64,000 bases of DNA, taken from NCBI GenBank assembly GCA_021810145.1, contig JAJZJL010000005.1:4667-68666 (forward strand). Direction: 5' to 3'. The notes below the pieces were generated by a model, which was given only the letters and a program-made list of their open reading frames with translations, was not told where the DNA came from and made no database searches. Of the stretch, positions 1 through 64,000 are shown one piece after another. Within the stretch, counting starts at the first letter, position 1. The number at the start of each line of letters is the position of its first letter. This DNA comes from Planctomycetota bacterium (GTDB lineage: Bacteria; Planctomycetota; Phycisphaerae; WQYP01). The translations under genes and the position numbers were made by a program.

Positions 1-400
1 AAAGGAAAGCGTTTCGGTCACCTCCATGGCATAGATAAGTCTGTGTCCATGTTCTTTGGGGCTAAGGCCAACCACCCAATCCCCAATCTCCGCTTTCTTT
101 CGAATCGTCGGCTTGCAGGTTGCCAGCGTGCAGTACCCCCAGAACGGATTGGGCGCAAAGCCCGTGTCGTGCGTGACAACATAACTGTAAAGTTTCATAA
201 TGTACTCCAGAACTGCCAACTTCGGTTTATCCAACAGGCACTGAATCCTACATATTGTATAATATGGGCCACCCACCAACTCCGCAACCGACGGAGCGAC
301 GAGTGCCGAGCCATGTCATCAATGGTGGGACGTGGCGAGTCGGATTGGCTTTTGGGTGGGAAGGGGTGGACCGCCCCGGCGCGCACGGGGTAAACTCTCT

Positions 401-726
401 AAGCGGATAACGCGGATACGGGGGGGGCGCGTCAACGGACAACGAGCAACGGACAACGATTCTCGGCGGATGGGACAGGTACTGAATCTACTGATTAATA
501 CTGACCAATACTGACCATTTCTGAATATACTGACGAATACTGAATCTACTGACCAATACTGTTCTCGTGCCGTTGTGGTGAAACCCCTATTCCAAATGCC
601 AAATGCTAAATGCCAAATGTTGAGGCATGGATGCCGAAATCCCCCGGCGAGCCGGGGCAGGCCTGGCGATAGGATCGGCAGATCGGGACTCAATCTGAAT
701 CTGGGTAATCTGCGTAATCGGTGGAT
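401..726. repeat. Intergenic cluster of short tandem repeats (7-, 9- and 9/10-bp units)
   Basis: CAACGGA/CAACGAG x~4 (433-459); TACTGA-core units x9 at 480, 489, 499, 509, 519, 528, 538, 547, 557; CCAAATG-like x4 (592-619); AATCTG(G/C)GT-like x3-4 (692-726); GCGGATAAC x2 (403-418). Confidence 0.85.
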
Positions 727-775
727 AACCGTGCGTTGCTGTGAGAATCAACGATTGCAGGCTTCCTGCAAGTGT

Positions 776-1759
776 CTAAATTGGCAGAGGCGGGGCGGCT
801 GATTGGTCAAGGTTGCGGCATTCGGTTAAGTAAGTCTTGACGCGTTGCTGGAACTCCGCATCGGTTTGAAAGGGAATATCCGAGGCGAGAGGAATTCTCG
901 CGGTGCTTGCGCGCAGGGAAAAAAGCTGGCCCGGGCCAGGAGGGCCGATGATCAGATCGGTTAATCCCGGCGCGGCGGAATGGCGGTATTCAACGGCCAT
1001 CAAGGGACACCCTGTACCAATTAGTCCGCGCAGGGAGGCAATCCAGATTCGGGCTGAAAGCCACGGAGGATGTCCAAATATCGGGACCCGCACCGTTTCC
1101 GTACGACCATTGGCACCCTCGCGCCCGCAGCTTTGCACCGCCTTCTGCAAACTGTAGATCATGCGCGCCGTTATATCGGGGACCGTGTTTTCCGCGGCCA
1201 GAATTTGAAGCATCTGCGAACCGGTGACCAGTCGATCCGCCTTTACGGCGCGGGGCTGCAATCTGCCGGTCAATTCGTCGAGGCTCTTTTGAGCCGTCTG
1301 CACTGCGGCCCGCACCTCCGCGGCCGATGAGGTTGCAATCACATTGTTCTGAAGCGTCAGAAGCAGCGGCCCGGTGTGTTCTGCAATATCGGGCAGCGAA
1401 TACCCGCGGGCCTGAACGGCGGTAACCAGCGGATAAAGGCTGCGGCCCTTGCCATCGCGGGATGCGGTGATGGACGCGAGAATGTAATAATCGTCCAAGC
1501 TGTAGATCAACAGATGATTAAATTCCGCCAGCCGCTCTGGCTCCGGCAGATGCGCCCAGGAACCGGAGTCAATATTTCCGCCGATGCCTTCGACATAAAT
1601 CATGCGTTTGAATGTCAGCATTTCGGGAAATTGATGCCCGGCATCATCCATGTGGTCATCCCATCCGGGGTGCTTGCCAAAAACACTGACCGCCAGGATC
1701 GGTTCCCGTGCAGGTCCAGATAGAATCCGGGCGGCGAACTTCTGAAAGAATTGACCCAA
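776..1759 (-). CDS. tagF: T6SS-associated TagF/ImpM-like protein
   Basis: FGKHPGWDDH matches the TagF N-terminal FGK.P..GDF motif and SRDGKGRSLYPL matches S.D..GR.FPL. Directly downstream of tssM; AGGAG SD before a TTG start. Confidence 0.75.
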   Translation of the reverse strand: MGQFFQKFAARILSGPAREPILAVSVFGKHPGWDDHMDDAGHQFPEMLTFKRMIYVEGIGGNIDSGSWAHLPEPERLAEFNHLLIYSLDDYYILASITASRDGKGRSLYPLVTAVQARGYSLPDIAEHTGPLLLTLQNNVIATSSAAEVRAAVQTAQKSLDELTGRLQPRAVKADRLVTGSQMLQILAAENTVPDITARMIYSLQKAVQSCGREGANGRTETVRVPIFGHPPWLSARIWIASLRGLIGTGCPLMAVEYRHSAAPGLTDLIIGPPGPGQLFSLRASTARIPLASDIPFQTDAEFQQRVKTYLTECRNLDQSAAPPLPI

Positions 1760-1798
1760 GCGGACACCTTCTCCTGAAAGCCCAAGGGGCGATGGTTG

Positions 1799-4700
1799 TT
1801 ATTTTTTCGCCTTCGGCCACAACGACAGCGGCGGCAACGCACGGGAGAATACCATCTCCAGTGTCATGGTACGCAGTTTCTTAAACTGATCCAGCATGTG
1901 CAGATGCACAAGCCAGGTCTTGCCGTCCCTGGTTGTGCCGTTATACCGAACCAGAAGTTTCAGTGCTGCCCAGGGGCCGGTGAAGGCCAGACTCTGCGAC
2001 GGCTTGGTTCCGGCGACGGCGGGATCGGTCTCATAGAAATTAAGCTTGAGCACCTGTCCTGATTTTGCGGGTATTGTCAGTGTTCCCAGATTATCATCCG
2101 CCAGGGAACGAAAACTTGCGGTTCCCAAGCGCTGACCGGCCTGGTTAATGGTTAAATACGGCCAGATGATCTGGACGGTGTTATCCGACTGATCCTGTTT
2201 GATGGCTCTGGTTATCAGGAGCTTGCAGCGCAGCGGATTCTGGCCGGTAACGCCCAGAATAGCGGCGAGAATCTGGCGAATCGCCGCTACGGTCTGCCGT
2301 GAATAGCCAAAATGCCAGTACGACACATTGCCTTGAAGAATTCGAAGCTGCCGGTTGACCTGCGAGTCCGGGGTGAGAATCTCATTGCTGGAAACAACGG
2401 ACTTCGGCAACGCTTCGAAATGCCTGGATAGCGCACGGATGTCCGCGGGCGACCACTGGTGCTGGAAACGCTGATCCGCGGTTGCGGAAATAAACAAAGG
2501 AAAGAACGGTTTGGCCTGAATGCCGGCGAGAATGGCGTTCGCCTGTTGCTGGCTTTTCTGAGCCAGCGTTCTCAAGCCGGTAAGTGTCAGGGACTTGACA
2601 TATTGTGATGCGAAATTCGGATTTACCGAGTTGCTGAGAATATAACGATGGTAAAGGGTGTCCGGTGTTTCAGCCAGCAGTTGATTGCGGGCGGTATCGG
2701 GATTACCGCTTAATTGCGTCCACCGATTAAGCCGATGGCGGGTGGAGCGAGCAAAGAGCGGCACATTCAATAAACTGATCCCAGTATGGATATTTGCCTG
2801 CGCAGAGGCAACCTCCGGTGTCTGTGCCGTGGAAGTGGGAACTGCGGCCAGAGCCTTCGAAACGCGATTGCCGTAGCTTTGCAGCGCCAGAAACAGTTGA
2901 TCAACCTGAACGCCCTGCAATTGCTGCAGATAGGTTTTCCAACTGTTGTTCGGGACGGCTATGGTCAATCCATCGGTCAGGGCGGAAAGCCAATACTGAA
3001 AATAGGCTCGGCGATACAGATTCCATGCGGCGGCTGAGGACTGATATTGTGCCAGCAGGGTCGTGGCTCCAAGAATATGAACGGTGCTTTGCGATGTGCC
3101 CGTCGCCTGCCGGAGCAAATGTCCAATTTCATACCAGCCGCCCAGCAAAGTTCCGGCTCCCTGCGGGTTAAAACGCGGATCAAACGGTTTGCCTGCTCCA
3201 GAAGTAAATAAGATCATCGGTTTGCCGACGGCCGCGGCCTGCCCGGTGCTGACCTGCTGCGCCACAGCCTGTTCAATGGCTGTGGCATTGGCAAAGGAAT
3301 GGGAAACGCACAGATGAATCATCGCGTTGATTCGATATGCCTCAATCGCCTGAACCGCTTTAACGGCGGCTTGAGTGGCGGCTTGATTGTATGCGGCGGC
3401 GGCATTTGGCTCCGCGGTTTTCAAGGTGCCGGCCGTATGGTTAATAACGGACAAGGTCCGTTGCAAGCGGTGATTAAAGGCAAGTAAAAAAGCTTTGGCA
3501 TCGGTCACGGATGTTATCGATGTGGGATTCGAGATCAGATTGTCAACCGCGGCGTACATGATTTGTCGCAGGCTCACCTGTCGGTGGGCACCGGCCCGGG
3601 CCAGAAATATCTGATCCATGGCGGCAACCTGGGACTGATCGGTCGAACCGAAAGGCGACTTCTCATCGGCGATTTCATGCAGTAATTCAGCACGCGCCGA
3701 AGCCAGCAGAGCCATGCTCTTTTTCAAAACGCCTTTGGGAACGGACGCTTTACCCAGGAGAACCGATGAAATGAAATTCCCTGCCGCGCCGGATTTGGCA
3801 TTCGAGGTGTTGCCGGCGGTAATCCATGCCGTCTGCTGTTTGAGGCGATTGTAAAGTTCCTGACGATGATGCAGCAACTGCTGGGCATCGGCTAAATAAG
3901 CCCCGGCGAAAGTGGCATGGGATCCCAGCGCGGAATAATTGAGCCTTATTTTTTGCGCCGATGCGGATAGCGCTGTCAGCAATCCGCTGACTTTTTGATA
4001 AGCCGCATTTCCCGCCCGCACATTGTTACCGGCCTGATATTCCTTAGCCCAGCGCATGAGAGCGGTTTCCGAATTCTGATAATTCTGCAATGCTGTTTTC
4101 AGAGCCAGCAGACGCTGCAAAGCCTGGTTGCCCGTTCCTACCGCACGGTTCCATCCATTAAGCACACTGGCCATGCCATGGTGTATCGCCGCCGCAAAAT
4201 CCACTGATTGAATCAATTGCAGTGATTTGGGCGGCCATCGGCGGCCGGAATTGTAAAGACTGCCGAGTATGGCATTGGTGGAATCTCCCTGATAGGTTTG
4301 ATACGACTTAAATTCGGTGGCAGGGAGAATATAAGCCAGCAGCGCGTCGAAATGCTTCAGGCTGGCTTTACGGCCGAGTGCCGAATCCGGTCCAATTTGA
4401 TAGCTGGCTTGCGCGATAGCGAGAAATTCCAAAAGGGCGTCGGTGCGTTTATTGAGTTCCGGCAATGTCAGGGATTGATCAGAAAGCGGGGCCACGGCAA
4501 GACGCGCTTCGGCCGCACGGATGACCGGCTCAAGGACCTGTTGATCGTATATTGTCAAAAACGCCCGACGCTGTTGTGCGTTAACGGTGCCGCTAAGGAA
4601 TGAAACGGGTTTGAATATCCAGGGCACGGTCAACGGTTTGCTGACGAGTTCAAAGCCCTGTTGATAGAAATTTGCCAGCGAATGGCCCAGAATTTTATTG

Positions 4701-6250
4701 GTATGTCCCTGATAGACATATTGTGGCACACCGATGGAATTATCCTTCGGCACGATAATCGCCATGAACTGCGGACTTGATGAGGTAAATACTTTGGCGG
4801 CGGCCTGCCAATACTGGCGTGGGGTTCCGACACTGTTCTTCAATTCAAAAAAGGCGTAAAACGTGCTGGCGAGAAGAAGAATAACTGCGGCAAATCCGGC
4901 GGCCAGAACGGCCACCTTGCGGCGCCGTTGCTGCTGCATGGCATTGCCGGCCCGGGTAACCAGACCGCGTTCTTTAAAGACCTTCTGCAAAAACAGATCA
5001 CGGAGGAAGTACGCCCGATCTCGCCGCCACACACCGCTTGCCGGCAAGGCATCGATGGACACACCCAGGGCCTGCGCGAGGTCCGCATCCAGAGCCTTGC
5101 CTTCGGACATGGAACTCGTGAAGTAAATGCCGCGCAGAAAAAGGGGCTTGGCCGACCATTCTCCCGCGACAAAAATCGTTTCCAGATATTGCCGCAGGCG
5201 CGGGGCAATTTTCAGCAGTGTTTCGGGAAAGGCGAAAAGCGCATCAACCTGATCCATGCGATTATGCGATGGATCTTCGGTGTTGACCGGATCGGCCAGC
5301 AGTCGCGCGCGGCGGTGCACAAGCCGGTCGTGAACCTGCCGAAGATGGCTTTCCACCGCATCCATATTAAAAGGTTCATCCAGGGCGGCGGGATTGGACC
5401 ATCCCATAATCTGATGCTGCAATTGCGGATCGGTCAGATCGTCAAAAAACTGACTGAATCCGGTGAGATAATCGGATTTTGTAATCAGCACAAATACCGG
5501 GAATCGCACGCCCAGCGTGCGTTGGATCATGTCCAGTTGCTGGGCGATTTTCCCGGCATTTCGGGCGATGATTTCGCTGGAATCCTTGAGCAGGCTGTCC
5601 GCCGGTATCACCAGCAACATGCCGTTGATGGGGCAATTGGGGCGATGCGTGCGCAGCAGTTTGAGAAATTCCTGCCACTCGCTGGTACTGCCGGGTGCGA
5701 CTTCCTCAAACATCAGCCGCCCGGCGGTATCAAGAATAATGGCATGATTGGTAAACCACCAGTTCATATTGATCGTGCCGCCGGAGCCTTGCAGTTGGTC
5801 CTGCAGTCCGGGAGGAAAGCCGATGGCCGAGTGGCGAATCGCTTCGGTTTTGCCGGATCCCGGTTGACCCACCAGGGCGTACCAGGGCAGAGAGTACAAG
5901 TCTTTGCCGGCGGCGTGAAATTTTTCCACACCCGCGGCAAAAACCCGGCGCAATGAATCAAGGTCCGCCAGCTTTTTAGCTCCGCTGAGCTGTTGTGGTG
6001 CCGCTCCGGCGTTGCCCGCCAGGCTCTGTTCCATGGGACGCGACTTGCGTTTTTGCCACCAGCCCACCAGCAGGCGAAAAATCACAAATGCAACAACCGC
6101 AATGATCACCAGCAACACAAGCAGCAGCAACAACTGCCAATGCCCGCCAATGGCCAACGCACCCGCGCCAACCACACCGGCTGTACCGCCAGCGGTTGCG
6201 GCCAGTTTGCCGTTGGGGGACAGGTTGCCGAGAAAATTAAAAGGATTCAT
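1799..6250 (-). CDS. tssM: T6SS membrane complex protein TssM/IcmF
   Basis: N-terminal TM; LPWYALVGQPGSGKT Walker A; WWFTNHAIILDTAGR; RFPVFVLITKSD; FLRGIYFTS; second TM; C-terminal GPWAALKLL. Confidence 0.93.
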   Translation of the reverse strand: MNPFNFLGNLSPNGKLAATAGGTAGVVGAGALAIGGHWQLLLLLVLLVIIAVVAFVIFRLLVGWWQKRKSRPMEQSLAGNAGAAPQQLSGAKKLADLDSLRRVFAAGVEKFHAAGKDLYSLPWYALVGQPGSGKTEAIRHSAIGFPPGLQDQLQGSGGTINMNWWFTNHAIILDTAGRLMFEEVAPGSTSEWQEFLKLLRTHRPNCPINGMLLVIPADSLLKDSSEIIARNAGKIAQQLDMIQRTLGVRFPVFVLITKSDYLTGFSQFFDDLTDPQLQHQIMGWSNPAALDEPFNMDAVESHLRQVHDRLVHRRARLLADPVNTEDPSHNRMDQVDALFAFPETLLKIAPRLRQYLETIFVAGEWSAKPLFLRGIYFTSSMSEGKALDADLAQALGVSIDALPASGVWRRDRAYFLRDLFLQKVFKERGLVTRAGNAMQQQRRRKVAVLAAGFAAVILLLASTFYAFFELKNSVGTPRQYWQAAAKVFTSSSPQFMAIIVPKDNSIGVPQYVYQGHTNKILGHSLANFYQQGFELVSKPLTVPWIFKPVSFLSGTVNAQQRRAFLTIYDQQVLEPVIRAAEARLAVAPLSDQSLTLPELNKRTDALLEFLAIAQASYQIGPDSALGRKASLKHFDALLAYILPATEFKSYQTYQGDSTNAILGSLYNSGRRWPPKSLQLIQSVDFAAAIHHGMASVLNGWNRAVGTGNQALQRLLALKTALQNYQNSETALMRWAKEYQAGNNVRAGNAAYQKVSGLLTALSASAQKIRLNYSALGSHATFAGAYLADAQQLLHHRQELYNRLKQQTAWITAGNTSNAKSGAAGNFISSVLLGKASVPKGVLKKSMALLASARAELLHEIADEKSPFGSTDQSQVAAMDQIFLARAGAHRQVSLRQIMYAAVDNLISNPTSITSVTDAKAFLLAFNHRLQRTLSVINHTAGTLKTAEPNAAAAYNQAATQAAVKAVQAIEAYRINAMIHLCVSHSFANATAIEQAVAQQVSTGQAAAVGKPMILFTSGAGKPFDPRFNPQGAGTLLGGWYEIGHLLRQATGTSQSTVHILGATTLLAQYQSSAAAWNLYRRAYFQYWLSALTDGLTIAVPNNSWKTYLQQLQGVQVDQLFLALQSYGNRVSKALAAVPTSTAQTPEVASAQANIHTGISLLNVPLFARSTRHRLNRWTQLSGNPDTARNQLLAETPDTLYHRYILSNSVNPNFASQYVKSLTLTGLRTLAQKSQQQANAILAGIQAKPFFPLFISATADQRFQHQWSPADIRALSRHFEALPKSVVSSNEILTPDSQVNRQLRILQGNVSYWHFGYSRQTVAAIRQILAAILGVTGQNPLRCKLLITRAIKQDQSDNTVQIIWPYLTINQAGQRLGTASFRSLADDNLGTLTIPAKSGQVLKLNFYETDPAVAGTKPSQSLAFTGPWAALKLLVRYNGTTRDGKTWLVHLHMLDQFKKLRTMTLEMVFSRALPPLSLWPKAKK

Positions 6251-6312
6251 ATCTTATACCCGCAGCTTTACCTTCAGTTTCAAACGTCCTGTATGCAATG
6301 ACCGGGAGCCGG

Positions 6313-6984
6313 CTATTTGTGCAGGATCATCGTCAGAGCCTGATTCAATTGTGACACACTTCGATGGAACAGATAGAAATTGGCTATCAGAAGCGTGATA
6401 ACGCATACCACCAGCACCACCGCAATTCCAACGAGTTTTACCCCGGGCGGTTCAATCAAATCCGCGGTGTTGACGTGCTCATAACTGTCCGGACAAATTT
6501 TGCGTGAATCGGAGTCTTGCGCGCCTGAATCGATCCGCAACCGAATTTCACGCGATTTTTTCCGCAAAAATTCCGGTTGTCCGGAATACCAGCCGGTAAA
6601 TCCCAGTCCCAGACAGGTATAGAATATCCCCAGGCGTTCCGTGGCGGCCGGGCTGGAATCTTTGAGTGTTTCTTCCAGCAGATCAAAAAACTTTTCATCG
6701 CCGCCCAGTTCGTTGCGGTCAAAAGCCAGCTCTTTCCATTTTTTGGAAATGTTGTATCCGCCCTCTTTGACCATGAAATCAGCGAAGAAAATCAGTGACA
6801 GTTCCATTTTCTCATACTGGCCGGCCAGGCCCGCCGCGGCTGTCGCTTTGGCCTTCATATCCGCCAGTAATCCCTTTATTTCCGCCCGCACGATTTCGGC
6901 ATCCAGCAGACCTCCGCCGTGCGCCCACCGATTAAGCCGACAGATATATTGAAAAAAAGGTTCCGTAAGTTCTGTAAGCGTCAT
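6313..6984 (-). CDS. tssL: T6SS TssL/DotU inner-membrane protein (no OmpA domain)
   Basis: FFADFMV, GGDEKFFDLLE, FYTCLGLGFTG motifs and a single C-terminal TM; lies between tssK and tssM. Confidence 0.9.
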   Translation of the reverse strand: MTLTELTEPFFQYICRLNRWAHGGGLLDAEIVRAEIKGLLADMKAKATAAAGLAGQYEKMELSLIFFADFMVKEGGYNISKKWKELAFDRNELGGDEKFFDLLEETLKDSSPAATERLGIFYTCLGLGFTGWYSGQPEFLRKKSREIRLRIDSGAQDSDSRKICPDSYEHVNTADLIEPPGVKLVGIAVVLVVCVITLLIANFYLFHRSVSQLNQALTMILHK

Positions 6985-7033
6985 GATACGGGTTCCTGCC
7001 AAAAACTCCTGACCAACCGGGGAAATTGTACCA

Positions 7034-8395
7034 TCACCCCGGAACGGTCATAAACAAAGTCAGAGCAAAATCGCTGTTTTCCATACCCAGCCAGCGGATG
7101 GCCATGGACTTTTCTTCTTTAATCCGATCCCACATGCGCTGACTGTCTTGACGGTTTATACGGAAATAATGCTGTCCCGACTGGGCCGGTAACTCCACGG
7201 GCGGATAGCGCTCTTCCTGGAGTTTTAAGCCAAAAATGCGTTTCCCCACCATGGTTGGGGCCGCCACTTGAAATTGATCCTGATTTTCCACGAGTTTGGC
7301 CAGGGCAATGGGGTCTTCCCGTGAACGCACGGCGATAAAATATTCGTTGGGTTGTGTGAATTGTTCCTCTGTAAGCGCGGCGACAAACATATTCTGTTCC
7401 GATTTGAAATCGACTTTCATAAACCGCGCCGTAACCGCGCCGCGCAACAGTCCCCGGATTTTATCCGTCAGATCCTGGAAGCAGACCGCGGGTTTATCAT
7501 GATCGTAAGCGGGGGCGGCCAACTGCTGATCTTTATCGGGGTACATGGAACCGAGTTCGGCCAGCAGCTCGCGCAATTCCAGATACATATCAAAGGGTGT
7601 GAGGTTGTTGACTTTCAACAGGCTGGAAATTCGGGCGCTGGAGCGGCTGATTGTGCGTAACCGCAGGCACTGTTCAAATTGCGCCCCGCGCATGGTATCA
7701 ACACTGAAGCCGCCGCGCGTTACCTGCAGCGCTAATTCGGTCCGGCTGGCTTCCAACTGATTGGCAAATTCGCGGAGCATGTCCCGCAGGACGGGAGAGC
7801 CTTTTACCAGCATGGATGGGGGAATGAAATTGGGATCCTGTCGCACGGCACCAACCTCTTCGCCCACGCCCCGTACCACGCGCAGGACGGGAAGAACTTC
7901 CATATCCGTGGTGTCATCGCCCTCAACCAGAAATCGCGCGTTAATGCGCCGCACGGCAATGGGGCGCGGATTTTGCCCGGTATTTTCGTCAGCTTGCTCT
8001 ATTTCCGTGACCCGGTACATGCTTTTTACCATCCACTGGTCTTTTGCATCACCGGTTACGATGTTGGCTCGTTCCGGACTCCACAGCGGAACCGCCAGAA
8101 ATACAGTCATGGATCCGGTACGTGATTCCAGGGCCTGTTTAATGCTTAACGTCGGAATATCCGCGTTTTCAGGAAAGCGCACCTCCGTACCGCTTGGCAT
8201 AATGGCATGAAGATGATCAAAGCGCACCATCTGATTTTTCAACGACTCCGCGGAAACCTGCGATTCAATCAGGCCGTAGGGATGGCTGAATGCCAGGGAC
8301 CGCACCGCCCCGAGGCGCGACAGAATATTCCGCTGCATGATCTGTAAGTGGTGCTGTTGTAGAAACAAGCCTTCATTGAAGTGAACTGCATCCAT
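7034..8395 (-). CDS. tssK: T6SS baseplate-docking subunit TssK/ImpJ
   Basis: VHFNEGLFLQQHHLQ matches the TssK N-terminus (W.EG.FL.PQHFQ); D..FIPP, PAYDHD and LPAQSGQHYFRI motifs; 453 aa. Confidence 0.92.
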   Translation of the reverse strand: MDAVHFNEGLFLQQHHLQIMQRNILSRLGAVRSLAFSHPYGLIESQVSAESLKNQMVRFDHLHAIMPSGTEVRFPENADIPTLSIKQALESRTGSMTVFLAVPLWSPERANIVTGDAKDQWMVKSMYRVTEIEQADENTGQNPRPIAVRRINARFLVEGDDTTDMEVLPVLRVVRGVGEEVGAVRQDPNFIPPSMLVKGSPVLRDMLREFANQLEASRTELALQVTRGGFSVDTMRGAQFEQCLRLRTISRSSARISSLLKVNNLTPFDMYLELRELLAELGSMYPDKDQQLAAPAYDHDKPAVCFQDLTDKIRGLLRGAVTARFMKVDFKSEQNMFVAALTEEQFTQPNEYFIAVRSREDPIALAKLVENQDQFQVAAPTMVGKRIFGLKLQEERYPPVELPAQSGQHYFRINRQDSQRMWDRIKEEKSMAIRWLGMENSDFALTLFMTVPG

Positions 8396-8440
8396 GATAT
8401 TTCCTGTTTATGTAAGCACGTGCGAATACAGGCCGAAGCT

Positions 8441-9373
8441 TCAGATGACGCTTTCGACAAATTCTCTGACAATCTCCCTGATTTCATGATCAATTGCCGC
8501 TTCATCAAGCTGCTCGGCCGCCAGTTCGGTATATTTTTTCCAGCAGGAAACTTCGATGGCGGCAAACATTTTTTTTGGCGTGGCGCGAACCGCGGCCTCA
8601 ATTTCAGCCGGCGCAAGTCGCGAGGCATATTTATGCGCGAATTGCCGCCCGGTCTGCCCAACGGAAGAAAGCAAAGCGGCATTGATTTTGCGAAGGCGCT
8701 CCAGTTCCTGCGACACCTGACCGCGCGGCACATCCGGGTCATCGGCTAAAAACCGGCTCATCAGACGTTGCAGGGGCGTGGAGCGCCTTAAACTGGAATT
8801 GGGCACAATGGCTTTCCACATGTTCCATGCGATTTGTTCAATGCTCATTGCCAGTTCGGAGAGCATCTGAAGAAGTTCAAGCGTATGTCCCGCATGGGGC
8901 TGCGCGCCGTCGTCAAGCTGCAATCGTGCGGCCAGCTTGGTCAGCGGCTCGGCTGGCCAGGCGGGGCCGGAAGCCGGTGCCAGGCCCGCGTCCGTGAGCC
9001 GGGCGATAAGTGCCTCTTTTTGAGCTTGGGGAAGTTTGGGAGCCAATTCGCATAAACGCTGCACGAGAAACGCGGGATCCTGCAATTCCGCGGCGTCGGT
9101 TGCGGAACCAACGACCGTTTGCGTCTGCCCGGCCGGACCGATCCGCTGCCGGGCCATGACGTTGTCATCCCAGGACGGGAAATGTTCCGCCAGTGTGGCA
9201 AGAAACTCCGGGCGTTGCGTGGGAGCAATATCCGCGAGATTCCGCTTGATTTCATCGGATATATATTCCTGCCGCGTCTGGCTGTTGTCGTCGGCAAGAT
9301 CAACCTGAATAGCGCGCAGGCGGTTGGCCAGTTGTGCGGCCTGCCGCGAAATATCCAATTCCGTTGAGGTCAT
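8441..9373 (-). CDS. Protein with TagH/Fha C-terminal-like domain but no recognisable FHA domain
   Basis: C-terminal ELERLRKINAALL...RLAPAEIEAA...CWKKYTEL resembles the TagH C-terminal domain. The N-terminus looks helical, with no IGR/SR.H/D.S.NGT FHA motifs. First gene of the tssKLM operon. Confidence 0.55.
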   Translation of the reverse strand: MTSTELDISRQAAQLANRLRAIQVDLADDNSQTRQEYISDEIKRNLADIAPTQRPEFLATLAEHFPSWDDNVMARQRIGPAGQTQTVVGSATDAAELQDPAFLVQRLCELAPKLPQAQKEALIARLTDAGLAPASGPAWPAEPLTKLAARLQLDDGAQPHAGHTLELLQMLSELAMSIEQIAWNMWKAIVPNSSLRRSTPLQRLMSRFLADDPDVPRGQVSQELERLRKINAALLSSVGQTGRQFAHKYASRLAPAEIEAAVRATPKKMFAAIEVSCWKKYTELAAEQLDEAAIDHEIREIVREFVESVI

Positions 9374-9628
9374 GGCATCCCCTGCTAACACGCGATTCCA
9401 GGCAATATCGGCTGAAAAAACGATCGGTGCTCGATCACCGCAGCCAACTTTCATGCGTAAAATATAGGCTGCCTGTGGCGGGAATACAAGCGCCGGAGCC
9501 GGCTGAATTTCCGGATGTCAAAGCCGTTTTGCCCCACAATTTCCGCCGGGCTGTGCAATGCTTGCGAAGCGGTTATACTCATACTTAGAATGTGAAAATT
9601 AAAATGGACTCCAGAGGCTTGATGAATA

Positions 9629-11581
9629 TTGACTAACCAGCTCGCTCCATCCATGCCACAGGGGTTTCAAGCCTGTTCGCTGATCGCTCCAGCGGATGCG
9701 GCGGTGCGGCTTTGTCTGGTCGGCCGTGCCAAGCCTGATCCGGTTACGGGGTGGTTTGTGCTGATCCGCGAAACCTTCGAGGCTCGCGTTTTTCTGGGCT
9801 GCCTGACAGATCAGCGGGGGCATGTGCTGCAATGGGTTCAAATTGCAATTCAAAGTCCTGATTTTGCCACCGACGGCCCGGAGGCGCTGCGGCAACACTG
9901 GAACAATCATCTCTTGGATATGCGATGGAAAGCCACGTGCCGGGCCGCCAGCGCCACGGCGGAAGAATCGGTGATTTCCGGATCGTGGGAAATCGATCCT
10001 CCGGTGCCAATGTTTTTTGATATCGCGGCCGGGCAATTACGCGCGTTTGTTGACCCCGATTCCGGGCAAACATGGACCCTTTGCCGGGATGATGCATTGC
10101 TGGCGGCCAATGGGTTGCCAGCTTATTCCACGAGCTTATTTCGTTACCTTCACATTCGATCCGCCGATGGGCAGGATCTGTTTCTGGCGGTGCAGGACGA
10201 TGCACCGCAGAATCAGAACGTGCAAGCTCTGCGCGATGCGGTATCAGCCCACGGATTAATACCATGGAATGCCGGCGGCTATCTGTTGCATGTTCGTCGG
10301 TTCAGCAGTTTTCCCGTGGAACATTTTCTTGACGTTCTCGGTGGCGCGACCTATGAAGGCTTGCCGGTCGGGAAGATGCCGGCTGATTTTGATCGCATCG
10401 GTGAGGTGCTGCGAGAAACGGGTGAAAAGGCGGGTTCCGGCACGGTTTTTCTGGGCCGACATGGAAAGCGCGGACGGATCATTGAAAGCTTGCATCTGAA
10501 GCTTAAGTTTCTGGCGGATGCCGTGCGGCAGACGCAGATTGCGGTCAGACATCTGCAGCGCCCGATATTGAATCTGCGGTGTTCAAGTTTTCAGGTAGAA
10601 ATGGCGGATCCTGCAGTTGCCCTGCCATTCCTTTGGACTGCGCAGGCGCGGTTGATTGATTGCGGTGACGCAACCAAACTTGAATTTGCCGATGCACATG
10701 CGGTGGTGTTCATGCGCGGCAGCAAAACCGCGCCCGGGGTTTATCAGCCGATTGTTGAAGGCCGGGATATGTCCACCGATCAGGCCGTCCTGCGCTTGCG
10801 AGGCGTAACCGCGGAGGCGGACGGTGGTTGCTTTGTTGACGGCACATTAAGCAATCTGCAATCCGTGGTTCCGCGATTGGATGATCTGGTCTGTTTGCGT
10901 GTGGGTGTTGATAATCAACGCATTCTTCTGGCTGGGGCGGTGGAATCCGATTCCGCCCTGGCAAGCGGTGAGTACCGTTTCCGGTCCATGCGGCAACCGG
11001 TAAGTCCGGCAGTCGCCGAGGCGTTGAAGACCGCGGCGGGATCTACTCTTCAGCCGGTGTGGCTGCAATGCGTTGCACGCATGGATACCGCTTATGATCT
11101 ATATTCCATTGCGGTATTGGCGTTACGGGTGCTGGTGGTTCATGCGGAGAATCCATTGCCGGTGGTGGTCGATGAGCTGCACAGCCTGGCCCGGCAGATT
11201 GCCATTGAACATGCATCGGATCGCCCTTTAGGAGCCAGAATTCTTGATGTTATTACCCGTGATTCGCGATGGAATCAATCTCTGGGATCGCACCATGTTT
11301 TTCGTTCCACTGATACAGCCGAACAGAACGGCGACCTGATTCCGTTGCAGCTCTGGGCTGAAATACTGGCGCTGGTTGTTGAGATGATTCCAGCGGCCGG
11401 ACCGGATAGTCTGTGCCGGGCATACGGTACAATCCCGCCCGCCGCGCTGGCTAATGTATTTGATCCGGTAACGGACAAACTGGATCGGCTCTTGATTCAA
11501 ACACGGAGTTTGATTGTAATTGACTGGCAGGTAAACCGGGAGGTTCACGCCGTGATCCGGCGTTTTCAGATGGGGATGTGA
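9629..11581 (+). CDS. Kinase-fold-like protein (probable pseudokinase), T6SS-locus associated
   Basis: 650-aa ORF. PILNLRCSSFQV (HRDLKP.N position), RLIDCGDA (DFG position), PGVYQP, then a long insert, then DTAYDLYSIAVLALRVL (subdomain IX). True start may be ATG 9653. Confidence 0.6.
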   Translation: MTNQLAPSMPQGFQACSLIAPADAAVRLCLVGRAKPDPVTGWFVLIRETFEARVFLGCLTDQRGHVLQWVQIAIQSPDFATDGPEALRQHWNNHLLDMRWKATCRAASATAEESVISGSWEIDPPVPMFFDIAAGQLRAFVDPDSGQTWTLCRDDALLAANGLPAYSTSLFRYLHIRSADGQDLFLAVQDDAPQNQNVQALRDAVSAHGLIPWNAGGYLLHVRRFSSFPVEHFLDVLGGATYEGLPVGKMPADFDRIGEVLRETGEKAGSGTVFLGRHGKRGRIIESLHLKLKFLADAVRQTQIAVRHLQRPILNLRCSSFQVEMADPAVALPFLWTAQARLIDCGDATKLEFADAHAVVFMRGSKTAPGVYQPIVEGRDMSTDQAVLRLRGVTAEADGGCFVDGTLSNLQSVVPRLDDLVCLRVGVDNQRILLAGAVESDSALASGEYRFRSMRQPVSPAVAEALKTAAGSTLQPVWLQCVARMDTAYDLYSIAVLALRVLVVHAENPLPVVVDELHSLARQIAIEHASDRPLGARILDVITRDSRWNQSLGSHHVFRSTDTAEQNGDLIPLQLWAEILALVVEMIPAAGPDSLCRAYGTIPPAALANVFDPVTDKLDRLLIQTRSLIVIDWQVNREVHAVIRRFQMGM

Positions 11582-11624
11582 ACGAGTCTTCCCGGTATAA
11601 ACGGCTTATACAAAAGGACGATCT

Positions 11625-12161
11625 ATGGCAAATATCTTACGAAACAGATTTGCGGCCGGTGTCATGATGATGTTGATGCTGCTGGGGTTAACGGCCTGTT
11701 CAAGCGGCCCCATTGACCGCAACACGCAATTCACCCTTGGCAAGAGCCTGCAGGTGAACAATCAATCCACCAGCACCATTGCCGTTGATCTTGTGGGCGT
11801 CAATGCCACCGATTATAAGCGCTGGTATAACTATTCGATGACCCAGTATTTCTCGGCCGGCGATCTGATGCGGTCCGGTGCCACCAAGGCAACGATAAAC
11901 TTTACCCCCGGATCATCCGCGACGCTTGTATTTTCCAGACATAATCCGATATGGAAACAATGGAAAAAAGATGGGGATACCTATCTGTTTGTACTGGCGC
12001 AGCTTCCCGGAATTCGCCAGGATATGCCCGGACCGGAAGATCCGCGCCGTCTGATTCTGCCATTGAAGAAATCGCGTTGGCCGGGATCTGCCAATCCCAT
12101 AAAAATACTGATCAAAAACAGCGGTGTAGTATGTGAAACGCCGCCAAAATCAAAGAGCTGA
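11625..12161 (+). CDS. tssJ: Lipoprotein, TssJ-like
   Basis: Lipobox LTAC; beta-rich body (IAVDLVGVN, YLFVLAQLP, RRLILPL); size and position fit TssJ; AAGGA SD. Confidence 0.6.
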   Translation: MANILRNRFAAGVMMMLMLLGLTACSSGPIDRNTQFTLGKSLQVNNQSTSTIAVDLVGVNATDYKRWYNYSMTQYFSAGDLMRSGATKATINFTPGSSATLVFSRHNPIWKQWKKDGDTYLFVLAQLPGIRQDMPGPEDPRRLILPLKKSRWPGSANPIKILIKNSGVVCETPPKSKS

Positions 12162-15100
12162 TTGTGTCATCATATTGTCGTCCAGGTATCGGGACGAGTT
12201 ATGGAATTGCCGGGTGCCCATTTTCGGTCAATATCAAACCGATCACATCATAGGCCGGCAGGCCCTGGAGATACTCTACGCGCCGGTAGATGCGGAATCA
12301 CCGGCGAGAGTGGTTCTGGCTTTTAATCAACCCGAAGATATCTGGAACGCCGCGCGCCGGCGCGCAGCGCAATCGTCATTTATTGCGCGTTACGATTTTC
12401 AGAAATTAATGGCCGGGCAGTCAACGTGCTGGGCCCGGGTTTATGAGCTTCAGACCGGTGATAATCACAGTGCGTATTGTGTGCTGGAGCGTCTGGATTG
12501 GCCCGTCAGCCGGCTGATCCGTCTGCGTGTGACTCCCACCGCGGAAGATCTTTATCATCTGGTTACGAGTGTATTGTCCGCATTGCTTGAGACGCAAAAG
12601 CTTGCCTCGCGAACCCATGGTAACCTGCGGGCCGAACATGTTCAGGCCTCCGGCGGTGCACTGGCTATGGCTCGTGTGGTTCTGACCAATCCCGCGAGCA
12701 GTGTATTTAATGCGCCGATGGCGGCTTCGGATGATCTGGCGCAATTGGGCCGGATTGTCTGCGAACTTGTGGCCGGTCGTCGCTGGACACCCACAACTCC
12801 GTTGGATCCGGGAATGGCGGAATTTAAATCTCTGGGATCGCAGGGAAAAGCATGGAGTGATTTTTGCGGTTTTCTGATTAATAAAGACTTGCCGGAGCAA
12901 CAGCGGAATATTGCCGCGGCTCTGGAGCGTACAGCCCGGTTAAAGCCCCGGAAAAGCCGCCGACCTGTTTATATTGGTTTATCCGCAGCGGCGTTGCTGG
13001 TTATCGTGGCGGCGCTGGGCTATGTGCGTCATGTTCGAACCATTGCGGAGATGTCCCGATTTAACGGTGCTTATGCGCCTTACGCCGCTGCCTATACCCG
13101 GTGGTTCAAGGCCTTTACCGCCGACCGGCAGGTCTTGGCCAAAGTCCCCGATTTTGCGCCCATCAATGCTGCGCTTGCACATGGTATTGTTTTAAATCCC
13201 GATGATATTCTCCATGAATTTACCGGACTTTTGTCGAATCAGCAGATTCAAAAGGATCTGGCCAAACATCCCCGCGAGTCGCAGAAGCTGGGGCATGCCA
13301 TTGAATTATTGATGCGCACGGAGCACATTTTCGCAACCCTGTATCCAAAATTGCGGCAGCAGAAAAGCCAGTGGCAAAAGCGCGGATGGGATTTTGCGGC
13401 CCGGAGTCTGGATCAACATGTGCTGGCGGCTATTCCGGAGGATAAATCGCTGGTGCCTTTTCTCAAGCTCTATAAAGCTTCCTGGGCAAAGCACGCAACG
13501 TTGCGGCGCTTTGCGCCCGGTACCGCTGGATTAACTCCCGCTCAGTGGCTGCAGCAGGTTGCCGGAGCACAGGGCGTCGGGCATATCTGGCCGCAACTGC
13601 AAGCTTTGCTGACGGAATTTTCTAAAACTTCCAAACCGCTGATAGCAACTTTTCCCGCTTATGCCGGAAGATACCTTGTTTCCAGTACGGATGCATCAAG
13701 CCTGCACAACCGCGCTGCCGCCCTGCTGGCTGCGGCCCGGCGGGAATCCAAAGCCTTGGCGATGTATGGAACGCAGATACGCTGGGATCTCGTTGCGCAC
13801 CTGCCGCCGCGCAGGCAGGCGCTTCCGCCGGAGAAATATTTTCCCGACCTCGCGGGGTATCGTAAACTTGCCGGGCCGAAAAATGCCTACCTGTTGTCCC
13901 ATGTTCAATTTACGCTTGAAGCCGGAAAGGTTCATCGGCGCATTCTCCACGCGTTGAAGCTTCCTAAGCCGCCTGTGGTTGATTATCAGTCGCAGTTGGA
14001 AAAAATCGTTAACTTGTTTGCCGGGATGGGTAATCATGATCTGTGGATATGGAAAAATCGCATCCATATCGAACATACCGTTATGACCGCTGAACAAAAG
14101 CTTACAACATTGAATCGAGCGGTTACGGCGTTTATTGACTCGCAAATTAATATCAAAAAATGGGTGGCGGAATTGCTTGGGTTCGAGCCGGCGGGGCAAC
14201 ACTATCGGATCAATCCGCGGGTTTTACAGATTTCCCGGAATCCCGCGGTTAATGCCGCCTATCGAAGAAAAATAGCCGCCCTTATTTTCGCACCGGCAAC
14301 GCCGCCCGGTTCCGCCCTGCGGGCCAATCAGGCGAGTTACCATTTGCTCACTTCCGTCCTGCGAAAGAGGCGCTGGCAGGTTCCGGATATCAGTAAAAAT
14401 ATTCAAACCGTACGAACCAATTTGCAAATGCTGCTTGCCCGGGATTTCCCGGTCACGGTGTCGCAGGCTTCAAGTCACTTTGGCAGGCCATGGAATAAAC
14501 TGGCGATTTCCAGCGCATTTATACCTGCCCGTACGGCAATGATTCAAAAGGCTTTTGCGGCATTATCCTGGTCCGAACTCACGCCGGTGGTTTCCCGGAA
14601 GGACGCGGCCGATTGGATGCGGCAGCGGAAAAATTTTCAACACTTTTTGACTGATTTTAACGCCATTGATGATGCATTGAACCAATGTCACCTTCCGATG
14701 GACCGTCTTGCATCGGGGGTGACAATAACGGCATTGTATCAAGCCGTACAGAAGAATCCCTGGTGGAACAACGCGGCGATTCAGTCGGCGTTAAAATCAA
14801 AACTGGCCCTGCTGCAGCAGCTTGCCGCGATTGATTCGGCGTCAGCGGTTGTGCTTCCCGCGGATTACTCGCTGGCGCTATCGGCGGGGGCGCACAAGGC
14901 GCTATTTGTGCGGGCGATCTGGCATCGGCTTGCTTCGATTCCGGTTTCGGCGGCAGATTTTCCACTGATAACGGAGCGGCGGATTCCCGGAGAACTTGAT
15001 GGTTTGCTGCGGGCCGACTCTGCGCTTGCCGCAAGCCGGAAACGGGCGTTGCTTGAAAAATTAGGTGAACAATATCCTCTTCGCTGGCAGCAGCGCATGA

Positions 15101-16551
15101 ATCAGGCTATTGCGCCGGCAACGGTAAGCGCCATGATAGCCGTCTCCCGTGATTATCGTGTGAAGCTGTCGCGATCACCGCAGCTTGATGATCTGCTGCC
15201 CTTAAAGGCTCTTCATGCCCGCGGTGCCTTTAATATTTTATTTCATCAATTTTACGTGCAATCCAAAGGAGTTAAAACGCCGCAGGTGGCGCAGAATCTG
15301 TCGGCCGGAATGGAGCATCTGCTGGCGGAAGCTTTAACCGAACCAGGTATGCAGTCCCTGCGAAGCAATGCGGAGGTGGCGGAATTTATTCATGGTTTGC
15401 AAGGGGTTGTTAAAGCCAATCCGGCGCAGTCGCAACGGCGATCCGGGCCGGCACTTGCGGGTTGGAAAGAAGCCAAGGCTCCGGGGCATGTGAGAATTTT
15501 CACCAGCCCCACCGGCAATCAAACGCTGACATTCAGGCTTATGAACCCCAATGGTCTTAAGCGATTTTACCTGTGTACGACCGACTTGAGTGTTGGCGTA
15601 TTTCTTAATGCGGTGAATTCCAGTGATAATCTGATCCGAAAACCGTCCAATTCCTTCTACAATTTGATTAAGCCAAACAGCAATTATTTTGGCCCGCATA
15701 CCTGGGTCTATCATCAAACGGTCGGGCAGGCCGCGCTGGCCCCGCACTGGTTTACCAATACGAATCAAATTTACAACGCGCCGCGCTATCCGGCGGACCT
15801 GCTGGCAAAAGCGGGGGGGCACCTGAGCAAAAAGGCCGGCGGTCCGCCAAATGTGAATGACCCGGTTCAGTATCTGCCTCCCGGTGCGGCTGTATATGTC
15901 GCGGCATTGTTAGGCTGCCGCCTGCCCACCGTCGGTGAATGGCAATACGTGTTTCAATTCAACGGTCGTAAGAATCTAGCAACCGCCCACCTGGCCGGCA
16001 GGACCCTGGCGGCTTATGTGGCGTATCTGAAACGTGTCAATTCCAGCCGCGATGCCCGGCTGCCGACGCCGCGCTATTGGGATATCTACAATTATGCTGT
16101 GCCGGCGCTGGCGCCTTTTTTGCATCAGTACAGCCATAACAGCAATCCTGTGCTCTGGTTTGAACCGGTCAATTCCGGTGCCGTTAAGAATTCCTTTGCC
16201 CATCTGGCTGGAAATGTTGCGGTGTACGTTTTTGATGGCACACCTGCCTATCGCCAGGCGTTGAAAGGCTGGATCAAAAAGCCGCAGACGCTTAACAGTG
16301 CCGCTATCACCGCATTGATAACACCGGCGGCTCTCAGGAAAATGTACGTGATCGGCGGTTCTGCGCTGGCTCCGCTGGGCACCGTATCGCCCGCTGCGCC
16401 CGAAGCAATCAATTGGCATCTGCGGCGAACGGCTCGAGGCTTTGCGGATGTCGGCATTCGACTGGCGTATGATCCAAGAGTTCTAACCCCGCAAGAGCGT
16501 CTGGCGCTTCTGATGCGAAGCAATTGGTATCTGCCGGCCAAAGGGCCGTAG
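12133..16551 (+). CDS. Membrane protein: N-terminal pseudokinase, TM, long helical periplasmic region, C-terminal FGE-sulfatase (TagR-like) domain
   Basis: THGNLRAEHV and DDLAQLGRIVCELVAG kinase remnants; TM YIGLSAAALLVIVAALGYV; FGE motifs FYLCTTDLS, CRLPTVGEWQY, HLAGNVAVYV, GFADVGIRLA. Exact start uncertain. Confidence 0.75.
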   Translation: MKRRQNQRADCVIILSSRYRDELWNCRVPIFGQYQTDHIIGRQALEILYAPVDAESPARVVLAFNQPEDIWNAARRRAAQSSFIARYDFQKLMAGQSTCWARVYELQTGDNHSAYCVLERLDWPVSRLIRLRVTPTAEDLYHLVTSVLSALLETQKLASRTHGNLRAEHVQASGGALAMARVVLTNPASSVFNAPMAASDDLAQLGRIVCELVAGRRWTPTTPLDPGMAEFKSLGSQGKAWSDFCGFLINKDLPEQQRNIAAALERTARLKPRKSRRPVYIGLSAAALLVIVAALGYVRHVRTIAEMSRFNGAYAPYAAAYTRWFKAFTADRQVLAKVPDFAPINAALAHGIVLNPDDILHEFTGLLSNQQIQKDLAKHPRESQKLGHAIELLMRTEHIFATLYPKLRQQKSQWQKRGWDFAARSLDQHVLAAIPEDKSLVPFLKLYKASWAKHATLRRFAPGTAGLTPAQWLQQVAGAQGVGHIWPQLQALLTEFSKTSKPLIATFPAYAGRYLVSSTDASSLHNRAAALLAAARRESKALAMYGTQIRWDLVAHLPPRRQALPPEKYFPDLAGYRKLAGPKNAYLLSHVQFTLEAGKVHRRILHALKLPKPPVVDYQSQLEKIVNLFAGMGNHDLWIWKNRIHIEHTVMTAEQKLTTLNRAVTAFIDSQINIKKWVAELLGFEPAGQHYRINPRVLQISRNPAVNAAYRRKIAALIFAPATPPGSALRANQASYHLLTSVLRKRRWQVPDISKNIQTVRTNLQMLLARDFPVTVSQASSHFGRPWNKLAISSAFIPARTAMIQKAFAALSWSELTPVVSRKDAADWMRQRKNFQHFLTDFNAIDDALNQCHLPMDRLASGVTITALYQAVQKNPWWNNAAIQSALKSKLALLQQLAAIDSASAVVLPADYSLALSAGAHKALFVRAIWHRLASIPVSAADFPLITERRIPGELDGLLRADSALAASRKRALLEKLGEQYPLRWQQRMNQAIAPATVSAMIAVSRDYRVKLSRSPQLDDLLPLKALHARGAFNILFHQFYVQSKGVKTPQVAQNLSAGMEHLLAEALTEPGMQSLRSNAEVAEFIHGLQGVVKANPAQSQRRSGPALAGWKEAKAPGHVRIFTSPTGNQTLTFRLMNPNGLKRFYLCTTDLSVGVFLNAVNSSDNLIRKPSNSFYNLIKPNSNYFGPHTWVYHQTVGQAALAPHWFTNTNQIYNAPRYPADLLAKAGGHLSKKAGGPPNVNDPVQYLPPGAAVYVAALLGCRLPTVGEWQYVFQFNGRKNLATAHLAGRTLAAYVAYLKRVNSSRDARLPTPRYWDIYNYAVPALAPFLHQYSHNSNPVLWFEPVNSGAVKNSFAHLAGNVAVYVFDGTPAYRQALKGWIKKPQTLNSAAITALITPAALRKMYVIGGSALAPLGTVSPAAPEAINWHLRRTARGFADVGIRLAYDPRVLTPQERLALLMRSNWYLPAKGP

Positions 16552-16899
16552 CATCGGATGGAACCTGCCGGTGATTGAGGCAAAAGATAATGGAAAATCA
16601 GATTTCCACCAGAGAAATCCCCTGCGGAGAGCGTCAATGCCACGGGTGAACGACGGTTATGCTGATGGCTCGATTTAGTGGCGATTGTCCTGCGGCGACA
16701 TTGTCGTGCCGCAGGCTGGCGCGGCTGTGAAAGAAATGGCACAGGACCGGGGCTTAACCGTGCCGCTTTTCCGCGGGTTATATTCCGGGCAATGGTTGCC
16801 TGACAAAAATCACCGGGCGCATTGGAGCATGGAAAATATTTTGACTTGTCTTGCCCGGCGGCTGGCCGAAAACCTCTACGTACGGTTACAATTCACGCC

Positions 16900-17379
16900 A
16901 TGATGCTGGAAAAGAATCATTGTGTTCGGCGTGTTGGCGGTTGGCTGTTCGGCGCTTTACTTTGTGCTTTCGTGCTTCCTCTCGGAGGATGTGTGGAGCG
17001 GTCGGTTACGCTGGTCAGCGACCCGCCGGGAAGTCTGGTATATCTCAATGATGTTGAGCAGGGAACTACGCCGTGCACGGTGCCGTTCAAATGGTACGGG
17101 GATTACAGCATTCGGCTGCGGAAAAAGCAGGACGTCGGAACGGCCCTGAAGCCTAAATATGTTTATTACTATCTGCACACGCATAAAAACATGCCACGGC
17201 CCTGGTTCCAGTGGTACGGTGTGGACCTGTTTGCAAGTATTCTGCCGATAGAATTTAAGGATCATCAGATTTGGGCGTTTATCGTGCCCAAGGTGCCTCA
17301 ATTATCAACACAGGAACTGATAAACAAAGCCAATGCACTTAAAGCCAAACTTCCACCGCCAAAGCCGGCGAGTCCGTAA
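16900..17379 (+). CDS. PEGA-domain lipoprotein
   Basis: LGGC lipobox followed by VERSVTLVSDPPGSLVYLNDVEQGTTP, a PEGA signature common in planctomycetes. Confidence 0.8.
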   Translation: MMLEKNHCVRRVGGWLFGALLCAFVLPLGGCVERSVTLVSDPPGSLVYLNDVEQGTTPCTVPFKWYGDYSIRLRKKQDVGTALKPKYVYYYLHTHKNMPRPWFQWYGVDLFASILPIEFKDHQIWAFIVPKVPQLSTQELINKANALKAKLPPPKPASP

Positions 17380-17407
17380 ATGTTAACGTGCCAATGGGAG
17401 GACGATC

Positions 17408-19177
17408 ATGCGGCGCTGTTTATATATTGTGTCTTCATTATTCGTGATGACCGGTGCCGTGGCATTTTCTGCGTCTCCGTTGTGCGCCGCTGCCCGACCT
17501 TCATTCCCCGCACCGTTGGCCGACCGCGTCCCGGCCACCGCGCAACTCTATTTTGGCTGGGCGGGGCCGGTGGCCCAATGGCCCGGCTATAAGACATCCC
17601 ATCTTCGTACTGTTTTGTCGCATACCCGTATTGCGGCGTTCGTACAAGGCAACCTGCCGATTCTGCTGCATCGTTTCGATGAATTACCCGCTGCCCGCAA
17701 TACGCAACTGCACGTTGCGGAATTCAAAAAAGTGTTCGCCATCGCATCGTTATTCATAACGCATCCTTTCGCACTTTATTTTCGCCCGATCAGCACTGGA
17801 ATTCGACATGTTCCACCGCTGCCGCAAGTGGTGCTGATGATGAATGCCGGAAAATATCCGGATGCGGTGCTGGAGATTTTTAAAAAAATGCCGCATCGGC
17901 TCTATGCTTCCGGGCCGCAAATTCGGGTGGGGGCCGTTGGCTCGATGGTTTATGCGGGAATTCATATTACATCCGGCGTGCAACGGGCGCTGGCGAAAAA
18001 AGGCGCAACGCTCTCCATGAACACCGGTTTTTGCCGTACCATGCGGTTCATGCCGGCCAATCCGGTGTCCGCGGAATTTGCGGATATAACGGCTCTGCGC
18101 CATTATGCCAATATGCTTTTGAATCAGGCACTGGGCCATATCGCGGAGGATCAAACGCCCGTCGGCAAACAGCACCGGATTATTCTCAACAGTGCCAAGT
18201 TAATTCTTAATGGACAATCGCTCGGCAACGCTACCGCTTTTGCATCCGCCAATGGCTTTTCCGGTAAGCAATGGCTCGATGCCTCTTTTCTGGCGATGCG
18301 CCATGCCGCGGTAAAATCCAGGCCGGGGGCCTCGGATATGCTGGCCATGGCTCCCGAAGACTCACCGAATGTTACGGTTTCGCATTTGAATCTCGGAGCA
18401 TTCGTCAGTACGGTAAAAACGTATATGGAGGCCGCCAGTCCGCAGATTCGCCGCAGAATTAAGCAGACGTTGGTGATGGTCAATGGCATTACCGGCGTGG
18501 ATGTGGAAAAGGATCTGATCAATACATTTGGCCCGTACTGGCTGACTTATCAAAGCACGGCCATGCCGATCAGCAGTTCTTTTGGTCAGATTGTAATTAA
18601 CAAGTTGTTGCATCCAAAGCGATTGTCGCGGGCTTTGCAAACTTTAACGCCCATGGCTCTGCTGGCGGTCAATGCCGCCATGCGGCAGCGCGGCTATACC
18701 GGTAAGCCGGCGCAATTGCGCATTCTGCATTCCCATGGCGCGGTTATTTATTACATCAACGCGCATGGTATCATGCCGGCGTGGACGATTTACCACGGCT
18801 GCTTTTATTTTTCGGCCTATCCACGCCCGATTCAAGTGGCGCTTGCGCGTAAGGCCGGTGCGCGGTCCATTCTGGATAATAAAAAATTCATCGCATTGCA
18901 AAAGCAGCTTGGCTGTACGCGTGATTACACCAACGCCGCGTATGTGGATGCGCCTCGACTCCTGCCATCCGCATACACGGCCATTACCACACAAGCCGCA
19001 ACCTATTCACTGCTTCTGGGGTTGCAGTTGCATCCGCCGATCGGGTCGCTTATTCCGCGGCTGTCTGATTTACGAAATGCCACCACTGTATCCGGATCGG
19101 TAACCTGGACGGACAAGGCTGGCTGGCACAGCCGCCGCATTTCCGGCTATCCCGGCAGCAGTATGTTCGCGCCGTAA
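17408..19177 (+). CDS. Exported hypothetical protein (possibly DUF3352-like)
   Basis: 589-aa ORF with signal peptide and GGAGG SD; PLADRVPATAQLYFGW and GVDVEKDLINTFG resemble planctomycete DUF3352-like proteins. Confidence 0.6.
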   Translation: MRRCLYIVSSLFVMTGAVAFSASPLCAAARPSFPAPLADRVPATAQLYFGWAGPVAQWPGYKTSHLRTVLSHTRIAAFVQGNLPILLHRFDELPAARNTQLHVAEFKKVFAIASLFITHPFALYFRPISTGIRHVPPLPQVVLMMNAGKYPDAVLEIFKKMPHRLYASGPQIRVGAVGSMVYAGIHITSGVQRALAKKGATLSMNTGFCRTMRFMPANPVSAEFADITALRHYANMLLNQALGHIAEDQTPVGKQHRIILNSAKLILNGQSLGNATAFASANGFSGKQWLDASFLAMRHAAVKSRPGASDMLAMAPEDSPNVTVSHLNLGAFVSTVKTYMEAASPQIRRRIKQTLVMVNGITGVDVEKDLINTFGPYWLTYQSTAMPISSSFGQIVINKLLHPKRLSRALQTLTPMALLAVNAAMRQRGYTGKPAQLRILHSHGAVIYYINAHGIMPAWTIYHGCFYFSAYPRPIQVALARKAGARSILDNKKFIALQKQLGCTRDYTNAAYVDAPRLLPSAYTAITTQAATYSLLLGLQLHPPIGSLIPRLSDLRNATTVSGSVTWTDKAGWHSRRISGYPGSSMFAP

Positions 19178-19199
19178 TGATGTCACGCCGTGGCGCGGA

Positions 19200-19976
19200 T
19201 TATTTTTGATTTTTCCGTTTGGCGCTGCGGGTTGCTCGCCGCTGCTTGCCTGACATGCTTTTGAGGTGCGTATACATATCGTGAACCGCCAAGATGGTCT
19301 CAAAGCGGGCAATGGTGGGATGATCCGGAGCAACTTGCTTAAATAAAGTCAGGGCAGTTCGTGCTTCATCTATTTTTTCGCGGACAAGATGATACCGCAC
19401 AATCATGTCGTAGAATGCGATAAATTCTGAAATATGAAATATCTTGCGATCCGGATACATCAGTGATAATTCAATGCGGCCATTGAGGATGGCCTCAGCT
19501 TTTGCCACTTCCTTGCGGCTGAGATAAATGCGGATGATTGCAGCGATTGCGAAGAGATAATCGGGGTGCCGCCGGTACAGGTCCTCGCAAATTCGATCCA
19601 TGTCTTCGATTTTTTCGAGCAAACCGTATACTCCGGCGAGATAATTGGCAATCTTGGCATCATCCGGAAAGGTATTGTGCAGTGCCTCAAGCTCGGAAAG
19701 CAGGGCCGGCAATGCCTCGGGTTCGTGCTGACTGGGGTGCAGTTCCTCATAGCGACTGGCGATTTCGGGCGTTTCGGGTGGGTTGCCTTCCGAAAGCGGT
19801 TCGTGGGTAATCTCATAGGAAACCATACGCAGGTGAGTTATCCGGTCGTCATGACGGGAGGGTGGCCGGCGGCCAGCCTTAATCATGGCAGCGGCCTGTT
19901 TAATGGCGCGGTCTGCAAGCGCATCACAAGCGTTTTCGTAATGATCAGGTGGTTGAACTGTGTGATTGTTTTCCAT
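19200..19976 (-). CDS. TPR-like helical repeat hypothetical protein
   Basis: FPDDAKIANYLAGVY, HPDYLFAIAA and APDHP helical-repeat turns. Confidence 0.65.
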   Translation of the reverse strand: MENNHTVQPPDHYENACDALADRAIKQAAAMIKAGRRPPSRHDDRITHLRMVSYEITHEPLSEGNPPETPEIASRYEELHPSQHEPEALPALLSELEALHNTFPDDAKIANYLAGVYGLLEKIEDMDRICEDLYRRHPDYLFAIAAIIRIYLSRKEVAKAEAILNGRIELSLMYPDRKIFHISEFIAFYDMIVRYHLVREKIDEARTALTLFKQVAPDHPTIARFETILAVHDMYTHLKSMSGKQRRATRSAKRKNQK

Positions 19977-20069
19977 GGGGATTAACATTACCGGTATTGC
20001 AAAAAATATACAACGGTGGTGAACACACGCAAAATGGGCCACCGCACGATATGTCCGAGAAACAGGGGA

Positions 20070-21419
20070 TTATTCATTTTGAGCTGCCGCATTTGCGGAT
20101 TCAGACAGCGGCATCGTCGGGCCACCGCCAGATTTGGGATGTCCCGCATACTCGGCGTTGTCCCTGAAACGGGCGGTTAAAATAACGGCAGCCAACGTCA
20201 GCGATGACCAAAGTACCACATCCACTGTATCGACATAATGCCGGCCATTGGGGCCTAGTACCTTGGCCAGTTCCGATGTCCAGAGCATGAGGAAAGCGGT
20301 TAAGCTTAACGCAAACCATGCAAATTTGCGGCTGCCGACACTGGCAAATGTGTCTTCCGCGATCATTCCCACCGCCATTAACGCAAAAATCAGCGTGACA
20401 TAATGCGGCACCCAGGTGCGTTCAGACGCCCAGAGCATGAACATGCCCACACAGGCAATTTCCATGGCGTAACGCCGGGTTCGCAAGCTCGGCAGTTTCT
20501 TGCGAGCCCACCAGATGCCACCGGCGGCAATGATCAGTACGATGATGCGACCGATTAAATGCGCGGTTTTCTGCGGCAGGCGGACCACGGTTAAGTAATG
20601 ATTATGTACCACGCCGCCATGGATGGTTTTCCACGCCGGCACATGGGCAAACAGTCGCAGGATAAATTCCGGAATCGACTCGCCATTGCCGAACTTGATT
20701 TTATCATGCAGGATGTAGGGCGCAATCATGATATGCCCCCATTGACCCAGCCAGGTAATATTCTGATTCCATCCAAAAAATATCGCCGGGACAAGAAAGA
20801 TCCATATTCCAATTCCCGCCACGATGGCTGAACCAATCAACCAGCGGCGGCGAAACAGAAAATAGGCCAGAAATGCCAGCGGCGTTACCTTGATACAGAT
20901 CGCCATGGCCACCAGCAGTCCGGCCATGACATCGCCCGCAGGCGTTTCTTCCTGTGCCATCCATAACCCGGCGGCCAGAGGCAGCAGCATCAGCAGGTTC
21001 ATCTGCCCTTCCTGAATATCTCCGATAACCGGAAAGAACCAGCCCGCGCCGATCAGCAATAGCGCGCCAGGCAGCACGTTGCCGCCGCCACGGCGAATAA
21101 TGGATAATGCCAGAAGGAAAATGGGCACAAAGAAAAAAGGCTTGCACATGACCCATGCCGCCTGCGCATCGGGACGCGACAGCAGTGTAAATGGGGCCAC
21201 AAACAGCATCGCAAACGGAGGCAACGGAAAGCGATCACTGCGATAGGGCTTGTGATCATGGATAAACAGCGGCACGGTCTTCATGTAGGAATCGAAGGCG
21301 TCAATATGTTTTTGCCGCGTCATTTCATGGACTATTTTATGATGAGCCTGCACCGCCAGAACAACCGTGGCGATTGCGACAATAATAAGGGTAATAGTGA
21401 GAATCAATCGGCGGGACAT
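20070..21419 (-). CDS. GT-C membrane glycosyltransferase, family 87 (DUF2029)
   Basis: FPLPPFAMLFVAPF, QEGQMNLL, AICIKVTP, W.PHY motifs; multiple TMs; AGGAG SD. Confidence 0.85.
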   Translation of the reverse strand: MSRRLILTITLIIVAIATVVLAVQAHHKIVHEMTRQKHIDAFDSYMKTVPLFIHDHKPYRSDRFPLPPFAMLFVAPFTLLSRPDAQAAWVMCKPFFFVPIFLLALSIIRRGGGNVLPGALLLIGAGWFFPVIGDIQEGQMNLLMLLPLAAGLWMAQEETPAGDVMAGLLVAMAICIKVTPLAFLAYFLFRRRWLIGSAIVAGIGIWIFLVPAIFFGWNQNITWLGQWGHIMIAPYILHDKIKFGNGESIPEFILRLFAHVPAWKTIHGGVVHNHYLTVVRLPQKTAHLIGRIIVLIIAAGGIWWARKKLPSLRTRRYAMEIACVGMFMLWASERTWVPHYVTLIFALMAVGMIAEDTFASVGSRKFAWFALSLTAFLMLWTSELAKVLGPNGRHYVDTVDVVLWSSLTLAAVILTARFRDNAEYAGHPKSGGGPTMPLSESANAAAQNE

Positions 21420-21629
21420 GGAACTCCTGCATTTGTCATAAAGCTGATCGGCATGGGCCGCGGCAATGTTTGCGGGCGTACAAACCGCACCCGACAGATG
21501 GCTGTCTCCGGCCTTACCGGAAACCCAAACGCCCTTCTGCCGGCCCCGTAAACCAGTTGCCGTAAGCTGCGGGGCACGGGCGCAAATGGTAATCGTTCCG
21601 GTCCCCGCCGGTAGCGACATCGCGCAATG

Positions 21630-22511
21630 CTACATCAGTTTCTTTCCCATCAGCTTTTCCAGCACGCGTAACGGAGATTTCTCCGGATTTTTCATCGCTT
21701 CCACCGGCAGCAGATAGGTCTGCTCCAGTAAATACTGCCCGGCATCCACCGCGTGCAGTACTTCATCGGTAAAGCACGTCCACGTGCAGTGAGGAGGAAA
21801 CACAAACGGTATCTGAGGCGCGGAGTGCTGATAGCGATCATCCATTTTTCCCTGATCATGCAATTGCAGCATGTAATGATCGTACATCGTGCGCGGCGTA
21901 CGGGTGATGCGCAGCATGTACATAAGGTCCCGGCTGCCCGGGAATGGTGCCTTAAGCCGCGGGACAAACTTTCCGGCAAAGTCGGCAAAGGGTTCGCCGA
22001 TGCGCCAATCGCGGCCTTTACCTTCGGGGTTGACGTTGCAGAAAATTCGGATGATTCGCTTGCCGCCTACGGGCCGAGCCGGGAATTGATCCGGGTGCAG
22101 CCGTGTATCATCTTTTGTCACTTTGCTGACCCGGCCCTTGATTTCGACGGGGCGGTAGCTGGTTCGCATGCGCAGCAGGGCGGCTTTGTATTGTGGAAAA
22201 AGTCCCTGCATGAGCGTCAGCGTGCTTTCGGAATAGCGCTTTAATAATGCGGCCAATTCGTGTTGGGCGGTCTGGTCGCCTTCCATTCCCTGAATGCGGC
22301 CATTGCGATGGTCATAGCTGATATTTTTGGCGGCACCATTGCTCCAGACCGGGGTAAGAAATTTCTGTTCTTCCGGGTTAAATTGGAAATCGAGCTTGGG
22401 CAGATAGACCACATTGCCCGATTCCATGGCCGCGGTGGCTCCATCTTGCTGTGCCGGGGTAAAAGGACCGTTCCATTGAGTTAAATCCACTGTATAAAGC
22501 CGATCGGTCAT
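21630..22511 (-). CDS. kdoO: Kdo hydroxylase (KdoO family, Fe/2-OG dioxygenase)
   Basis: AKNISYD, RTSYRP, DDTRLHPDQFP.RP, RIFCNVNP, R..YDHYMLQLHD, FTDEVLHAV..GQY.LEQT. Confidence 0.88.
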   Translation of the reverse strand: MTDRLYTVDLTQWNGPFTPAQQDGATAAMESGNVVYLPKLDFQFNPEEQKFLTPVWSNGAAKNISYDHRNGRIQGMEGDQTAQHELAALLKRYSESTLTLMQGLFPQYKAALLRMRTSYRPVEIKGRVSKVTKDDTRLHPDQFPARPVGGKRIIRIFCNVNPEGKGRDWRIGEPFADFAGKFVPRLKAPFPGSRDLMYMLRITRTPRTMYDHYMLQLHDQGKMDDRYQHSAPQIPFVFPPHCTWTCFTDEVLHAVDAGQYLLEQTYLLPVEAMKNPEKSPLRVLEKLMGKKLM

Positions 22512-22830
22512 AGTCTGCTCCGCATAACCGGCAATCCTGCCGCGATTACCAATGGCCGATAGCATAACGTAGAAGTGGGCAAATATTCCACCAGCAACAG
22601 CGGCGAAGCCAGGGTGCTTGCCCATTGTTAGCGAGAATCGCCGGAGATTGTGGCTATTGACGTGCGATTTCGTGGTCATGGTGGCAAATGCGCGACTTCA
22701 TCGGCCAGAGTTGGAATTGGGTTATACCATTGGGAAATCCCGCTCCCCTGACCGCTTATTTCCGAAGAGCAATGGCGTTGTGCTTGGCGGTACGAGCGGA
22801 ACTTGGGGTTGGGATGCGGGGTAAATGGTT

Positions 22831-22896
22831 TTGCGCTAATGGCAAAAAGTTTTGCGCTGTTGATAGTGGCGATGGGGAAAATCGGCAAATTATAAT
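22831..22896 (+). promoter_or_regulatory. Putative AraC/XylR-type direct-repeat operator plus -10 box
   Basis: TTGCGC at 22831 and 22852 (21-bp period, A-rich spacer), then TATAAT at 22891; same layout as 25240-25303. Confidence 0.55.
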
Positions 22897-23004
22897 TCCC
22901 GTTTGAATTCACGCGCCCGCGATTCCGTTATGTGGCTGTGGCGGCCGGAGGGATGTCGCGATCTACTAGAGCGCAGATTGCGGCGGAAGCTGGGATTGGT
23001 TCTC

Positions 23005-23032
23005 GCTCCCGCGGACCGCGTGAGTTTTTTTT
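23005..23032 (+). terminator. Possible intrinsic terminator
   Basis: GCTC-C-CGCG/GAC/CGCG-T-GAG stem with one mismatch, followed by T8. Confidence 0.45.
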
Positions 23033-23365
23033 CAAAAATTGCTTCCCATGTGTACGCTCGTGCCACCCCTGCAGACCAGTTCCTCGCCAAGCTGCGGAAC
23101 GGTGCCGGTAAATGCATGCGATTGGTTGGATTTGCCGGCTTAAGCCGCGGCAGATGATTTCAGCACCGAACGGTATGTGCACGCAGGAATTCTCCGTGTT
23201 CCACTCGCTTAATTGCCGCTTCCGCGTGGTATCGCCCATGACCCGCCGGGCCCGTTGAGAACGGAACTCCGGCAGGTCGCTACTTGAACTTCTGAGCCAG
23301 CCGATTGTTTTCGAATCACGCGGGTTATCGCCACTGGCTTGCGTCTTTCGGGTTGTGCGCAACCG

Positions 23366-23911
23366 TCAGGGCTGGCACGGCTTGGCGAAAGTCGTCGATG
23401 AGCAATGCGGAGCAGTGGCTATCTGGGAGCCAACCGGTCCCGTGAGCGGATACCATTGCGAACCTTTGGCCGGCAGGCGTACCAGCGTGCCGTTGGCAAC
23501 AAGCATCCGATATTTCGACAAGTCAGCGTTGTACCGCATTGCTTGCTGCGGCGTCATCGATTCTGCTGGCGGATTTGCGAGATATTTCTTCGCCGCCTTT
23601 GCCTGCGGGGAGTATTTCATCAGGTAGCCCACTTTTTTGTCACCGCATGTGCTGCAGGTGAACATGAACGCTCGCACCAGCGTGTCTTTGCCGCCGGCTC
23701 CCTTTAACGGAGGAATAGCCGTTGCCGGTTCAGTTGTAATTCTGCCGTTGGCAAGGTCGTAGAAATAATAACTGCTCGGTGCCGATGGGGCGCTGACCGG
23801 TTTTAATTCCCAGGCCACCAAGCCCAGCGCCACGCACATCATCACAATGCCGCCGATGATAAATGGCTTTTGATCCTGGTTCATTTTGTCACGAATGCCT
23901 TGAAATGCCAT
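23366..23911 (-). CDS. Membrane-anchored hypothetical protein with Cys pairs
   Basis: N-terminal TM, YYFYDLANG, AIPP, FTCSTC and C-terminal C...C; GAAAGGA SD. Confidence 0.75.
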   Translation of the reverse strand: MAFQGIRDKMNQDQKPFIIGGIVMMCVALGLVAWELKPVSAPSAPSSYYFYDLANGRITTEPATAIPPLKGAGGKDTLVRAFMFTCSTCGDKKVGYLMKYSPQAKAAKKYLANPPAESMTPQQAMRYNADLSKYRMLVANGTLVRLPAKGSQWYPLTGPVGSQIATAPHCSSTTFAKPCQP

Positions 23912-23954
23912 GGAGCAATTCCTTTCAAAAAAGAATATCTGTTGACGCAACGCT

Positions 23955-25208
23955 TTAGAATGACATCATCTGTCCGCTGTTGTTCCGCCGATACGCCGAT
24001 GGTGTCATTCCTATCATCCGCTTGAACATCACGTTAAATACCGTTTCACTGCGGAATCCCGATTCTTCGGCAATTTTCCACATGGGCTTATCCGATTCAA
24101 TAATCAGTTGCCTCGCCCGATCCACATGCGCACGCCATATTTCATCCTGCAGTGTGGAGCGGGTTAAAGCTTTGAATCGCATTTCCAGGCTGCGCCGCGA
24201 TACCAGCACCCGGGATAGCACATCATTAATGTGTATTGGCTCATGGGCGTGGGCGCGAATAAACTTGTATGCCTCGGCCACATCGGGATCCTGATACGCT
24301 GTAACATCGGTGGATTCCCGTTGTACCACCGGCAGCGGCGCAATGAAAATTGGCTCCCGCGGCGCGGCCTTTCCCAGCATCAGATCATTAAGTGTTTGTG
24401 CCGCCTGTCTGGCCACGAGTCTACCATTGAGGGGAATACTGCTGAGCCGTGGCGTACTCATCATGCAGACCCATTGCGCGTTATCCACGCCGCACACGGC
24501 GATATCGTTTGGCACACCAAAGCCTTCTTCTTTGGCCATACGGATGGCTTCGTACGCAAAGCGATCCATACAGGTAAATAGCGCGATGGGCTTGGGAAGA
24601 TTTTTCAGCCATTTTCGCAATTCAAGCTGCTGTTCCTCATTCTGGAACCGCCACCAGTCCGGCACGGTGTTATCATATAAATGTACGGAAAATCCGAGCT
24701 TTTTCAGCGTGGCAAAATAGCCCGCCCGGCGCAGGCGTTCCCAGGGAAATGTTGTCGCCTCACACATGCCGTAGTATGCAAACGTGCGAAACCCTTTGGA
24801 CGCCAGATGCTCCGCAGCCTGCACGCCCACGACATAATCATCGGGGATTACCTGGGCAAAAGGTGTATGGTCCTGAAAGTGAGGGGTGGCAACCACAGGT
24901 ATTTTTGATTGTTCCAATGCGGTGAGTGTTTCCTGATCATCCCAATGGCCAATAATGGCTCCATCAATTCGCCCGGCGGCGATATCCTGCGGGCCGACCT
25001 CCCCCAATGTCGCAATCAGTGTGCGCCAGTTGCCAATTTCCGTGGCGAACCGGGCGATTTCCATGGCCACCTGTTCGCTGTATGTGCCGATTTCGCGGGA
25101 TAAATATGCCACGCGCAGCTTGCCGCGGTTCGAGCGGCGTTTCTGGCCGCGGCCCGGCGGTTTGCCGGCGCGGCTTGTTTCTCGGTTATTTGTCTTCATG
25201 TGCGGCAT
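23955..25208 (-). CDS. xylR: XylR-type transcriptional regulator (LacI-like sugar-binding domain + AraC HTH)
   Basis: WLKNLPKPIALF, VPNDIAVCGVDN, LSSI, VVQRESTD, VSRRSLEMRFK, IAEESGF, GMTPSAYRR. Confidence 0.9.
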   Translation of the reverse strand: MPHMKTNNRETSRAGKPPGRGQKRRSNRGKLRVAYLSREIGTYSEQVAMEIARFATEIGNWRTLIATLGEVGPQDIAAGRIDGAIIGHWDDQETLTALEQSKIPVVATPHFQDHTPFAQVIPDDYVVGVQAAEHLASKGFRTFAYYGMCEATTFPWERLRRAGYFATLKKLGFSVHLYDNTVPDWWRFQNEEQQLELRKWLKNLPKPIALFTCMDRFAYEAIRMAKEEGFGVPNDIAVCGVDNAQWVCMMSTPRLSSIPLNGRLVARQAAQTLNDLMLGKAAPREPIFIAPLPVVQRESTDVTAYQDPDVAEAYKFIRAHAHEPIHINDVLSRVLVSRRSLEMRFKALTRSTLQDEIWRAHVDRARQLIIESDKPMWKIAEESGFRSETVFNVMFKRMIGMTPSAYRRNNSGQMMSF

Positions 25209-25239
25209 TGTACCGGCGGATTAGATTCGCGGCACGGAA

Positions 25240-25303
25240 TTGCGCAAACGATAAATATTTTTGCGCTAACCATTCTTGTGGCGGATGTTTAGATGGTTAT
25301 AGT
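25240..25303 (+). promoter_or_regulatory. Putative XylR-type operator and promoter of the glycan operon
   Basis: TTGCGC at 25240 and 25261 (21-bp period), then TATAGT at 25298; in the spacer divergent from xylR. Confidence 0.6.
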
Positions 25304-25438
25304 TGAAACAATGAAGGGACGGCCTGGCTGGTAGCCTGAAGACAAGTTGGCTGTCCTGAGCTGGAGTTTAATTTACAGGTTCAATAGTACGTACCAATGT
25401 GCGTTCACAGTCTCTTTTTTTTAGAAAGGGAAGACGTT

Positions 25439-26482
25439 ATGCCAGGTTCAACAAAGTATTGCCGTACCGGGCGTGGCTTCACGCTTATTGAGTTGCTCGT
25501 GGTAATATCCATCATCGCTCTGCTGATTGCGCTGTTGTTGCCCGCGCTGGCCAGGGCCAAAGCGTCCGCATTGACTGTCTCTTGCGGATCAAATCTGCGT
25601 CAACTTGGGCTGGTGGCTCAGATGTACGCCAACGACAATCTGGGGATGCTGCCCTTTGCCGAGGGGCCTCCAGGCGGCCAGATTGGCGCACCGAGTAACG
25701 GCAATCTTACTGGTCCAACGCAGGCGGCGCTGGCCGGTGATGTATCGACATGGATGCTGCAGTTTCAGCCGTATCTGCAGTCGCAACCGCTCTCGCCACT
25801 TGCACAATACAATATGTGGCAGTGGCCGATTCCGTACCCGGGTTCCCCGGAAGGCTGGAGTGGGTTCTCCAAGGTGTTCATGTGCCCCGCAGCGTCAGTG
25901 TTGACCGGCGGTAATGCCTGGCCCGTACAGGGGCAAAACTCGTACCAGGCCAATGAGGAACTCTTTCCGTTGGCCCCGTATGTGCTTCCCAATTGGCCGG
26001 GTGAATCCGTTTACAAGCTGGCCAATCTGGGGGGACGTGGCTCGCAAGTGGTAATGTTCACAGATGGCCTGCGCTCAAGAAATTCCAGTGGTTTGACCAT
26101 CGGCCTCACCCAGCCAAGTGATTTCTGGGGAACCTTGCACGGGAACGGCATTACCGGTTTCTGGAACGGAACGACCAATGTCATTAACTACTTTGGTGAT
26201 CCGATCAGCGCAACGGCAGCTAACCCCAGTGCCAACCCACAGCAGGGAATTACTCCCGGTCCTGATCAATCGGGTCCGGCCGACACGTGGCAGACAACCT
26301 ACTGGCTCCGCTGGCGGCACGGGTACGGTAATACGCACTCTGTGAACTGTGTGTTCGGCGATGACCACGTCGAGACTTTCTCGTACACCGCCAGCGTGCC
26401 TGGTGGAAGCAATCCCAGTAAACCTCCAATCAGCAATCTGCCAACCGAAGATTTCATGGCGACGGCACCGGGTGGCCAATAA
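25439..26482 (+). CDS. Prepilin-type N-terminal cleavage/methylation protein (DUF1559 / H-X9-DG type)
   Basis: [35 protein letters not shown]...MYANDN, FMCPA, RHG...[10 protein letters not shown]. Confidence 0.92.
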
Positions 26483-26499
26483 GATAATTTTCTGAATTC

Positions 26500-26524
26500 C
26501 CCACGGGTCGAGGCGGCCCGTGGG
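26500..26524 (+). terminator. GC-rich hairpin after the prepilin gene
   Basis: CCCACGGG...CCCGTGGG inverted repeat; weak U-tract. Confidence 0.45.
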
Positions 26525-26711
26525 CTTGCGGTGATTCGGCGGCTGCGAGAGGGGACGCGAACGGCATTCTTTTGTCGCCGCATCTGCGAATATTTCTGGT
26601 AATGATCGTGGTGCCCTTGGCACGGAAGGATTCAATGTCGTGTCCTTTTGCCACAGGGTGGAGCGCATGGGCCGGCTCGTAACAGGCTCGCACATTAGAA
26701 GGAGAGTTTCA

Positions 26712-27635
26712 ATGAAAACTCAACTGCACAGTACGGGACGATTTCTGGGAATCGGAATGGCGGCGGCATCGGCAACACTGCTGGTATCTGCCGGGAACCA
26801 TGCTCAGGCTGCACCATACAGCGGAACAAACGCCATCAATTTTGCGCTTTATTGGGGTAACCCATCCGGAGCTCAAGCGTATACCGGCTACTCCGGGACC
26901 GGCGCGGATACAACTGATAGCGGAACGACTTGGAACAACCTTAATATCTACAGCACGCAGGGGGCAAATAATTATGGATACGTCAGCGGGGGTATTAGTG
27001 CCGGACCTTCCCCGGCAGTCACGTCTGGTACCAGCGTGGCGTCCACCATTTATGACTCAGGGGGCACGGCAACAGACGTATCGGTCAATGTTGCACCCAG
27101 CTCGACCAACTCTGGGGGAGCCTCATCGGGCTACGCAAATTTCCCTGGGCCGACCGCGGTTGTAAAGGCCATGTTTTACTCAAAGTCCGGTTCGAGCGGA
27201 GCTTACCCGGTGGATATTTCTGGCCTCGCCTCAGATGGACAATACGACCTTTACCTCTTTGGTGTCGACGACTTCTCGGGAACTGGTTCCGGATTTTCGT
27301 TAGCGGCCGCGAACCAGATCGCAGGTGATTCAGCTTACGCATCAACTTCGGGGATCGCGAGCAGTTGGGCCACCGCCGGTGATATTTTTAATCCGGCAGA
27401 CCCTGCCGCCACCAAGGGCACGGTTTGGACGGTACTGCACGCTCAGGCGGACGCAAATGGGAATCTCACATTCTATTTCCAGCCCCTTACCGGCGGCGGG
27501 GCCGGTTACCTGAATGCCTTCCAGTTGCAACCCGTTGCGGCGACTCCTGAGCCTGCCACTGTGGCTCTGCTTGGTGTTGCGGCCGGTGCGGGCTTATTGC
27601 TGACCTCGCGGCGAAAGCGGGCTGTAAATTCCTGA
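26712..27635 (+). CDS. PEP-CTERM surface protein
   Basis: Signal peptide (AQA), Gly/Ser/Thr-rich body, C-terminal TPEPATVALLGVAAGAGLLLTSRRKR; AGGAG SD. Confidence 0.92.
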   Translation: MKTQLHSTGRFLGIGMAAASATLLVSAGNHAQAAPYSGTNAINFALYWGNPSGAQAYTGYSGTGADTTDSGTTWNNLNIYSTQGANNYGYVSGGISAGPSPAVTSGTSVASTIYDSGGTATDVSVNVAPSSTNSGGASSGYANFPGPTAVVKAMFYSKSGSSGAYPVDISGLASDGQYDLYLFGVDDFSGTGSGFSLAAANQIAGDSAYASTSGIASSWATAGDIFNPADPAATKGTVWTVLHAQADANGNLTFYFQPLTGGGAGYLNAFQLQPVAATPEPATVALLGVAAGAGLLLTSRRKRAVNS

Positions 27636-27659
27636 CGTGTGTCTCAATCCACCTTCCTG

Positions 27660-27699
27660 AAGCCGGCCGCCTGATTTAATAGAAAGGGCGGCCGGCTTT
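27660..27699 (+). terminator. Hairpin after the PEP-CTERM gene
   Basis: AAGCCGGCCGCC ... GGCGGCCGGCTT inverted repeat followed by a short T run. Confidence 0.55.
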
Positions 27700-27916
27700 G
27701 TCCAAAGAAACTTTGCTCTTGGGGGTTTACTTGCGGTTAAGCGGATCGATTTGGGACTTGCTGACGCAGCGGGGACCGGCTTGGGGAATTCGTGATATTA
27801 CAAACGGCCAATCCCATGATGGCGCTTTTCCGGCAGCACCGCAGCCGTGCTGCGCGCAAATGTACCGGACCTCCGGCATTGTCAGGCACGTTATCCGTGA
27901 TGGTATCAGGAAAATA

Positions 27917-29062
27917 ATGCAAAAGTTGTCTCATCGGCGTTGCGGCAAGTTGCCGGCCACACGGTATGCGCGCATGGCCCAACGGGCTTTTATGGCATTG
28001 ATCTGGTCATTACCGGGATTAGTACCGTTTGCCACCACGCTGCCCGCCAGTGCGCAGATACGGGTCGTAGGTTCGCGGCGCGTCCTGCCCGCACCGGTTG
28101 ATTCAGGTGCCATGTCCCTGCACACTTCGGGCAGACAACTGCTTTACGCCAATGGTAAACTCGCCGTTCTCCACGGTGTTTCCATGGCCGCAAAACCCGG
28201 TACACCGAACTGGACGCATATTCGGCAATCTGTTGCGGTAGCCGTTAAAACATGGCACAGCCAACTCATTGTTCTGCCACTTTCACAGGATGCGTGGTTT
28301 GGAAAATGGCCGCAATCACACCACGGCGGAGCGGAATATCGTCATACGGTTGATGCGCTCGTGCAATATTGTGCCGCGCATCATGCATATATAAACTTGA
28401 CCCTGCAATGGACGGATATGGGGCGTTGGGGAAAATATCCCGGCCGACATCGCATGCCGGATGGCAACTCGGTGCGATTCTGGCGCTCTGTGGCGGGGCG
28501 CTATAAGCATTATTCCAATGTGCTGCTGGGATTGTTTTCATCGCCCAATGGGGTGGATTGGCATACCTGGCTTTATGGCGGCGTATGCACGGAAGAATCC
28601 GCCAGCCGCGTTATCGCCTATCGTGCGGCCGGCATGCAGGAACTGTACAACACGGTCCGGGCGGCGGGCGCGGATAATGTTGTGGTAGTGCCCGGATGCC
28701 GTAATGGTTATGACCTTTTTGGCGTGCTCCATGGCTTTGCCATTCGCGGGCATAATGTGGCATACGCCACCAGGGTGTATCCATGGATGAAGAACTGGAA
28801 TGTTAACTTTATACTGCCCGCCAGGCGTGTACCGGTGCTGGTGGCACAATGGGGTGAATCATCAAAACAATTGACGTATGACCGCCGGCTTGGTCACGTA
28901 ATGATGGTAAATAGACTCAGTTGGGCAGCGGCCAATTTTGGTATCGGTCCGCCCTGGCCGGCATTGCTTCAAGGTTGGAATTATAAGCCGACAAAACTTG
29001 GCGCAATCGTGAAAGCCGCCATGGCGTCAGCGGATCGCGGGCATCAGGGGGACCGTCAATGA
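27917..29062 (+). CDS. GH5-fold protein, catalytic glutamates replaced (probable pseudo-glycosidase)
   Basis: Collinear with the next gene, but LFSSP replaces LYNEP, VAQWG replaces FDEFG, IVLP replaces IRIP and LTLQW replaces LDLHW. Confidence 0.8.
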   Translation: MQKLSHRRCGKLPATRYARMAQRAFMALIWSLPGLVPFATTLPASAQIRVVGSRRVLPAPVDSGAMSLHTSGRQLLYANGKLAVLHGVSMAAKPGTPNWTHIRQSVAVAVKTWHSQLIVLPLSQDAWFGKWPQSHHGGAEYRHTVDALVQYCAAHHAYINLTLQWTDMGRWGKYPGRHRMPDGNSVRFWRSVAGRYKHYSNVLLGLFSSPNGVDWHTWLYGGVCTEESASRVIAYRAAGMQELYNTVRAAGADNVVVVPGCRNGYDLFGVLHGFAIRGHNVAYATRVYPWMKNWNVNFILPARRVPVLVAQWGESSKQLTYDRRLGHVMMVNRLSWAAANFGIGPPWPALLQGWNYKPTKLGAIVKAAMASADRGHQGDRQ

Positions 29063-30369
29063 GAAGTTTTCGTGGCAAGCAGATAAACTCCGGCAGGCTC
29101 CGCCATGGCAGGTATGGCGTTGCCGTAATGGCCCCGATGCCAGCCGGCGCATTCATGTGCCGGTCCGGTCGCCGCCATGAACATCGTTGTGCTTCCCTGT
29201 TTGGCGTGCTCGGCCAGGGCTGTAGCCGTATCAGCGGCGAAGTATGTGCGGGTTGGCTGTCCCGGTTCGCCGGGGCGCCGGACGCATGTGGTATGTGCGT
29301 GGCCCTGGTATTGTTTGTTATGGGTGGCATTGCTGCGGCACCGGTGGGTGCGGCAACGGAAGCGTCTATTGTGACGTTGCCCTGTCCGTACGCCATTGCC
29401 GATATGCAATTGCATACGCTGGGCAATAAATTGCTGAATCAGCAGAATAAAATCGTGGTGCTCCATGGGGTGGACTTGCCGAGTCTGGAATGGATGAATC
29501 GAGGCGATCATATTCGACGATCGATGCGGGTGGCCATCATGCAATGGCACTGTCAGATCATCCGCATTCCCACATCGGTCAATCGTTGGTTCGGTCAGGC
29601 CCCGGGACAGAGTCATGGCGGGCGGATATATCGGCATATTGTGGATCAACTGGTCCGGATCGCGGCGCGGCATCATGTGTATGTGGTGCTGGATTTGCAT
29701 TGGAATGATATGAACCGCACCGTGGCGGATATCGGGCAGCATCGTATGCCGGATCATACCTGTGCGCGCTATTGGCGGTCCGCAGCGCGACGATATATGG
29801 ATTATCCAAATGTGTTTTATGACCTGTACAACGAGCCGCACGGAATAAGCTGGATCACCTGGCGCGACGGAGGCATTTGTACAGGTGAAACCAAAGCCAC
29901 GGTGGTGACGTATCGGGCCGTTGGCATGCAGCGACTCTATGATGTCGTCCGACACACCGGTGCCGACAATATTGTCATCATCGGCGGAATCAGTTGGGCC
30001 TATGACGAATTCGGCGTAACGCATGGTTATGCTATCGCCGGGAAAAATATTGTGTATGATTGTCATGTATATCCATGGAAGTCGCACTGGAAGCATAACT
30101 TTGAAAGTGCGGCAAAACGCGTTCCGCTGATTTTTGACGAATTCGGCGGTACCGGGAAACAATTGACGTTTGGTAGAAAGGTTATCGCGTTTGCGGCGGC
30201 ACATCATATCAGTTGGTGCAGTTGGTCGTTTCATACGCAGGCCGGGCCGGTACTTATAAAGAATTGGCACTATCAGCCGTCAAAATTTGGTGCGCTTATA
30301 AAGTCCGCGTTGCAATCAAGTGATGCGACGGGTCATAAGGCTGCGACCGCGGATGGCACCGGAAAGTAG
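29059..30369 (+). CDS. Glycoside hydrolase family 5 (cellulase/mannanase-like)
   Basis: LHGVD, IIRIP, VVLDLHW, YDLYNEPH (acid/base), HVYP, IFDEFGG (nucleophile), SWCSW; ATGA overlap with the upstream gene. Start uncertain. Confidence 0.88.
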   Translation: MRSFRGKQINSGRLRHGRYGVAVMAPMPAGAFMCRSGRRHEHRCASLFGVLGQGCSRISGEVCAGWLSRFAGAPDACGMCVALVLFVMGGIAAAPVGAATEASIVTLPCPYAIADMQLHTLGNKLLNQQNKIVVLHGVDLPSLEWMNRGDHIRRSMRVAIMQWHCQIIRIPTSVNRWFGQAPGQSHGGRIYRHIVDQLVRIAARHHVYVVLDLHWNDMNRTVADIGQHRMPDHTCARYWRSAARRYMDYPNVFYDLYNEPHGISWITWRDGGICTGETKATVVTYRAVGMQRLYDVVRHTGADNIVIIGGISWAYDEFGVTHGYAIAGKNIVYDCHVYPWKSHWKHNFESAAKRVPLIFDEFGGTGKQLTFGRKVIAFAAAHHISWCSWSFHTQAGPVLIKNWHYQPSKFGALIKSALQSSDATGHKAATADGTGK

Positions 30370-30461
30370 TCGGACGGGTGATTTGGTTGATTCAAATGTC
30401 CGCAGCAACTTTGCTTATTGATCGTAGATCATTGTAAATCGTGAATGTACGGAGTCTCAAA

Positions 30462-33062
30462 ATGGGAAATAGCACCACGGATTCACAACCAGTAACCCGA
30501 CGTCAGGTGTTGCAGGCGGCGGCGGGGGCCTCAGTGGCATTGGCTTTGACCGGGTGCAGCACGCCGGAGGGGCGGCCGGCCGCCACCGCGCCGGCTGAAG
30601 TTCCCGCGCCAGCCATGGCGGTGGATTTAACCGGCGATACGTGGACCATGCACGAAGATGGACAGGCCGACAAAATTGCCGCAATCGTTCCCGGTGCCAC
30701 CTACACGGATCTGATGCGGGCCGGGAAAATTCCCAACCCCTATTATCGCGATGACAATGGCAAGGTGCAGTGGGTGGCGGAAAAAAACTGGATATATGAG
30801 CGCACTTTTGACGTTCCCGCGGAGATGCTCTCCAAACCCCACGTGGAACTCAAATGCCACGGGCTTGATACACTGGCTGCCATCTGGATCAATGACCGGG
30901 AAGTCGGCCGGACGGACAACATGTTCCGCGACTGGAGCTTTGATGTCCGCTCATATCTCAAGCCAGGCGGCAATACCATACGCATTAAATTTGATACGCT
31001 GACTCCCTATGTGGAAAGCAACCGGCAGGCATACAAAGAAGCATACGGCATTGATCTAAGCGACGCCCGCAGTTGGGTGCGCAAGGCTCCGTATATGTGG
31101 GGATGGGATTGGTGCCGGGCGGTGCTCACACAGGGCATCTGGAAGCCCATTGAGATTCTTGCTTATGACGCGCGGATTACCGACCTGGGTATTCTGCAGC
31201 ATCATGATGCGTCCGGTTCGGTGCATTTGAATATCCAGACCACCGTTGCCGGGGCCAATTCCGGCGCGCAGGTGACCACGCGTGTGCTTTTCGGAGATCA
31301 GCTCATAGCCACCGCATCAGCGCCGGTGAAAAATGGATTGGCGACATGTCACGTTGACGTTGCCAACCCAAAGCTGTGGTGGCCCAATGGAATGGGCGAT
31401 CATCCGCTTTATGTGGTGGAATCGCGGTTGTATGAATCCGCCGGCAGCGTCGTGGAAGTGCTCGCGGCCGGGACACCCTCAACCGCCAAAGTCATTGACA
31501 CCGTCCGGCGCCGCATCGGCCTGCGAAAAATTGAGGTTGTATCTCCCACCGGTGCGGTTGCCATGCATGTAAAAGTCAATGGCGTGCCGGTGTTTGTCAA
31601 AGGTGCGGACTGGATCCCCGCGGACAATATTCCCACGCGCGTGACGCCGGAAACCCTTCGCTGGTATATGAAAAAGGCCATTGAATGTCATTTTAATTTT
31701 ATCCGTCTGTGGGGTGGCGGCTATTACGAACAGGATGAACTGTTTGATCTTTGCGACGAACTGGGCATCATGCTGCAGTTCGAGTTCAAATTCGCCAACG
31801 ACACCTATCCGGTCAACGATCGCAAATGGATGGCCAACCTGCAGGCCGAATTGGATCAGCAGGTGCTGCGGTGCCGCAATCATCCATCGATTGTAATCTG
31901 GAGCGGCAACAATGAAATTCAGGATTTCAAGGGATATTACCATCTGTTCCGCGATGTCATCGGCGGCACCGTGCACCGGTTGCTGCCGGGGGCCTTTTAT
32001 GAAGTCGGCAGCGGTGCCGCCGGCAGCGGTGATATTCACACCTGGGAGGTCTGGCATGCCATGGCACCATTTGAACAATTCCGAACGGTGGAAGGTTTTG
32101 TGACCGAATTTGGCATGCAGAGCTTTCCAGTACCCATGACGGTTGATGCCTATACCGATGCCGCCGATCGCCAGAGTGTCCATTCCCCGGTGATGCGCTA
32201 TCATGAGCTTGACGGCAGCGGCCATGGCGTCGGCATAATCATGCACTACACCAATATGTATTTTGGCAGATCACCGGAGAATTTCGACGATACGCTCTGG
32301 CTGACGCAAATTAATCAAGCGTATGGAATTCGTTATGGTGTGGAGCACTGGCGACGCGATATGCCCCGCTCCATGGCGGCAACGATCTGGCAATACAACG
32401 ACTGCTGGCCCGGTCCAACCTGGTCTATGACCGATTACTATCGGCGGTTCAAAGCCATTCAATATCAAAGCAAACACTTCTTTGCGCCGATTCTCGTCAG
32501 CGGTATTCCTGATCCGACAACCGGTAAAGCGGAGTTGTATATCACCAGTGATCGGCAGAAAGATGTTTCAGGTGAATTGCGGTGGGTGGTAACCGATATG
32601 GCCGGTGCGGTGTTAAAGCAGGGTGAAATGCCGGTTCATATTCCCGCCCGTACCAGCCGCCTGGCCCACACGCTGAATCTGGCGGATCTTATCAGCAGCC
32701 ACGGTGCGGGAAATCTGCTGATCTGGCCGGAAGTGCGCGTGGGCAGCCGGACGGTGGCGGAGAATGCTCTGTTTTTCGGGCGACCGGTGGAGCTTAAATT
32801 CCACAAGCCGCAGTTGGCGCTGCACGTCAGCGGCAGCGGACAACATTATGATCTGCGTATTGACGCCAATGCCCCGGCGTTGTGGGCGTTCGCCGATGTG
32901 AAAGATACCCCGGCGACTTATTCAGATAACTTTGTTGCCATCCGGCCCGGTCGCACCGCGGTTATTCATATTACGCTTGATGAGCCAATGTCGCCGGCAG
33001 ATTTCCATCGCAAGCTGACGGTGCGCAGTATTTATGATCTGGCACCGGATATGCGGGCCTGA
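30462..33062 (+). CDS. GH2 beta-mannosidase, Tat-exported lipoprotein
   Basis: TRRQVL Tat signal and LTGC lipobox; GLDTLA, DNMFR, RKAPYMWGWDW, KGADWIPAD, RLWGGGYYE, WSGNNE, FVTEFGMQS, WQYNDCWP. Confidence 0.92.
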   Translation: MGNSTTDSQPVTRRQVLQAAAGASVALALTGCSTPEGRPAATAPAEVPAPAMAVDLTGDTWTMHEDGQADKIAAIVPGATYTDLMRAGKIPNPYYRDDNGKVQWVAEKNWIYERTFDVPAEMLSKPHVELKCHGLDTLAAIWINDREVGRTDNMFRDWSFDVRSYLKPGGNTIRIKFDTLTPYVESNRQAYKEAYGIDLSDARSWVRKAPYMWGWDWCRAVLTQGIWKPIEILAYDARITDLGILQHHDASGSVHLNIQTTVAGANSGAQVTTRVLFGDQLIATASAPVKNGLATCHVDVANPKLWWPNGMGDHPLYVVESRLYESAGSVVEVLAAGTPSTAKVIDTVRRRIGLRKIEVVSPTGAVAMHVKVNGVPVFVKGADWIPADNIPTRVTPETLRWYMKKAIECHFNFIRLWGGGYYEQDELFDLCDELGIMLQFEFKFANDTYPVNDRKWMANLQAELDQQVLRCRNHPSIVIWSGNNEIQDFKGYYHLFRDVIGGTVHRLLPGAFYEVGSGAAGSGDIHTWEVWHAMAPFEQFRTVEGFVTEFGMQSFPVPMTVDAYTDAADRQSVHSPVMRYHELDGSGHGVGIIMHYTNMYFGRSPENFDDTLWLTQINQAYGIRYGVEHWRRDMPRSMAATIWQYNDCWPGPTWSMTDYYRRFKAIQYQSKHFFAPILVSGIPDPTTGKAELYITSDRQKDVSGELRWVVTDMAGAVLKQGEMPVHIPARTSRLAHTLNLADLISSHGAGNLLIWPEVRVGSRTVAENALFFGRPVELKFHKPQLALHVSGSGQHYDLRIDANAPALWAFADVKDTPATYSDNFVAIRPGRTAVIHITLDEPMSPADFHRKLTVRSIYDLAPDMRA

Positions 33063-33257
33063 TCGCGATATTGCCCTCAACGCAGTGATCTGCGGTTCAG
33101 CCTTTGGCGCTGCGAATGACCATAAGCAGTCTGCCATAGGCCGATCTTGGCCCGTTGCGCTGGGTTGCATTGCATGTGGTGAAATCGTGCGATTTATCGC
33201 AACGATGTGAAAGAGAAAATCACCCGGTGTGACAATTGATGTAAGCAAAAAAATAAT

Positions 33258-35750
33258 TCAGGCATCGCTGCTCAACGCATATTTCCGGGCCAGCAGCATG
33301 GCAGTCAGTGCGGTCAGAACTGCCAGGAGCCAGGATGTCTCGGCCAGGGGAAGCACTGTGCGGCGGCCGGGATGCCAACGCAGTGCGGACGGGGCATTAC
33401 CGGCAATAGCCGTTACACCGGGCCATGGGCATTGCTGAACGTGTCCGGTGGCCGGGAAATAGCAATTGGGCAGCCGCGGCGGACTGATGCGCCCGACGAC
33501 GGCCGGTTGTCTTTGCTTTCCTCGACCAGGACGTTGCCATACTGTTGCGGCAAAAGTGTCAACACGGTCAGGCAAGATGGTGCGATATTCGCCCGGTGCT
33601 ATTTGTGGCAGAGGAAATGTCAGGATTTTCCCATGCTGTGTTACCACCGTAAGGCCTAATTGACGCTGATTCAGAAATTGCCCATTACGAGTCGCCTGCA
33701 CGTCAAGCTGCCATCGACTGTTTCGACGAATGGCGGAAATATAAAAATGGTCTTCGCCCGCCGGGGCTTTGACCCTGTTGAGAAGCGTGCCGCGAAGGAC
33801 CGCGGCAGCGGCAGAGTTGTCCGAAAAGGAGATTGCCGCAACCCTGCCCAGACCGCGCCGCCAAATGGCCGCCAGACTGTGTTGACCACTGCGCGCCAGG
33901 AGCGTGATTCCGGCTTTGGGATATACGCGATCCCACCGCTTGGTCTGCCCCTGAAAATTCAGCGAACGGGCAGTCCAATGCATATTCCCCTCTTGCGTCT
34001 TTCCCTGAATGTCTCGTGCGACTGCGAATCGCAAAAAATGGCCCCATTGGCTGAAATGCTGCATCGGCAATTCGATGGAGCCGGTCTGCGCAAGCAGTTG
34101 TCTGGTTGCACGACTCAAGTGACCCGGTGCAATAACCGCCAGATGCACAGCTTGACGCAGCAGGATTTTTTTCCAGGCTGGTACGTTCAGGTGCGGAATT
34201 CGACCGTCCGTGACCAGAATAAGCGATGACCTTTTTGTCAGCAGGCGTTGCAGAGCAGGTAATGCCGAATCCGGACGCGTGGGGCCATTGGGAACAATTT
34301 TCGCCAGTAATTGCGGCAGCAGGGGACGTACGGTTTGTGCCTTACCGTCCACTAATTTCCGGGTGCTGCCGGAGAATAATAAAATGGTGATTTGATCATT
34401 GGGTTGAAGCAGTTGTGTCGCAGCGCAAAGAGCATGAGCGGCCAGTGCGAATCGCGTAACGCCCGAAGTTGTCGAATTGCCAAGTGATCCGCTGACATCC
34501 AACAGAAATATGAAGTGCCGCGGCTTGGGGTGTGGAGGCAGACTGGATAATGGCGAAAGTTGTTCCAGTAAGGATGCGGCACCGTGGGCTCCCCGGGGCA
34601 AGCCGTATCCGCCGGGGCCAAATGCGTTTTGTGTTCCGGTAATCAGCAGGCCGCCGCCCAGGTGTCGTACATAGTCGGATATTTTTTTCTCAGCGCCGAT
34701 CGGTAGATCACGAACCGCAATATCGTCCAGAACCAAAGCTTGAAAACGCCCAAGGGTACGCAGTGAACCGGGGAATTCCGCCGGTGATCTGTATTGCGCA
34801 ATCCAGTCTGGTATCTTGTGATCAGGCGTAGAGTGATGGTTTGTGATAATCAGTACGCGGGGCAAGCCCCACGCGGGAATTACGACACTGGCGTTGTTAT
34901 CGCCGGGCCAGAGATCATGGCTGCCAAGCGTAACGGTAATGGTGGAATTCCTGGAGATCATGCGGCGGGGCAGCGGCGGCAGCAGTACCATTTTTGTTCC
35001 GGAATGAACGAAACGCAGCGGCGTTTGGAACAGATTCTGCGCACCGGCATGTTCCACGAGCATGGTTGCGGCGGGACCCGTGGAACGCACGGTAAGCCGC
35101 AGTTGTGGCAGAGGGGGCGGCACCGTTCCAGACAACTGCTTCGGTGCCGCGACCGGGGCATACCCCAAGTGTAAATGCGTAATGCCGATATCGGTTTTGT
35201 CAGGCGGAATAACCGTTACGGCAATCGGCGCAGCGGGTGAATCGGTATGATCGGGTAACTTCCAGTTCAAAAGACCGGCAGTGAATATCCAGCAGGGGGT
35301 TGATCCGGTAAACGCCAGAAGATGTTTTATGTCAGCCGGTGCATGCGCTGCGGCGGCCAATGGGACATTCTGCGCGGTTAATTGCTCCAGGCTGGCGTTT
35401 GATGCAATAATATGCGGATGTGACGCGAAAGATACCAGTGTAATGGGAATATCACGCCCCAGATGCTTTTTCAGAAATCTCTGCAGCCAAAGCGGCTCAT
35501 GCCACGGCGCGGTAACAGTTGCGGGAGAATTATCCAATGCCACGATGATTCGTCTGGCTGATGTGGAGTAATGCATGACCGGTTCGCTGGCGGCCAAAAG
35601 AGCCAGCACCGCGGCAAGCGAGGGCAGAGCGATGGAATACATTTTCCAGGCAGCCGTGCGCGAGCCGGCGAGAAAAAGCGAAGCCGCCGCTACCGGTAGA
35701 ACAATAAGCAGTAACACAAGCAAGTCAGGATTGTGGAATTCCAGCATCAA
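33258..35750 (-). CDS. Membrane-anchored VWA-domain protein with glutamine-amidotransferase-like domain
   Basis: N- and C-terminal TMs; ALDNS and FLLDVSGS (MIDAS); YV...GGGLLITG..AFGPGGY; LVTDG; W..GLGRVAA. Confidence 0.82.
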   Translation of the reverse strand: MMLEFHNPDLLVLLLIVLPVAAASLFLAGSRTAAWKMYSIALPSLAAVLALLAASEPVMHYSTSARRIIVALDNSPATVTAPWHEPLWLQRFLKKHLGRDIPITLVSFASHPHIIASNASLEQLTAQNVPLAAAAHAPADIKHLLAFTGSTPCWIFTAGLLNWKLPDHTDSPAAPIAVTVIPPDKTDIGITHLHLGYAPVAAPKQLSGTVPPPLPQLRLTVRSTGPAATMLVEHAGAQNLFQTPLRFVHSGTKMVLLPPLPRRMISRNSTITVTLGSHDLWPGDNNASVVIPAWGLPRVLIITNHHSTPDHKIPDWIAQYRSPAEFPGSLRTLGRFQALVLDDIAVRDLPIGAEKKISDYVRHLGGGLLITGTQNAFGPGGYGLPRGAHGAASLLEQLSPLSSLPPHPKPRHFIFLLDVSGSLGNSTTSGVTRFALAAHALCAATQLLQPNDQITILLFSGSTRKLVDGKAQTVRPLLPQLLAKIVPNGPTRPDSALPALQRLLTKRSSLILVTDGRIPHLNVPAWKKILLRQAVHLAVIAPGHLSRATRQLLAQTGSIELPMQHFSQWGHFLRFAVARDIQGKTQEGNMHWTARSLNFQGQTKRWDRVYPKAGITLLARSGQHSLAAIWRRGLGRVAAISFSDNSAAAAVLRGTLLNRVKAPAGEDHFYISAIRRNSRWQLDVQATRNGQFLNQRQLGLTVVTQHGKILTFPLPQIAPGEYRTILPDRVDTFAATVWQRPGRGKQRQPAVVGRISPPRLPNCYFPATGHVQQCPWPGVTAIAGNAPSALRWHPGRRTVLPLAETSWLLAVLTALTAMLLARKYALSSDA

Positions 35751-35832
35751 TACATATTACCACCAATAGCCCCGCCGGGCAGGCGGAGGATCGGAACACC
35801 TGAGACAGTTGCAACCAACTGACGTGTCCTGG

Positions 35833-36363
35833 TTATAGCACTTTCCATGGCACACCGGCGGCAGGCGTGTTAGTGATGTTCAAAACCAGCGGGGCGCGAT
35901 CTGTTGCACTAACGAGCTGCTTGAGCTTTTGGTGCACGTTGGTGGAAAAATTATAGGGGAATAATTTGGTATGTTGGCCAGTGTGGGGCTCAAGATGCAA
36001 GACGATGCGTTTGGTTGATGCTGTCATCGCCGCGAAAGCATGTTGTTTCTCAAGCGGAGCGGTGGCATTTGTGCTTGCATGGCGTAGTCCAGTAAGTGTA
36101 TCGGCCACCTTGTCGGCGATGGTTTGCGCCAAGCCGCCGAGATTGCAGGGTTTCGGCGGGCGGGTGATCACGCGAAAGTCCTTTGCCTCGATCAGCCACG
36201 TTGTACGGGTAGCCGTAAGATGGTCCACTGCAACCACGTCCATGGCTTTTTTAGTCCCGCGTGCGTTGTAGATAAGACGGTAGTGATTCCATTGGTCATA
36301 TCGCTGCGCTTTGACATTTGGCGCGAATATGAACGTTAACGAATCTACCTGAAGCTGTGACAT
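35833..36363 (-). CDS. Hypothetical protein with PD-(D/E)xK-like motif
   Basis: KAMDVVAV...WLIEAKDFR; GAGGA SD; starts 9 bp after the ATPase stop. Confidence 0.7.
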   Translation of the reverse strand: MSQLQVDSLTFIFAPNVKAQRYDQWNHYRLIYNARGTKKAMDVVAVDHLTATRTTWLIEAKDFRVITRPPKPCNLGGLAQTIADKVADTLTGLRHASTNATAPLEKQHAFAAMTASTKRIVLHLEPHTGQHTKLFPYNFSTNVHQKLKQLVSATDRAPLVLNITNTPAAGVPWKVL

Positions 36364-36372
36364 CGTTCCTCA

Positions 36373-37446
36373 TTACCCATGGGTTTCGGGTGCTACGCCC
36401 ATTTCAGTATCAATGTATCGCTCCGACTGTTGCAAGTCTTCGTCAAGGGCGGTGATATCACCAATTTCATCCATGGTTGAGCCTTGGCGAACTTCCACCG
36501 CACCACCCTGACCGACATGCAATCCGAAGCAGCGGGAATTAAGGGACTTAAATTCCCGCTGCTGGAGAATATGTAACTCCCGCATAAGGAACAGGCTATG
36601 AGTGGCAATAAATGCCTGGATGCCCCTTTCCACGAGTCGCAGAATGGTACGGGCGACAGTCCGGATTATTTTCGGATTGAGATTGGATTCGGGTTCGTCC
36701 CAAAATAGATAGCCTTTGTCAAGCAAGGAGCCGGTCGCTATGAGCCTCGCGATTGTCGCCAACTTGCGCAGGCCCTCCGCCACAAGGTGCATTTCCATCC
36801 GGCCGGAGGCTTGTTTGAGATAAAACCTTCCGGCGTCGTCTAGTTCAACAGTTCCCCGCATCGCATCTTCCAGTGGAGCGAGTAGCTCCTTAATTGCACC
36901 GGTGCGGGGGCCTTTTGCCAGCGGCGCTCCGAGAAGTATACATGTGTCGCGCCAGGTTTCCTCGAACGAAAGGTGCGTGGTTTCATAAAGCGACACAAAG
37001 CCCGGCGATATTGTTAATAGTTCCCGCGTGGGAATAAATACCGGCATTTTCTCATCCGGTCCGGCAGGGAAGCGTTCTAGCGTCACCTGGGTTTTTGCCG
37101 CGGTTGAGAACTTAAATCTTAGCAGTTGCGCCGGAGTACCAAGCCTGCACTCAACTGAGCACTTATTGCGCCCACGTTGCCTGCGGACCAGTCTGCCCAG
37201 GCCGTCCGGGCGCAAGACGCCTTGCAATTTATTGGCAATCTCACGTTCAATCTGTGGCTCTCCCGCGGGGGGGCCACCATTGCGTCTTGCTTGGGCTGCA
37301 ACGACTGCCAATGCGGAGTAGGCGGCTTTGAGAAGGTGTGATTTTCCCGATCCATTTTCGCCAATGATGACATTCAGATTCGTTCCGAAATTTAGCTTCG
37401 CATCGGGGAAAACCGTGAAATTCTTAAGATTTAAAGACTTTAACAT
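36373..37446 (-). CDS. ABC-type (AAA_21/AAA_15) ATPase
   Basis: LKNFTVF, GENGSGKS (Walker A), VAEGLRK (signature), LFWDEPE (Walker B), IATHS (H-loop); no TM partner. Confidence 0.9.
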   Translation of the reverse strand: MLKSLNLKNFTVFPDAKLNFGTNLNVIIGENGSGKSHLLKAAYSALAVVAAQARRNGGPPAGEPQIEREIANKLQGVLRPDGLGRLVRRQRGRNKCSVECRLGTPAQLLRFKFSTAAKTQVTLERFPAGPDEKMPVFIPTRELLTISPGFVSLYETTHLSFEETWRDTCILLGAPLAKGPRTGAIKELLAPLEDAMRGTVELDDAGRFYLKQASGRMEMHLVAEGLRKLATIARLIATGSLLDKGYLFWDEPESNLNPKIIRTVARTILRLVERGIQAFIATHSLFLMRELHILQQREFKSLNSRCFGLHVGQGGAVEVRQGSTMDEIGDITALDEDLQQSERYIDTEMGVAPETHG

Positions 37447-37656
37447 TGTTCAGGAGTCTAATCCCTGTAATGGGGAAATGTCAAACATCCGGTGATCAGC
37501 TTTGGCAGTGTAGCTCTGCGGGAATAATTGACACATCATGCTCCAAAGACCACTGTGCGGGGCATGAATCCTGTTTATGCCAGGGTTGGCCGAAAGGCGG
37601 CTCAATGTGTTGGTGCCACAACACGCCGATTGAATGACGCGAATTGCCGGGATATT

Positions 37657-39207
37657 TCAGTTGCTGGCTGTGGATGCGGGAATGGACCTCATATCCTTAT
37701 CCAGTGCGTCCGCGGCGATCCAGCCGGACATCAGGGCCATGGGCATGCCTGGGCCGGGATGAGCCGAGCCGCCGGCAAAATATAAGCCTTTGACATCGCG
37801 GCTGCGGTTGGCCGGCTTGAATGCTCCATTGAAGCGGCCATGGCTGGCCAGGCCGTAAATGGCCCCGTTCCATACATGGTAGCGATCACGAATATCTTCC
37901 GGGGTTAATGCGCGCTGTGACACAATTCGGGATTCCAAATCGGTTAATCCGGCGGTGCGGGCAAGCTTTTCAAAAATAACGCGGCGATAATCCGGAAGCA
38001 TCTTTTTCCAGTCCTGACCGGGGCGCAGATACGGCGTATGCACAAGAATATACAGCGCCTCGCCGCCAGGGGGCGCTACCGTCGGATCGCTGACGGCCGG
38101 TGCGCACAGATAACACGTCGGATCGGCGGCGGGAACGCCGCGCTGATAAATATCGTGAAATTCCTCTTCCGGATTACGGGAAAATACAAAATCATGGTGC
38201 GCCAGTTGATCGTAGCGTTTATTTAATCCCAGATATAAAACCACGCCCGAACATGCCGGCACATAATTGCGGCGTTTGTGAAATTTTCGCGAGGGTTCTT
38301 CCGGCAGCAATTCTTTGTGCGTTAAAACCACATCCGAATTGCTTATCACGGAAGATACCGGAAATTCACGGCCTTCGGCGCTTACCACGGCGGTAACCCG
38401 GCTTCCGTCGGTGGCGATTTGTTTTACGGGACAGCCGGTGTGAAATTCAACATTCAATCTCCGAGCCAGCTTTTCCAGAGCTTCAGGCACCGCCCGGGTG
38501 CCGCCGCGGGGATACCATATCCCCTCACTGATCTGCATATCCGCAATGCCCATAAGCACCGCAGGGGAAAGCGCCGGAGCCGATCCGACATACTGCGTGA
38601 AGTGATCCACCATTTGCGCAATGCGCGGCTCATGAATGATGGATCGCACGGTATCGCCCAGCATGCGGCCAAGCTTCATATTCATCAGATCACGCAATAC
38701 AGAAAGTTGCAGGCTGCCCTTGAAATCAAATGTATCACCGATCGAACCGATGGATTTCCAGAAAAAATATTTATCCGAGGCGTCGCGCATGAGTTTGGAT
38801 TGCCGCAGCATTTGCGCATATTGCATATCGGCGGATTTGCCCGGAGCGAATGTATTGATATTCTCCGCCATTTTCTGCGGATCTTCGACCAGATCCAGAA
38901 TACCGCCGCCATCAAAAAAGCATCGCCACTGCGGATCCAGTCGCACGAGATGCAATGCCTCTTCGAGCTGCACCCCGGCTTCGGAAAAAATGCGGCGCAG
39001 AACAAAGGGCATCAGAAGAATGGTTGGACCCATGTCAAAGCGGAATCCCGCATCTTTGTGTACCGCCGCCTTTCCTCCCAGATAGTCATTTTTTTCAAAT
39101 AGAGCCACGCGGTATCCGCGACCCGCCAGTGTGCATGCCGCAGCCAGTCCGCCCAGTCCGCCGCCGATAATTCCAACAGGGTGCTTATTGGTGTTTCCCA
39201 TTAACAT
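37657..39207 (-). CDS. crtP: Phytoene desaturase-family protein, probably diapolycopene oxygenase (CrtP/CrtNb-like)
   Basis: GGGLGGLAAA, FRFDMGPTIL, GAIYG, LYFAGGSAHPGPGMPM; adjacent to an aldehyde dehydrogenase. Subfamily assignment is inferred. Confidence 0.8.
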   Translation of the reverse strand: MLMGNTNKHPVGIIGGGLGGLAAACTLAGRGYRVALFEKNDYLGGKAAVHKDAGFRFDMGPTILLMPFVLRRIFSEAGVQLEEALHLVRLDPQWRCFFDGGGILDLVEDPQKMAENINTFAPGKSADMQYAQMLRQSKLMRDASDKYFFWKSIGSIGDTFDFKGSLQLSVLRDLMNMKLGRMLGDTVRSIIHEPRIAQMVDHFTQYVGSAPALSPAVLMGIADMQISEGIWYPRGGTRAVPEALEKLARRLNVEFHTGCPVKQIATDGSRVTAVVSAEGREFPVSSVISNSDVVLTHKELLPEEPSRKFHKRRNYVPACSGVVLYLGLNKRYDQLAHHDFVFSRNPEEEFHDIYQRGVPAADPTCYLCAPAVSDPTVAPPGGEALYILVHTPYLRPGQDWKKMLPDYRRVIFEKLARTAGLTDLESRIVSQRALTPEDIRDRYHVWNGAIYGLASHGRFNGAFKPANRSRDVKGLYFAGGSAHPGPGMPMALMSGWIAADALDKDMRSIPASTASN

Positions 39208-39277
39208 TGTTTGTATCTATACCTCAAGAAATGAACATATTTGTTTGAACATTCTGTCCATACATCACACGATGGCC

Positions 39278-40801
39278 TCAAAGTGATTGCCGCTTTTTAT
39301 CTCCTGCTTCCGTATATCCGTTGCGATTCGGGTTTCGGGTGCCGCCAAACCCCATGAAGATGCGTGTCAGCGTTAATAATGCCCGCAGGCGGACCGTCAG
39401 ATCAGCCCCATGGAGAATCTGCAGTAACAACAGCAGTATCTGCTGGTCGTGGTGTTCCGGTTTGCGCAGATGATGCAATGTTCGACCGGTGCGCTCGACG
39501 ATCACATTCGCCCAGGTCATGGCCAGCAATCCTTCCGCTGACCGGGTAGTGCCATAGCCGCTTTCTCCACGCGCGGTGAAAGGAACTTCCGGATGCGCGG
39601 TTGGCGCAATGAGATCATTGATGACGATACACCCCGCATCCAGCCGGCGCGCCAGAGAATTGGCGGGCACGGAATCACCGAAAATAGTGGCGCTTAACCG
39701 GAACGGGCAGGCGTTGTACGCACTGAGAGCTTCAAGCAAATCCGCTACCACATGTACACACAGTACCGGCGCCATGACATCCGCCGACATAATGGGCATA
39801 TCCGGAGTCGTATGCATGAGAATCAGGGGACCAAGCAGTTTATTTTCCGATATGCTTCCCACCGCCAGACGCGCTCCGCGCGTCAATGCATCGCGCACCA
39901 GCGGCATGAGTTGAACGGTTGCGGATTCGGATAATGTGGAGAGCTTGTAATCTTCAAAGCGGCTCATCAGCAGGTGTTCAAATTTTTCCAGCATGGACCG
40001 GATGATCAGCACCCGGCGGGGAGCGATACACGTGGCACTGCCATTAAATTCCAGGCCAAACTGCAGCAAAGCCACCGCCCGGTACAAATCCGCACTGGAT
40101 AAAATAAATACCGCATCTGAACCGGAAAGTTCCATAATCGCCGGTCGCGGTGGCTTTTCCGCCATCGATTGTGCGATCGCTTTTCCGGCAGTAGCCGAAC
40201 CGGTCAAAACCACCTGATCCACGCCCAGCGCAATGGCCTCATGAACCGCGTCATTATCTTCCGGCAGCAGATGAATGAGCGTTGGATCAATCCCGCTGGT
40301 GCGCAGCAGGCTGATCAGCGCCATTGCCGCAGGTGTGCCGTCCTTACCCGGTTTTAACAGCACCGCGTTGCCCGCAACCAGAGCCTGAAGTACCTGAACT
40401 CCCGGTAGAAACAGCGGGTAGTTGGATGGTCCGACAATTAACACCAACCCATGCGGACGATGGTCCACCGTGATACGGAGGCCTGAAAACAGGGGAGATC
40501 GGACGCGCGGCCGCAAAATCCGCTCAGCACGGCGCAGTAAAAATCGTGCCGCATCGGCCAGGGGAATGATTTCAGCCGCAATCGACTCAATACTCGTGCG
40601 CCCGGGCAGGTGGGACAACGCATGAATAAATCGGGACGGACTGGCCGCCAGGCTGTGGCGAAATTTTGTAATGGCATAGAGACGATGCTCAACGGTTTGC
40701 CGACTCCATTGAATCTGCGATGCGCGAGCTTGCGCCACACTGAGTTCCAGTGGTTGCGTGGCGTTGAATCGCTCGGAAAATGGCTGTTCAACAGGTTCCA
40801 T
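39278..40801 (-). CDS. Aldehyde dehydrogenase (carotenoid AldH/CrtNc-like by context)
   Basis: PSNYP, LKP, LTGS, MELSG.D, GSATCIAP, GESGYG. Confidence 0.88.
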   Translation of the reverse strand: MEPVEQPFSERFNATQPLELSVAQARASQIQWSRQTVEHRLYAITKFRHSLAASPSRFIHALSHLPGRTSIESIAAEIIPLADAARFLLRRAERILRPRVRSPLFSGLRITVDHRPHGLVLIVGPSNYPLFLPGVQVLQALVAGNAVLLKPGKDGTPAAMALISLLRTSGIDPTLIHLLPEDNDAVHEAIALGVDQVVLTGSATAGKAIAQSMAEKPPRPAIMELSGSDAVFILSSADLYRAVALLQFGLEFNGSATCIAPRRVLIIRSMLEKFEHLLMSRFEDYKLSTLSESATVQLMPLVRDALTRGARLAVGSISENKLLGPLILMHTTPDMPIMSADVMAPVLCVHVVADLLEALSAYNACPFRLSATIFGDSVPANSLARRLDAGCIVINDLIAPTAHPEVPFTARGESGYGTTRSAEGLLAMTWANVIVERTGRTLHHLRKPEHHDQQILLLLLQILHGADLTVRLRALLTLTRIFMGFGGTRNPNRNGYTEAGDKKRQSL

Positions 40802-40816
40802 ACAGCACGCGTATCC

Positions 40817-42403
40817 TCACGTTTTCACCGAATCGGCGTCCAGCTCCGCCGCGGTTGCCGAGCCTATTTTACCCTGCTTGACGCTCATTGCCGAAGCGAG
40901 TTGGTCCCACTGCGCTTTTAAGCCCAAGTCTTCCAGCAGCAGTCGTGAACTTATCCGGGACGACTCATAAATGACCGGCAGTCCGCTGCCGGGGTGGGTT
41001 CCTCCGCCAACGAGATAAATTCCGCCGGTTTCTTCCAGCCGGTTATGCGGACGAAAATGCAGCATTTGCCGGAAATCATGGGCCAGATTAAACGTGGCAC
41101 CGCGGAATATGGCCATGCGATTCTGCCAATCCTCAGGCGTGACAACACGTTCAAAGCGAATGCGGGATTCGATATCTTTCAGGCCGAAACGCTCAAGTTG
41201 TCGCAACATGCGCTGCCGAAATGACGCCTTGGCGGATTTCCAATCTATGTTGGCATGTTGATGCGAAACCGGAACCAGTACATATAACGTACTGCATCCT
41301 GCCGGTGCCAGAGCCGGGTCGGTTACACATGCGTTCTGAACATAAAATGACGGATTATCTGAAAGCTGATGTTCCTGTTCTATGTCCGAGAGATTCTGCC
41401 GGTAGTTCTCAGCCAGGTAAATGTTGTGATGCAGCAGGTCGGGGTAGTGGCCTTCAATACCCAGATACATCATGAATGTTGAGCAGGAGTACCGGGCATT
41501 TTCAATGCGCTGATTGGTCCAGCGGCGTCGCAGGCCATCGGGTATCAGGCGGGGAACGGCATGTGCGAAATCGGCATTAATAACCACCGCGTCGGCGGGG
41601 TAGGTTGCCTGGTGTGTGCGCACAGCGGTAACCACCGATCCGCTGAATACCAATTCTTCCACCGGTTCACCAAGTTTTATCCGCACACCCGATGCTTCCA
41701 GCAGTTCACCCATGCGTTCGCTTACGCGGGCGCAGCCGCCCAGCGGATGAAATACCCCGTGTTCGTATTCCAGGAATGACAAAATGGAAAATAATCCCGG
41801 GCAGCGAAAGGGTGACATGCCCAGATACTTGGCCTGAAAGCTGAAGGCCAGGCGAATGCGCGGGTCGGCGAAATAGCGTTGCAATTCCCGGTCCAGCGAA
41901 TTCCATGGCCGCAGCATGGGCAGTAATTTCATCATTCGCCTGGTAATGATGTCGCGCCAGCTCGAAAAAGGCGTCTGCAGACAGGGTGTAAACGCCTCCA
42001 GTTTGGCACGATTTTCACTTAAAAACCGGGGCAGATTTTCCGCATCTTTGGGAGCCAGTTGCGCAATTGCTGCCTGCATTTTGCCTACATCGCCCGTGGC
42101 CACAATTTCCCCATTGCCTTCAAAGGTCAGACGATATTGCGGGTCCAGCCGTCGCATGGGCACTTCGTTAAAAAGATCATATCCGGCAGCGGCAAAGATA
42201 TTTTTGAGGACTTCAGGATACAGAAAGAAGGTGGGGCCAACGTCAAACCGGAATCCGTCGCTTTCAATAGCGCTGGTTCTTCCGCCCACGTGATCCAGAC
42301 GTTCCAGAATCGTCACATCCAGACCGGCTTTGGCCAGTAACATCGCTGCAGCCAGCCCGCCCGGGCCGGCACCGACAATAACCACACGCTTCTTTTTGCT
42401 CAT
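40817..42403 (-). CDS. crtN: Phytoene/dehydrosqualene desaturase (CrtI/CrtN family)
   Basis: VGAGPGGLAAA, FRFDVGPTFF, KYLGMSP, GATFNLAH, LVGGGTHPGSGLPVI. Start could be further upstream. Confidence 0.85.
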   Translation of the reverse strand: MSKKKRVVIVGAGPGGLAAAMLLAKAGLDVTILERLDHVGGRTSAIESDGFRFDVGPTFFLYPEVLKNIFAAAGYDLFNEVPMRRLDPQYRLTFEGNGEIVATGDVGKMQAAIAQLAPKDAENLPRFLSENRAKLEAFTPCLQTPFSSWRDIITRRMMKLLPMLRPWNSLDRELQRYFADPRIRLAFSFQAKYLGMSPFRCPGLFSILSFLEYEHGVFHPLGGCARVSERMGELLEASGVRIKLGEPVEELVFSGSVVTAVRTHQATYPADAVVINADFAHAVPRLIPDGLRRRWTNQRIENARYSCSTFMMYLGIEGHYPDLLHHNIYLAENYRQNLSDIEQEHQLSDNPSFYVQNACVTDPALAPAGCSTLYVLVPVSHQHANIDWKSAKASFRQRMLRQLERFGLKDIESRIRFERVVTPEDWQNRMAIFRGATFNLAHDFRQMLHFRPHNRLEETGGIYLVGGGTHPGSGLPVIYESSRISSRLLLEDLGLKAQWDQLASAMSVKQGKIGSATAAELDADSVKT

Positions 42404-42784
42404 AGAGCGACTGAACCTCCACGAATTCGGGATATTGTAGGCAGGCAATGACGCCTTGTCTGAATTCGCATTCATTTCTTCCATTATGCCAGTACGCAGG
42501 TAAATCCGCAGCCGATGAGTGGTCGGTGGGCTGCCCTGGGCGGAACCGACCATTTTATAGATCTGATATTGAACTGTGTGTGATAAATCGGGCGATTTGT
42601 CAAAAATACGATCGATGCAGGGGCCAGGTAATGGCTATGGGCTATCGTCGCGGAGCCAAAGTATGTTGCCGCTTGGGCCGCTGGTCAGATCACTGCCGTG
42701 GGGGTGTCATGCGCGTGTTTTCAGAACCGCTGTTGGCAAGCATTTACACCCGTGACGATTTTGTTATAATTCTCAATTCGTTAC

Positions 42785-42856
42785 GCGGGCGTAGCTCAGT
42801 GGTAGAGCGTCACGTTGCCAACGTGAATGTCGAGGGTTCAAATCCCTTCGCCCGCT
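42785..42856 (+). tRNA. tRNA-Gly(GCC)
   Basis: Acceptor GCGGGCG/CGCCCGC, D arm GCTC/GAGC, anticodon stem TCACG/CGTGA with loop TTGCCAA, T arm GAGGG-TTCAAAT-CCCTT; CCA not encoded. Confidence 0.97.
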
Positions 42857-42857
42857 T

Positions 42858-44018
42858 TCAGATGCCAAGTTGTCGTGCGGCGGCTAGGAACTGCTCATAA
42901 TTTGTGTGCATTTCACGCATGGAGTCGCCCCCAAATTTTTCCACCATGGACCGGGCAATCTCAAATGCTATAACATTTTCCACAACGACCGCGGCGGCGG
43001 GAACCGCGCAGACATCACTGCGCTCATAATCCGCTTTGCCGGCCTGTTTATTCGTCAGATCCACACTCGGCATGGTCTTTTTCAGCAGCGTGCTGATGGG
43101 CTTCATTGCCGCCCGCACCACCACCGGTTGCCCGTTGGTCATGCCGCCTTCCAACCCGCCGGCGTTATTGGTGGGGCGGTTGAACCCGAGTTTGGGCGTA
43201 TCACGCAGGGCCGGGTCATATTCAATCGGGTCATGTACTTCCGAGCCGGGCAGTTCCGCGGTTCTAAACCCCATGCCAATTTCCACGCCTTTTATGGCTT
43301 GGATGCCCATGACTTCCGCGGCAATGCGGCTGTCGAGTTTCCAATCCCATTGTGCGCAACTGCCTAATCCGATGGGGCAGCCGATTACCCGTGTTTCAAC
43401 GATTCCGCCTAGCGTATCGCCCTGAATTTTTGCCGCCTTGATTTGCTCAATCATTGCTTCGGCCGCAATCGAATCCGGGCAATATACCTCGCTGGTTGCA
43501 ATCAGCCGGCGCAGCTCAGGTAACGGCGTGTCCGCGGCGACATGGGCCTTGGCCGATCCGATCTGCACCACAAAACCAACAACTTCAATGCCAAATTGCC
43601 GCAGAAGGCACCGCGCAATAGCCCCCACGGCCACGCGATTCGCGGTTTCCCGGGCGCTGGCGCGTTCCAGCGTCTCACGGCAATCCGTGCTCAGCCATTT
43701 GGTGGCCCCGGCCAAATCCGCATGACCGGGCCGCGGCTTTATCAAGGCCGGAGTATCATCCAATCGGCTGTCTTTATTGGGTATTTCCACCACCAGCGGG
43801 GAGCCAATGGTTTTCCCCCGCCTGAAACCCGTACGGAAATTCACCGCATCGGTTTCAATGCGCTGCCGGCCACCGCGGCCGTAGCCGCCCTGTCGTCGGC
43901 GTAATTCGCTATTGATGAAATCGACGTCCAAATCCAGTCCGGCGGGCAGCCCCTCAATAATGCTCACCAGAGCCGGACCGTGTGATTCACCTGCAGTACG
44001 ATAAGTCAATGTTGCCAT
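42858..44018 (-). CDS. aroC: Chorismate synthase
   Basis: TAGESHG, RRQGGYGRGGR, PRPGHAD, ERASARETA, NNAGGLEGGMTNG, MKPISTL, ERSDVC. Confidence 0.97.
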   Translation of the reverse strand: MATLTYRTAGESHGPALVSIIEGLPAGLDLDVDFINSELRRRQGGYGRGGRQRIETDAVNFRTGFRRGKTIGSPLVVEIPNKDSRLDDTPALIKPRPGHADLAGATKWLSTDCRETLERASARETANRVAVGAIARCLLRQFGIEVVGFVVQIGSAKAHVAADTPLPELRRLIATSEVYCPDSIAAEAMIEQIKAAKIQGDTLGGIVETRVIGCPIGLGSCAQWDWKLDSRIAAEVMGIQAIKGVEIGMGFRTAELPGSEVHDPIEYDPALRDTPKLGFNRPTNNAGGLEGGMTNGQPVVVRAAMKPISTLLKKTMPSVDLTNKQAGKADYERSDVCAVPAAAVVVENVIAFEIARSMVEKFGGDSMREMHTNYEQFLAAARQLGI

Positions 44019-44188
44019 AGCTGGGGAATTGTAACGTCTGTCCGCCCGGGCGGCTAATGAATCTGATGATTGTCGGCCCAGGAATCGTAGGCAATGAAGG
44101 CAAGAATAATCAGAAATCAATGATTTCCTGCAAAACAGAGCTGCATAAAATCGACAATCCCATTGATGGGCTCGATTGGCCTTTGCGG

Positions 44189-44387
44189 ATGGAGAATGTG
44201 GGGGAAAGTGGAGAAAAAGTAAAAAATATTTTTTTTACATCGATGCACCCAAAATTCTACTAATAGTGGTTCTCAGTGTTTTGAAGCTACTGGTTGATGT
44301 TATTATGGGGCGTGTGAATGTTGAATCCCATGATTGCCCCTAATGTGGAGCAAAAAGTATTGACTTTCCCACAAGTTTTTATATGCT
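44189..44387 (+). promoter_or_regulatory. mraZ promoter region with MraZ-box-like repeats
   Basis: ATGGAG/GTGGGG/GTGGAG at 44189, 44198, 44208 (9-10 bp period); further GTGG at 44266 and 44345; TTGACT (44360)-16 bp-TATGCT (44382) with a reverse GTGGG in the spacer. Confidence 0.65.
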
Positions 44388-44443
44388 CTAAGCCGATGAA
44401 GACAGGAGCAAGTTTTCTGTGTGCTTGAAGGTTGGAAGCTTGG

Positions 44444-44926
44444 ATGTATCTGGTTGGTTCATACGAGCACGTAATCGACGCCAAGAATCGCCTGGCGATT
44501 CCATCGGCGCATCGGCAGGAAGTGCCCGAATCACCATCCGGAAAGAAGCGATTCTATGCCCGGCCAGTTGAAATTCGTGAGCCCAGCGGTGGCAAGCGGC
44601 GTTTTGTGGAACTGATCCCCGAGCCGGTTTTTTTAGCTCTTGCGGAGAAGGAAAAAAAAGAAGACAGCCTGGAAATGCCGGTTGAAGAACAGGATCGTCA
44701 ATTAAGCCTGTTCGCAGGCGTCAAGATTCTGGAAATCGACGAGCAGGGCAGGGTTGTCATGCCCGATGATTTTCTGGATCGTCCGGATAAAAAGCCCAGC
44801 CGCTTTGCCATCAATATCCTGGGCCGTGATGTGGTACTTGCGGGCGTTGGTTCCCGCATACAGGTATGGAACGCGGAAGAATATCATCGCCGCTTTGATG
44901 GAGCCGGAAGGGTTCGGGCGGCGTAA
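44444..44926 (+). CDS. mraZ: Transcriptional regulator MraZ
   Basis: GSYEHVIDAKNRLAIP, EIDEQGRVVMP, VVLAGVGSRIQVW; upstream of rsmH. Confidence 0.92.
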   Translation: MYLVGSYEHVIDAKNRLAIPSAHRQEVPESPSGKKRFYARPVEIREPSGGKRRFVELIPEPVFLALAEKEKKEDSLEMPVEEQDRQLSLFAGVKILEIDEQGRVVMPDDFLDRPDKKPSRFAINILGRDVVLAGVGSRIQVWNAEEYHRRFDGAGRVRAA

Positions 44927-44935
44927 CAATACTCT

Positions 44936-45266
44936 CTGGAGCGCTTCTCGCGGTCAAGGATGACCGCTGAGACCAGGCTCCCCACGCAGGGATGCGTGTG
45001 TATGAAAGGCTTCTGCTGTCGCATGGATGCGACATAATAAGAAGCCGACACAGGGCGAATTGCGGTACGGACAGTTCATGGAAGAACTGTCCGTACCGCC
45101 GCCCCGAAACAATGGCCAGGTGGCTGAACAGGATGTTCGGTTCCCGCACGCCACCAACTCAAAGGACTGAGGCTTTGGCGCCGCTGGTCTTCAAGGATGA
45201 ACATGCTCGGGCCATGGAAGGCATGGCAGGGACACGTACCGGCCAGTCGTGTCCCTGTCTTTTTTT
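44936..45266 (+). ncRNA. Candidate CsrB/RsmZ-like multi-GGA-hairpin RNA
   Basis: Eight stem-loops with loops AAGGAT (44956), AGGGAT (44988), ATGGAT (45023), ATGGAA (45078), AGGAT (45130), AAGGAC (45162), AAGGAT (45193), ATGGAA (45214), then a terminator. The 5' end is unknown. Confidence 0.75.
45225..45266 (+). terminator. Intrinsic terminator between mraZ and rsmH
   Basis: 12-bp stem GGCAGGGACACG/CGTGTCCCTGTC (one G-U pair) followed by T7. Confidence 0.8.
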
Positions 45267-45351
45267 CGATTTTTCGGTCGGGCAATGGTCGTTCCACGCC
45301 CCGACTTGTGAGTTATCGGATTCAGGTCTTCGGCGTGAGCCGTTGCTGCAG

Positions 45352-46269
45352 ATGGATACGGCACAACATGGTCACGAACCTGTCCTGCTCAATGAAGCAA
45401 TGGAATTGCTGTCTCCGCAATCCGGCGACATCGTCCTTGATTGTACAACCGGCCGCGCGGGACACGCTCTGGCACTGGCTGGGAAAATTGGCGCAAATGG
45501 CACCCTGCTGTGTCTGGATGTTGATCCGGTTAATCTCACGTTTGCAAAGCAGCGACTGGATAACGCCGGACCAACCTGCCGCTTTTTTCAGGCTAATTTT
45601 GCGCAGCTCCCGGACGTACTGGATGCCGCTGAGATTCCGGCCGTCGATGTAATTTTGGCAGATCTCGGTGTTTCCACCAACCAGATGTTGTCAGAGCAAT
45701 ATGGGCTGAGTTTTACGCACGATGGTCCGCTGGATATGCGGTTGGATCCGCAGTTGGATCGCACGGCGGCTGATCTAGTCAATGACCTGCCGGAAAAAGA
45801 TCTGGCTGATCTGATTTTTCAGAACGCGGAAGAACGGTATTCGCGGCGAATTGCGCGAAACATTGTACAAGCTCGCAAACTGAAAAGAATTGCCACGACC
45901 GCCGAATTGGCAAGGCTTGTCCGTGCGTGCTTGCCACCGGCGCGATTCGGTCAAATTGATCCGGCCACTCGTACTTTCCAGGCGATACGCATGGAAGTGA
46001 ATCATGAACTCGACAACCTTGCAGAGTTGTTAAAAGTGGCACCCGGACGGCTTAAACCCGGAGGGCGAATCGGGATCATCAGTTTTCATTCCGGTGAAGA
46101 CCGACTGGTCAAACAGGAATTCAGACAATGGGCTGCTGATGGAAAATGTGACGTATTAACGTCCAAGCCCGTTGTGCCGACAGAATTTGAAATGACTTCC
46201 AATCCGAGGAGCCGAAGCGCTAAATTGCGGGTTGCTCGTTTGCGGATGGAAGAAAAACAGGCTTGGTGA
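45352..46269 (+). CDS. rsmH: 16S rRNA m4C1402 methyltransferase RsmH (MraW)
   Basis: HEPVLL, DCTTGRAGH, ADLGVS..Q, GPLDMRLD, PATRTFQAIR..VN.EL, ISFHSGEDRLVK, NPRSRSAKLR. Confidence 0.96.
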   Translation: MDTAQHGHEPVLLNEAMELLSPQSGDIVLDCTTGRAGHALALAGKIGANGTLLCLDVDPVNLTFAKQRLDNAGPTCRFFQANFAQLPDVLDAAEIPAVDVILADLGVSTNQMLSEQYGLSFTHDGPLDMRLDPQLDRTAADLVNDLPEKDLADLIFQNAEERYSRRIARNIVQARKLKRIATTAELARLVRACLPPARFGQIDPATRTFQAIRMEVNHELDNLAELLKVAPGRLKPGGRIGIISFHSGEDRLVKQEFRQWAADGKCDVLTSKPVVPTEFEMTSNPRSRSAKLRVARLRMEEKQAW

Positions 46270-46323
46270 TGCGGTAACAACCAGTGTTCCGCCGCGCATA
46301 GAATGACCGGGAGGTAAGGCATT

Positions 46324-47214
46324 ATGAACAGAGAAACAAAAATCGGGCTGGTAACAGGCGTAACGCTCATAGTTCTTATTGGAGCTATGCTATCAAGCTA
46401 TCTGAGTGCTCCGCACGACAAAATCGGTGATTTGTCTATAAGTGGACTTGGTCGCACGCTGCGCAACCAGATCAGCAATCCGGTGGGTATTGCGCAAGTA
46501 CCGGTTCCACAAAAAGCGTCGATTCGCCCGCCGCAGCCGGCGGTTGTCGCGGCCGTTCCCTCTGCTGTTGTGCCGCCGGCCGTGACCGCTTCCACACAAT
46601 ACAATCAAGTTACGCAATTGCCTTATGGTGCATCACCCAATACACCCCGCACCGCCCTGGTACAAACTGCCGCAACCGCTACTGCCGCCGTTATGCCGGT
46701 TGTCGTTGCCCGGCAACCATCCGTCGCGGTTGCCGCCGGTACCGCCAGCGCTGCCGCTTCATCCCAGGCTGCCACCTATACGGTGCGACCCGGCGATACA
46801 TTGGGAAAAATTGCGTGGCATTTTTATCATGATGCCGGTCCGGTGGCTTTGCAACGAATCGTCAATGCTAATCGCTCGGAGCTAAGCAGTGTCAAGGCTA
46901 TGATTCGTGTGGGTGAAACACTCCAAATTCCCGCCGTGAACCAGGGGAGCACATCACACCTGCGCCTCATGACCATGGCCGCTCAAACAGCCGGGAATCT
47001 CTACAGTGCCAAGACCGGATCGCAGCGCCGCACGGCCGGAGAGCCGGCACGGGTTCGCACATACCGTGTCCAAAGCGGTGATACACTATGGGGCATTGCT
47101 CAAAAAACCATGGGAGCGGGTACCGACGCCAATGTTCATCGCATCATGGTACTTAATCATATTCGTAACGCACGCACCATAGCGGTCGGCGAGACGCTGA
47201 AAATCCCATCCTGA
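46324..47214 (+). CDS. Membrane-anchored protein with two LysM domains
   Basis: N-terminal TM, Ala/Pro/Val linker, YTVRPGDTLGKIA and YRVQSGDTLWGIA..VGETLKIP; GGAGG SD. Confidence 0.92.
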   Translation: MNRETKIGLVTGVTLIVLIGAMLSSYLSAPHDKIGDLSISGLGRTLRNQISNPVGIAQVPVPQKASIRPPQPAVVAAVPSAVVPPAVTASTQYNQVTQLPYGASPNTPRTALVQTAATATAAVMPVVVARQPSVAVAAGTASAAASSQAATYTVRPGDTLGKIAWHFYHDAGPVALQRIVNANRSELSSVKAMIRVGETLQIPAVNQGSTSHLRLMTMAAQTAGNLYSAKTGSQRRTAGEPARVRTYRVQSGDTLWGIAQKTMGAGTDANVHRIMVLNHIRNARTIAVGETLKIPS

Positions 47215-47593
47215 GACATCCAACCGCAGTGCGATGCAAACTATCAAATGGCATTAATCGGCACGGGTGAAGTTGCAGAGCGGTGTACCTTTGTGCCGTT
47301 GCACGCTGGAAGCCGGTCCGGACAGTACTGCGGGTAAGATACCCGTTTGCGCCAGATTTTACGCATCAGTACAGCGAACCGCCAGATTGTAAAATCGTTA
47401 CAACGCGTGCAGTTGCAAACCAGCTCGGGCGTTGCTTTCCCGTTGGCATCGGCGAAGATTGTGCCGCCAGAATCAGAAAGTTGGCCCGGCGCAGATGTCA
47501 GGAATTAGGGAAAGAAAACAAACGGGGCCGATCCATAGCGCCCCGGACCGGCCCCGTTGCGGGAGAAGGATGTCATTTGTCACTAGCCGATAA

Positions 47594-48217
47594 TTAATTG
47601 TTTCCTCTCTGGCCATTCTGATCCCCGCCATCCCCATGATCGGCATGATTACCATGGCCACCATGGCCACCATGATCACCATGATCACCATCTTGATGAT
47701 CGGCACCATCTTGTTCCTTGAGCTTCATCTTCAGTAACGTGCCATTTGGAAGTACCTTGAGCTTGTAGGTATGTTCGCCGATCTTTACGGTGGCTTTGTA
47801 ATATGAATCGCCATTCTCGAAAAAGTGCTCGCCGATGTCCGATGCCCGGCCACCGCCCATCTCCTGCTTGATAGTGGCCTGGACCTCAGGAGGTAGTTTT
47901 GCCATGCTTAAATCAGCATCACTGAGGTGCTTTCTCAGCAACGTGCCATCCATGGCAATTTTTATTTCATAAGGCTGTTTGGCAATCACGACATCCGCTT
48001 CATATGTGGCCTGATGGTCGCCGATGTTCATATCAATTTCCCCGACTTGTCCACCTTGGGCTTCACGGGTAAGTGTCTTGGCCACAGCGGCTGGCAATTG
48101 TGCCATGGTGACTTTGCTTTCCCCGCGATCCGGCGCATCAGCACGCACGGGCATCAAGCCGCCCGCGGCGAAACCCAGACCCACAACCCCGACGATAAGA
48201 AATGTTTTGCGATTCAT
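47594..48217 (-). CDS. Exported PepSY-like tandem-repeat protein with His/Gly/Asp-rich tail
   Basis: Signal peptide; two LP..V..T....GG...YE..I..DGTLL repeats; C-terminal DHQDGDHGDHGGHGGHGNHADHG; AGGAG SD. Confidence 0.8.
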   Translation of the reverse strand: MNRKTFLIVGVVGLGFAAGGLMPVRADAPDRGESKVTMAQLPAAVAKTLTREAQGGQVGEIDMNIGDHQATYEADVVIAKQPYEIKIAMDGTLLRKHLSDADLSMAKLPPEVQATIKQEMGGGRASDIGEHFFENGDSYYKATVKIGEHTYKLKVLPNGTLLKMKLKEQDGADHQDGDHGDHGGHGGHGNHADHGDGGDQNGQRGNN

Positions 48218-48337
48218 AATCGCGCTCCTGAAAAAAGACGCACGAACTGAACCATTCAGTCCGAATATCCACAACTTAGCATCCTTCCATGAAAAGAATA
48301 TGAAATCCACCGCGTGTTAATTGTCCTTACGGTTGGG

Positions 48338-49015
48338 CTACTGTGTTTTACGGAGAAACGTCGTCAATCCGTGCACCAGTCCGGCGGCCAGTCGATGTTG
48401 ACCGGATCGAGAAGTGAGGTATCGCACATCATGCGGGTCGGACATGAATCCCAATTCCACCAGTACGGCCGGGCAGTTGCTTTTATCCAGTACTTCCAGG
48501 CCGCGCGTATCCATCCTGACATCGTGACAGTTAAAGCCCTTGTGAATCAGACCCTCTGCGATCAGGTGCGCGGCAATGCGTGAATCGTGCGAGGCTCCCT
48601 GGGCGTACAGCACGGTGAAGCCTTCCATGCCGCGCTGTTTGAAATAATCGCAATGTATGCTCAACAGGAGGCAATCCCCGCGCCGATTCGCGATTTGTAC
48701 GCGGCGGTTGAGACTCACATATTTATCCCGGTTGCGCGTCAGGATAAACCTAATATTATCGCGCTTTAAAAGCGGAATCATGTCCTTGGCAACGGCCAGA
48801 ACAATGGTCTTTTCATCGATGCCGTTGCTGCCGCGCGTGCCCGGATCAATCCCGCCGTGCCCCGGATCAATGACGACAAACCCGGTAATCTCATTTTTAC
48901 CCAGTGCCCTTTGCAGCCACAGGGGAAATGCCATCAGGCACACGGCGGTAAGCACCATAAGGGCCTTCCACCGGCTGTCGATGGGCGTCCGACCTTTCTC
49001 AGGCTGAGTTTCCAT
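48338..49015 (-). CDS. N-acetylmuramoyl-L-alanine amidase (Amidase_3)
   Basis: VIDPGHGGIDPG, EK, LTR..D..VSL..R, LSIHCD, PAVLVELGFMS; N-terminal TM. Confidence 0.92.
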   Translation of the reverse strand: METQPEKGRTPIDSRWKALMVLTAVCLMAFPLWLQRALGKNEITGFVVIDPGHGGIDPGTRGSNGIDEKTIVLAVAKDMIPLLKRDNIRFILTRNRDKYVSLNRRVQIANRRGDCLLLSIHCDYFKQRGMEGFTVLYAQGASHDSRIAAHLIAEGLIHKGFNCHDVRMDTRGLEVLDKSNCPAVLVELGFMSDPHDVRYLTSRSGQHRLAAGLVHGLTTFLRKTQ

Positions 49016-49382
49016 GTTGTTCCTTTCATACCATAAATTGTCAACAGGCACAGCTTTGTGATGATTTTGCGCTGGTCCATCGCGCTGCGGGAGTTCTAAC
49101 GCAATTCATCCAACCCTTAAGACTGTAGCATGGATACATGAAAGGAACGTGAAAAACAGCAAAAAGGGGGCTTTATTTTTCGTGCGCGCATCGTGGGGGG
49201 CGGCTCGCGCCGCCAGCACATGATTTGTGGAAGGTTTTGACAGAGGATGGCAATGTGAAAAAGGCGAAAAAAACGTATGCTGCCCATTTTCCCATAAGAA
49301 AATGTGGCGGTCATACACACCACCACCGGTTTATAGAGGCGTTAGATGCTCTTCTTTTTTTATTCCTGATTCCGAAGTGGCG

Positions 49383-50075
49383 TTAGCCACGGTTCACGCG
49401 AGGTTCCCCGCCCGGTGGGGCGACGGGACCTTGATCTCGCCGTCGCCAGGAATGTAACGCATCGATTAACATCGGCACGACTGAGACCAACGCGATACCT
49501 AATACGACCAAAGCAAAATTATGGGTAACAAACGGAAGACGGCCGAAGAAAAATCCAATGCACACAACAAGAACCGTCCACGCCAGGCTGCCGAAGATGT
49601 TGTAAAACATGAACCTCATATAGGGCATCGTCCCAATGCCCGCGACAAAGGGTGCAACGGTGCGCACTACCGGTACAAACCTCGCCAGAACGATGGTCTT
49701 GCCACCGAATTTTTGGAAATATTGATGGGTTCGATCCAGATGCTTTTTTCTCAGGAACTTGAAACGGCCGGTAAATGCCCGCGGCCCGATGGTCCGTCCC
49801 AACTGATAATTCACCATGTTTCCCAATACCGCAGCGACGGACATAAGCCCCCATGCTAAAGATAAGCTCACATGTGAATTCGCTCCTGCGGCAATCGCTC
49901 CGACGGCGAACAGCAGTGTGTCTCCGGGTAGAAATGGCGTAACGACCAGCCCCGTCTCGCAGAAGATAATCAGAAACATTATTGTGTACGCCCAGACTCC
50001 ATGAAACTGAAGCATCGTGTTAAGATGCCGATTCAGGTGTAGAATGAGGCCTAGCGCTTCATGAATCAACGCCAT
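49383..50075 (-). CDS. dedA: DedA family membrane protein
   Basis: IIFCETGLVVTPFLPGDTLLF, GGKTIVLARFVPVVRTVAPFVAG. Confidence 0.93.
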   Translation of the reverse strand: MALIHEALGLILHLNRHLNTMLQFHGVWAYTIMFLIIFCETGLVVTPFLPGDTLLFAVGAIAAGANSHVSLSLAWGLMSVAAVLGNMVNYQLGRTIGPRAFTGRFKFLRKKHLDRTHQYFQKFGGKTIVLARFVPVVRTVAPFVAGIGTMPYMRFMFYNIFGSLAWTVLVVCIGFFFGRLPFVTHNFALVVLGIALVSVVPMLIDALHSWRRRDQGPVAPPGGEPRVNRG

Positions 50076-50125
50076 CGTAAATTGCTCCGTACCGAAGAAT
50101 TATCTGAATGGACAGGAAACGGCGA

Positions 50126-50827
50126 TCAGGCCATGATCCACCGCCTCCAAGGCGGCGGCAGCGCCGCGATCAAACGCCCCGGCCAGTTAAACCACAGGAC
50201 GCTGCGTACGACCAGCACCGCCATAATTGCTCCGGCGGTCACATCCGCCGGGTAATGGGCGTGCCGAATCACACGTTGGAAAGCGGTATCGATGGCCAGA
50301 AAATAGAAAAGCGCTCTGCCGTTGGGATAGAACCACGATAGCCCCGCCGCCAAGGCAAAGGCTCCGCTGGCATGGGCACTGGGGAACGATTGGTAGGTGG
50401 CACCTCGCAGAAACCCATAGGCGGGTCCAAAGAATCCGTAAACGCCCTTTTGCAGCAGCCATGGACGGGCACGACCACAAAGCCCCTTGGTCAAATAGCA
50501 AATCGCAACGGCGCACAAACAGCCTGCCGCCAGAGCGATAGCCTTGCGTTTTCCGTGCCTGTCCAGTAGTGCCACGGCAATAATAACCAGCACCGAACAC
50601 GTCCATTGGCCCCACTGCATCAGCATGGTCATTTCAAGATTGATGTCCGATTTGAATATGATCGGATGGCGGTAAGCCAAAAGCGCCACCGACTTATCAA
50701 AAACGAAGGCCAGTGCCAAGAGAACAATGCAAACCAGCAACTTGCTCCATCGGGGCCATGCGGAATCGAAGTGGACGGGGGGCTGACACAAGGGGATGTT
50801 ACGGTCTTTCGACTCGGAATCGAACAT
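50126..50827 (-). CDS. PAP2-family membrane phosphatase
   Basis: K...GRARP, SFPSAH, R....HYPADV; GGAGG SD. Confidence 0.9.
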   Translation of the reverse strand: MFDSESKDRNIPLCQPPVHFDSAWPRWSKLLVCIVLLALAFVFDKSVALLAYRHPIIFKSDINLEMTMLMQWGQWTCSVLVIIAVALLDRHGKRKAIALAAGCLCAVAICYLTKGLCGRARPWLLQKGVYGFFGPAYGFLRGATYQSFPSAHASGAFALAAGLSWFYPNGRALFYFLAIDTAFQRVIRHAHYPADVTAGAIMAVLVVRSVLWFNWPGRLIAALPPPWRRWIMA

Positions 50828-51132
50828 TTATGCGTACCTCCAATTAATAGTAATTAATTCTGGTGAAAGAGGAAGTAAATCGACGAATCACAAAGTCGTA
50901 TCTGCGCCGCCATAGCGTAACACTCCCTTCCAAAGCCGACCTCGATTGCGCCGCCGCGCCTCCACGGCCAGGGCCGCGAACATCGGGCCGTACCCGGTCG
51001 CATACGGGGTCCGCCTGTTCCGGTGTAACACTCGTTTTCACCAGAGCGAATTCAAAAATTGTGCGGTGTGATGGTTGGCAAAATGCAGCCGGATGGCAGA
51101 CGCGATTCGGGAAATCGTTTGTGCCGGATGGT

Positions 51133-51687
51133 TTACAGGCCTCGAATATGCGTAGTCGAACTTTCGGCGGCGTCCCCCTGCGCATTGGCGGACTTGGATG
51201 CTGCGCCACCGCACGCCATATACACAACGCATATAAAAATCGACAAAGCAATCAGGCTCATCCACCGTACCACGGTATTGACTTCAAGAAATCGATTCCC
51301 AACAATTCCCGATGCTCTGCTGGCGTCCATCCCATGCTGAATTGTGGCCCCAAAGCGTGCAGGAATCTGAGCTGCCATCATGTCTGTGGTTAGGCGCGGC
51401 GTTGCCAACGGCGCGGAATCGGCCGGCCCCTTACCGCAGAATTTTTGCGTGCTGACAACCCTGTTGATTTTGTACGATACGTTCTGAGTGCCGGTGGAAA
51501 ACGCCATCGGGCCAGGCTTCCCGCTTTCCGTTCCCCTGGCCGGTGCTTCGGGCGTAGCTGCCGGCATTTGTGCCGCGGCGACCCTGCTTTTGGCGTATAG
51601 CGTGGAATCAGCCCGTGCGGGTGCCGAACTGTTGATGATCAGACCTGATCCAATAAACCCAATGACGAGAAATATTTTGTAACGCAT
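51133..51687 (-). CDS. Hypothetical exported/membrane protein
   Basis: Signal-like N-terminus, late hydrophobic segment, GGAG SD; no family recognised. Confidence 0.4.
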   Translation of the reverse strand: MRYKIFLVIGFIGSGLIINSSAPARADSTLYAKSRVAAAQMPAATPEAPARGTESGKPGPMAFSTGTQNVSYKINRVVSTQKFCGKGPADSAPLATPRLTTDMMAAQIPARFGATIQHGMDASRASGIVGNRFLEVNTVVRWMSLIALSIFICVVYMACGGAASKSANAQGDAAESSTTHIRGL

Positions 51688-51876
51688 GGCAGCGCTCCCG
51701 GAGAAAGACGCTCTCGGACTCAACAGATCGGTCCGTATGGATAAAAATTAACATCCCTACATTAAAGGAAGATGAAAAGTGCACGGGAATGATTTTTGAT
51801 ATAATGGAGTTTCTGCAACGACAGCCGTTGATCTGCGTTGTACATCTGGATTTTGCGCTATGTGGAGTAGCTGATA

Positions 51877-53043
51877 TTGTCTTCGAGATTGTATTCGCTG
51901 GTGGCCTTTGGCGTGATGTCCTTGGGGCTGATGGGAATTTCCGGCTGTTCGCGTCCCGCGGCGGGACAGGCCACAAGAGCCAAGACTCTTAATGCCCCAG
52001 TTCCGGTGCATATCGCATCGGCGGACGTGGCAACGGTGCCGGTGGAAATTTCCAATATTGCCACGGTGCAGGCCTATCGCACGGTGACGGTGCAATCGCA
52101 AGTCAACGGGCAGATTATCGCCGCGGCGGTACAACCGGGAGAAGAAGTTAAAACCGGGCAGGTTCTGTTCCGCATTGATCCGCGCCTGTATCAGGCGGCG
52201 TTGTTACAGGCTCGGGCGACCTTGGCCAAGGATCAGGCGACAGCGGAAAATGATCTGGTTTCAGAGCGGCAGGAAGCCAGATTGGTGAAAATGAAGGCCG
52301 CTTCACCCACCGAATATCTTCTGGCCAAATACACCTATCAGGCCGCGGCCGCGCAGGTGGATGCGGACAAAGCCGCCGTGCAAACCGCGGAGGTGAATTT
52401 GAACTACTGCACCATTTGCTCACCCATGAACGGACGTGTGGGCAATTTGCTGGCCTATCCTGGAACCAACGTCAGTGCCACAAGTACCAACTTAATTGTG
52501 ATCAATGAACTCCGGCCCATTTACGTTGCCATCGCTTTGCCGCAACGGTATCTGGTGGAGGTGAAATCAGCGTGGAAATTGGATCCGAAACTGCCGATGA
52601 CGGCCACAATATCCGATCCGAGCGGTACGGTTGTGGCAGGGCATCTAAGCTTTATTGATAATCAGGTCAGTGCCACCACCGGCACGGTAACGCTCATGGG
52701 CTCTTTTAACAACAGCAACGAGATTCTTTGGCCGGGAGAACTGGTGAATGCCACATTAAAAGTCGGAGAATTAAAAAACGCGGTGGTCGTGCCGGCCAAT
52801 GCGGTTGAGGTCGGTCAGGATGGGCATTATGTGTATGAAGTGCTTGCCGGAAATACCGTCAAGATGGTGCCGGTAACGGCGGGTATCAGTTGGCAGGGCA
52901 ACACAGTCATTTCCAAAGGACTCAAAAAGGGGGATGTGGTGGTGACGGATGGGCAGGTGCGGCTGGAGCCGGGAAGCCATATCGAGGTGGTACAACACGG
53001 ATTAGTGGCACCGGCGGCAACTTCGGTGGCAACGAAGAACTGA
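51877..53043 (+). CDS. RND efflux membrane-fusion protein (MdtA-like)
   Basis: Lipobox ISGC, V.SQVNGQI, G..VKTGQVLF.IDPR, I.SPM.GRVG, FIDNQV..TTGT, LWPG..V. Confidence 0.92.
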   Translation: MSSRLYSLVAFGVMSLGLMGISGCSRPAAGQATRAKTLNAPVPVHIASADVATVPVEISNIATVQAYRTVTVQSQVNGQIIAAAVQPGEEVKTGQVLFRIDPRLYQAALLQARATLAKDQATAENDLVSERQEARLVKMKAASPTEYLLAKYTYQAAAAQVDADKAAVQTAEVNLNYCTICSPMNGRVGNLLAYPGTNVSATSTNLIVINELRPIYVAIALPQRYLVEVKSAWKLDPKLPMTATISDPSGTVVAGHLSFIDNQVSATTGTVTLMGSFNNSNEILWPGELVNATLKVGELKNAVVVPANAVEVGQDGHYVYEVLAGNTVKMVPVTAGISWQGNTVISKGLKKGDVVVTDGQVRLEPGSHIEVVQHGLVAPAATSVATKN

Positions 53044-53109
53044 AACGGAAGCGGCCCGCAGTCGCGCTGATACACGCTGGCCGCGAGATAAACAATGGAA
53101 TAAAAAGTC

Positions 53110-56100
53110 ATGAATATTTCGGAGCTTTTCATTCGCCGCCCCATCGCCACCGTGCTATTGACCGCGGCCGTGGTTATCTTCGGCGTCATGGCCTATTTCA
53201 AGCTTCCGGTAAGCGATTTGCCGGAGGTAGACTACCCGACAATCTCCGTGGGGGCCTCATTGCCGGGTGCGAATCCATATACCATGGCGTCCGCGGTTGC
53301 CACGCCGCTGGAGGATCAGTTCACCGCCATAGAAGGCTTGAAATCCATGACATCCACCAGCTCGCAGGGTTCCACGAGCATTACTTTGCAGTTTGATTTG
53401 AGCCGCAATATCAATTCCGCCGCACAGGATGTGCAGGCCGCCATAACCGCCGCACAAGGCGCATTACCGCACAATATGCCCAGTCCCCCGACGTACCGAA
53501 AAGTGAATCCCGCGGCGCAACCGGTGTTGTATATCGGGTTGAGTTCCAGCACCTTGCCGCTGTATCAGGTGGATAATTACGCGGAAAACCTGCTGGGGAA
53601 TTCCATTTCTGAATTAAGTGGCGTGGCTCAGGTCAATATTTTTGGAGCACAGACCTATGCCGTGCGAATTCAGGTGAATCCCAAAAAACTTGCCGCGCGA
53701 AACATCGGCATTGATAATCTGGCGCAAAGCATTGCGCAGGCCAATGTGAACATGCCCACAGGTTCTCTGTGGGGCGATCATGCCTCTTATCAGATTTATT
53801 CCAATGGGCAACTTACGGATGCGGCCCAATACCGGCATTTAATTATTGCTTATCGCAACGGCTCGCCGATCCGTCTGAATGAAGTTGGCAACGCCATCAA
53901 CAGTGTTGTCAATGACCGTGTGGCGGCGTGGGAAATCGTGGATGGTGTATCAAGCCGGGCCATTGTGCTGGCCATTCAAAAACAGCCGGGCGCCAATACC
54001 ATCAAAGTGGTGGACGAAATCCGCGCTTTGCTGCCCAAACTGCAGGCCAGTGTTCCGCCGGCGGTCCATGCGCGAATACTTTTTGACGCGTCACAGCAGA
54101 TCCGCGCCGGCGTCAATGATGTGAAGCTCACACTTCTGGCGGCAATGGTGCTGGTGGTGCTGGTGATCTTTGCCTTTCTCCGCACATTACGCGCCACGCT
54201 GATTCCCAGTATCGCCATGCCGCTGGCGATCATCGGTACCTTCGCCGTGATGTATGAACTGAACTTTACAATCGACTATTTTTCCCTTCTGGCCTTGACG
54301 CTTGCGGTGGGTTTTATCGTCGATGATGCGGTTGTGATGCTGGAAAATTCATACCGGCATATCGAACTGGGCGAGCCCCCGATGCAGGCTACGCTCAACG
54401 CTTCCAGGGAAATCGGATTTACGATTATTTCCATGACTATTTCTCTTGTGGCGGTATTTATTCCGATTCTGTTTCTTTCCGGCATTATTGGCCGGCTGCT
54501 CAATGAATTTGCCCTGACCATTGCGGCTGCCATTTTAATATCCGGCTTTATTTCCCTTACGCTTACGCCCGTGTTGTGCAGCCGCTTTTTGAAGCCGCCC
54601 CGGGAAAAGCATAATTTTCTGTATCGGTTTATGGAGCATATTTTTTCCGGGTCCCTTTGGTTTTATCAAAAGACGCTCCGGCTGGTGCTCAAGGCTCGCC
54701 TGATTGTTCTGCTGCTGTCGCTGGGAACGCTGGTTCTGACGATTTATCTGCTGATTCATATTCCGGAGGGTTTTATTCCCGCCGGCAATACCGGGCGTGT
54801 GCTGGTAAGTACCCAGGGAGCGCAAAGTATTTCATTCAAGTCCATGGAACGGCATCAATTGGCGGCGGCAAAAATTGTGGCGGCTGATCCCAACGTGCAT
54901 CTGGTGATGAATGTTGTGGGAGCCGGGCCGATTGCCGGCATCAATAATGGTCACATGTTTTTGCACCTCAAGCCACGCAATGAGCGTAAACTGACAACGG
55001 ATCAGGTTATCCAGGAACTTGCGCCAAAACTTGCCCGAATTGTGGGCCTGCGCGTGTTTTTCTTTAATCCGCCGCCGATCAATGTCAGCGGCAATTTCAC
55101 CAAGTCGGAGTACCAATTTTCACTGCAATGTCCCAGCACGGTGGATTTGTTTAAATATGCCCCCATGCTTGAAAGAAAAATGGAAACGCTGCCGGGGTTG
55201 CAGGGCGTTAACAGCGATTTACAGATTGCCAGCAACCAACTCAACGTGGTGGTGGATCGCAGCAAGGCCCAGGCGCTGGGGGTCAGCGCCGCGGCGGTAG
55301 AACAGGCGCTGGGTTATGCGTACGGTTCAGAACAGATTTCCACCATTTACGATACCCAGGCCCAATATGAAGTCATACTCGAACTGCAGAGCAAATTTCA
55401 GAATTCGCCGCGGGATTTGCATTTGCTCTACGTGGCCTCAAGTAATGGGGGGCTGGTTCCATTAAGTGCCGTGGCACATCTGACGCAGAGCCTCGGGCCG
55501 TTATCCATTAATCAGACCGGGCAGCTTCCGTCGGTGACCATTTCATTTAATGTCGCGCCGGGATTTTCGCTGAGCAAAGCGGTGGCCGAAATTCAGGTGG
55601 CGGCCAGGCAGGTATTGCCCGCGAACATCATCACGAATTTTCAGGGCGCTGCGCAGATATTTCAGTCAGCGGTAATCAATATGGGCGTGCTGCTGCTGGT
55701 GGCGGTGGTGGTGATCTATATTGTTCTGGGCGTATTGTATGAAAGTTTTATTCATCCGATTACGATCCTCACGGCGTTGCCTTTTGCGGGATTGGGGGCG
55801 TTGCTCACGCTGATGCTTTTTGGTGATATTCTGGACCTGTATGCATTTGTCGGCGTCATCATGCTGATTGGACTGGTCAAAAAGAACGGCATCATGATGG
55901 TGGATTTTGCCATTGATGCCCGCCGGACCAGGGGGCTGGACGCCATGGAATCCATTATTCAAGCATGCAGTATCCGATTTCGCCCGATTATGATGACCAC
56001 CATGGCGGCGCTGCTGGGGACCTTGCCCATCGTGCTGGGGTCCGGAGCCGGTTCCGGAACACGTCGGCCCCTAGGCCTCGCGGTAGTGGGGGGGCTGTTG

Positions 56101-56271
56101 TTTTCGCAACTTCTGACATTGTATGTTACACCGGTTTTCTATGTTTATCTTGATAAAATCGAACAGATATTCAGTGGCGGCAAAGGGGGCAAGCAGGACG
56201 GAAAATCCAATGGCCAGCCCCATGCGACGGCTGCGGTGCCGGTTCTGACCAGCGCTTCGATGGACCTGTAA
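53110..56271 (+). CDS. RND efflux permease (MdtB/MdtC-like)
   Basis: FIRRPIAT, LPEVDYPTI, GFIVDDAVVMLEN, IGLVKKNGIMMVDFA, RFRPIMMTT. Confidence 0.95.
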   Translation: MNISELFIRRPIATVLLTAAVVIFGVMAYFKLPVSDLPEVDYPTISVGASLPGANPYTMASAVATPLEDQFTAIEGLKSMTSTSSQGSTSITLQFDLSRNINSAAQDVQAAITAAQGALPHNMPSPPTYRKVNPAAQPVLYIGLSSSTLPLYQVDNYAENLLGNSISELSGVAQVNIFGAQTYAVRIQVNPKKLAARNIGIDNLAQSIAQANVNMPTGSLWGDHASYQIYSNGQLTDAAQYRHLIIAYRNGSPIRLNEVGNAINSVVNDRVAAWEIVDGVSSRAIVLAIQKQPGANTIKVVDEIRALLPKLQASVPPAVHARILFDASQQIRAGVNDVKLTLLAAMVLVVLVIFAFLRTLRATLIPSIAMPLAIIGTFAVMYELNFTIDYFSLLALTLAVGFIVDDAVVMLENSYRHIELGEPPMQATLNASREIGFTIISMTISLVAVFIPILFLSGIIGRLLNEFALTIAAAILISGFISLTLTPVLCSRFLKPPREKHNFLYRFMEHIFSGSLWFYQKTLRLVLKARLIVLLLSLGTLVLTIYLLIHIPEGFIPAGNTGRVLVSTQGAQSISFKSMERHQLAAAKIVAADPNVHLVMNVVGAGPIAGINNGHMFLHLKPRNERKLTTDQVIQELAPKLARIVGLRVFFFNPPPINVSGNFTKSEYQFSLQCPSTVDLFKYAPMLERKMETLPGLQGVNSDLQIASNQLNVVVDRSKAQALGVSAAAVEQALGYAYGSEQISTIYDTQAQYEVILELQSKFQNSPRDLHLLYVASSNGGLVPLSAVAHLTQSLGPLSINQTGQLPSVTISFNVAPGFSLSKAVAEIQVAARQVLPANIITNFQGAAQIFQSAVINMGVLLLVAVVVIYIVLGVLYESFIHPITILTALPFAGLGALLTLMLFGDILDLYAFVGVIMLIGLVKKNGIMMVDFAIDARRTRGLDAMESIIQACSIRFRPIMMTTMAALLGTLPIVLGSGAGSGTRRPLGLAVVGGLLFSQLLTLYVTPVFYVYLDKIEQIFSGGKGGKQDGKSNGQPHATAAVPVLTSASMDL

Positions 56272-56595
56272 GCCCGGCAACGGCTGGGGCCCTGAAAAGA
56301 TATTTTTTATGGGCATTTTTCCTCAAGCCCTATAAACGGTTTGCCGATAACGACAGAATTGCGGCGTTATGTTTGTATTAGCGTCACCGATTGTGGTTGA
56401 TGCGCGCTGCTGTTGAGAAATTTTTAGTTTTTCGATTTTTTTTGTAGAATTGTGAGAACTCGTCGGGTGATGTTGGCGTATAAAAGCTGCTCGACTTGGT
56501 GGAATGAAGTAAAATAAGTCGCATAATCGCGTCACTGCATGAGCGGCTCATTGGCTGGAAGTGGAACTTTCGGCGGTTCGAACGGAGCAGTACCC

Positions 56596-57480
56596 ATGGA
56601 ACGGAATAACATACCGGAAGTTTTATTTCCCGAATTTTCATCCACAGGCGTGTCGCGCCGGCGCTGGCTTGGCGGACTGCTGGGCACCGCGGCCGCTGCC
56701 ACCTTGGCCGGTTGTGCGGCGGCACCGCCACAGTCACAGAGCAGTATCAGTTATCTGCCCGATGGCGTGCTGCCACCGGATGCCGGCGTCAATCTGGGCC
56801 AAATGGATACCGGTTATGCTCCACCCGCGAATTTTAAGCCACGGGTTGTCTATCATCCGCCCGTGCCGACAAAAAAGATCGTCCCCGTCGGGGCCTTCGG
56901 TATTATCCCGCGCAGCGCATGGACCACCGCCGGTCCCAATATGCGAACAATTCAGCCAATGGCGGGCGTGCATCTGATTACGTTTCATCACACGGGCGAT
57001 CCGCACCCGATTAATTTTGATTCACTGGAGGAGACGGCCCGGTATTGGGAACTTATACGTGAATATGAACGTCGCGTTGGTTTTGAAGACATTGCTTACC
57101 ATTTCGGCATTGACCGTTTGGGGCGTGTCTGGCAATTGCGTGATCTGAAATATCGGGGTGAACATGTGCGAGATGGCTTTGCTCCGCCGCACTGGCTGAT
57201 GGAATATGTCCAATATCGCAACTCGCCTACCCGGCCCGTGCATGGAAGGTATATCTGGAACGCTCATAACATCGGTGTGGCATCGATTGGCAATTTTATG
57301 CTGCAAGAACCAACGGTTCAGCAGCGCCAGACGATTCTGCGTTTTGGTTCCCTGCTGCGTCGGCTCTATCGCATTCCCATTTATCATTGCTATACACATC
57401 GCGAACTGGTCGCCACCGAGTGTCCGGGGCACAATTTGCAGCCTTACATGGTTTACATCCGAAGAAATAACATATTGTGA
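56596..57480 (+). CDS. Tat-exported lipoprotein, Amidase_2/PGRP-like
   Basis: SRRRWL Tat signal and LAGC lipobox; IIPRSAW, ITFHHT, DIAYHFGID..G, NIGV..IGNF, HRELVATECPG. Confidence 0.88.
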   Translation: MERNNIPEVLFPEFSSTGVSRRRWLGGLLGTAAAATLAGCAAAPPQSQSSISYLPDGVLPPDAGVNLGQMDTGYAPPANFKPRVVYHPPVPTKKIVPVGAFGIIPRSAWTTAGPNMRTIQPMAGVHLITFHHTGDPHPINFDSLEETARYWELIREYERRVGFEDIAYHFGIDRLGRVWQLRDLKYRGEHVRDGFAPPHWLMEYVQYRNSPTRPVHGRYIWNAHNIGVASIGNFMLQEPTVQQRQTILRFGSLLRRLYRIPIYHCYTHRELVATECPGHNLQPYMVYIRRNNIL

Positions 57481-57547
57481 TCCTGACCGGGCGGAAGTTG
57501 AAACAAACTTCGCAACTGCAATGGCGGGGGGGGGCTTGAATCGATTG

Positions 57548-57564
57548 ACTTTATATTGTAAAGT
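57548..57564. promoter_or_regulatory. 17-bp palindromic operator, copy 1
   Basis: ACTTTATA-T-TGTAAAGT; matches the copy at 58671. Confidence 0.65.
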
Positions 57565-57653
57565 AGCAAGCAGGTCGTGCTGATCGGTATCGTTTTGCGC
57601 GTGGTCTGCTGATGTGCTGATTTGATTGGCCCGGCCAATGTGCAGCAAAAGAG

Positions 57654-58289
57654 ATGTTCATGGAACTGCGTGACGCATTAGCACAAATTTCTGAAATTCG
57701 TTCGCAGATGGCATTAAGCCAGATGTTTCGCGGATATCGCAGTTTCAGCGCGGTGGTTACAGGCGTTATTGCGGTGGTGGCGGCAGTTGTGCAGCAGCGA
57801 TGGGTAGAGCATCCGCAGGCACAACCAGGCGCCTATCTGATGATCTGGGTGGGAGCCGCGGCGGTAAGTTTATTGATCATCGGCGTCGAAATGGTCTGGC
57901 GGTGCCGCCGGATGAACTCCGATATGCAGACGCGATTGACGCTTCTGGCGGTGGAAAGTTTTATGCCCAGCCTGGTTGCCGGCGGATTGGTAACCGGTGT
58001 TATTTATACGCTGGTTCCGGAATTATTTCGTCTTCTGCCGGCATTCTGGATGCTGCTGTTTTCGATGGGGGTTTTTGCGATGAGTCGCATACTTCCCCGC
58101 GCCACGTTCTGGTGCGGCGCATATTATCTTATTGCCGGCATTCTTTTTCTGGCCTTGTCACAAAGTCATCACACGCTGGCTCCGTGGATCATGGGGGCGG
58201 TGTTTGCGATCGGACAGTTTATTACGGCGGGTATTTTATATTGGACTCTGGAGCGCGGACATGGCGGAGCAGCAAGTGGCAACACGTAA
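57654..58289 (+). CDS. Multi-TM hypothetical membrane protein
   Basis: About six hydrophobic segments; N-terminal ALAQISEIRSQM; overlaps the downstream HTH gene. Confidence 0.82.
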   Translation: MFMELRDALAQISEIRSQMALSQMFRGYRSFSAVVTGVIAVVAAVVQQRWVEHPQAQPGAYLMIWVGAAAVSLLIIGVEMVWRCRRMNSDMQTRLTLLAVESFMPSLVAGGLVTGVIYTLVPELFRLLPAFWMLLFSMGVFAMSRILPRATFWCGAYYLIAGILFLALSQSHHTLAPWIMGAVFAIGQFITAGILYWTLERGHGGAASGNT

Positions 58290-58653
58290 ACAACCGGGGC
58301 GCTATGCTTATGATGGACTGGATCGCGTCATACATGAGAAAGCCCGCCTTAGCATCGTCTCCTCCCTGGCGGGTCATGCGGATGGACTGCTTTTTAACGA
58401 ACTAAAAGAAGTCTGCGCCTTAACCGATGGCAATTTGAGCCGGCATATTTCAATTTTGCAGGACGCCGCTCTGGTTGAAGTATGGAAGCGCTTGCGTAAC
58501 AACAGGTCGCAGACGCTGGTTCGACTGACGGCCCAGGGGCGGCAGCGTTTTCTGGAATATCTCGAACAATTGGAGCAGGTTATTGCCGACGCCAACAAGG
58601 CAGGTGCGGCGGACTTTGAGTCGGGACGGCTTAATGCCCGTCCGACATTATAA
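58261..58653 (+). CDS. Winged-helix transcriptional regulator (HTH_34/ArsR-like)
   Basis: LDRVIHEKARLSI, F.ELK..C.LTDGNLSRH...L, LT..GR..F..YL. Confidence 0.9.
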   Translation: MAEQQVATRKQPGRYAYDGLDRVIHEKARLSIVSSLAGHADGLLFNELKEVCALTDGNLSRHISILQDAALVEVWKRLRNNRSQTLVRLTAQGRQRFLEYLEQLEQVIADANKAGAADFESGRLNARPTL

Positions 58654-58670
58654 AATTTTTTGCACTTGTT

Positions 58671-58687
58671 ACTTTGCAATGCAAAGT
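58671..58687. promoter_or_regulatory. 17-bp palindromic operator, copy 2
   Basis: Perfect inverted repeat ACTTTGCA-A-TGCAAAGT ending 12 bp before the ispH start. Confidence 0.7.
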
Positions 58688-58699
58688 GAAAGCGAGGTT

Positions 58700-59629
58700 A
58701 TGATGCGGGTTATTCGAGCTTCAGCCATGGGCGTATGCTTTGGAGTACGCGATGCGTTAAAAATCACCGAGGTTGTTGAGCAGCCGGTGCAGGTAACCGT
58801 TTATGGTGAACTGGTGCATAATCCACTGGTGCGGCAACATTTGCGCATGCGGGGATTCAAGCAGACCGCCGAGGGCCAACGGCGAAATGAAATTCCCGAC
58901 ACGCCTCAGGTGCTGATTACCGCACATGGCATCAGCCAGCGGAGAAAGGCTGAACTGGTTCGGGCTGGTAAACAACTTGTGGATACAACCTGCCCGCTGG
59001 TAAACAAAGCGCATGGGGCGGCCATTCGCCTGCGCGATCAGGGCTACCATGTGCTGCTGATCGGTCGCCCCGGCCACGTGGAAGTTCAGGGCATTACTGA
59101 AGATTTAGACAGCTTCGATGTGTTACCCGATGCGAACGCGGTGCAGACTTACGACAGCAAGCGCCTGGGCATTATCTGTCAAACGACAACGCCCGCATCG
59201 CTGGCACAGCAGATCAGGGCGGCGGTTGCACAAAAAAATCAGCACGCGGAAATTAAATATATTGACACAATCTGCCAACCTACCAAAGATCGGCAGGCGG
59301 CGGTCGAAGAATTGCTGGATCATGTTCAAACAGTCGTGGTGGTCGGGGGAGAAAACTCAAATAACACGCGACAACTTGTGCAACACTGCCACGAACGCGG
59401 TGCCACGGCCTATCATGTGCAGTGCGCGGATGAGTTGGATCCACAATGGTTTGAAGGCGTTGAAGCCGTGGGTCTTACCGCCGGTACCAGCACCTTGCCG
59501 GAGACCATTGAGGACGTTTACAGCCGGCTGATCGCCATCGGGGCTTCCATCGGCACGGCTCAAAAAAAGCAAGATTGGAAGCCTTTCAAAAGCACACTGC
59601 GCGTTCACGGCCACTTTGACGCAGCATAA
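58700..59629 (+). CDS. ispH: 4-hydroxy-3-methylbut-2-enyl diphosphate reductase
   Basis: GVCFGV, LVHN, TAHG, DTTCPLV, GH.EV.G, QTT, DTIC.PT..RQ, SNNT, GLTAGTST. Confidence 0.95.
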   Translation: MMRVIRASAMGVCFGVRDALKITEVVEQPVQVTVYGELVHNPLVRQHLRMRGFKQTAEGQRRNEIPDTPQVLITAHGISQRRKAELVRAGKQLVDTTCPLVNKAHGAAIRLRDQGYHVLLIGRPGHVEVQGITEDLDSFDVLPDANAVQTYDSKRLGIICQTTTPASLAQQIRAAVAQKNQHAEIKYIDTICQPTKDRQAAVEELLDHVQTVVVVGGENSNNTRQLVQHCHERGATAYHVQCADELDPQWFEGVEAVGLTAGTSTLPETIEDVYSRLIAIGASIGTAQKKQDWKPFKSTLRVHGHFDAA

Positions 59630-59730
59630 GTGCGTCGCTGCGCACAGAAGCGTGCACGGCTCGCGCAGAGCTAAACCCGCGGCGATAGTAGTCGCCGGCG
59701 AAACCGATCGGAGCCGATACGCCAATGGTG

Positions 59731-60222
59731 CTAGAGGCCAGATAGCTCTGGTGAGGGATCCAGGCAAACCAGAAAGTGCCCACGGTGCTGCCCACTCACG
59801 ACGGCGGCGGGCGTGTCCGCCCGTCGCCGTGTTGCCCAGTCTCTACGACTCCTCTTGCTGCACTCCCAGCAACTCCAAATTCCCTGCATCCCTGTCCCCA
59901 TTCCCGTGATTGCAACGACGTGGCTGCCGCCGGCAGGTTTTCCATTTGTAGCGTCGTACCAGGAAAAGAACCTGTCCACGTCTTCGCCGGAAGCGAGCTG
60001 TTGATAAATCAGATCAGCGGTGAGCGGAGCGTTGCACGCCCCCCCGAGCCACAGTTCATGTGCTTGCCAGTTTAGCAACGCAACATTGGAAAACGGATCG
60101 GTCCCGTTAATGTTCGCCTCCGCCGATTGTTGCGCGGCGGCGGCAATGTAAGTCAAACCCAGTGTGCCCGCGATCTGCAAGCTATCACCAGCTTGTGAGT
60201 TTGACCAACACATACATGTCAC
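59731..60222 (-). pseudogene. Possible degraded gene fragment (papain-like peptidase-like motif)
   Basis: LIYQQLASGEDV...GGSHVVAITG reads like real protein, but the flanking translation does not; no clear start or SD. Confidence 0.3.
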
Positions 60223-60762
60223 TCCGTAAAAGAAGCCAAATCACCGGTGACGCCATATGATCTCTTCGTCTGGATCATCAGAAAGCCTGCGCCACCATGC
60301 TTTTATACTCGCAGCATGTTTCCTGATTCGGCAAATGCGCCTGGACTCTATCGAACCGTATGGCCAACAACAGCGCATAAAAAAATCTTTCCCGCGTCCA
60401 TGCACGAAAAAGACAACCCGCAATGGCCCATCCCTGCGGCCAGTCGGACAGCTATTTAATTTTCTGCAGCTACACAATTGGGTCTTCGTAGTAGTTGAAC
60501 TTGTGCTCGCTCGAAGACCAAGCCTTTCTGATGTTGAACTCCCTCAGAAAAGCCAAGTATCTATATACATTGGCTCCGATAAGATGTCAAGCAAAATCAC
60601 ATTTTTCGCGGTTTTATCGGTCTGCGAATATTACTTAACTCATTTATGTGGCGCGGTTTACATCTTAATTTCTGCATCTTCGGTGCCGCAAAAGAATAAT
60701 GGTGGATTTCGAGATGGCGGCTCCTTTTGTGGCCTGCTCGCGGTGTACTCCGGTGGCAACGG

Positions 60763-61374
60763 CTACGAATTGCTGATCGGGTTTTCCAGCAGCCATCTTG
60801 CCAGGCGTCGTACCGCTTTTCCCCGATGACTGACGCGGGACTTTTCTTCCATGGATAATTCCGCGGTGGTCAGCCCGCGGTCCGGTAGTACAAACAGCGG
60901 ATCGTAGCCAAATCCGTTGTCTCCGCGTGGTTTGTACGCGATCCCGCCGGAAACATAATCCGACACCACCACCAGCGGCTTATCCGGCGATGCCAGGGCC
61001 AGCGCGCAAACGAAGTGAGCGGTGCGCTTTTCAGCTGGGACCTCCTTTAATGCATCCAGAAGTTTGCGATTATTGGCTGCGTCATCACATGGCTCGCCGG
61101 CATAGCGGGCGGAGTAAATTCCCGGCGCTCCATCAAGCGCATCAACACACAACCCGGAATCATCAGCCAGGCTGATGAGTTGACATTGTGCCGCGTAATG
61201 CCGGGCCTTTTTCATGGCGTTTCCACCGAAGGTCGGCTGATCTTCCACTACGTCCGGAATTCCCGGAAAATCTCGCAGCGTGAGTATTTCCAGATCACCT
61301 ACACCGGCGGCGCGCAATTCGGCCTGTATTTCCTTCGCTTTGCCTGCATTGGTTGTGGCAAGAAGTAAACGCAT
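60763..61374 (-). CDS. rdgB: Non-canonical purine NTP pyrophosphatase (RdgB/HAM1)
   Basis: LATTNAGKAKE, ADDSGLCVDALDGAPGIYSARYAG, GFGYDPLF, SHRGKA. Confidence 0.96.
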   Translation of the reverse strand: MRLLLATTNAGKAKEIQAELRAAGVGDLEILTLRDFPGIPDVVEDQPTFGGNAMKKARHYAAQCQLISLADDSGLCVDALDGAPGIYSARYAGEPCDDAANNRKLLDALKEVPAEKRTAHFVCALALASPDKPLVVVSDYVSGGIAYKPRGDNGFGYDPLFVLPDRGLTTAELSMEEKSRVSHRGKAVRRLARWLLENPISNS

Positions 61375-61404
61375 GGTGATCCTTTGAAGAATTTACACCG
61401 GTCA

Positions 61405-61851
61405 TCACACCGGTTTCTCGGTGCATTGTGGTCGAGCGCCGGCGGGCAGACTCGGTGCTTCCACCCCGGCGCGCGGCAGTGTGCCTTCGAGTTCCTGCCG
61501 CCAATGAGCCACATCCCCGGCGGGGCCATAGCAATAGATCATTTTCATTGGTGTTGAGCCGATATTGGTAATCTGATGAAATACGCCGCTGGGAATGTAG
61601 GCGGCCTGACCACTGTGCAGGATACGTTTCTCGCTTCCAAGGCACATTTCCGCTTCGCCTTCCAAAACCAGGTAGACTTCTTCCTGTTGCTGATTATGCC
61701 ATGGCACCTGCCCGCCATCGGGATCAAGTGTGACAAATCCCATGGCAAAGCTTCCGGCGGAAATCGGCGATGCGCCGCCGACGATATTCTGGGTTCTACG
61801 CCGGGCCGGATATCGCCGTCCCGGAATCTGGCTTAAGTCTGCAATAATCAC
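61405..61851 (-). CDS. Cupin-domain protein
   Basis: PWHNQQQEEVYLVLEGE, YIPSGVFHQITN; GGAG SD. Confidence 0.88.
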   Translation of the reverse strand: MIIADLSQIPGRRYPARRRTQNIVGGASPISAGSFAMGFVTLDPDGGQVPWHNQQQEEVYLVLEGEAEMCLGSEKRILHSGQAAYIPSGVFHQITNIGSTPMKMIYCYGPAGDVAHWRQELEGTLPRAGVEAPSLPAGARPQCTEKPV

Positions 61852-62448
61852 AAAAACGCTCCTTCAATCTTTGCGCCATTCGCGCATGGTGGATCGTATC
61901 TTATGAATTGCCGCGTGTAAATCGCCGGGGGCAAAATCATTGACCAATGGCCCCGCGGCGGGTTTTGCCAGTTTGCATCATGGAAACTCCCGGCAAACGC
62001 GACACTGTCAATTTGTGCGGCACGGCCATGCATGGCGATGTCCACCGTCAAGACGTTACAAATTGTCCGCTGTTCCCCGCCACGCCGGAATTCGTTGATC
62101 GTTGGTCGTTTCTAACCGTTTTCCCCGTAGCCGCGCCATCCGCGAAATCTGCGGTCCTCTTTCGCCTTCTGAGTAACAGCGACGGCAAGAACTGCGGATG
62201 GCGCGGATATTTTGGATAACGCACGAAGCGTTTCATGCACCTGAAACGCCAAGCGGATACCGCAGTTCACACCATCACTCCAAAAACAGCAATCCAACTC
62301 ACCATTGCAGATACCCTCCGCAGTATCGATGTTAGCCGGTGGATTTATCCACCGTTGAATTGCAGTGGTGCAGCGCTTCTCCGGGGGCCGGGGCATTGCC
62401 TTCGTCGTCCGGTGGCAGCAAGCGTCACATGCTCCTGACTGATGTGTT

Positions 62449-63612
62449 CTAATCCGGCAGTGCGGCCAACAGGCGGCTGATATCATCCGCATTCTGATAG
62501 AAATGCGGTGATGCGCGCAACCGTCCTTCGCGTTCCACAATAATTATTTTTTGCTTCTCCAGACTGCTGATAATCCCGGCATGATTGTGCCGGCGACTTT
62601 GAAAGCTTACGATCCCGCTGGTCTCTTCCGGGCGGCGGCTGGAGACAATCATGTAGCCTTTCTGCTCAAGGCCCTCACAAAGCTGCGCGTTCAGGGCCAG
62701 CACGCGTTGGGTGACTGTTGACATGCCCACTTCCACAAGCAGTCCAATCGACGCGCCAAGCGCCAGCACGCCGGGAATATTATGTGACCCGCATTCAAAT
62801 CTGCGGGCATCGGTGCGCAGCGTGAAATCATATTGGCCATAATCACTGGCATTGATTACATTCATCCAGCCGATCTCAGGCCGCAGCGACAGCAGCAACT
62901 CCCGGCGGCAATAAAAAATCCCCGCGCCTTCGGGTCCCAGCAGCCACTTATGTCCATCCGCGGAAAGAAAATCAATATGCATCGTCCGCACATCCACCGG
63001 CAATACGCCGCAAGCCTGTATGCCGTCAATGCACAGCAGAATTCCCCGGCTGCGGCAGAATTGGCCAATGGCGGCAATATCATGGCGAAAGCCGCTGGCG
63101 TATTCCACGTGCGACAGAGCGATCATGCGGGTGCGCGGCGTTACCGCGTTCAATATGGTCTGGCGATCAATGCGTCCGTCTGTTTCCGGTAACATGATGT
63201 GTTTGACGCCATGCCGGTGTGAAACATCCATCCATGGATATACATTGGATGGATATTCCACCGCTGTGGAAATAATTTCATCGCCGAATTTCCAATCCAG
63301 ACCATTGGCGACAAACGCAATTCCCTCGCTGGTATTTTTTACGAACGCAAGTTCTTCCGGCTGGGCATGAATAAACTGTGCCGCAAGCTTTCGCACCTGT
63401 TCAATTTTGTGATACCAGCGTCCGGACAGGTAAGCATCATCGCGGGCTTCATGCGCGAAACGTTCAATTTCCACCGCGGCGCGGGCGGAAATAGGCGCTA
63501 CGCCGGCATGATTAAAAAACGTCCAGTTACGGGTAATGGGAAATTCCGCCGCCACGTTAAAGCCGGCGGGTAATGAAGGTAATGTTGCCGGACGTTGGGA
63601 ATTCTGATTCAT
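62449..63612 (-). CDS. Class V aminotransferase / cysteine desulfurase-like PLP enzyme
   Basis: FNHAGVAP, EYPSNVYPW, IDGIQACG, DGHKWLLGPEG.G, RFECGS, RASPHFY. Confidence 0.92.
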   Translation of the reverse strand: MNQNSQRPATLPSLPAGFNVAAEFPITRNWTFFNHAGVAPISARAAVEIERFAHEARDDAYLSGRWYHKIEQVRKLAAQFIHAQPEELAFVKNTSEGIAFVANGLDWKFGDEIISTAVEYPSNVYPWMDVSHRHGVKHIMLPETDGRIDRQTILNAVTPRTRMIALSHVEYASGFRHDIAAIGQFCRSRGILLCIDGIQACGVLPVDVRTMHIDFLSADGHKWLLGPEGAGIFYCRRELLLSLRPEIGWMNVINASDYGQYDFTLRTDARRFECGSHNIPGVLALGASIGLLVEVGMSTVTQRVLALNAQLCEGLEQKGYMIVSSRRPEETSGIVSFQSRRHNHAGIISSLEKQKIIIVEREGRLRASPHFYQNADDISRLLAALPD

Positions 63613-63685
63613 TTGCAATGTTCCTCTCTTATTAACACGGCAGTATGACACGCGAATGTAAAATTGGCCAGTACCCGAGCTGGCA

Positions 63686-64000
63686 TCAGCGTGCGGTCGA
63701 AAGGGTCCGTGTTTTTGCCTGTTGTGCGATCGCGTACATCAGAATGTTACATGCCAGCGACTGCGCGGAATTCGGGGCATAGCCGCGGATGGCCCAGGTG
63801 TTTGTTCCCAGAAGGCCGGAGGTTATGTCCTTGGAGGAAAAGATCACCAGCCAGCGGTGATCGCGGCGAATGCCGAATAATTGCGGCGAGGTTCGCGGGT
63901 GGCCAACGTTCGTGCCATACGTACGGTACGTCACCTTGCCGGCGTTAATGCCTCCCGGCATCAGCCCGGTAAATAGGGTGCTGTGGGCAGGAATGGCCTG
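63686..64000 (-). CDS. 3' part of a DUF4159-like protein (runs off the window)
   Basis: Frame is open to the window end (QAIPAHSTLFTG...); VIFSSKDITSGL..IRGY.P...LACNILMY. Confidence 0.65.
   Translation of the reverse strand, partial: QAIPAHSTLFTGLMPGGINAGKVTYRTYGTNVGHPRTSPQLFGIRRDHRWLVIFSSKDITSGLLGTNTWAIRGYAPNSAQSLACNILMYAIAQQAKTRTLSTAR

Follow-up and report, generated by a model that had tools for sequence, protein, structure and literature searches.

The locus at positions 776-16551 of the window (the whole 64-kb stretch of DNA analysed here) very probably belongs to one complete, single-copy T6SSi, as the half that encodes the membrane complex, TssK and post-translational control. Gene identities, single-copy complementarity with a second locus, co-occurrence and synteny carry this reading. 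The source genome (G000) is a Phycisphaerales MAG of 4.47 Mb in 200 contigs, 94% complete and with 1.85% estimated contamination. On the minus strand the locus codes for TagF, TssM, TssL, TssK and an FHA-less TagH/Fha-like protein, while on the plus strand a TssJ lipoprotein gene is flanked by genes for a 650-aa protein and a 1472-aa kinase-like membrane protein:

776-1759, minus strand: tagF-like gene (327 aa), last of the minus-strand operon; fold match to TagF
1799-6250, minus strand: tssM (1483 aa); PF14331, E 3e-57
6313-7002, minus strand: tssL/dotU, short form (229 aa); PF09850, E 1.9e-16
7034-8395, minus strand: tssK, baseplate subunit (453 aa); PF05936, E 1.4e-73
8441-9373, minus strand: FHA-less TagH/Fha-like gene (310 aa from M28; the longest ORF, 337 aa, reaches 9454); position and PF20232 matches in its family
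9374-9628, no strand: divergent intergenic region between two operons; sigma-70 scan and the junction in a relative
9629-11581, plus strand: 650-aa cytoplasmic protein of an unnamed, T6SS-linked family; co-occurrence with a TssC orthologue
11625-12161, plus strand: tssJ, predicted outer-membrane lipoprotein (178 aa; lipobox L-T-A-C25); fold match and lipobox
12133-16551, plus strand: PpkA-like membrane protein (1472 aa); profile matches to PknA and FGE

The gene content and coordinates of the initial annotation (tagF-tssM-tssL-tssK-tagH-like, with a tssJ-like gene) stand on family profiles, fold matches and motifs. The repeat-rich spacer that it described is present at 433-720, with TACTGA-type 10/19-nt repeats at 480-561. 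It was also right that hcp, vgrG, tssA/B/C/E/F/G and clpV are absent from the window: no tail gene was found in the 64 kb, and tblastn of the tail proteins of the second locus (contig C134, described below) against the genome returned nothing on the window's contig, C124. The same gene content is kept, at 30-90% identity, from one Phycisphaerales locus to another, which makes a chance assemblage most unlikely. All 20 genes of both loci are intact ORFs without internal stops. The divergent junction recurs in an independent assembly from the same genus (G030, contig C45). A sigma-70-like site at 9562-9591(+) is no better than shuffles (one found, 0.4 expected). Five of the proteins (327, 337, 650, 178 and 1472 aa) gave no Pfam or NCBIfam match at E values up to 10.

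Membrane complex and TssK

TssJ, TssL and TssM form the trans-envelope channel of a T6SS, and TssK docks the baseplate; we know of no role for TssK beyond that docking. The TssK of this locus, present as one copy in the genome, also matches TIGR03353 over the cut-off (E 2.8e-73). TssM is the sole IcmF-N match in the genome and is as long as first noted, filling 1799-6250(-) with 1483 residues. It has two N-terminal hydrophobic spans, a Walker-A NTPase domain (GQPGSGKT), a third span at ~443-471 by hydropathy and a periplasmic part of ~1010 aa, and its full-length orthologues total 1448-1491 aa. The match to TIGR03348 is restricted to residues 32-489, and residues 68-434 align by hhalign to four annotated TssM proteins with 100% probability. 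In contrast, the periplasmic parts alone match canonical TssM weakly (hhalign probability 26%, E 7e-4), which counts against our reading of the locus; this alignment is co-linear to the end and sets FTGPWAALKLL against the canonical C-terminal SGPWAL motif. No Pfam match to the periplasmic IcmF-related or IcmF_C domains was found in TssM, none of 447 plasmid TssM matches reached the periplasmic part, and phmmer against the PDB returned nothing relevant.

TssL has a single hydrophobic segment at ~181-216 of its 229 residues and, since only 13 residues follow, lacks a periplasmic domain and, as first noted, a peptidoglycan-binding one. For the 178-aa protein, all 20 sequences compared keep the lipobox cysteine (C25), and the AF2 model (pLDDT 88) has as its ten best Foldseek matches in the PDB nothing but chains of TssJ or T6SS membrane-core entries (E 2.5e-5 to 2.9e-4, probability 1.00), including 3rx9, 4a1r, 3zhn, 6ixh and 4y7o. 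TssJ being a transthyretin-like beta-sandwich, the lipobox cysteine and the modelled fold together point to TssJ. PF12790 did not match this protein at E<=10 (the best match genome-wide, E 0.64, lies in another place), and a profile search of its alignment against the PDB gave no match.

Candidate control proteins

The AF2 model of the TagF-like protein (pLDDT 90) finds TagF as its best PDB matches (9t0n, E 2.3e-10; 6iz8; 2qnu). Residues G28-K29, D35 and S100-x-D102-x3-R106 are invariant across all 28 family members and equal in kind and spacing to the GK / D / SDR residues that, according to PMC5995506, are needed for Fha binding. The same paper reports that TagF binds Fha directly and without need of phosphorylation (PMC5995506). 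At the level of Pfam this kinship is barely visible: PF09867 is matched by three of the 28 members at E 0.011-0.1, none over the cut-off, and the window protein has no Pfam match, PF09867 included. Nor did the family alignment match the PDB by profile search.

The TagH-like gene lies upstream of tssK, the place that tagH has in an annotated Caballeronia plasmid cluster (tagH-tssK-tssL-tssM-tagF). Fourteen of 24 family members match PF20232 (T6SS_FHA_C) at E<=0.1, over ~50 residues of the 180 profile positions. The best of them (E 3.9e-5; 24.0 bits against a cut-off of 23.7) is the one member of the 24 over the Pfam cut-off; that the assignment comes down to such a 50-residue motif weighs against reading the two loci as one split T6SS. 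The window protein itself has no PF20232 match, and an FHA domain was found neither in it nor in any of the 24 members. In the Atlas the protein starts at residue 28, and 10% of the members of an Atlas cluster carry PF20232.

The initial annotation had called both genes flanking tssJ kinase-like, which holds, weakly, for the 1472-aa protein. The latter has a degenerate Hanks-kinase-like N-domain, one transmembrane span at ~277-301, a long periplasmic part and an FGE-sulfatase-like C-terminal domain; its true start may lie ~27 codons downstream, judging by orthologue alignment. An N-domain profile built from five orthologues matches PknA in the PDB at E 1.1e-5, weak support for a kinase, and a C-terminal profile matches formylglycine-generating enzymes (E 4e-5). 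H-G-N stands in place of H-R-D, the beta3 Lys and DFG are missing, and the catalytic positions vary among the five orthologues; from its sequence, this PpkA-like protein looks catalytically dead. Its gene adjoins tssJ at every locus where both are seen.

For the 650-aa protein, the kinase-like call goes back to Atlas features alone, a language-model lead with a score of 0.92. The protein has no Pfam, NCBIfam or PDB match, PDB profile searches with it were empty, and none of 70 relatives carries a Pfam kinase or any informative Pfam family. Kinship with the kinase-like domain of the 1472-aa protein was not supported (hhalign probability 0.7%). By eye, its 'RPxLNL...PGxA' resembles a kinase catalytic loop and DFG, which we mention as a lead alone. 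The family is large, with 987 representative clusters (50% identity) at E<=1e-3, and within the order the gene occurs in 17 of 36 genomes, exactly those 17 that have a TssC orthologue. It always adjoins tssJ, and its product is probably a further lineage-specific accessory.

The tail cluster and its linkage to the locus

Contig C134 carries tssA-tssB-tssC-hcp-tagJ-tssE-tssF-tssG-clpV-vgrG-DUF2169 (matches at E 6e-19 to 3e-222). The TssA, B, C, D (Hcp), E, F, G, H (ClpV) and I (VgrG) encoded there, together with TssJ, K, L and M of the window, make up 13 of the 13 T6SS core components. The genome holds one TssK, one TssC, one VgrG and one IcmF-N, and tblastn of the 20 module proteins found each of them once, save for ClpB-like paralogues of ClpV. 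The TssC of C134 is without the LLDEII N-terminal motif, a trait in common with proteobacterial T6SSi of the P. aeruginosa H1 type. For PAAR (PF05488), an accessory beyond the 13 core genes, nothing matched at E<=0.001 in this 94%-complete genome, a point against a complete system. The GC content of C134 (0.536) and its tetranucleotide usage (r 0.96, rank 23 of 149 from the bottom) fit the genome (GC 0.546 +/- 0.011), so that we assign the contig to the same organism.

Half of a split T6SS was one of two readings in the initial annotation, and it has held up: the missing genes lie together on C134, in single copies, and of the 36 genomes of the order the 15 with TssK all have a TssC orthologue as well (at least 72% identity; 17 of 36 overall). 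The added idea of an adaptation to the wide planctomycete periplasm is a conjecture, nothing tying the length of the periplasmic part of TssM to the geometry of the envelope. The other reading was a TssJLM-TssK envelope channel acting alone, with no contractile tail. A tail-less T6SS membrane complex would be remarkable, and the want of tail genes in the window and on C124 would suit it, as would a relative (G019) whose tssK-L-M block sits by itself on a contig of 90 kb, of which the 40 kb inspected are free of tail genes. However, it fell with the complementary tail and baseplate cluster on C134, the very find that the initial annotation had named as its refutation: the genome contains one complete T6SS in two loci, an ordinary split system. 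The 15-of-15 pairing of TssK with TssC and the docking role of TssK argue in the same direction, as does the adjacency of the two halves in G001, G003, G009 and G010. On the closed chromosome of G001 a gap of ~16.5 kb separates the end of the membrane module (3,229,803) from the start of tssA (3,246,328), both on one strand, with the core genes within ~45 kb, and in the other three TssK and TssC are 24-29 kb apart on one contig. That the channel works alone is thus exceedingly improbable.

Could the split itself be an artefact of assembly, the halves being contiguous in the real chromosome as they are in G001? C134 is short (17.8 kb) and breaks off inside a repetitive giant gene, and in G001 just a TpsB gene and a gene for a 3381-aa protein separate the tagF-fusion gene from tssA. 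Yet tagF in the source genome is followed by the repeat spacer, Nmad2/Nmad3 and two more genes up to the contig end, with no TpsB or giant gene. Overlaps at its ends (99% and 97% identical, not 100%) place C134 between C65 (29.3 kb) and C195 (48.7 kb), two contigs devoid of membrane-complex genes, rather than beside C124; the core genes lie in two loci on different contigs. Arrangements also differ among relatives, where the order of the three modules changes even within a genus: of two genomes of the same genus, G029 has the 650-aa gene, tssJ and the 1472-aa gene after its tail genes, and G030 has the divergent junction seen in the window, while the modules of G019 are on long separate contigs. 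We regard an artefact as quite improbable; the break-up of the MAG into 200 contigs and the imperfect end overlaps do weigh against our reading.

A T6SS in decay or out of function, of which these genes would be the remains, or contamination of the bin by C134 from another organism would be in keeping with the estimated contamination of the MAG, with the patchy distribution in the genus (TssK in two of six genomes) and with the missing PAAR. On the other side, 20 of 20 genes are intact, C134 resembles the rest of the genome in composition, three further genomes of the genus have TssC orthologues at 98% identity, and the window's 650-aa gene goes with TssC in 17 of 17 genomes. Decay or contamination is therefore very improbable. 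One observation from the relatives does sit poorly with a single T6SS in two loci: in G029 (94% complete), which has TssC and the 650-aa gene, TssK was not found with the query used.

A working model and comparison with known systems

By homology, the TssJ lipoprotein, TssM and the short-form TssL would build the trans-envelope channel and TssK would dock the TssEFG-VgrG baseplate, the platform for polymerisation of the Hcp tube and the TssBC sheath; tube, sheath, baseplate, VgrG, TssA, TagJ and ClpV would be supplied from C134. TagF and the FHA-less TagH/Fha-like protein are a probable repressor/activator pair gating assembly, and the 1472-aa PpkA-like protein is a probable signal-sensing scaffold, not a kinase. 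Assembly, the TagF-Fha-like interaction and its independence of phosphorylation are what we infer from these homologies.

Several features appear specific to the lineage: the diverged TssJ, TagF and TagH-like proteins, a periplasmic part of ~1000 aa in TssM, the dead-looking PpkA-like protein and the 650-aa family. Tentatively, and with more doubt than confidence, we suggest a T6SS checkpoint of Phycisphaerales in which a PpkA-like pseudokinase with an FGE-like periplasmic sensor, an FHA-less Fha-like protein and TagF work by binding only, with the 650-aa family as an unrecognised accessory, possibly a second pseudokinase, and the extended TssM periplasmic domain as part of the same adaptation. 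Such a checkpoint perhaps derives from the threonine-phosphorylation pathway with phosphorylation dropped, and Atlas leads suggest that it perhaps extends to related Verrucomicrobiota or Lentisphaerota. The 650-aa family, the PpkA-like pseudokinase with its FGE-like domain and the FHA-less Fha-like protein would form a candidate accessory set for the gating of non-proteobacterial T6SSs. For annotation, the system is an example of how single-locus rules and Pfam models under-call T6SS in Planctomycetota, since TssJ, TagF and the TagH-like protein go unseen by Pfam and the modules are scattered within a genus. T6SS has been reported in freshwater Planctomycetacia (PMC6461901). Among the matches listed for literature on T6SS in Planctomycetes, Planctomycetota or Phycisphaerae, and on T6SS with pseudokinases, the Phycisphaerales module was not described.

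The tail order of C134 is like that of proteobacterial T6SSi of the P. aeruginosa H1-T6SS type (tssA-B-C-hcp-tagJ-E-F-G-clpV-vgrG), TagJ/ImpE included. TagJ marks one T6SS class, and the C134 order with TagJ is the order of that class, as given in PMC4239648. TagF likewise keeps the GK and SDR residues described in PMC5995506. The order TagH-TssK-TssL-TssM-TagF is shared with annotated plasmid clusters of Caballeronia and Sagittula, in which a PP2C gene and a kinase gene then follow, the places of pppA and ppkA in operons of the H1 type. Unlike proteobacterial T6SSi, the system described here has its two operons unlinked, tssJ moved to a separate three-gene module, a TagH-like protein without an FHA domain, no PP2C phosphatase in this locus, a PpkA-like protein that lacks the catalytic Asp, Lys and DFG and has an FGE-like periplasmic domain, an extra 650-aa protein, a TssM longer by ~300 aa, and TssJ, TagF and TagH-like proteins below Pfam detection.

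Set against the PpkA-PppA-Fha pathway with TagF, the cast is alike by position and fold, comprising a kinase-like membrane protein with a periplasmic domain, the Fha C-terminal motif and TagF, whereas the kinase catalytic residues, the FHA domain and the phosphatase are apparently missing; with these phospho-signalling parts gone, the pathway, if working here, would do so by binding alone. The T6SS of Vibrio cholerae consists of a main cluster and auxiliary hcp/vgrG clusters. There, as here, core genes are spread over more than one locus, but the break in the Phycisphaerales system falls between a membrane-complex/TssK operon and a whole tail and baseplate operon, and its three modules are shuffled within a genus.

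Gene content of the membrane-complex locus

The ORF map and family scans confirmed the gene content described in the initial annotation, including its placing of three core T6SS genes (tssM, tssL and tssK) on the minus strand and a repeat-rich spacer (window 433-720) beside the locus.

Genes of the T6SS locus (window coordinates, strand, assignment)
776-1759, minus: 327-aa gene, tagF-like (ORF map)
1799-6250, minus: TssM, 1483 aa (PF14331, E 3e-57; TIGR03348 over residues 32-489 only)
6313-7002, minus: TssL/DotU, 229 aa (family scan)
7034-8395, minus: TssK (PF05936, E 1e-73)
8441-9454, minus: 337-aa gene, TagH/Fha-like (ORF map)
9629-11581, plus: 650-aa gene (ORF map)
11625-12161, plus: 178-aa gene, tssJ (ORF map)
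12133-16551, plus: 1472-aa gene, PpkA-like (ORF map)

The 327-, 337-, 650-, 178- and 1472-aa proteins matched nothing in Pfam or NCBIfam at E up to 10. By hydropathy, TssL ends 13 residues past its sole membrane span and so has neither a periplasmic nor a peptidoglycan-binding domain; the lack of the latter had been claimed beforehand. In TssM an N-terminal double span precedes a Walker A motif and a third span (~443-471), beyond which ~1010 aa are periplasmic; this periplasmic part was recognised neither by BLAST against 447 plasmid TssM records nor by whole-protein hhalign. When the periplasmic parts alone were aligned by hhalign, the match (probability 26%, E 7e-4) was co-linear to the end and set FTGPWAALKLL of the window protein against the canonical C-terminal GPWAL motif. 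The predicted structure identifies the 178-aa lipoprotein, whose lipobox cysteine (Cys25) is invariant, as TssJ: the ten best PDB matches of a model built from 20 homologues (pLDDT 88) were all chains from T6SS TssJ/membrane-core entries (3rx9, 4a1r, 3zhn, 6ixh, 4y7o; E 2.5e-5 to 2.9e-4), with IglE next.

The tagF-like family comprises 159 clusters at E<=1e-3, and among the 120 listed none was named or carried a Pfam domain. The best PDB matches of a model from 28 sequences (pLDDT 90) were TagF structures: 9t0n from Acinetobacter baylyi (E 2e-10), and 6iz8 and 2qnu from P. aeruginosa. Its invariant residues (G28-K29, D35, S100-x-D102-x3-R106) agree in type and spacing with the GK, D and SDR residues which P. 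aeruginosa TagF reportedly needs for Fha binding and repression (Lin et al., PMC5995506). In three relatives (L009 16458-21146, L010 11101-15708, L011 16624-21213; L-numbers are extracted loci) TagF forms the N-terminal domain of a longer protein (1529-1562 aa), and the C-terminal part of that protein is similar to the FGE-like periplasmic end of the 1472-aa protein. This fusion is unlike the known TagF-PppA fusion. The window TagF stands alone.

The 337-aa gene, whose product probably starts at M28, occupies the tagH position of an annotated Caballeronia cluster. Fourteen of the 24 family members match PF20232 (T6SS_FHA_C) weakly, at E<=0.1 over ~50 residues, with one scoring over the Pfam cut-off, and an FHA domain was found in none of the 24; with moderate confidence, we regard the protein as an FHA-less TagH/Fha-like protein.

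As a profile, the 1472-aa protein's N-terminal domain matches Hanks kinases (PknA, E 1e-5). It is followed by one membrane span, a long periplasmic part and a terminal FGE-sulfatase-like domain (E 4e-5). The window protein resembles PpkA in position and architecture but looks catalytically dead from its sequence: H-G-N replaces H-R-D, the beta3 Lys and DFG are missing, and the catalytic positions vary among orthologues. For the 650-aa protein, a member of a large family (987 representatives), sequence methods yielded nothing, and the kinase-like hint came only from a language-model search (score 0.92).

Beyond the 1472-aa gene, window 16822-19177 (plus) encodes a PEGA-domain protein (185 aa) and a secreted-looking 589-aa protein, the latter with a paralogue on contig C104 (31% identity). 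The position of this pair is kept in G030, an independent assembly from the window's genus, and not in more distant loci.

The tail cluster and the distance between the halves

The initial annotation had left two readings, half of a split T6SS or a TssJLM-K channel used without a tail, and had stated that a canonical tail cluster elsewhere in the genome would make this an ordinary split T6SS. Exactly such a cluster is present in the source genome (4.47 Mb, 200 contigs, 94% complete). A genome search with the sheath family found one TssC (E 5e-133), on contig C134 (17.8 kb), where a scan of all large ORFs against families gave, on one strand and in this order, TssA, TssB, TssC, Hcp, ImpE/TagJ, TssE, TssF, TssG, ClpV, VgrG and a DUF2169 gene truncated by the contig end. 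TssK, VgrG and the IcmF N-domain occur once each in the genome, as does, by tblastn, each of the 20 module proteins apart from ClpB-like paralogues of ClpV. Because every core gene is single-copy across the window and C134, the two together supply 13 of 13 core components without redundancy; PAAR was not found in this 94% complete assembly. The base composition of C134 is typical for the genome. The tail-less channel is refuted and the split T6SS supported.

The 4.7 kb of the window's contig (C124) to the left of the window hold no T6SS gene, only Nmad2, Nmad3 and two unassigned genes. Nmad3 (PF18754, E 1e-80) and Nmad2 (PF18753, E 1e-56) are adjacent, directly beyond the T6SS locus (L004, on C124, 3333-4945, reaching into window 1-279, minus). 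Positions 1-123 of C124 recur (97-100% identity) at or close to the termini of C119, C66, C55 and C5; they are a dispersed repeat at which the assembly breaks. The first 290 nt of C134 overlap the end of C65 (99% identity) and its last 154 nt overlap the end of C195 in reverse (97%). C195 carries a ShlB/TpsB-like gene and, after it, the beginning of a giant repetitive gene; the C-terminal 877 codons of this giant gene open C134. Since these overlaps are imperfect, the joins are taken as probable; if they are right, the tail cluster probably lies within ~95 kb devoid of membrane-complex genes, and the two halves at least ~34 kb apart.

The spacer at window 433-720, which separates the tagF stop from the neighbouring gene, is dense in short tandem repeats: CAACGGACAACGA twice, CCAAATG four times, and TACTGA-based 10/19-nt units at 480-561. 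A 124-aa ORF across it (319-693, minus) is probably spurious. The TACTGACCAATACTG unit occurs 166 times at <=2 mismatches on 49 contigs, which makes it a member of a dispersed repeat family.

Module order and co-occurrence in relatives

A species-genome scan with TssK gave ten Phycisphaerales/Planctomycetota MAG loci, and tblastn showed an eight-gene module to be kept (650-aa, lipoprotein, 1472-aa, 337-aa, tssK, tssL, tssM and tagF-like genes). All eight share a strand in the more distant genomes; the window carries the block running from the 337-aa gene to tagF in inverted orientation relative to the other three. We term the 650-aa gene, tssJ and the 1472-aa gene module A, the Fha-like gene, tssK, tssL, tssM and tagF module B, and the tail cluster module C. 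In G019, C then A lie on a 173-kb contig and B alone on a 90-kb contig. Within the window's genus, G029 and G031 have C then A, while G030 has the same divergent A/B junction and the same right flank as the window, so the window junction is not a chimera (loci L024, G029:C198; L025, G030:C45; L019, G031/G037:C268). Such differing arrangements inside one genus indicate recent rearrangement.

In the closed chromosome of a relative (G001, CP060234.1), the membrane module ends at 3,229,803 and is followed by a tagF-fusion gene, a TpsB-like gene and a 3381-aa gene; tssA-B-C-hcp-tagJ-E-F-G-clpV run from 3,246,328 on the same strand. In G003, G009 and G010 a single contig carries both TssK and TssC, 24-29 kb from each other. 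In three genomes (G000:C195:40863-48662 joined to L003, C134, 15150-17787; L016 4416-17228; L021, G019:C41 64291-74811) tssA has, directly upstream, the ShlB/TpsB-like transporter gene followed by the repetitive giant gene (its product 3381 aa long in G001), with a vgrG between giant gene and tssA in G019. The source genome, G000, has three of these two-partner-secretion pairs (C181, C195, C10).

Across 36 genomes of the order, TssK was found in 15 and a TssC orthologue (>=72% identity) in 17, including all 15 TssK-positive genomes; the 650-aa family occurs in the identical set of 17. The TssK query found nothing in G029 or G030, and in the latter a contig end truncates the neighbouring gene. 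Genera g3 and g6 have a second, distant TssC-like gene at 32-33% identity, in open frames of 687-864 aa (G003:C98, G004:C57, G005:C27, G006:C596, G009:C121, G010:C178); G004 has only this paralogue (33% identity), without the main T6SS. This second gene may be part of another contractile system.

Working model and known systems

By homology with established T6SS biology, TssJ, TssL and TssM would form the envelope channel, TssK would recruit the TssEFG-VgrG baseplate encoded on C134, TssA would prime Hcp and TssBC polymerisation, and ClpV with TagJ would recycle the sheath. TagF and the Fha-like protein are probably the assembly gate, and the membrane protein with the apparently dead kinase domain probably passes on a periplasmic signal through binding.

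T6SSs in Planctomycetes have already been published (PMC6461901), and the tail operon, whose TssC lacks the LLDEII motif, fits the TagJ-bearing class as outlined in PMC4239648. A literature search at the level of listings turned up neither this Phycisphaerales module nor a T6SS pseudokinase gate. The window's gene order matches that of proteobacterial tagH-tssK-tssL-tssM-tagF-PP2C-kinase clusters, and the P. aeruginosa H1-T6SS presumably has the same two-operon order. The system is a T6SS of known kind with lineage-specific accessory genes.

Follow-up and report, generated by a model that had tools for sequence, protein, structure and literature searches.

The spacer between mraZ and rsmH in the window, i.e. 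the whole stretch of 64,000 nt that was analysed, raises the question whether a bacterium of the Planctomycetota makes an RNA that sequesters CsrA. The initial annotation had described this spacer as a CsrB/RsmZ-like array of GGA hairpins acting as a CsrA sponge. Segment 44936-45266 (about 330 nt, plus strand) is a conserved, folded non-coding RNA located behind mraZ.

Anatomy of the mraZ-rsmH spacer

The spacer covers 44927-45351. The array had been placed between mraZ and rsmH, which was right, while the start of rsmH had to be corrected to the ATG at 45352. The mraZ product scored 46.1 bits with Pfam PF02381 (cut-off 23) and the rsmH product 296 bits with Pfam Methyltransf_5 (PF01795). A TTG at 44432, upstream of the ATG used here, is a possible alternative start of mraZ.

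Eight stem-loops of the spacer carry GGA in the loop, six of them solid and two weak, and an intrinsic terminator follows (Table 1). Every element listed in the initial annotation was present in the sequence. For the weak sites 7 and 8 this has to be qualified: the small hairpins exist as described, but an alignment-based fold prefers pairing of site 7 with site 8. Both sites are located directly 5' of the terminator and are able to pair with each other. The consensus scanner overlooked the terminator because its loop of 11 nt is longer than the limit of 8 nt set in the scanner.

Table 1. Features of the mraZ-rsmH region, given as positions in the window
Feature	Position	Strand	Description
Promoter-like site	44360..44387	+	TTGACT, 16 nt, TATGCT; 5' of mraZ
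mraZ	44447..44926	+	159 aa from ATG 44447 (ORF); Pfam MraZ PF02381
Hairpin domain 1	44938..44981	+	Outer helix and inner 7-bp stem 44950-44967; presents CAAGGAUG, loop AGGA
Hairpin 2	44983..44998	+	6-bp stem presenting CAGGGAUG, loop GGGA
Hairpin domain 3	45008..45046	+	Outer stem 45008-45014/45040-45046; inner 7-bp stem 45017-45034; CAUGGAUG, loop UGGA
Hairpin domain 4	45053..45104	+	5-bp outer helix; perfect 16-bp stem 45062-45099; CAUGGAAG hexaloop (AUGGAA)
Hairpin 5	45122..45142	+	9-bp stem including G-U; presents ACAGGAUG, loop GGA
Hairpin domain 6	45146..45185	+	Outer helix; 4-bp stem 45158-45171 presenting AAGGAC
Site 7, weak	45190-45201	+	4-bp stem, CAAGGAUG
Site 8, weak	45211-45222	+	3-bp stem, CAUGGAAG
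Intrinsic terminator	45224..45266	+	14-pair stem 45224-45259, then T7/U7 at 45260-45266
Post-terminator spacer	45267..45351	+	Reaches rsmH start; small invariant hairpin 45331-45342
rsmH	45352..46269	+	305 aa, 16S rRNA m4C1402 methyltransferase family

A comparison of the fold with shuffled controls, which the initial annotation had suggested, yielded a z-score of -5.75 for the plus strand (100 shuffles), and the minimum free energy structure placed GGA in six hairpin loops. The minus strand folded as well with a z-score of -8.5. Thus the strand is not given by folding alone. The triplet GGA occurs 11 times in 344 nt versus four times for TCC.

The promoter-like site 5' of mraZ was the sole sigma-70-like match within 44000-45600. 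With one site found versus 1.2 expected in shuffles, it is to be taken as a consensus match only. The same consensus scan did not find a promoter-like site within the mraZ-rsmH spacer. The structured element begins about 12 nt past the mraZ stop and the first loop GGA is located 32 nt past it; in 11 of the 13 loci of relatives that were measured from the true stop, 9-37 nt separate it from the first GGA hairpin. This short distance in the window and in the relatives leaves too little space for a promoter between mraZ and the array, and it fits a transcript continuous with mraZ. A promoter for the array may sit inside mraZ.

The spacer array is the single densest cluster of strict GGA hairpins and of CsrA-consensus sites in the genome, well beyond chance. 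Strict GGA hairpins were defined by a stem of at least 5 bp and an A at position -1 or -2, and both strands of the 4.47-Mb genome were scanned. Genome-wide there are 2958 of them (0.33 per kb per strand), and the array is the only 350-nt segment with five; the runners-up, at two loci, contain four. Likewise, it is the only segment with six of the 2371 CANGGANG sites of the genome, while the Poisson expectation for such segments is 2e-5 genome-wide. When stems of 4 bp or more were allowed, the array ranked among the top seven loci only. A self-search with the spacer returned no second genomic copy except for a brief match of the 16-bp palindrome to itself. A second candidate array on contig C30 was rejected as not equivalent; it belongs to repeat families whose members also stand in tandem or are scattered in other genomes. 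Genomes of the family carry further repeats, in tandem or dispersed, that contain hairpins of a similar kind.

Conservation of the structure and its strand

The initial annotation had predicted conserved GGA loops on covarying stems. Across the aligned sequences of nine congeneric species none of the eight GGA triplets varied, and 97.4% of the cells were paired over 97 stem pairs. Changes on both sides were observed in 17 of the 97 pairs, compared to 6.1 in shuffles, where 0 of 500 reached 17, and to 1-4 with slid partners. Because the number of both-sided changes exceeds the shuffled and the slid controls, we concluded that the RNA structure is under selection.

The helices contributed to a different extent. 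In helices 1-3 (domain 1) seven pairs were altered on both sides; helices 5 and 6 (domain 3) had three compensatory pairs and helix 8 (domain 4) four. Helix 4 (hairpin 2), helix 10 (hairpin 5) and helix 14 (terminator) were 100% paired with one compensatory pair each, in the terminator a change from C-G to U-A in two species. Helices 11 and 12 (domain 6) were 100% paired as well, with pairs that were invariant or changed on one side only. Sites 7 and 8 did not show covariation in the nine species, neither as separate hairpins nor when paired together (helix 13). At the terminator a T-run of at least five was kept in all nine species.

Several features point to the plus strand as the functional one. 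In 44 Phycisphaerae-like spacers CANGGANG occurred 125 times in sense versus twice in antisense orientation. The counts for CA(N)GGANG in 21 family spacers were 99 on the plus versus 2 on the minus strand, and those for GGA hairpins in 21 family loci 130 versus 21. Furthermore, the stems contain conserved G-U pairs, which would read A-C on the opposite strand, and a T-run 3' of the stem is found on the plus strand only, with none after the stem on the minus strand.

In the genome of the window the rsmH frame is open back to 44992. That this open frame is coding was ruled out by the absence of codon periodicity (52, 48 and 45 variable columns per codon phase), by indels of 1-2 nt and by stops, which interrupt the rsmH frame in six of nine species.

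In line with the transcript anticipated in the initial annotation, the element is covered by RNA-library contigs; these contigs are unstranded and may contain DNA, their depth cannot rank abundance and transcript ends are not shown by them. The X1 contig (45140-45355) has no differences from the window and bridges the terminator into the post-terminator stretch and the rsmH start. An RNA-library contig of a relative spans 44956-45241 and carries compensating differences in domain 4, pairing 45069, 45071 and 45074 with 45087, 45090 and 45092. The mraZ and the array contigs are separate pieces. Their depths in X2, which are no measure of abundance, were 33.7 for the array and 4.66 for mraZ. X4 had no contig and X3 none over the array; uncovered parts are uninformative.

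Loop consensus, CsrA and the distribution of the arrays

Outside the genus blastn of the spacer gave only two short, doubtful matches in other genera. Spacers were therefore retrieved via the flanking genes. As the initial annotation had expected for relatives, arrays were found across the family and beyond. Within the family they are located 3' of mraZ at 38 loci in 14 of 17 genera, with four to ten GGA hairpins on the plus strand. The stems are unrelated between genera, while the loop consensus is the same (C-A-N-GGA-U-G). In 58 hairpins from nine genera the consensus was CANGGAUG with 58% C, 68% A, N, GGA, 51% U and 65% G; background hairpins of the same genome had 20, 15, 33 and 29% at the respective C, A, U and G positions.

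The loop consensus of the arrays equals the published CsrA/RsmE consensus with C at -3, A at -2, U at +3 and G at +4. In excerpt, PMC4894983 gives CANGGANG for the CsrA site, and PMC7652899 gives RUACARGGAUGU with GGA in a hexaloop as the high-affinity consensus from SELEX; the initial assignment of the A(N)GGA loops to the CsrA type thus agrees with both. On the other hand, SELEX ligands mostly had at most 4 contiguous pairs (PMC7652899, excerpt), while several stems of the array are far more stable with 7-16 bp.

A csrA gene, which the initial annotation required, is present in two copies scoring 93 and 65.5 bits, both above the Pfam cut-off. The core of CsrA-1 aligned over its full length with solved CsrA structures, 5dmb_D being the best match, and fliW adjoins the CsrA-1 gene. 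We found csrA in 43 of 45 genomes of the family, in all 28 of high quality, and in 51 of 121 Planctomycetota genomes sampled; CsrA has been described as common in Planctomycetota (PMC13443453). Neither flagellin nor FlhA was found in the genome of the window or its genus, so that a flagellin 5' leader was unusable as an internal control for CsrA sites. According to excerpts of the literature, FliW and Csr-type sRNA systems are anti-correlated.

The array is associated with mraZ rather than rsmH. It lies between the two genes in every family locus examined, and it also follows mraZ at L128 and L142, two loci without a neighbouring rsmH. At L142 the next gene, about 740 nt away, encodes a redoxin. 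Upstream of 36 rsmH genes that are not preceded by mraZ, hairpins were at background (3.2 versus 2.5 per kb) with 13 versus 8 CANGGANG sites. A strict triple-site pattern was discarded as a detector in the 45 family genomes, because it was too strict and matched the spacer in only seven of nine congeners and in G019. Its matches elsewhere were repeat elements and coding DNA, with 41 matches versus 5 for the reversed control.

The phylum sample comprised 79 mraZ loci from listed rows, of 114 genomes with mraZ; it was drawn apart from G078 (contig ends), G139, G172 and G119 (several mraZ copies), G143 (genus already represented twice) and 65 unlisted rows. In this sample, by the hairpin measure, strongly asymmetric arrays occurred in 12 of 36 csrA-positive versus 4 of 43 csrA-negative genomes with a naive p of 0.03. 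The consensus-motif measure compared with csrA gave p = 0.17 and Fisher's test p = 1.0. Many csrA-positive lineages, e.g. G094 and G115, have a long spacer without an array. Apparent arrays of distant families (G120, G169, G116 and G089) were rejected, as they were without CANGGANG character.

Proposed titration of CsrA, alternative roles and known RNAs

Judged by these sequence features, the best reading is that of a CsrA-titrating RNA, made as the 3' UTR of mraZ or processed from it, and we regard this as rather probable. The sponge proposed in the initial annotation has held up in its sequence-level predictions; we infer binding and titration of CsrA, co-transcription with mraZ and a link to MraZ autoregulation. 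The spacer RNA would be transcribed with mraZ, either as 3' UTR or to yield a processed fragment, and would be ended by its own intrinsic terminator. It would present six strong and two weak candidate CsrA sites (A-N-GGA in hairpin loops, CANGGAUG), and because a CsrA dimer has two RNA-binding faces, several dimers might be held per RNA. CsrA would be withdrawn from its mRNA targets by the spacer RNA, as CsrB/RsmZ do in Gammaproteobacteria. The mraZ promoter would determine how much of the RNA is made, and read-through of the terminator would give rsmH. Stems longer than those of SELEX ligands, the presence of FliW, the weakness of sites 7 and 8, the array-less csrA-positive lineages, the lack of a clear association of arrays with csrA in the phylum sample and the missing Rfam homology to Csr/Rsm RNAs argue against titration.

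Alternatively, the array may act in cis as a leader or 3' UTR, where bound CsrA controls termination at 45224-45266 and hence rsmH and downstream genes, or the stability of the mraZ mRNA, with no effect in trans. The constant position between mraZ and rsmH in the family fits such a role, as does the terminator between the array and rsmH with the mutually pairable sites 7 and 8 directly before it. The window-identical RNA-library contig, which crosses the terminator to the rsmH start, suggests that read-through molecules may exist, and with UpsM a terminator-bearing leader RNA of the dcw cluster is already known (PMC5089854, excerpt). Yet, arrays follow mraZ without adjacent rsmH at L128 and L142, the 36 rsmH loci without upstream mraZ are at background, and six to ten high-consensus sites exceed the needs of known CsrA-controlled leaders. 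Thus we consider a role confined to cis unlikely; a cis role and titration could coexist.

Somewhat less likely still is a structured RNA for a partner other than CsrA, be it another protein or the ribosome via Shine-Dalgarno-like GGA, or a function of the fold only, in which case the likeness to CsrA sites would be convergent. GGA-rich loops resemble Shine-Dalgarno sequences, the arrays did not significantly track csrA across the phylum sample, and stems of this length are unusual in CsrA ligands. However, conservation falls on precisely the positions of the CsrA consensus, where background hairpins reach only 15-33%, csrA is present in 28 of 28 high-quality family genomes, and we know of no other protein that recognises repeated CANGGANG hexaloops. 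That the array is functionless, be it palindromes clustered by chance, a repeat element or coding sequence annotated wrongly, would be in line with the frame open to 44992 and the similar repeats elsewhere in the family, but is highly improbable in view of the unique genome-wide maximum, the lack of a second copy, covariation above controls, missing codon periodicity and the 38 family loci.

If it titrates CsrA, the spacer RNA would be analogous to CsrB/RsmZ, not homologous. Rfam cmscan of 44000-46000 gave nine matches at E values up to 10, none at gathering score, and CsrB, CsrC, RsmY, RsmZ and the mraW motif were absent from this list. Below threshold were RsmW (RF02809) with 30 versus 52 bits (E = 0.012) and RsmV with 9.6 versus 100. 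At gathering scores 14 loci, 13 mraZ/rsmH loci of relatives and repeat locus L224, had no match. The label CsrB/RsmZ-like therefore stands as an analogy in loops, terminator and csrA, not as homology in Rfam.

Among the features of the functional class, multiple consensus GGA loops, a 3' intrinsic terminator and a genome-encoded CsrA are present. CsrB/CsrC and RsmX/RsmY/RsmZ (Rfam clan CL00106) share with the spacer RNA many loop GGAs with a CANGGANG-type consensus, and CsrB/RsmZ-type RNAs likewise end in an intrinsic terminator and occur in genomes that encode a cognate CsrA. E. coli CsrB has 22 GGA sequences (PMC7652899, excerpt). In contrast to CsrB/RsmZ, the spacer RNA is without detectable homology, comes from a different phylum, has much longer stems and is probably not a free-standing gene with a signal-controlled promoter of the BarA-UvrY/GacS-GacA type, starting about 12 nt past the mraZ stop with no promoter-like site in the spacer. 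Unlike Gammaproteobacteria, which are without fliW, the genome of the window carries this gene.

Two GGA hairpins of the spacer (45012-45103, including domain 3) align to the ends of the model of RsmW from Pseudomonas. The middle of the model is not covered, and we ascribe the match to generic GGA hairpins instead of homology. RsmW is reportedly derived from the 3' end of the transcript of the upstream gene, which would parallel an origin as 3' UTR. The mraW RNA motif is structured and adjoins rsmH/mraW like the spacer RNA, but belongs to an actinobacterial context and is of a single hairpin type rather than a GGA array.

The flaA and hag leaders of Campylobacter jejuni and Bacillus subtilis resemble the spacer array as mRNA-borne CsrA-type sites, with CsrA paired with FliW. 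In the flaA leader two GGA hexaloops resembling CANGGANG are able to titrate CsrA (PMC4894983, excerpt). These leaders have two sites in the 5' leader of a flagellin gene, whereas the array has six to eight sites 3' of mraZ in a genus in which no flagellin or FlhA was found. UpsM of Rhodobacteraceae is a non-coding RNA in the mraZ/dcw unit with a Rho-independent terminator and read-through to downstream genes. It is located 5' of mraZ, is tied to Hfq and RNase E with proposed base pairing, and comes from another phylum; the abstract does not mention a GGA array (PMC5089854, excerpt).

In Gammaproteobacteria, sRNAs with multiple sites are established as antagonists of CsrA; in other bacteria this role is known for the protein FliW. 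Here, a candidate sponge-type RNA with textbook CsrA-type sites is conserved in a planctomycete lineage having fliW-csrA and a second csrA. A literature search found no description of such an RNA, with only the source papers of the motif coming up, and no study of CsrA in Planctomycetota. Because no flagellin or FlhA was found in the genus, the partner switch between FliW and flagellin may have no partner there. If CsrA binds the array, RNA-based control of CsrA would have arisen independently in a distant phylum, CsrA would be tied to mraZ, whose role is poorly understood, and post-transcriptional regulation in Planctomycetota would become open to simple tests.

Tentatively, we put forward that a lineage of Planctomycetota, consisting of the Phycisphaerae family of the window and its neighbouring families, may have independently evolved a CsrA sponge at the 3' end of mraZ alongside FliW. 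In that case the promoter of mraZ, a regulator of cell division and the cell wall, would set the level of free CsrA, and FliW and a sponge RNA would act on CsrA in one cell for the first time, including genera in which no flagellin was found. Look-alikes of the array were seen in at least one genome of the Isosphaeraceae (Singulisphaera) and in one other family.

The hairpin array between mraZ and rsmH

The genome holding the window (contig C124, positions 4667-68666) comprises 4.47 Mb in 200 contigs and is 93.9% complete. The eight GGA hairpins and the terminator described by the initial annotation for the mraZ-rsmH spacer were all located in the sequence, and the MFE fold placed GGA in six hairpin loops. 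The comparison with shuffled controls that had been proposed there yielded z = -5.75. The complementary strand of the array folded as well (z = -8.5), so that the strand must be settled by other evidence.

Features of the array locus and of the fliW-csrA locus
Feature	Position	Strand	Remarks
Sigma-70-like site	44360-44387		upstream of mraZ
mraZ	44447-44926	+	Pfam MraZ, 46 bits
mraZ-rsmH spacer	44927-45351		425 nt
rsmH	45352-46269	+	Pfam Methyltransf_5, 296 bits
LysM protein gene			next after rsmH
fliW-csrA pair	contig C13, locus L001 1375-2416	minus

Strict GGA hairpins (stem of at least 5 bp, A at -1 or -2) were counted in 350-nt windows. The genome holds 2958 of them, i.e. 0.33 per kb per strand, and five in one such window were seen at the array locus only. 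CANGGANG, a form in which the CsrA consensus is also written (PMC4894983), occurs at 2371 sites, and six of them in one window were seen at the array locus alone, against a genome-wide expectation of about 2e-5 windows of this kind. With a loose hairpin definition the array locus was merely within the top seven loci.

The spacer was found by blastn in eight of nine congeners with 77-93% identity. The ninth, G004, gave neither a spacer match nor a detectable rsmH; its genome being 79% complete, the locus is probably unassembled there. The loops proved as conserved as had been anticipated, all eight GGA triplets being invariant in the nine-species alignment. Of 115 pairs predicted by RNAalifold, 21 showed compensatory changes. 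The expected covariation of the stems was borne out: in the local helices (97 pairs, 97.4% of cells pairing) 17 pairs had changed on both sides, compared to 6.1 ± 1.7 in shuffles, of which 0 of 500 reached 17, and to 1-4 pairs after sliding the partners by 1-3 columns. Compensatory changes were located in helices 1-6, 8 and 10 and in the terminator; none were detectable in helices 7, 9, 11, 12 and 13 of this alignment. Sites 7 and 8, two weak hairpins directly before the terminator (45190-45222), are present as sequences, but covariation did not support them as hairpins, nor did it support their mutual pairing (helix 13).

The array stretch was rejected as a coding region, with variable columns distributed 52/48/45 over the codon phases. 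Indels were 1-2 nt long in the nine species, and six of the nine carried stops in the rsmH frame across the array. In the window this frame has no stop over the 120 codons before the true start (44992-45351), so that automated ORF prediction could falsely extend the N-terminus of RsmH over the RNA; in relatives the frame is broken there by stops and frameshifts. Past the terminator, and before the start of rsmH, lies a small invariant hairpin (45331-45342) with a 4-bp stem and a GUGA-type loop, which is kept in nine of nine congeners. We concluded that the array is a genuine structured and strand-specific feature, which is under selection and does not code for protein.

Strand, linkage to mraZ and distribution

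That the array RNA is the + strand is indicated by four observations. Several conserved pairs are G-U (e.g. columns 288-314, 323-355 and 110-119) and would be A-C on the other strand; a U-run follows the terminator stem on the + strand only; CANGGANG was counted 125 times on + and twice on - in the 44 spacers of the wider set described below; and CA(N)GGANG 99 times on + and twice on - in 21 family spacers.

Two metatranscriptome contigs cover the element. One of 287 nt from a relative (18 differences, with compensating ones in the 16-bp stem) spans 44956-45241, from the first loop into the terminator, and one of 216 nt, identical to the window, spans 45140-45355 and bridges the terminator into rsmH. 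The contigs, which are unstranded, possibly DNA-derived and without abundance ranking, show the presence of the array in RNA libraries and nothing beyond.

The array accompanies mraZ. In a Singulisphaera MAG (L128) mraZ is unlinked from rsmH, and seven GGA hairpins lie within 200 nt past the mraZ stop; in G182 six hairpins come after mraZ, and the next gene, about 740 nt away, encodes a redoxin and is not a dcw gene. The first loop GGA of the window is 32 nt past the mraZ stop, and in 11 of 13 loci of relatives the first GGA hairpin begins 9-37 nt downstream of the true stop codon, so that no promoter would fit between stop and hairpin. Such an arrangement speaks for co-transcription of the array with mraZ, in line with the 3' UTR envisaged initially. 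A scan of the whole spacer for sigma-70-like sites found none.

Of the 45 genomes of the family, which represent 17 genera, 42 gave a match to the N-terminal part of RsmH. At 21 loci from eight other genera the distance from mraZ to the downstream rsmH is 440-570 nt, and the spacers contain 4-9 GGA hairpins each on + (in total 130 on + vs 21 on -), with four per strand at one locus, L024. Eleven further family loci were added. All eight with a detectable mraZ had 4-10 hairpins on + vs 0-2 on -, including six from four flagellated genera, while L216, L217 and L223 were left unscored because mraZ was undetected. Stems are unrelated between genera and the loop context is identical: 58 hairpins from nine genera gave C 58%, A 68%, N, GGA, U 51%, G 65%, compared to C 20%, A 15%, U 33% and G 29% for 4765 GGA hairpins taken as background from the window's genome.

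A wider set, partially overlapping with the family set, consisted of the 80 best RsmH relatives on contigs of one genome per species. mraZ was upstream of rsmH in 44 of these loci, with spacers of 403-1162 nt holding 269 hairpins on + vs 54 on - (strict hairpins: 130 vs 2). CANGGANG reached a density of 4.54 per kb on + vs 0.07 on -, with at least one site in 43 and at least two in 32 of the 44 loci. As a control, the last 500 nt before rsmH in the 36 loci without detectable mraZ had 3.2 vs 2.5 hairpins per kb and 13 vs 8 CANGGANG sites; rsmH and downstream sequence had 0.61 and 0.15 sites per kb.

CsrA, FliW and the phylum-wide comparison

CsrA, the protein presupposed by the initial annotation, is encoded by two genes of the genome (93 and 65.5 bits). 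One of them, coding for CsrA-1, lies directly downstream of an ORF with a FliW domain (41.6 bits; cut-off 25). The best solved relative of CsrA-1 is chain 5dmb_D, from a Geobacillus CsrA-FliW complex, and other solved CsrA structures also align over the whole core. Of the 45 family genomes 43 gave a csrA match, as did 28 of 28 of high quality, mostly in the form of the same two paralogues. Neither the N and C domains of flagellin nor FlhA were detected in the window's genome (93.9% complete); flagellin N was present in 12 of 45 family genomes and 8 of 17 genera, yet in 0 of 9 genomes of the window's genus. Thus the genus, as judged from incomplete genomes, seems to keep fliW-csrA without a flagellum. 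Arrays are present in flagellated and non-flagellated genera alike. In flagellated family genera csrA is located beside a flagellin gene, e.g. on contig C5 of G022.

An even sample of 121 planctomycete genomes contained MraZ in 114 and CsrA in 51; 80 mraZ loci were taken and 79 scored. Strongly asymmetric arrays, i.e. with at least four more hairpins on + than on -, were seen in 12 of 36 csrA-positive vs 4 of 43 csrA-negative genomes; for the hairpin measure a naive one-sided Mann-Whitney test, which treats kin as independent, gave p = 0.03. An mraZ-rsmH gap of at least 230 nt occurred in 21 of 27 csrA-positive vs 15 of 41 csrA-negative genomes. The consensus motif did not differ significantly with csrA (p = 0.17; Fisher p = 1.0; 79 loci, kin not independent), and CANGGANG was absent from the apparent arrays of distant families. 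Because csrA is present in each of the eight genomes sampled from the window's class and kin are not independent, the csrA test has little power where the array lives. Many planctomycetes have an mraZ-rsmH spacer of 290-430 nt without a GGA array, e.g. L137 (G094), L165 (G115), L163 (G180) and L159 (G076). In family f16, G067, G098, G118, G134, G151, G167 and G182 have 9 to 16 csrA matches per genome; G182 and G151 likewise carry GGA hairpins after mraZ.

Proposed function, and repeats elsewhere in the genome

The loop consensus equals the published high-affinity CsrA/RsmE site; a review gives the SELEX ligand as RUACARGGAUGU, with AC/GU closing the hexaloop that holds the GGA (PMC7652899). 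At the level of sequence, the array matches the CsrA recognition consensus site by site. We favour, with moderate confidence, titration of CsrA by the mraZ-linked RNA as the most likely mechanism, which would operate in the manner of CsrB/RsmZ. A purely cis role of the array on rsmH or mraZ ranks second and appears unlikely; third and slightly less probable again is the binding of another ligand. Of the initial label CsrB/RsmZ-like we retain the proposed mode of action, but not membership in a described family: Rfam gave no match at threshold for the window or 14 further loci. In the openly accessible literature, covered mostly at the level of abstracts, we found no RNA described as antagonising CsrA, either in planctomycetes or beside mraZ. 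According to the same review, fliW is anti-correlated with BarA-UvrY, and joint action of FliW and sRNAs is undetermined in any species (PMC7652899).

Elsewhere in the window's genome, the minus strand of contig C30 (~35190-35370; L224 ~1190-1370) carries a tandem repeat of three and a half 48-nt units, intergenic and downstream of an alpha/beta-hydrolase gene. Two GGA hairpins lie in each unit, one of them a perfect CAUGGAUG hairpin. Tandem units of a similar kind were also seen at several loci of G047, G049, G015 and G010, which belong to other family genera; such units could be either repeat elements or additional arrays of CsrA sites. A dispersed repeat of ~135 nt lies at L224 ~1050-1195 and, with 83-94% identity, at more than 25 further positions spread over many contigs of the genome; it also occurs in the congeners G002 and G008.
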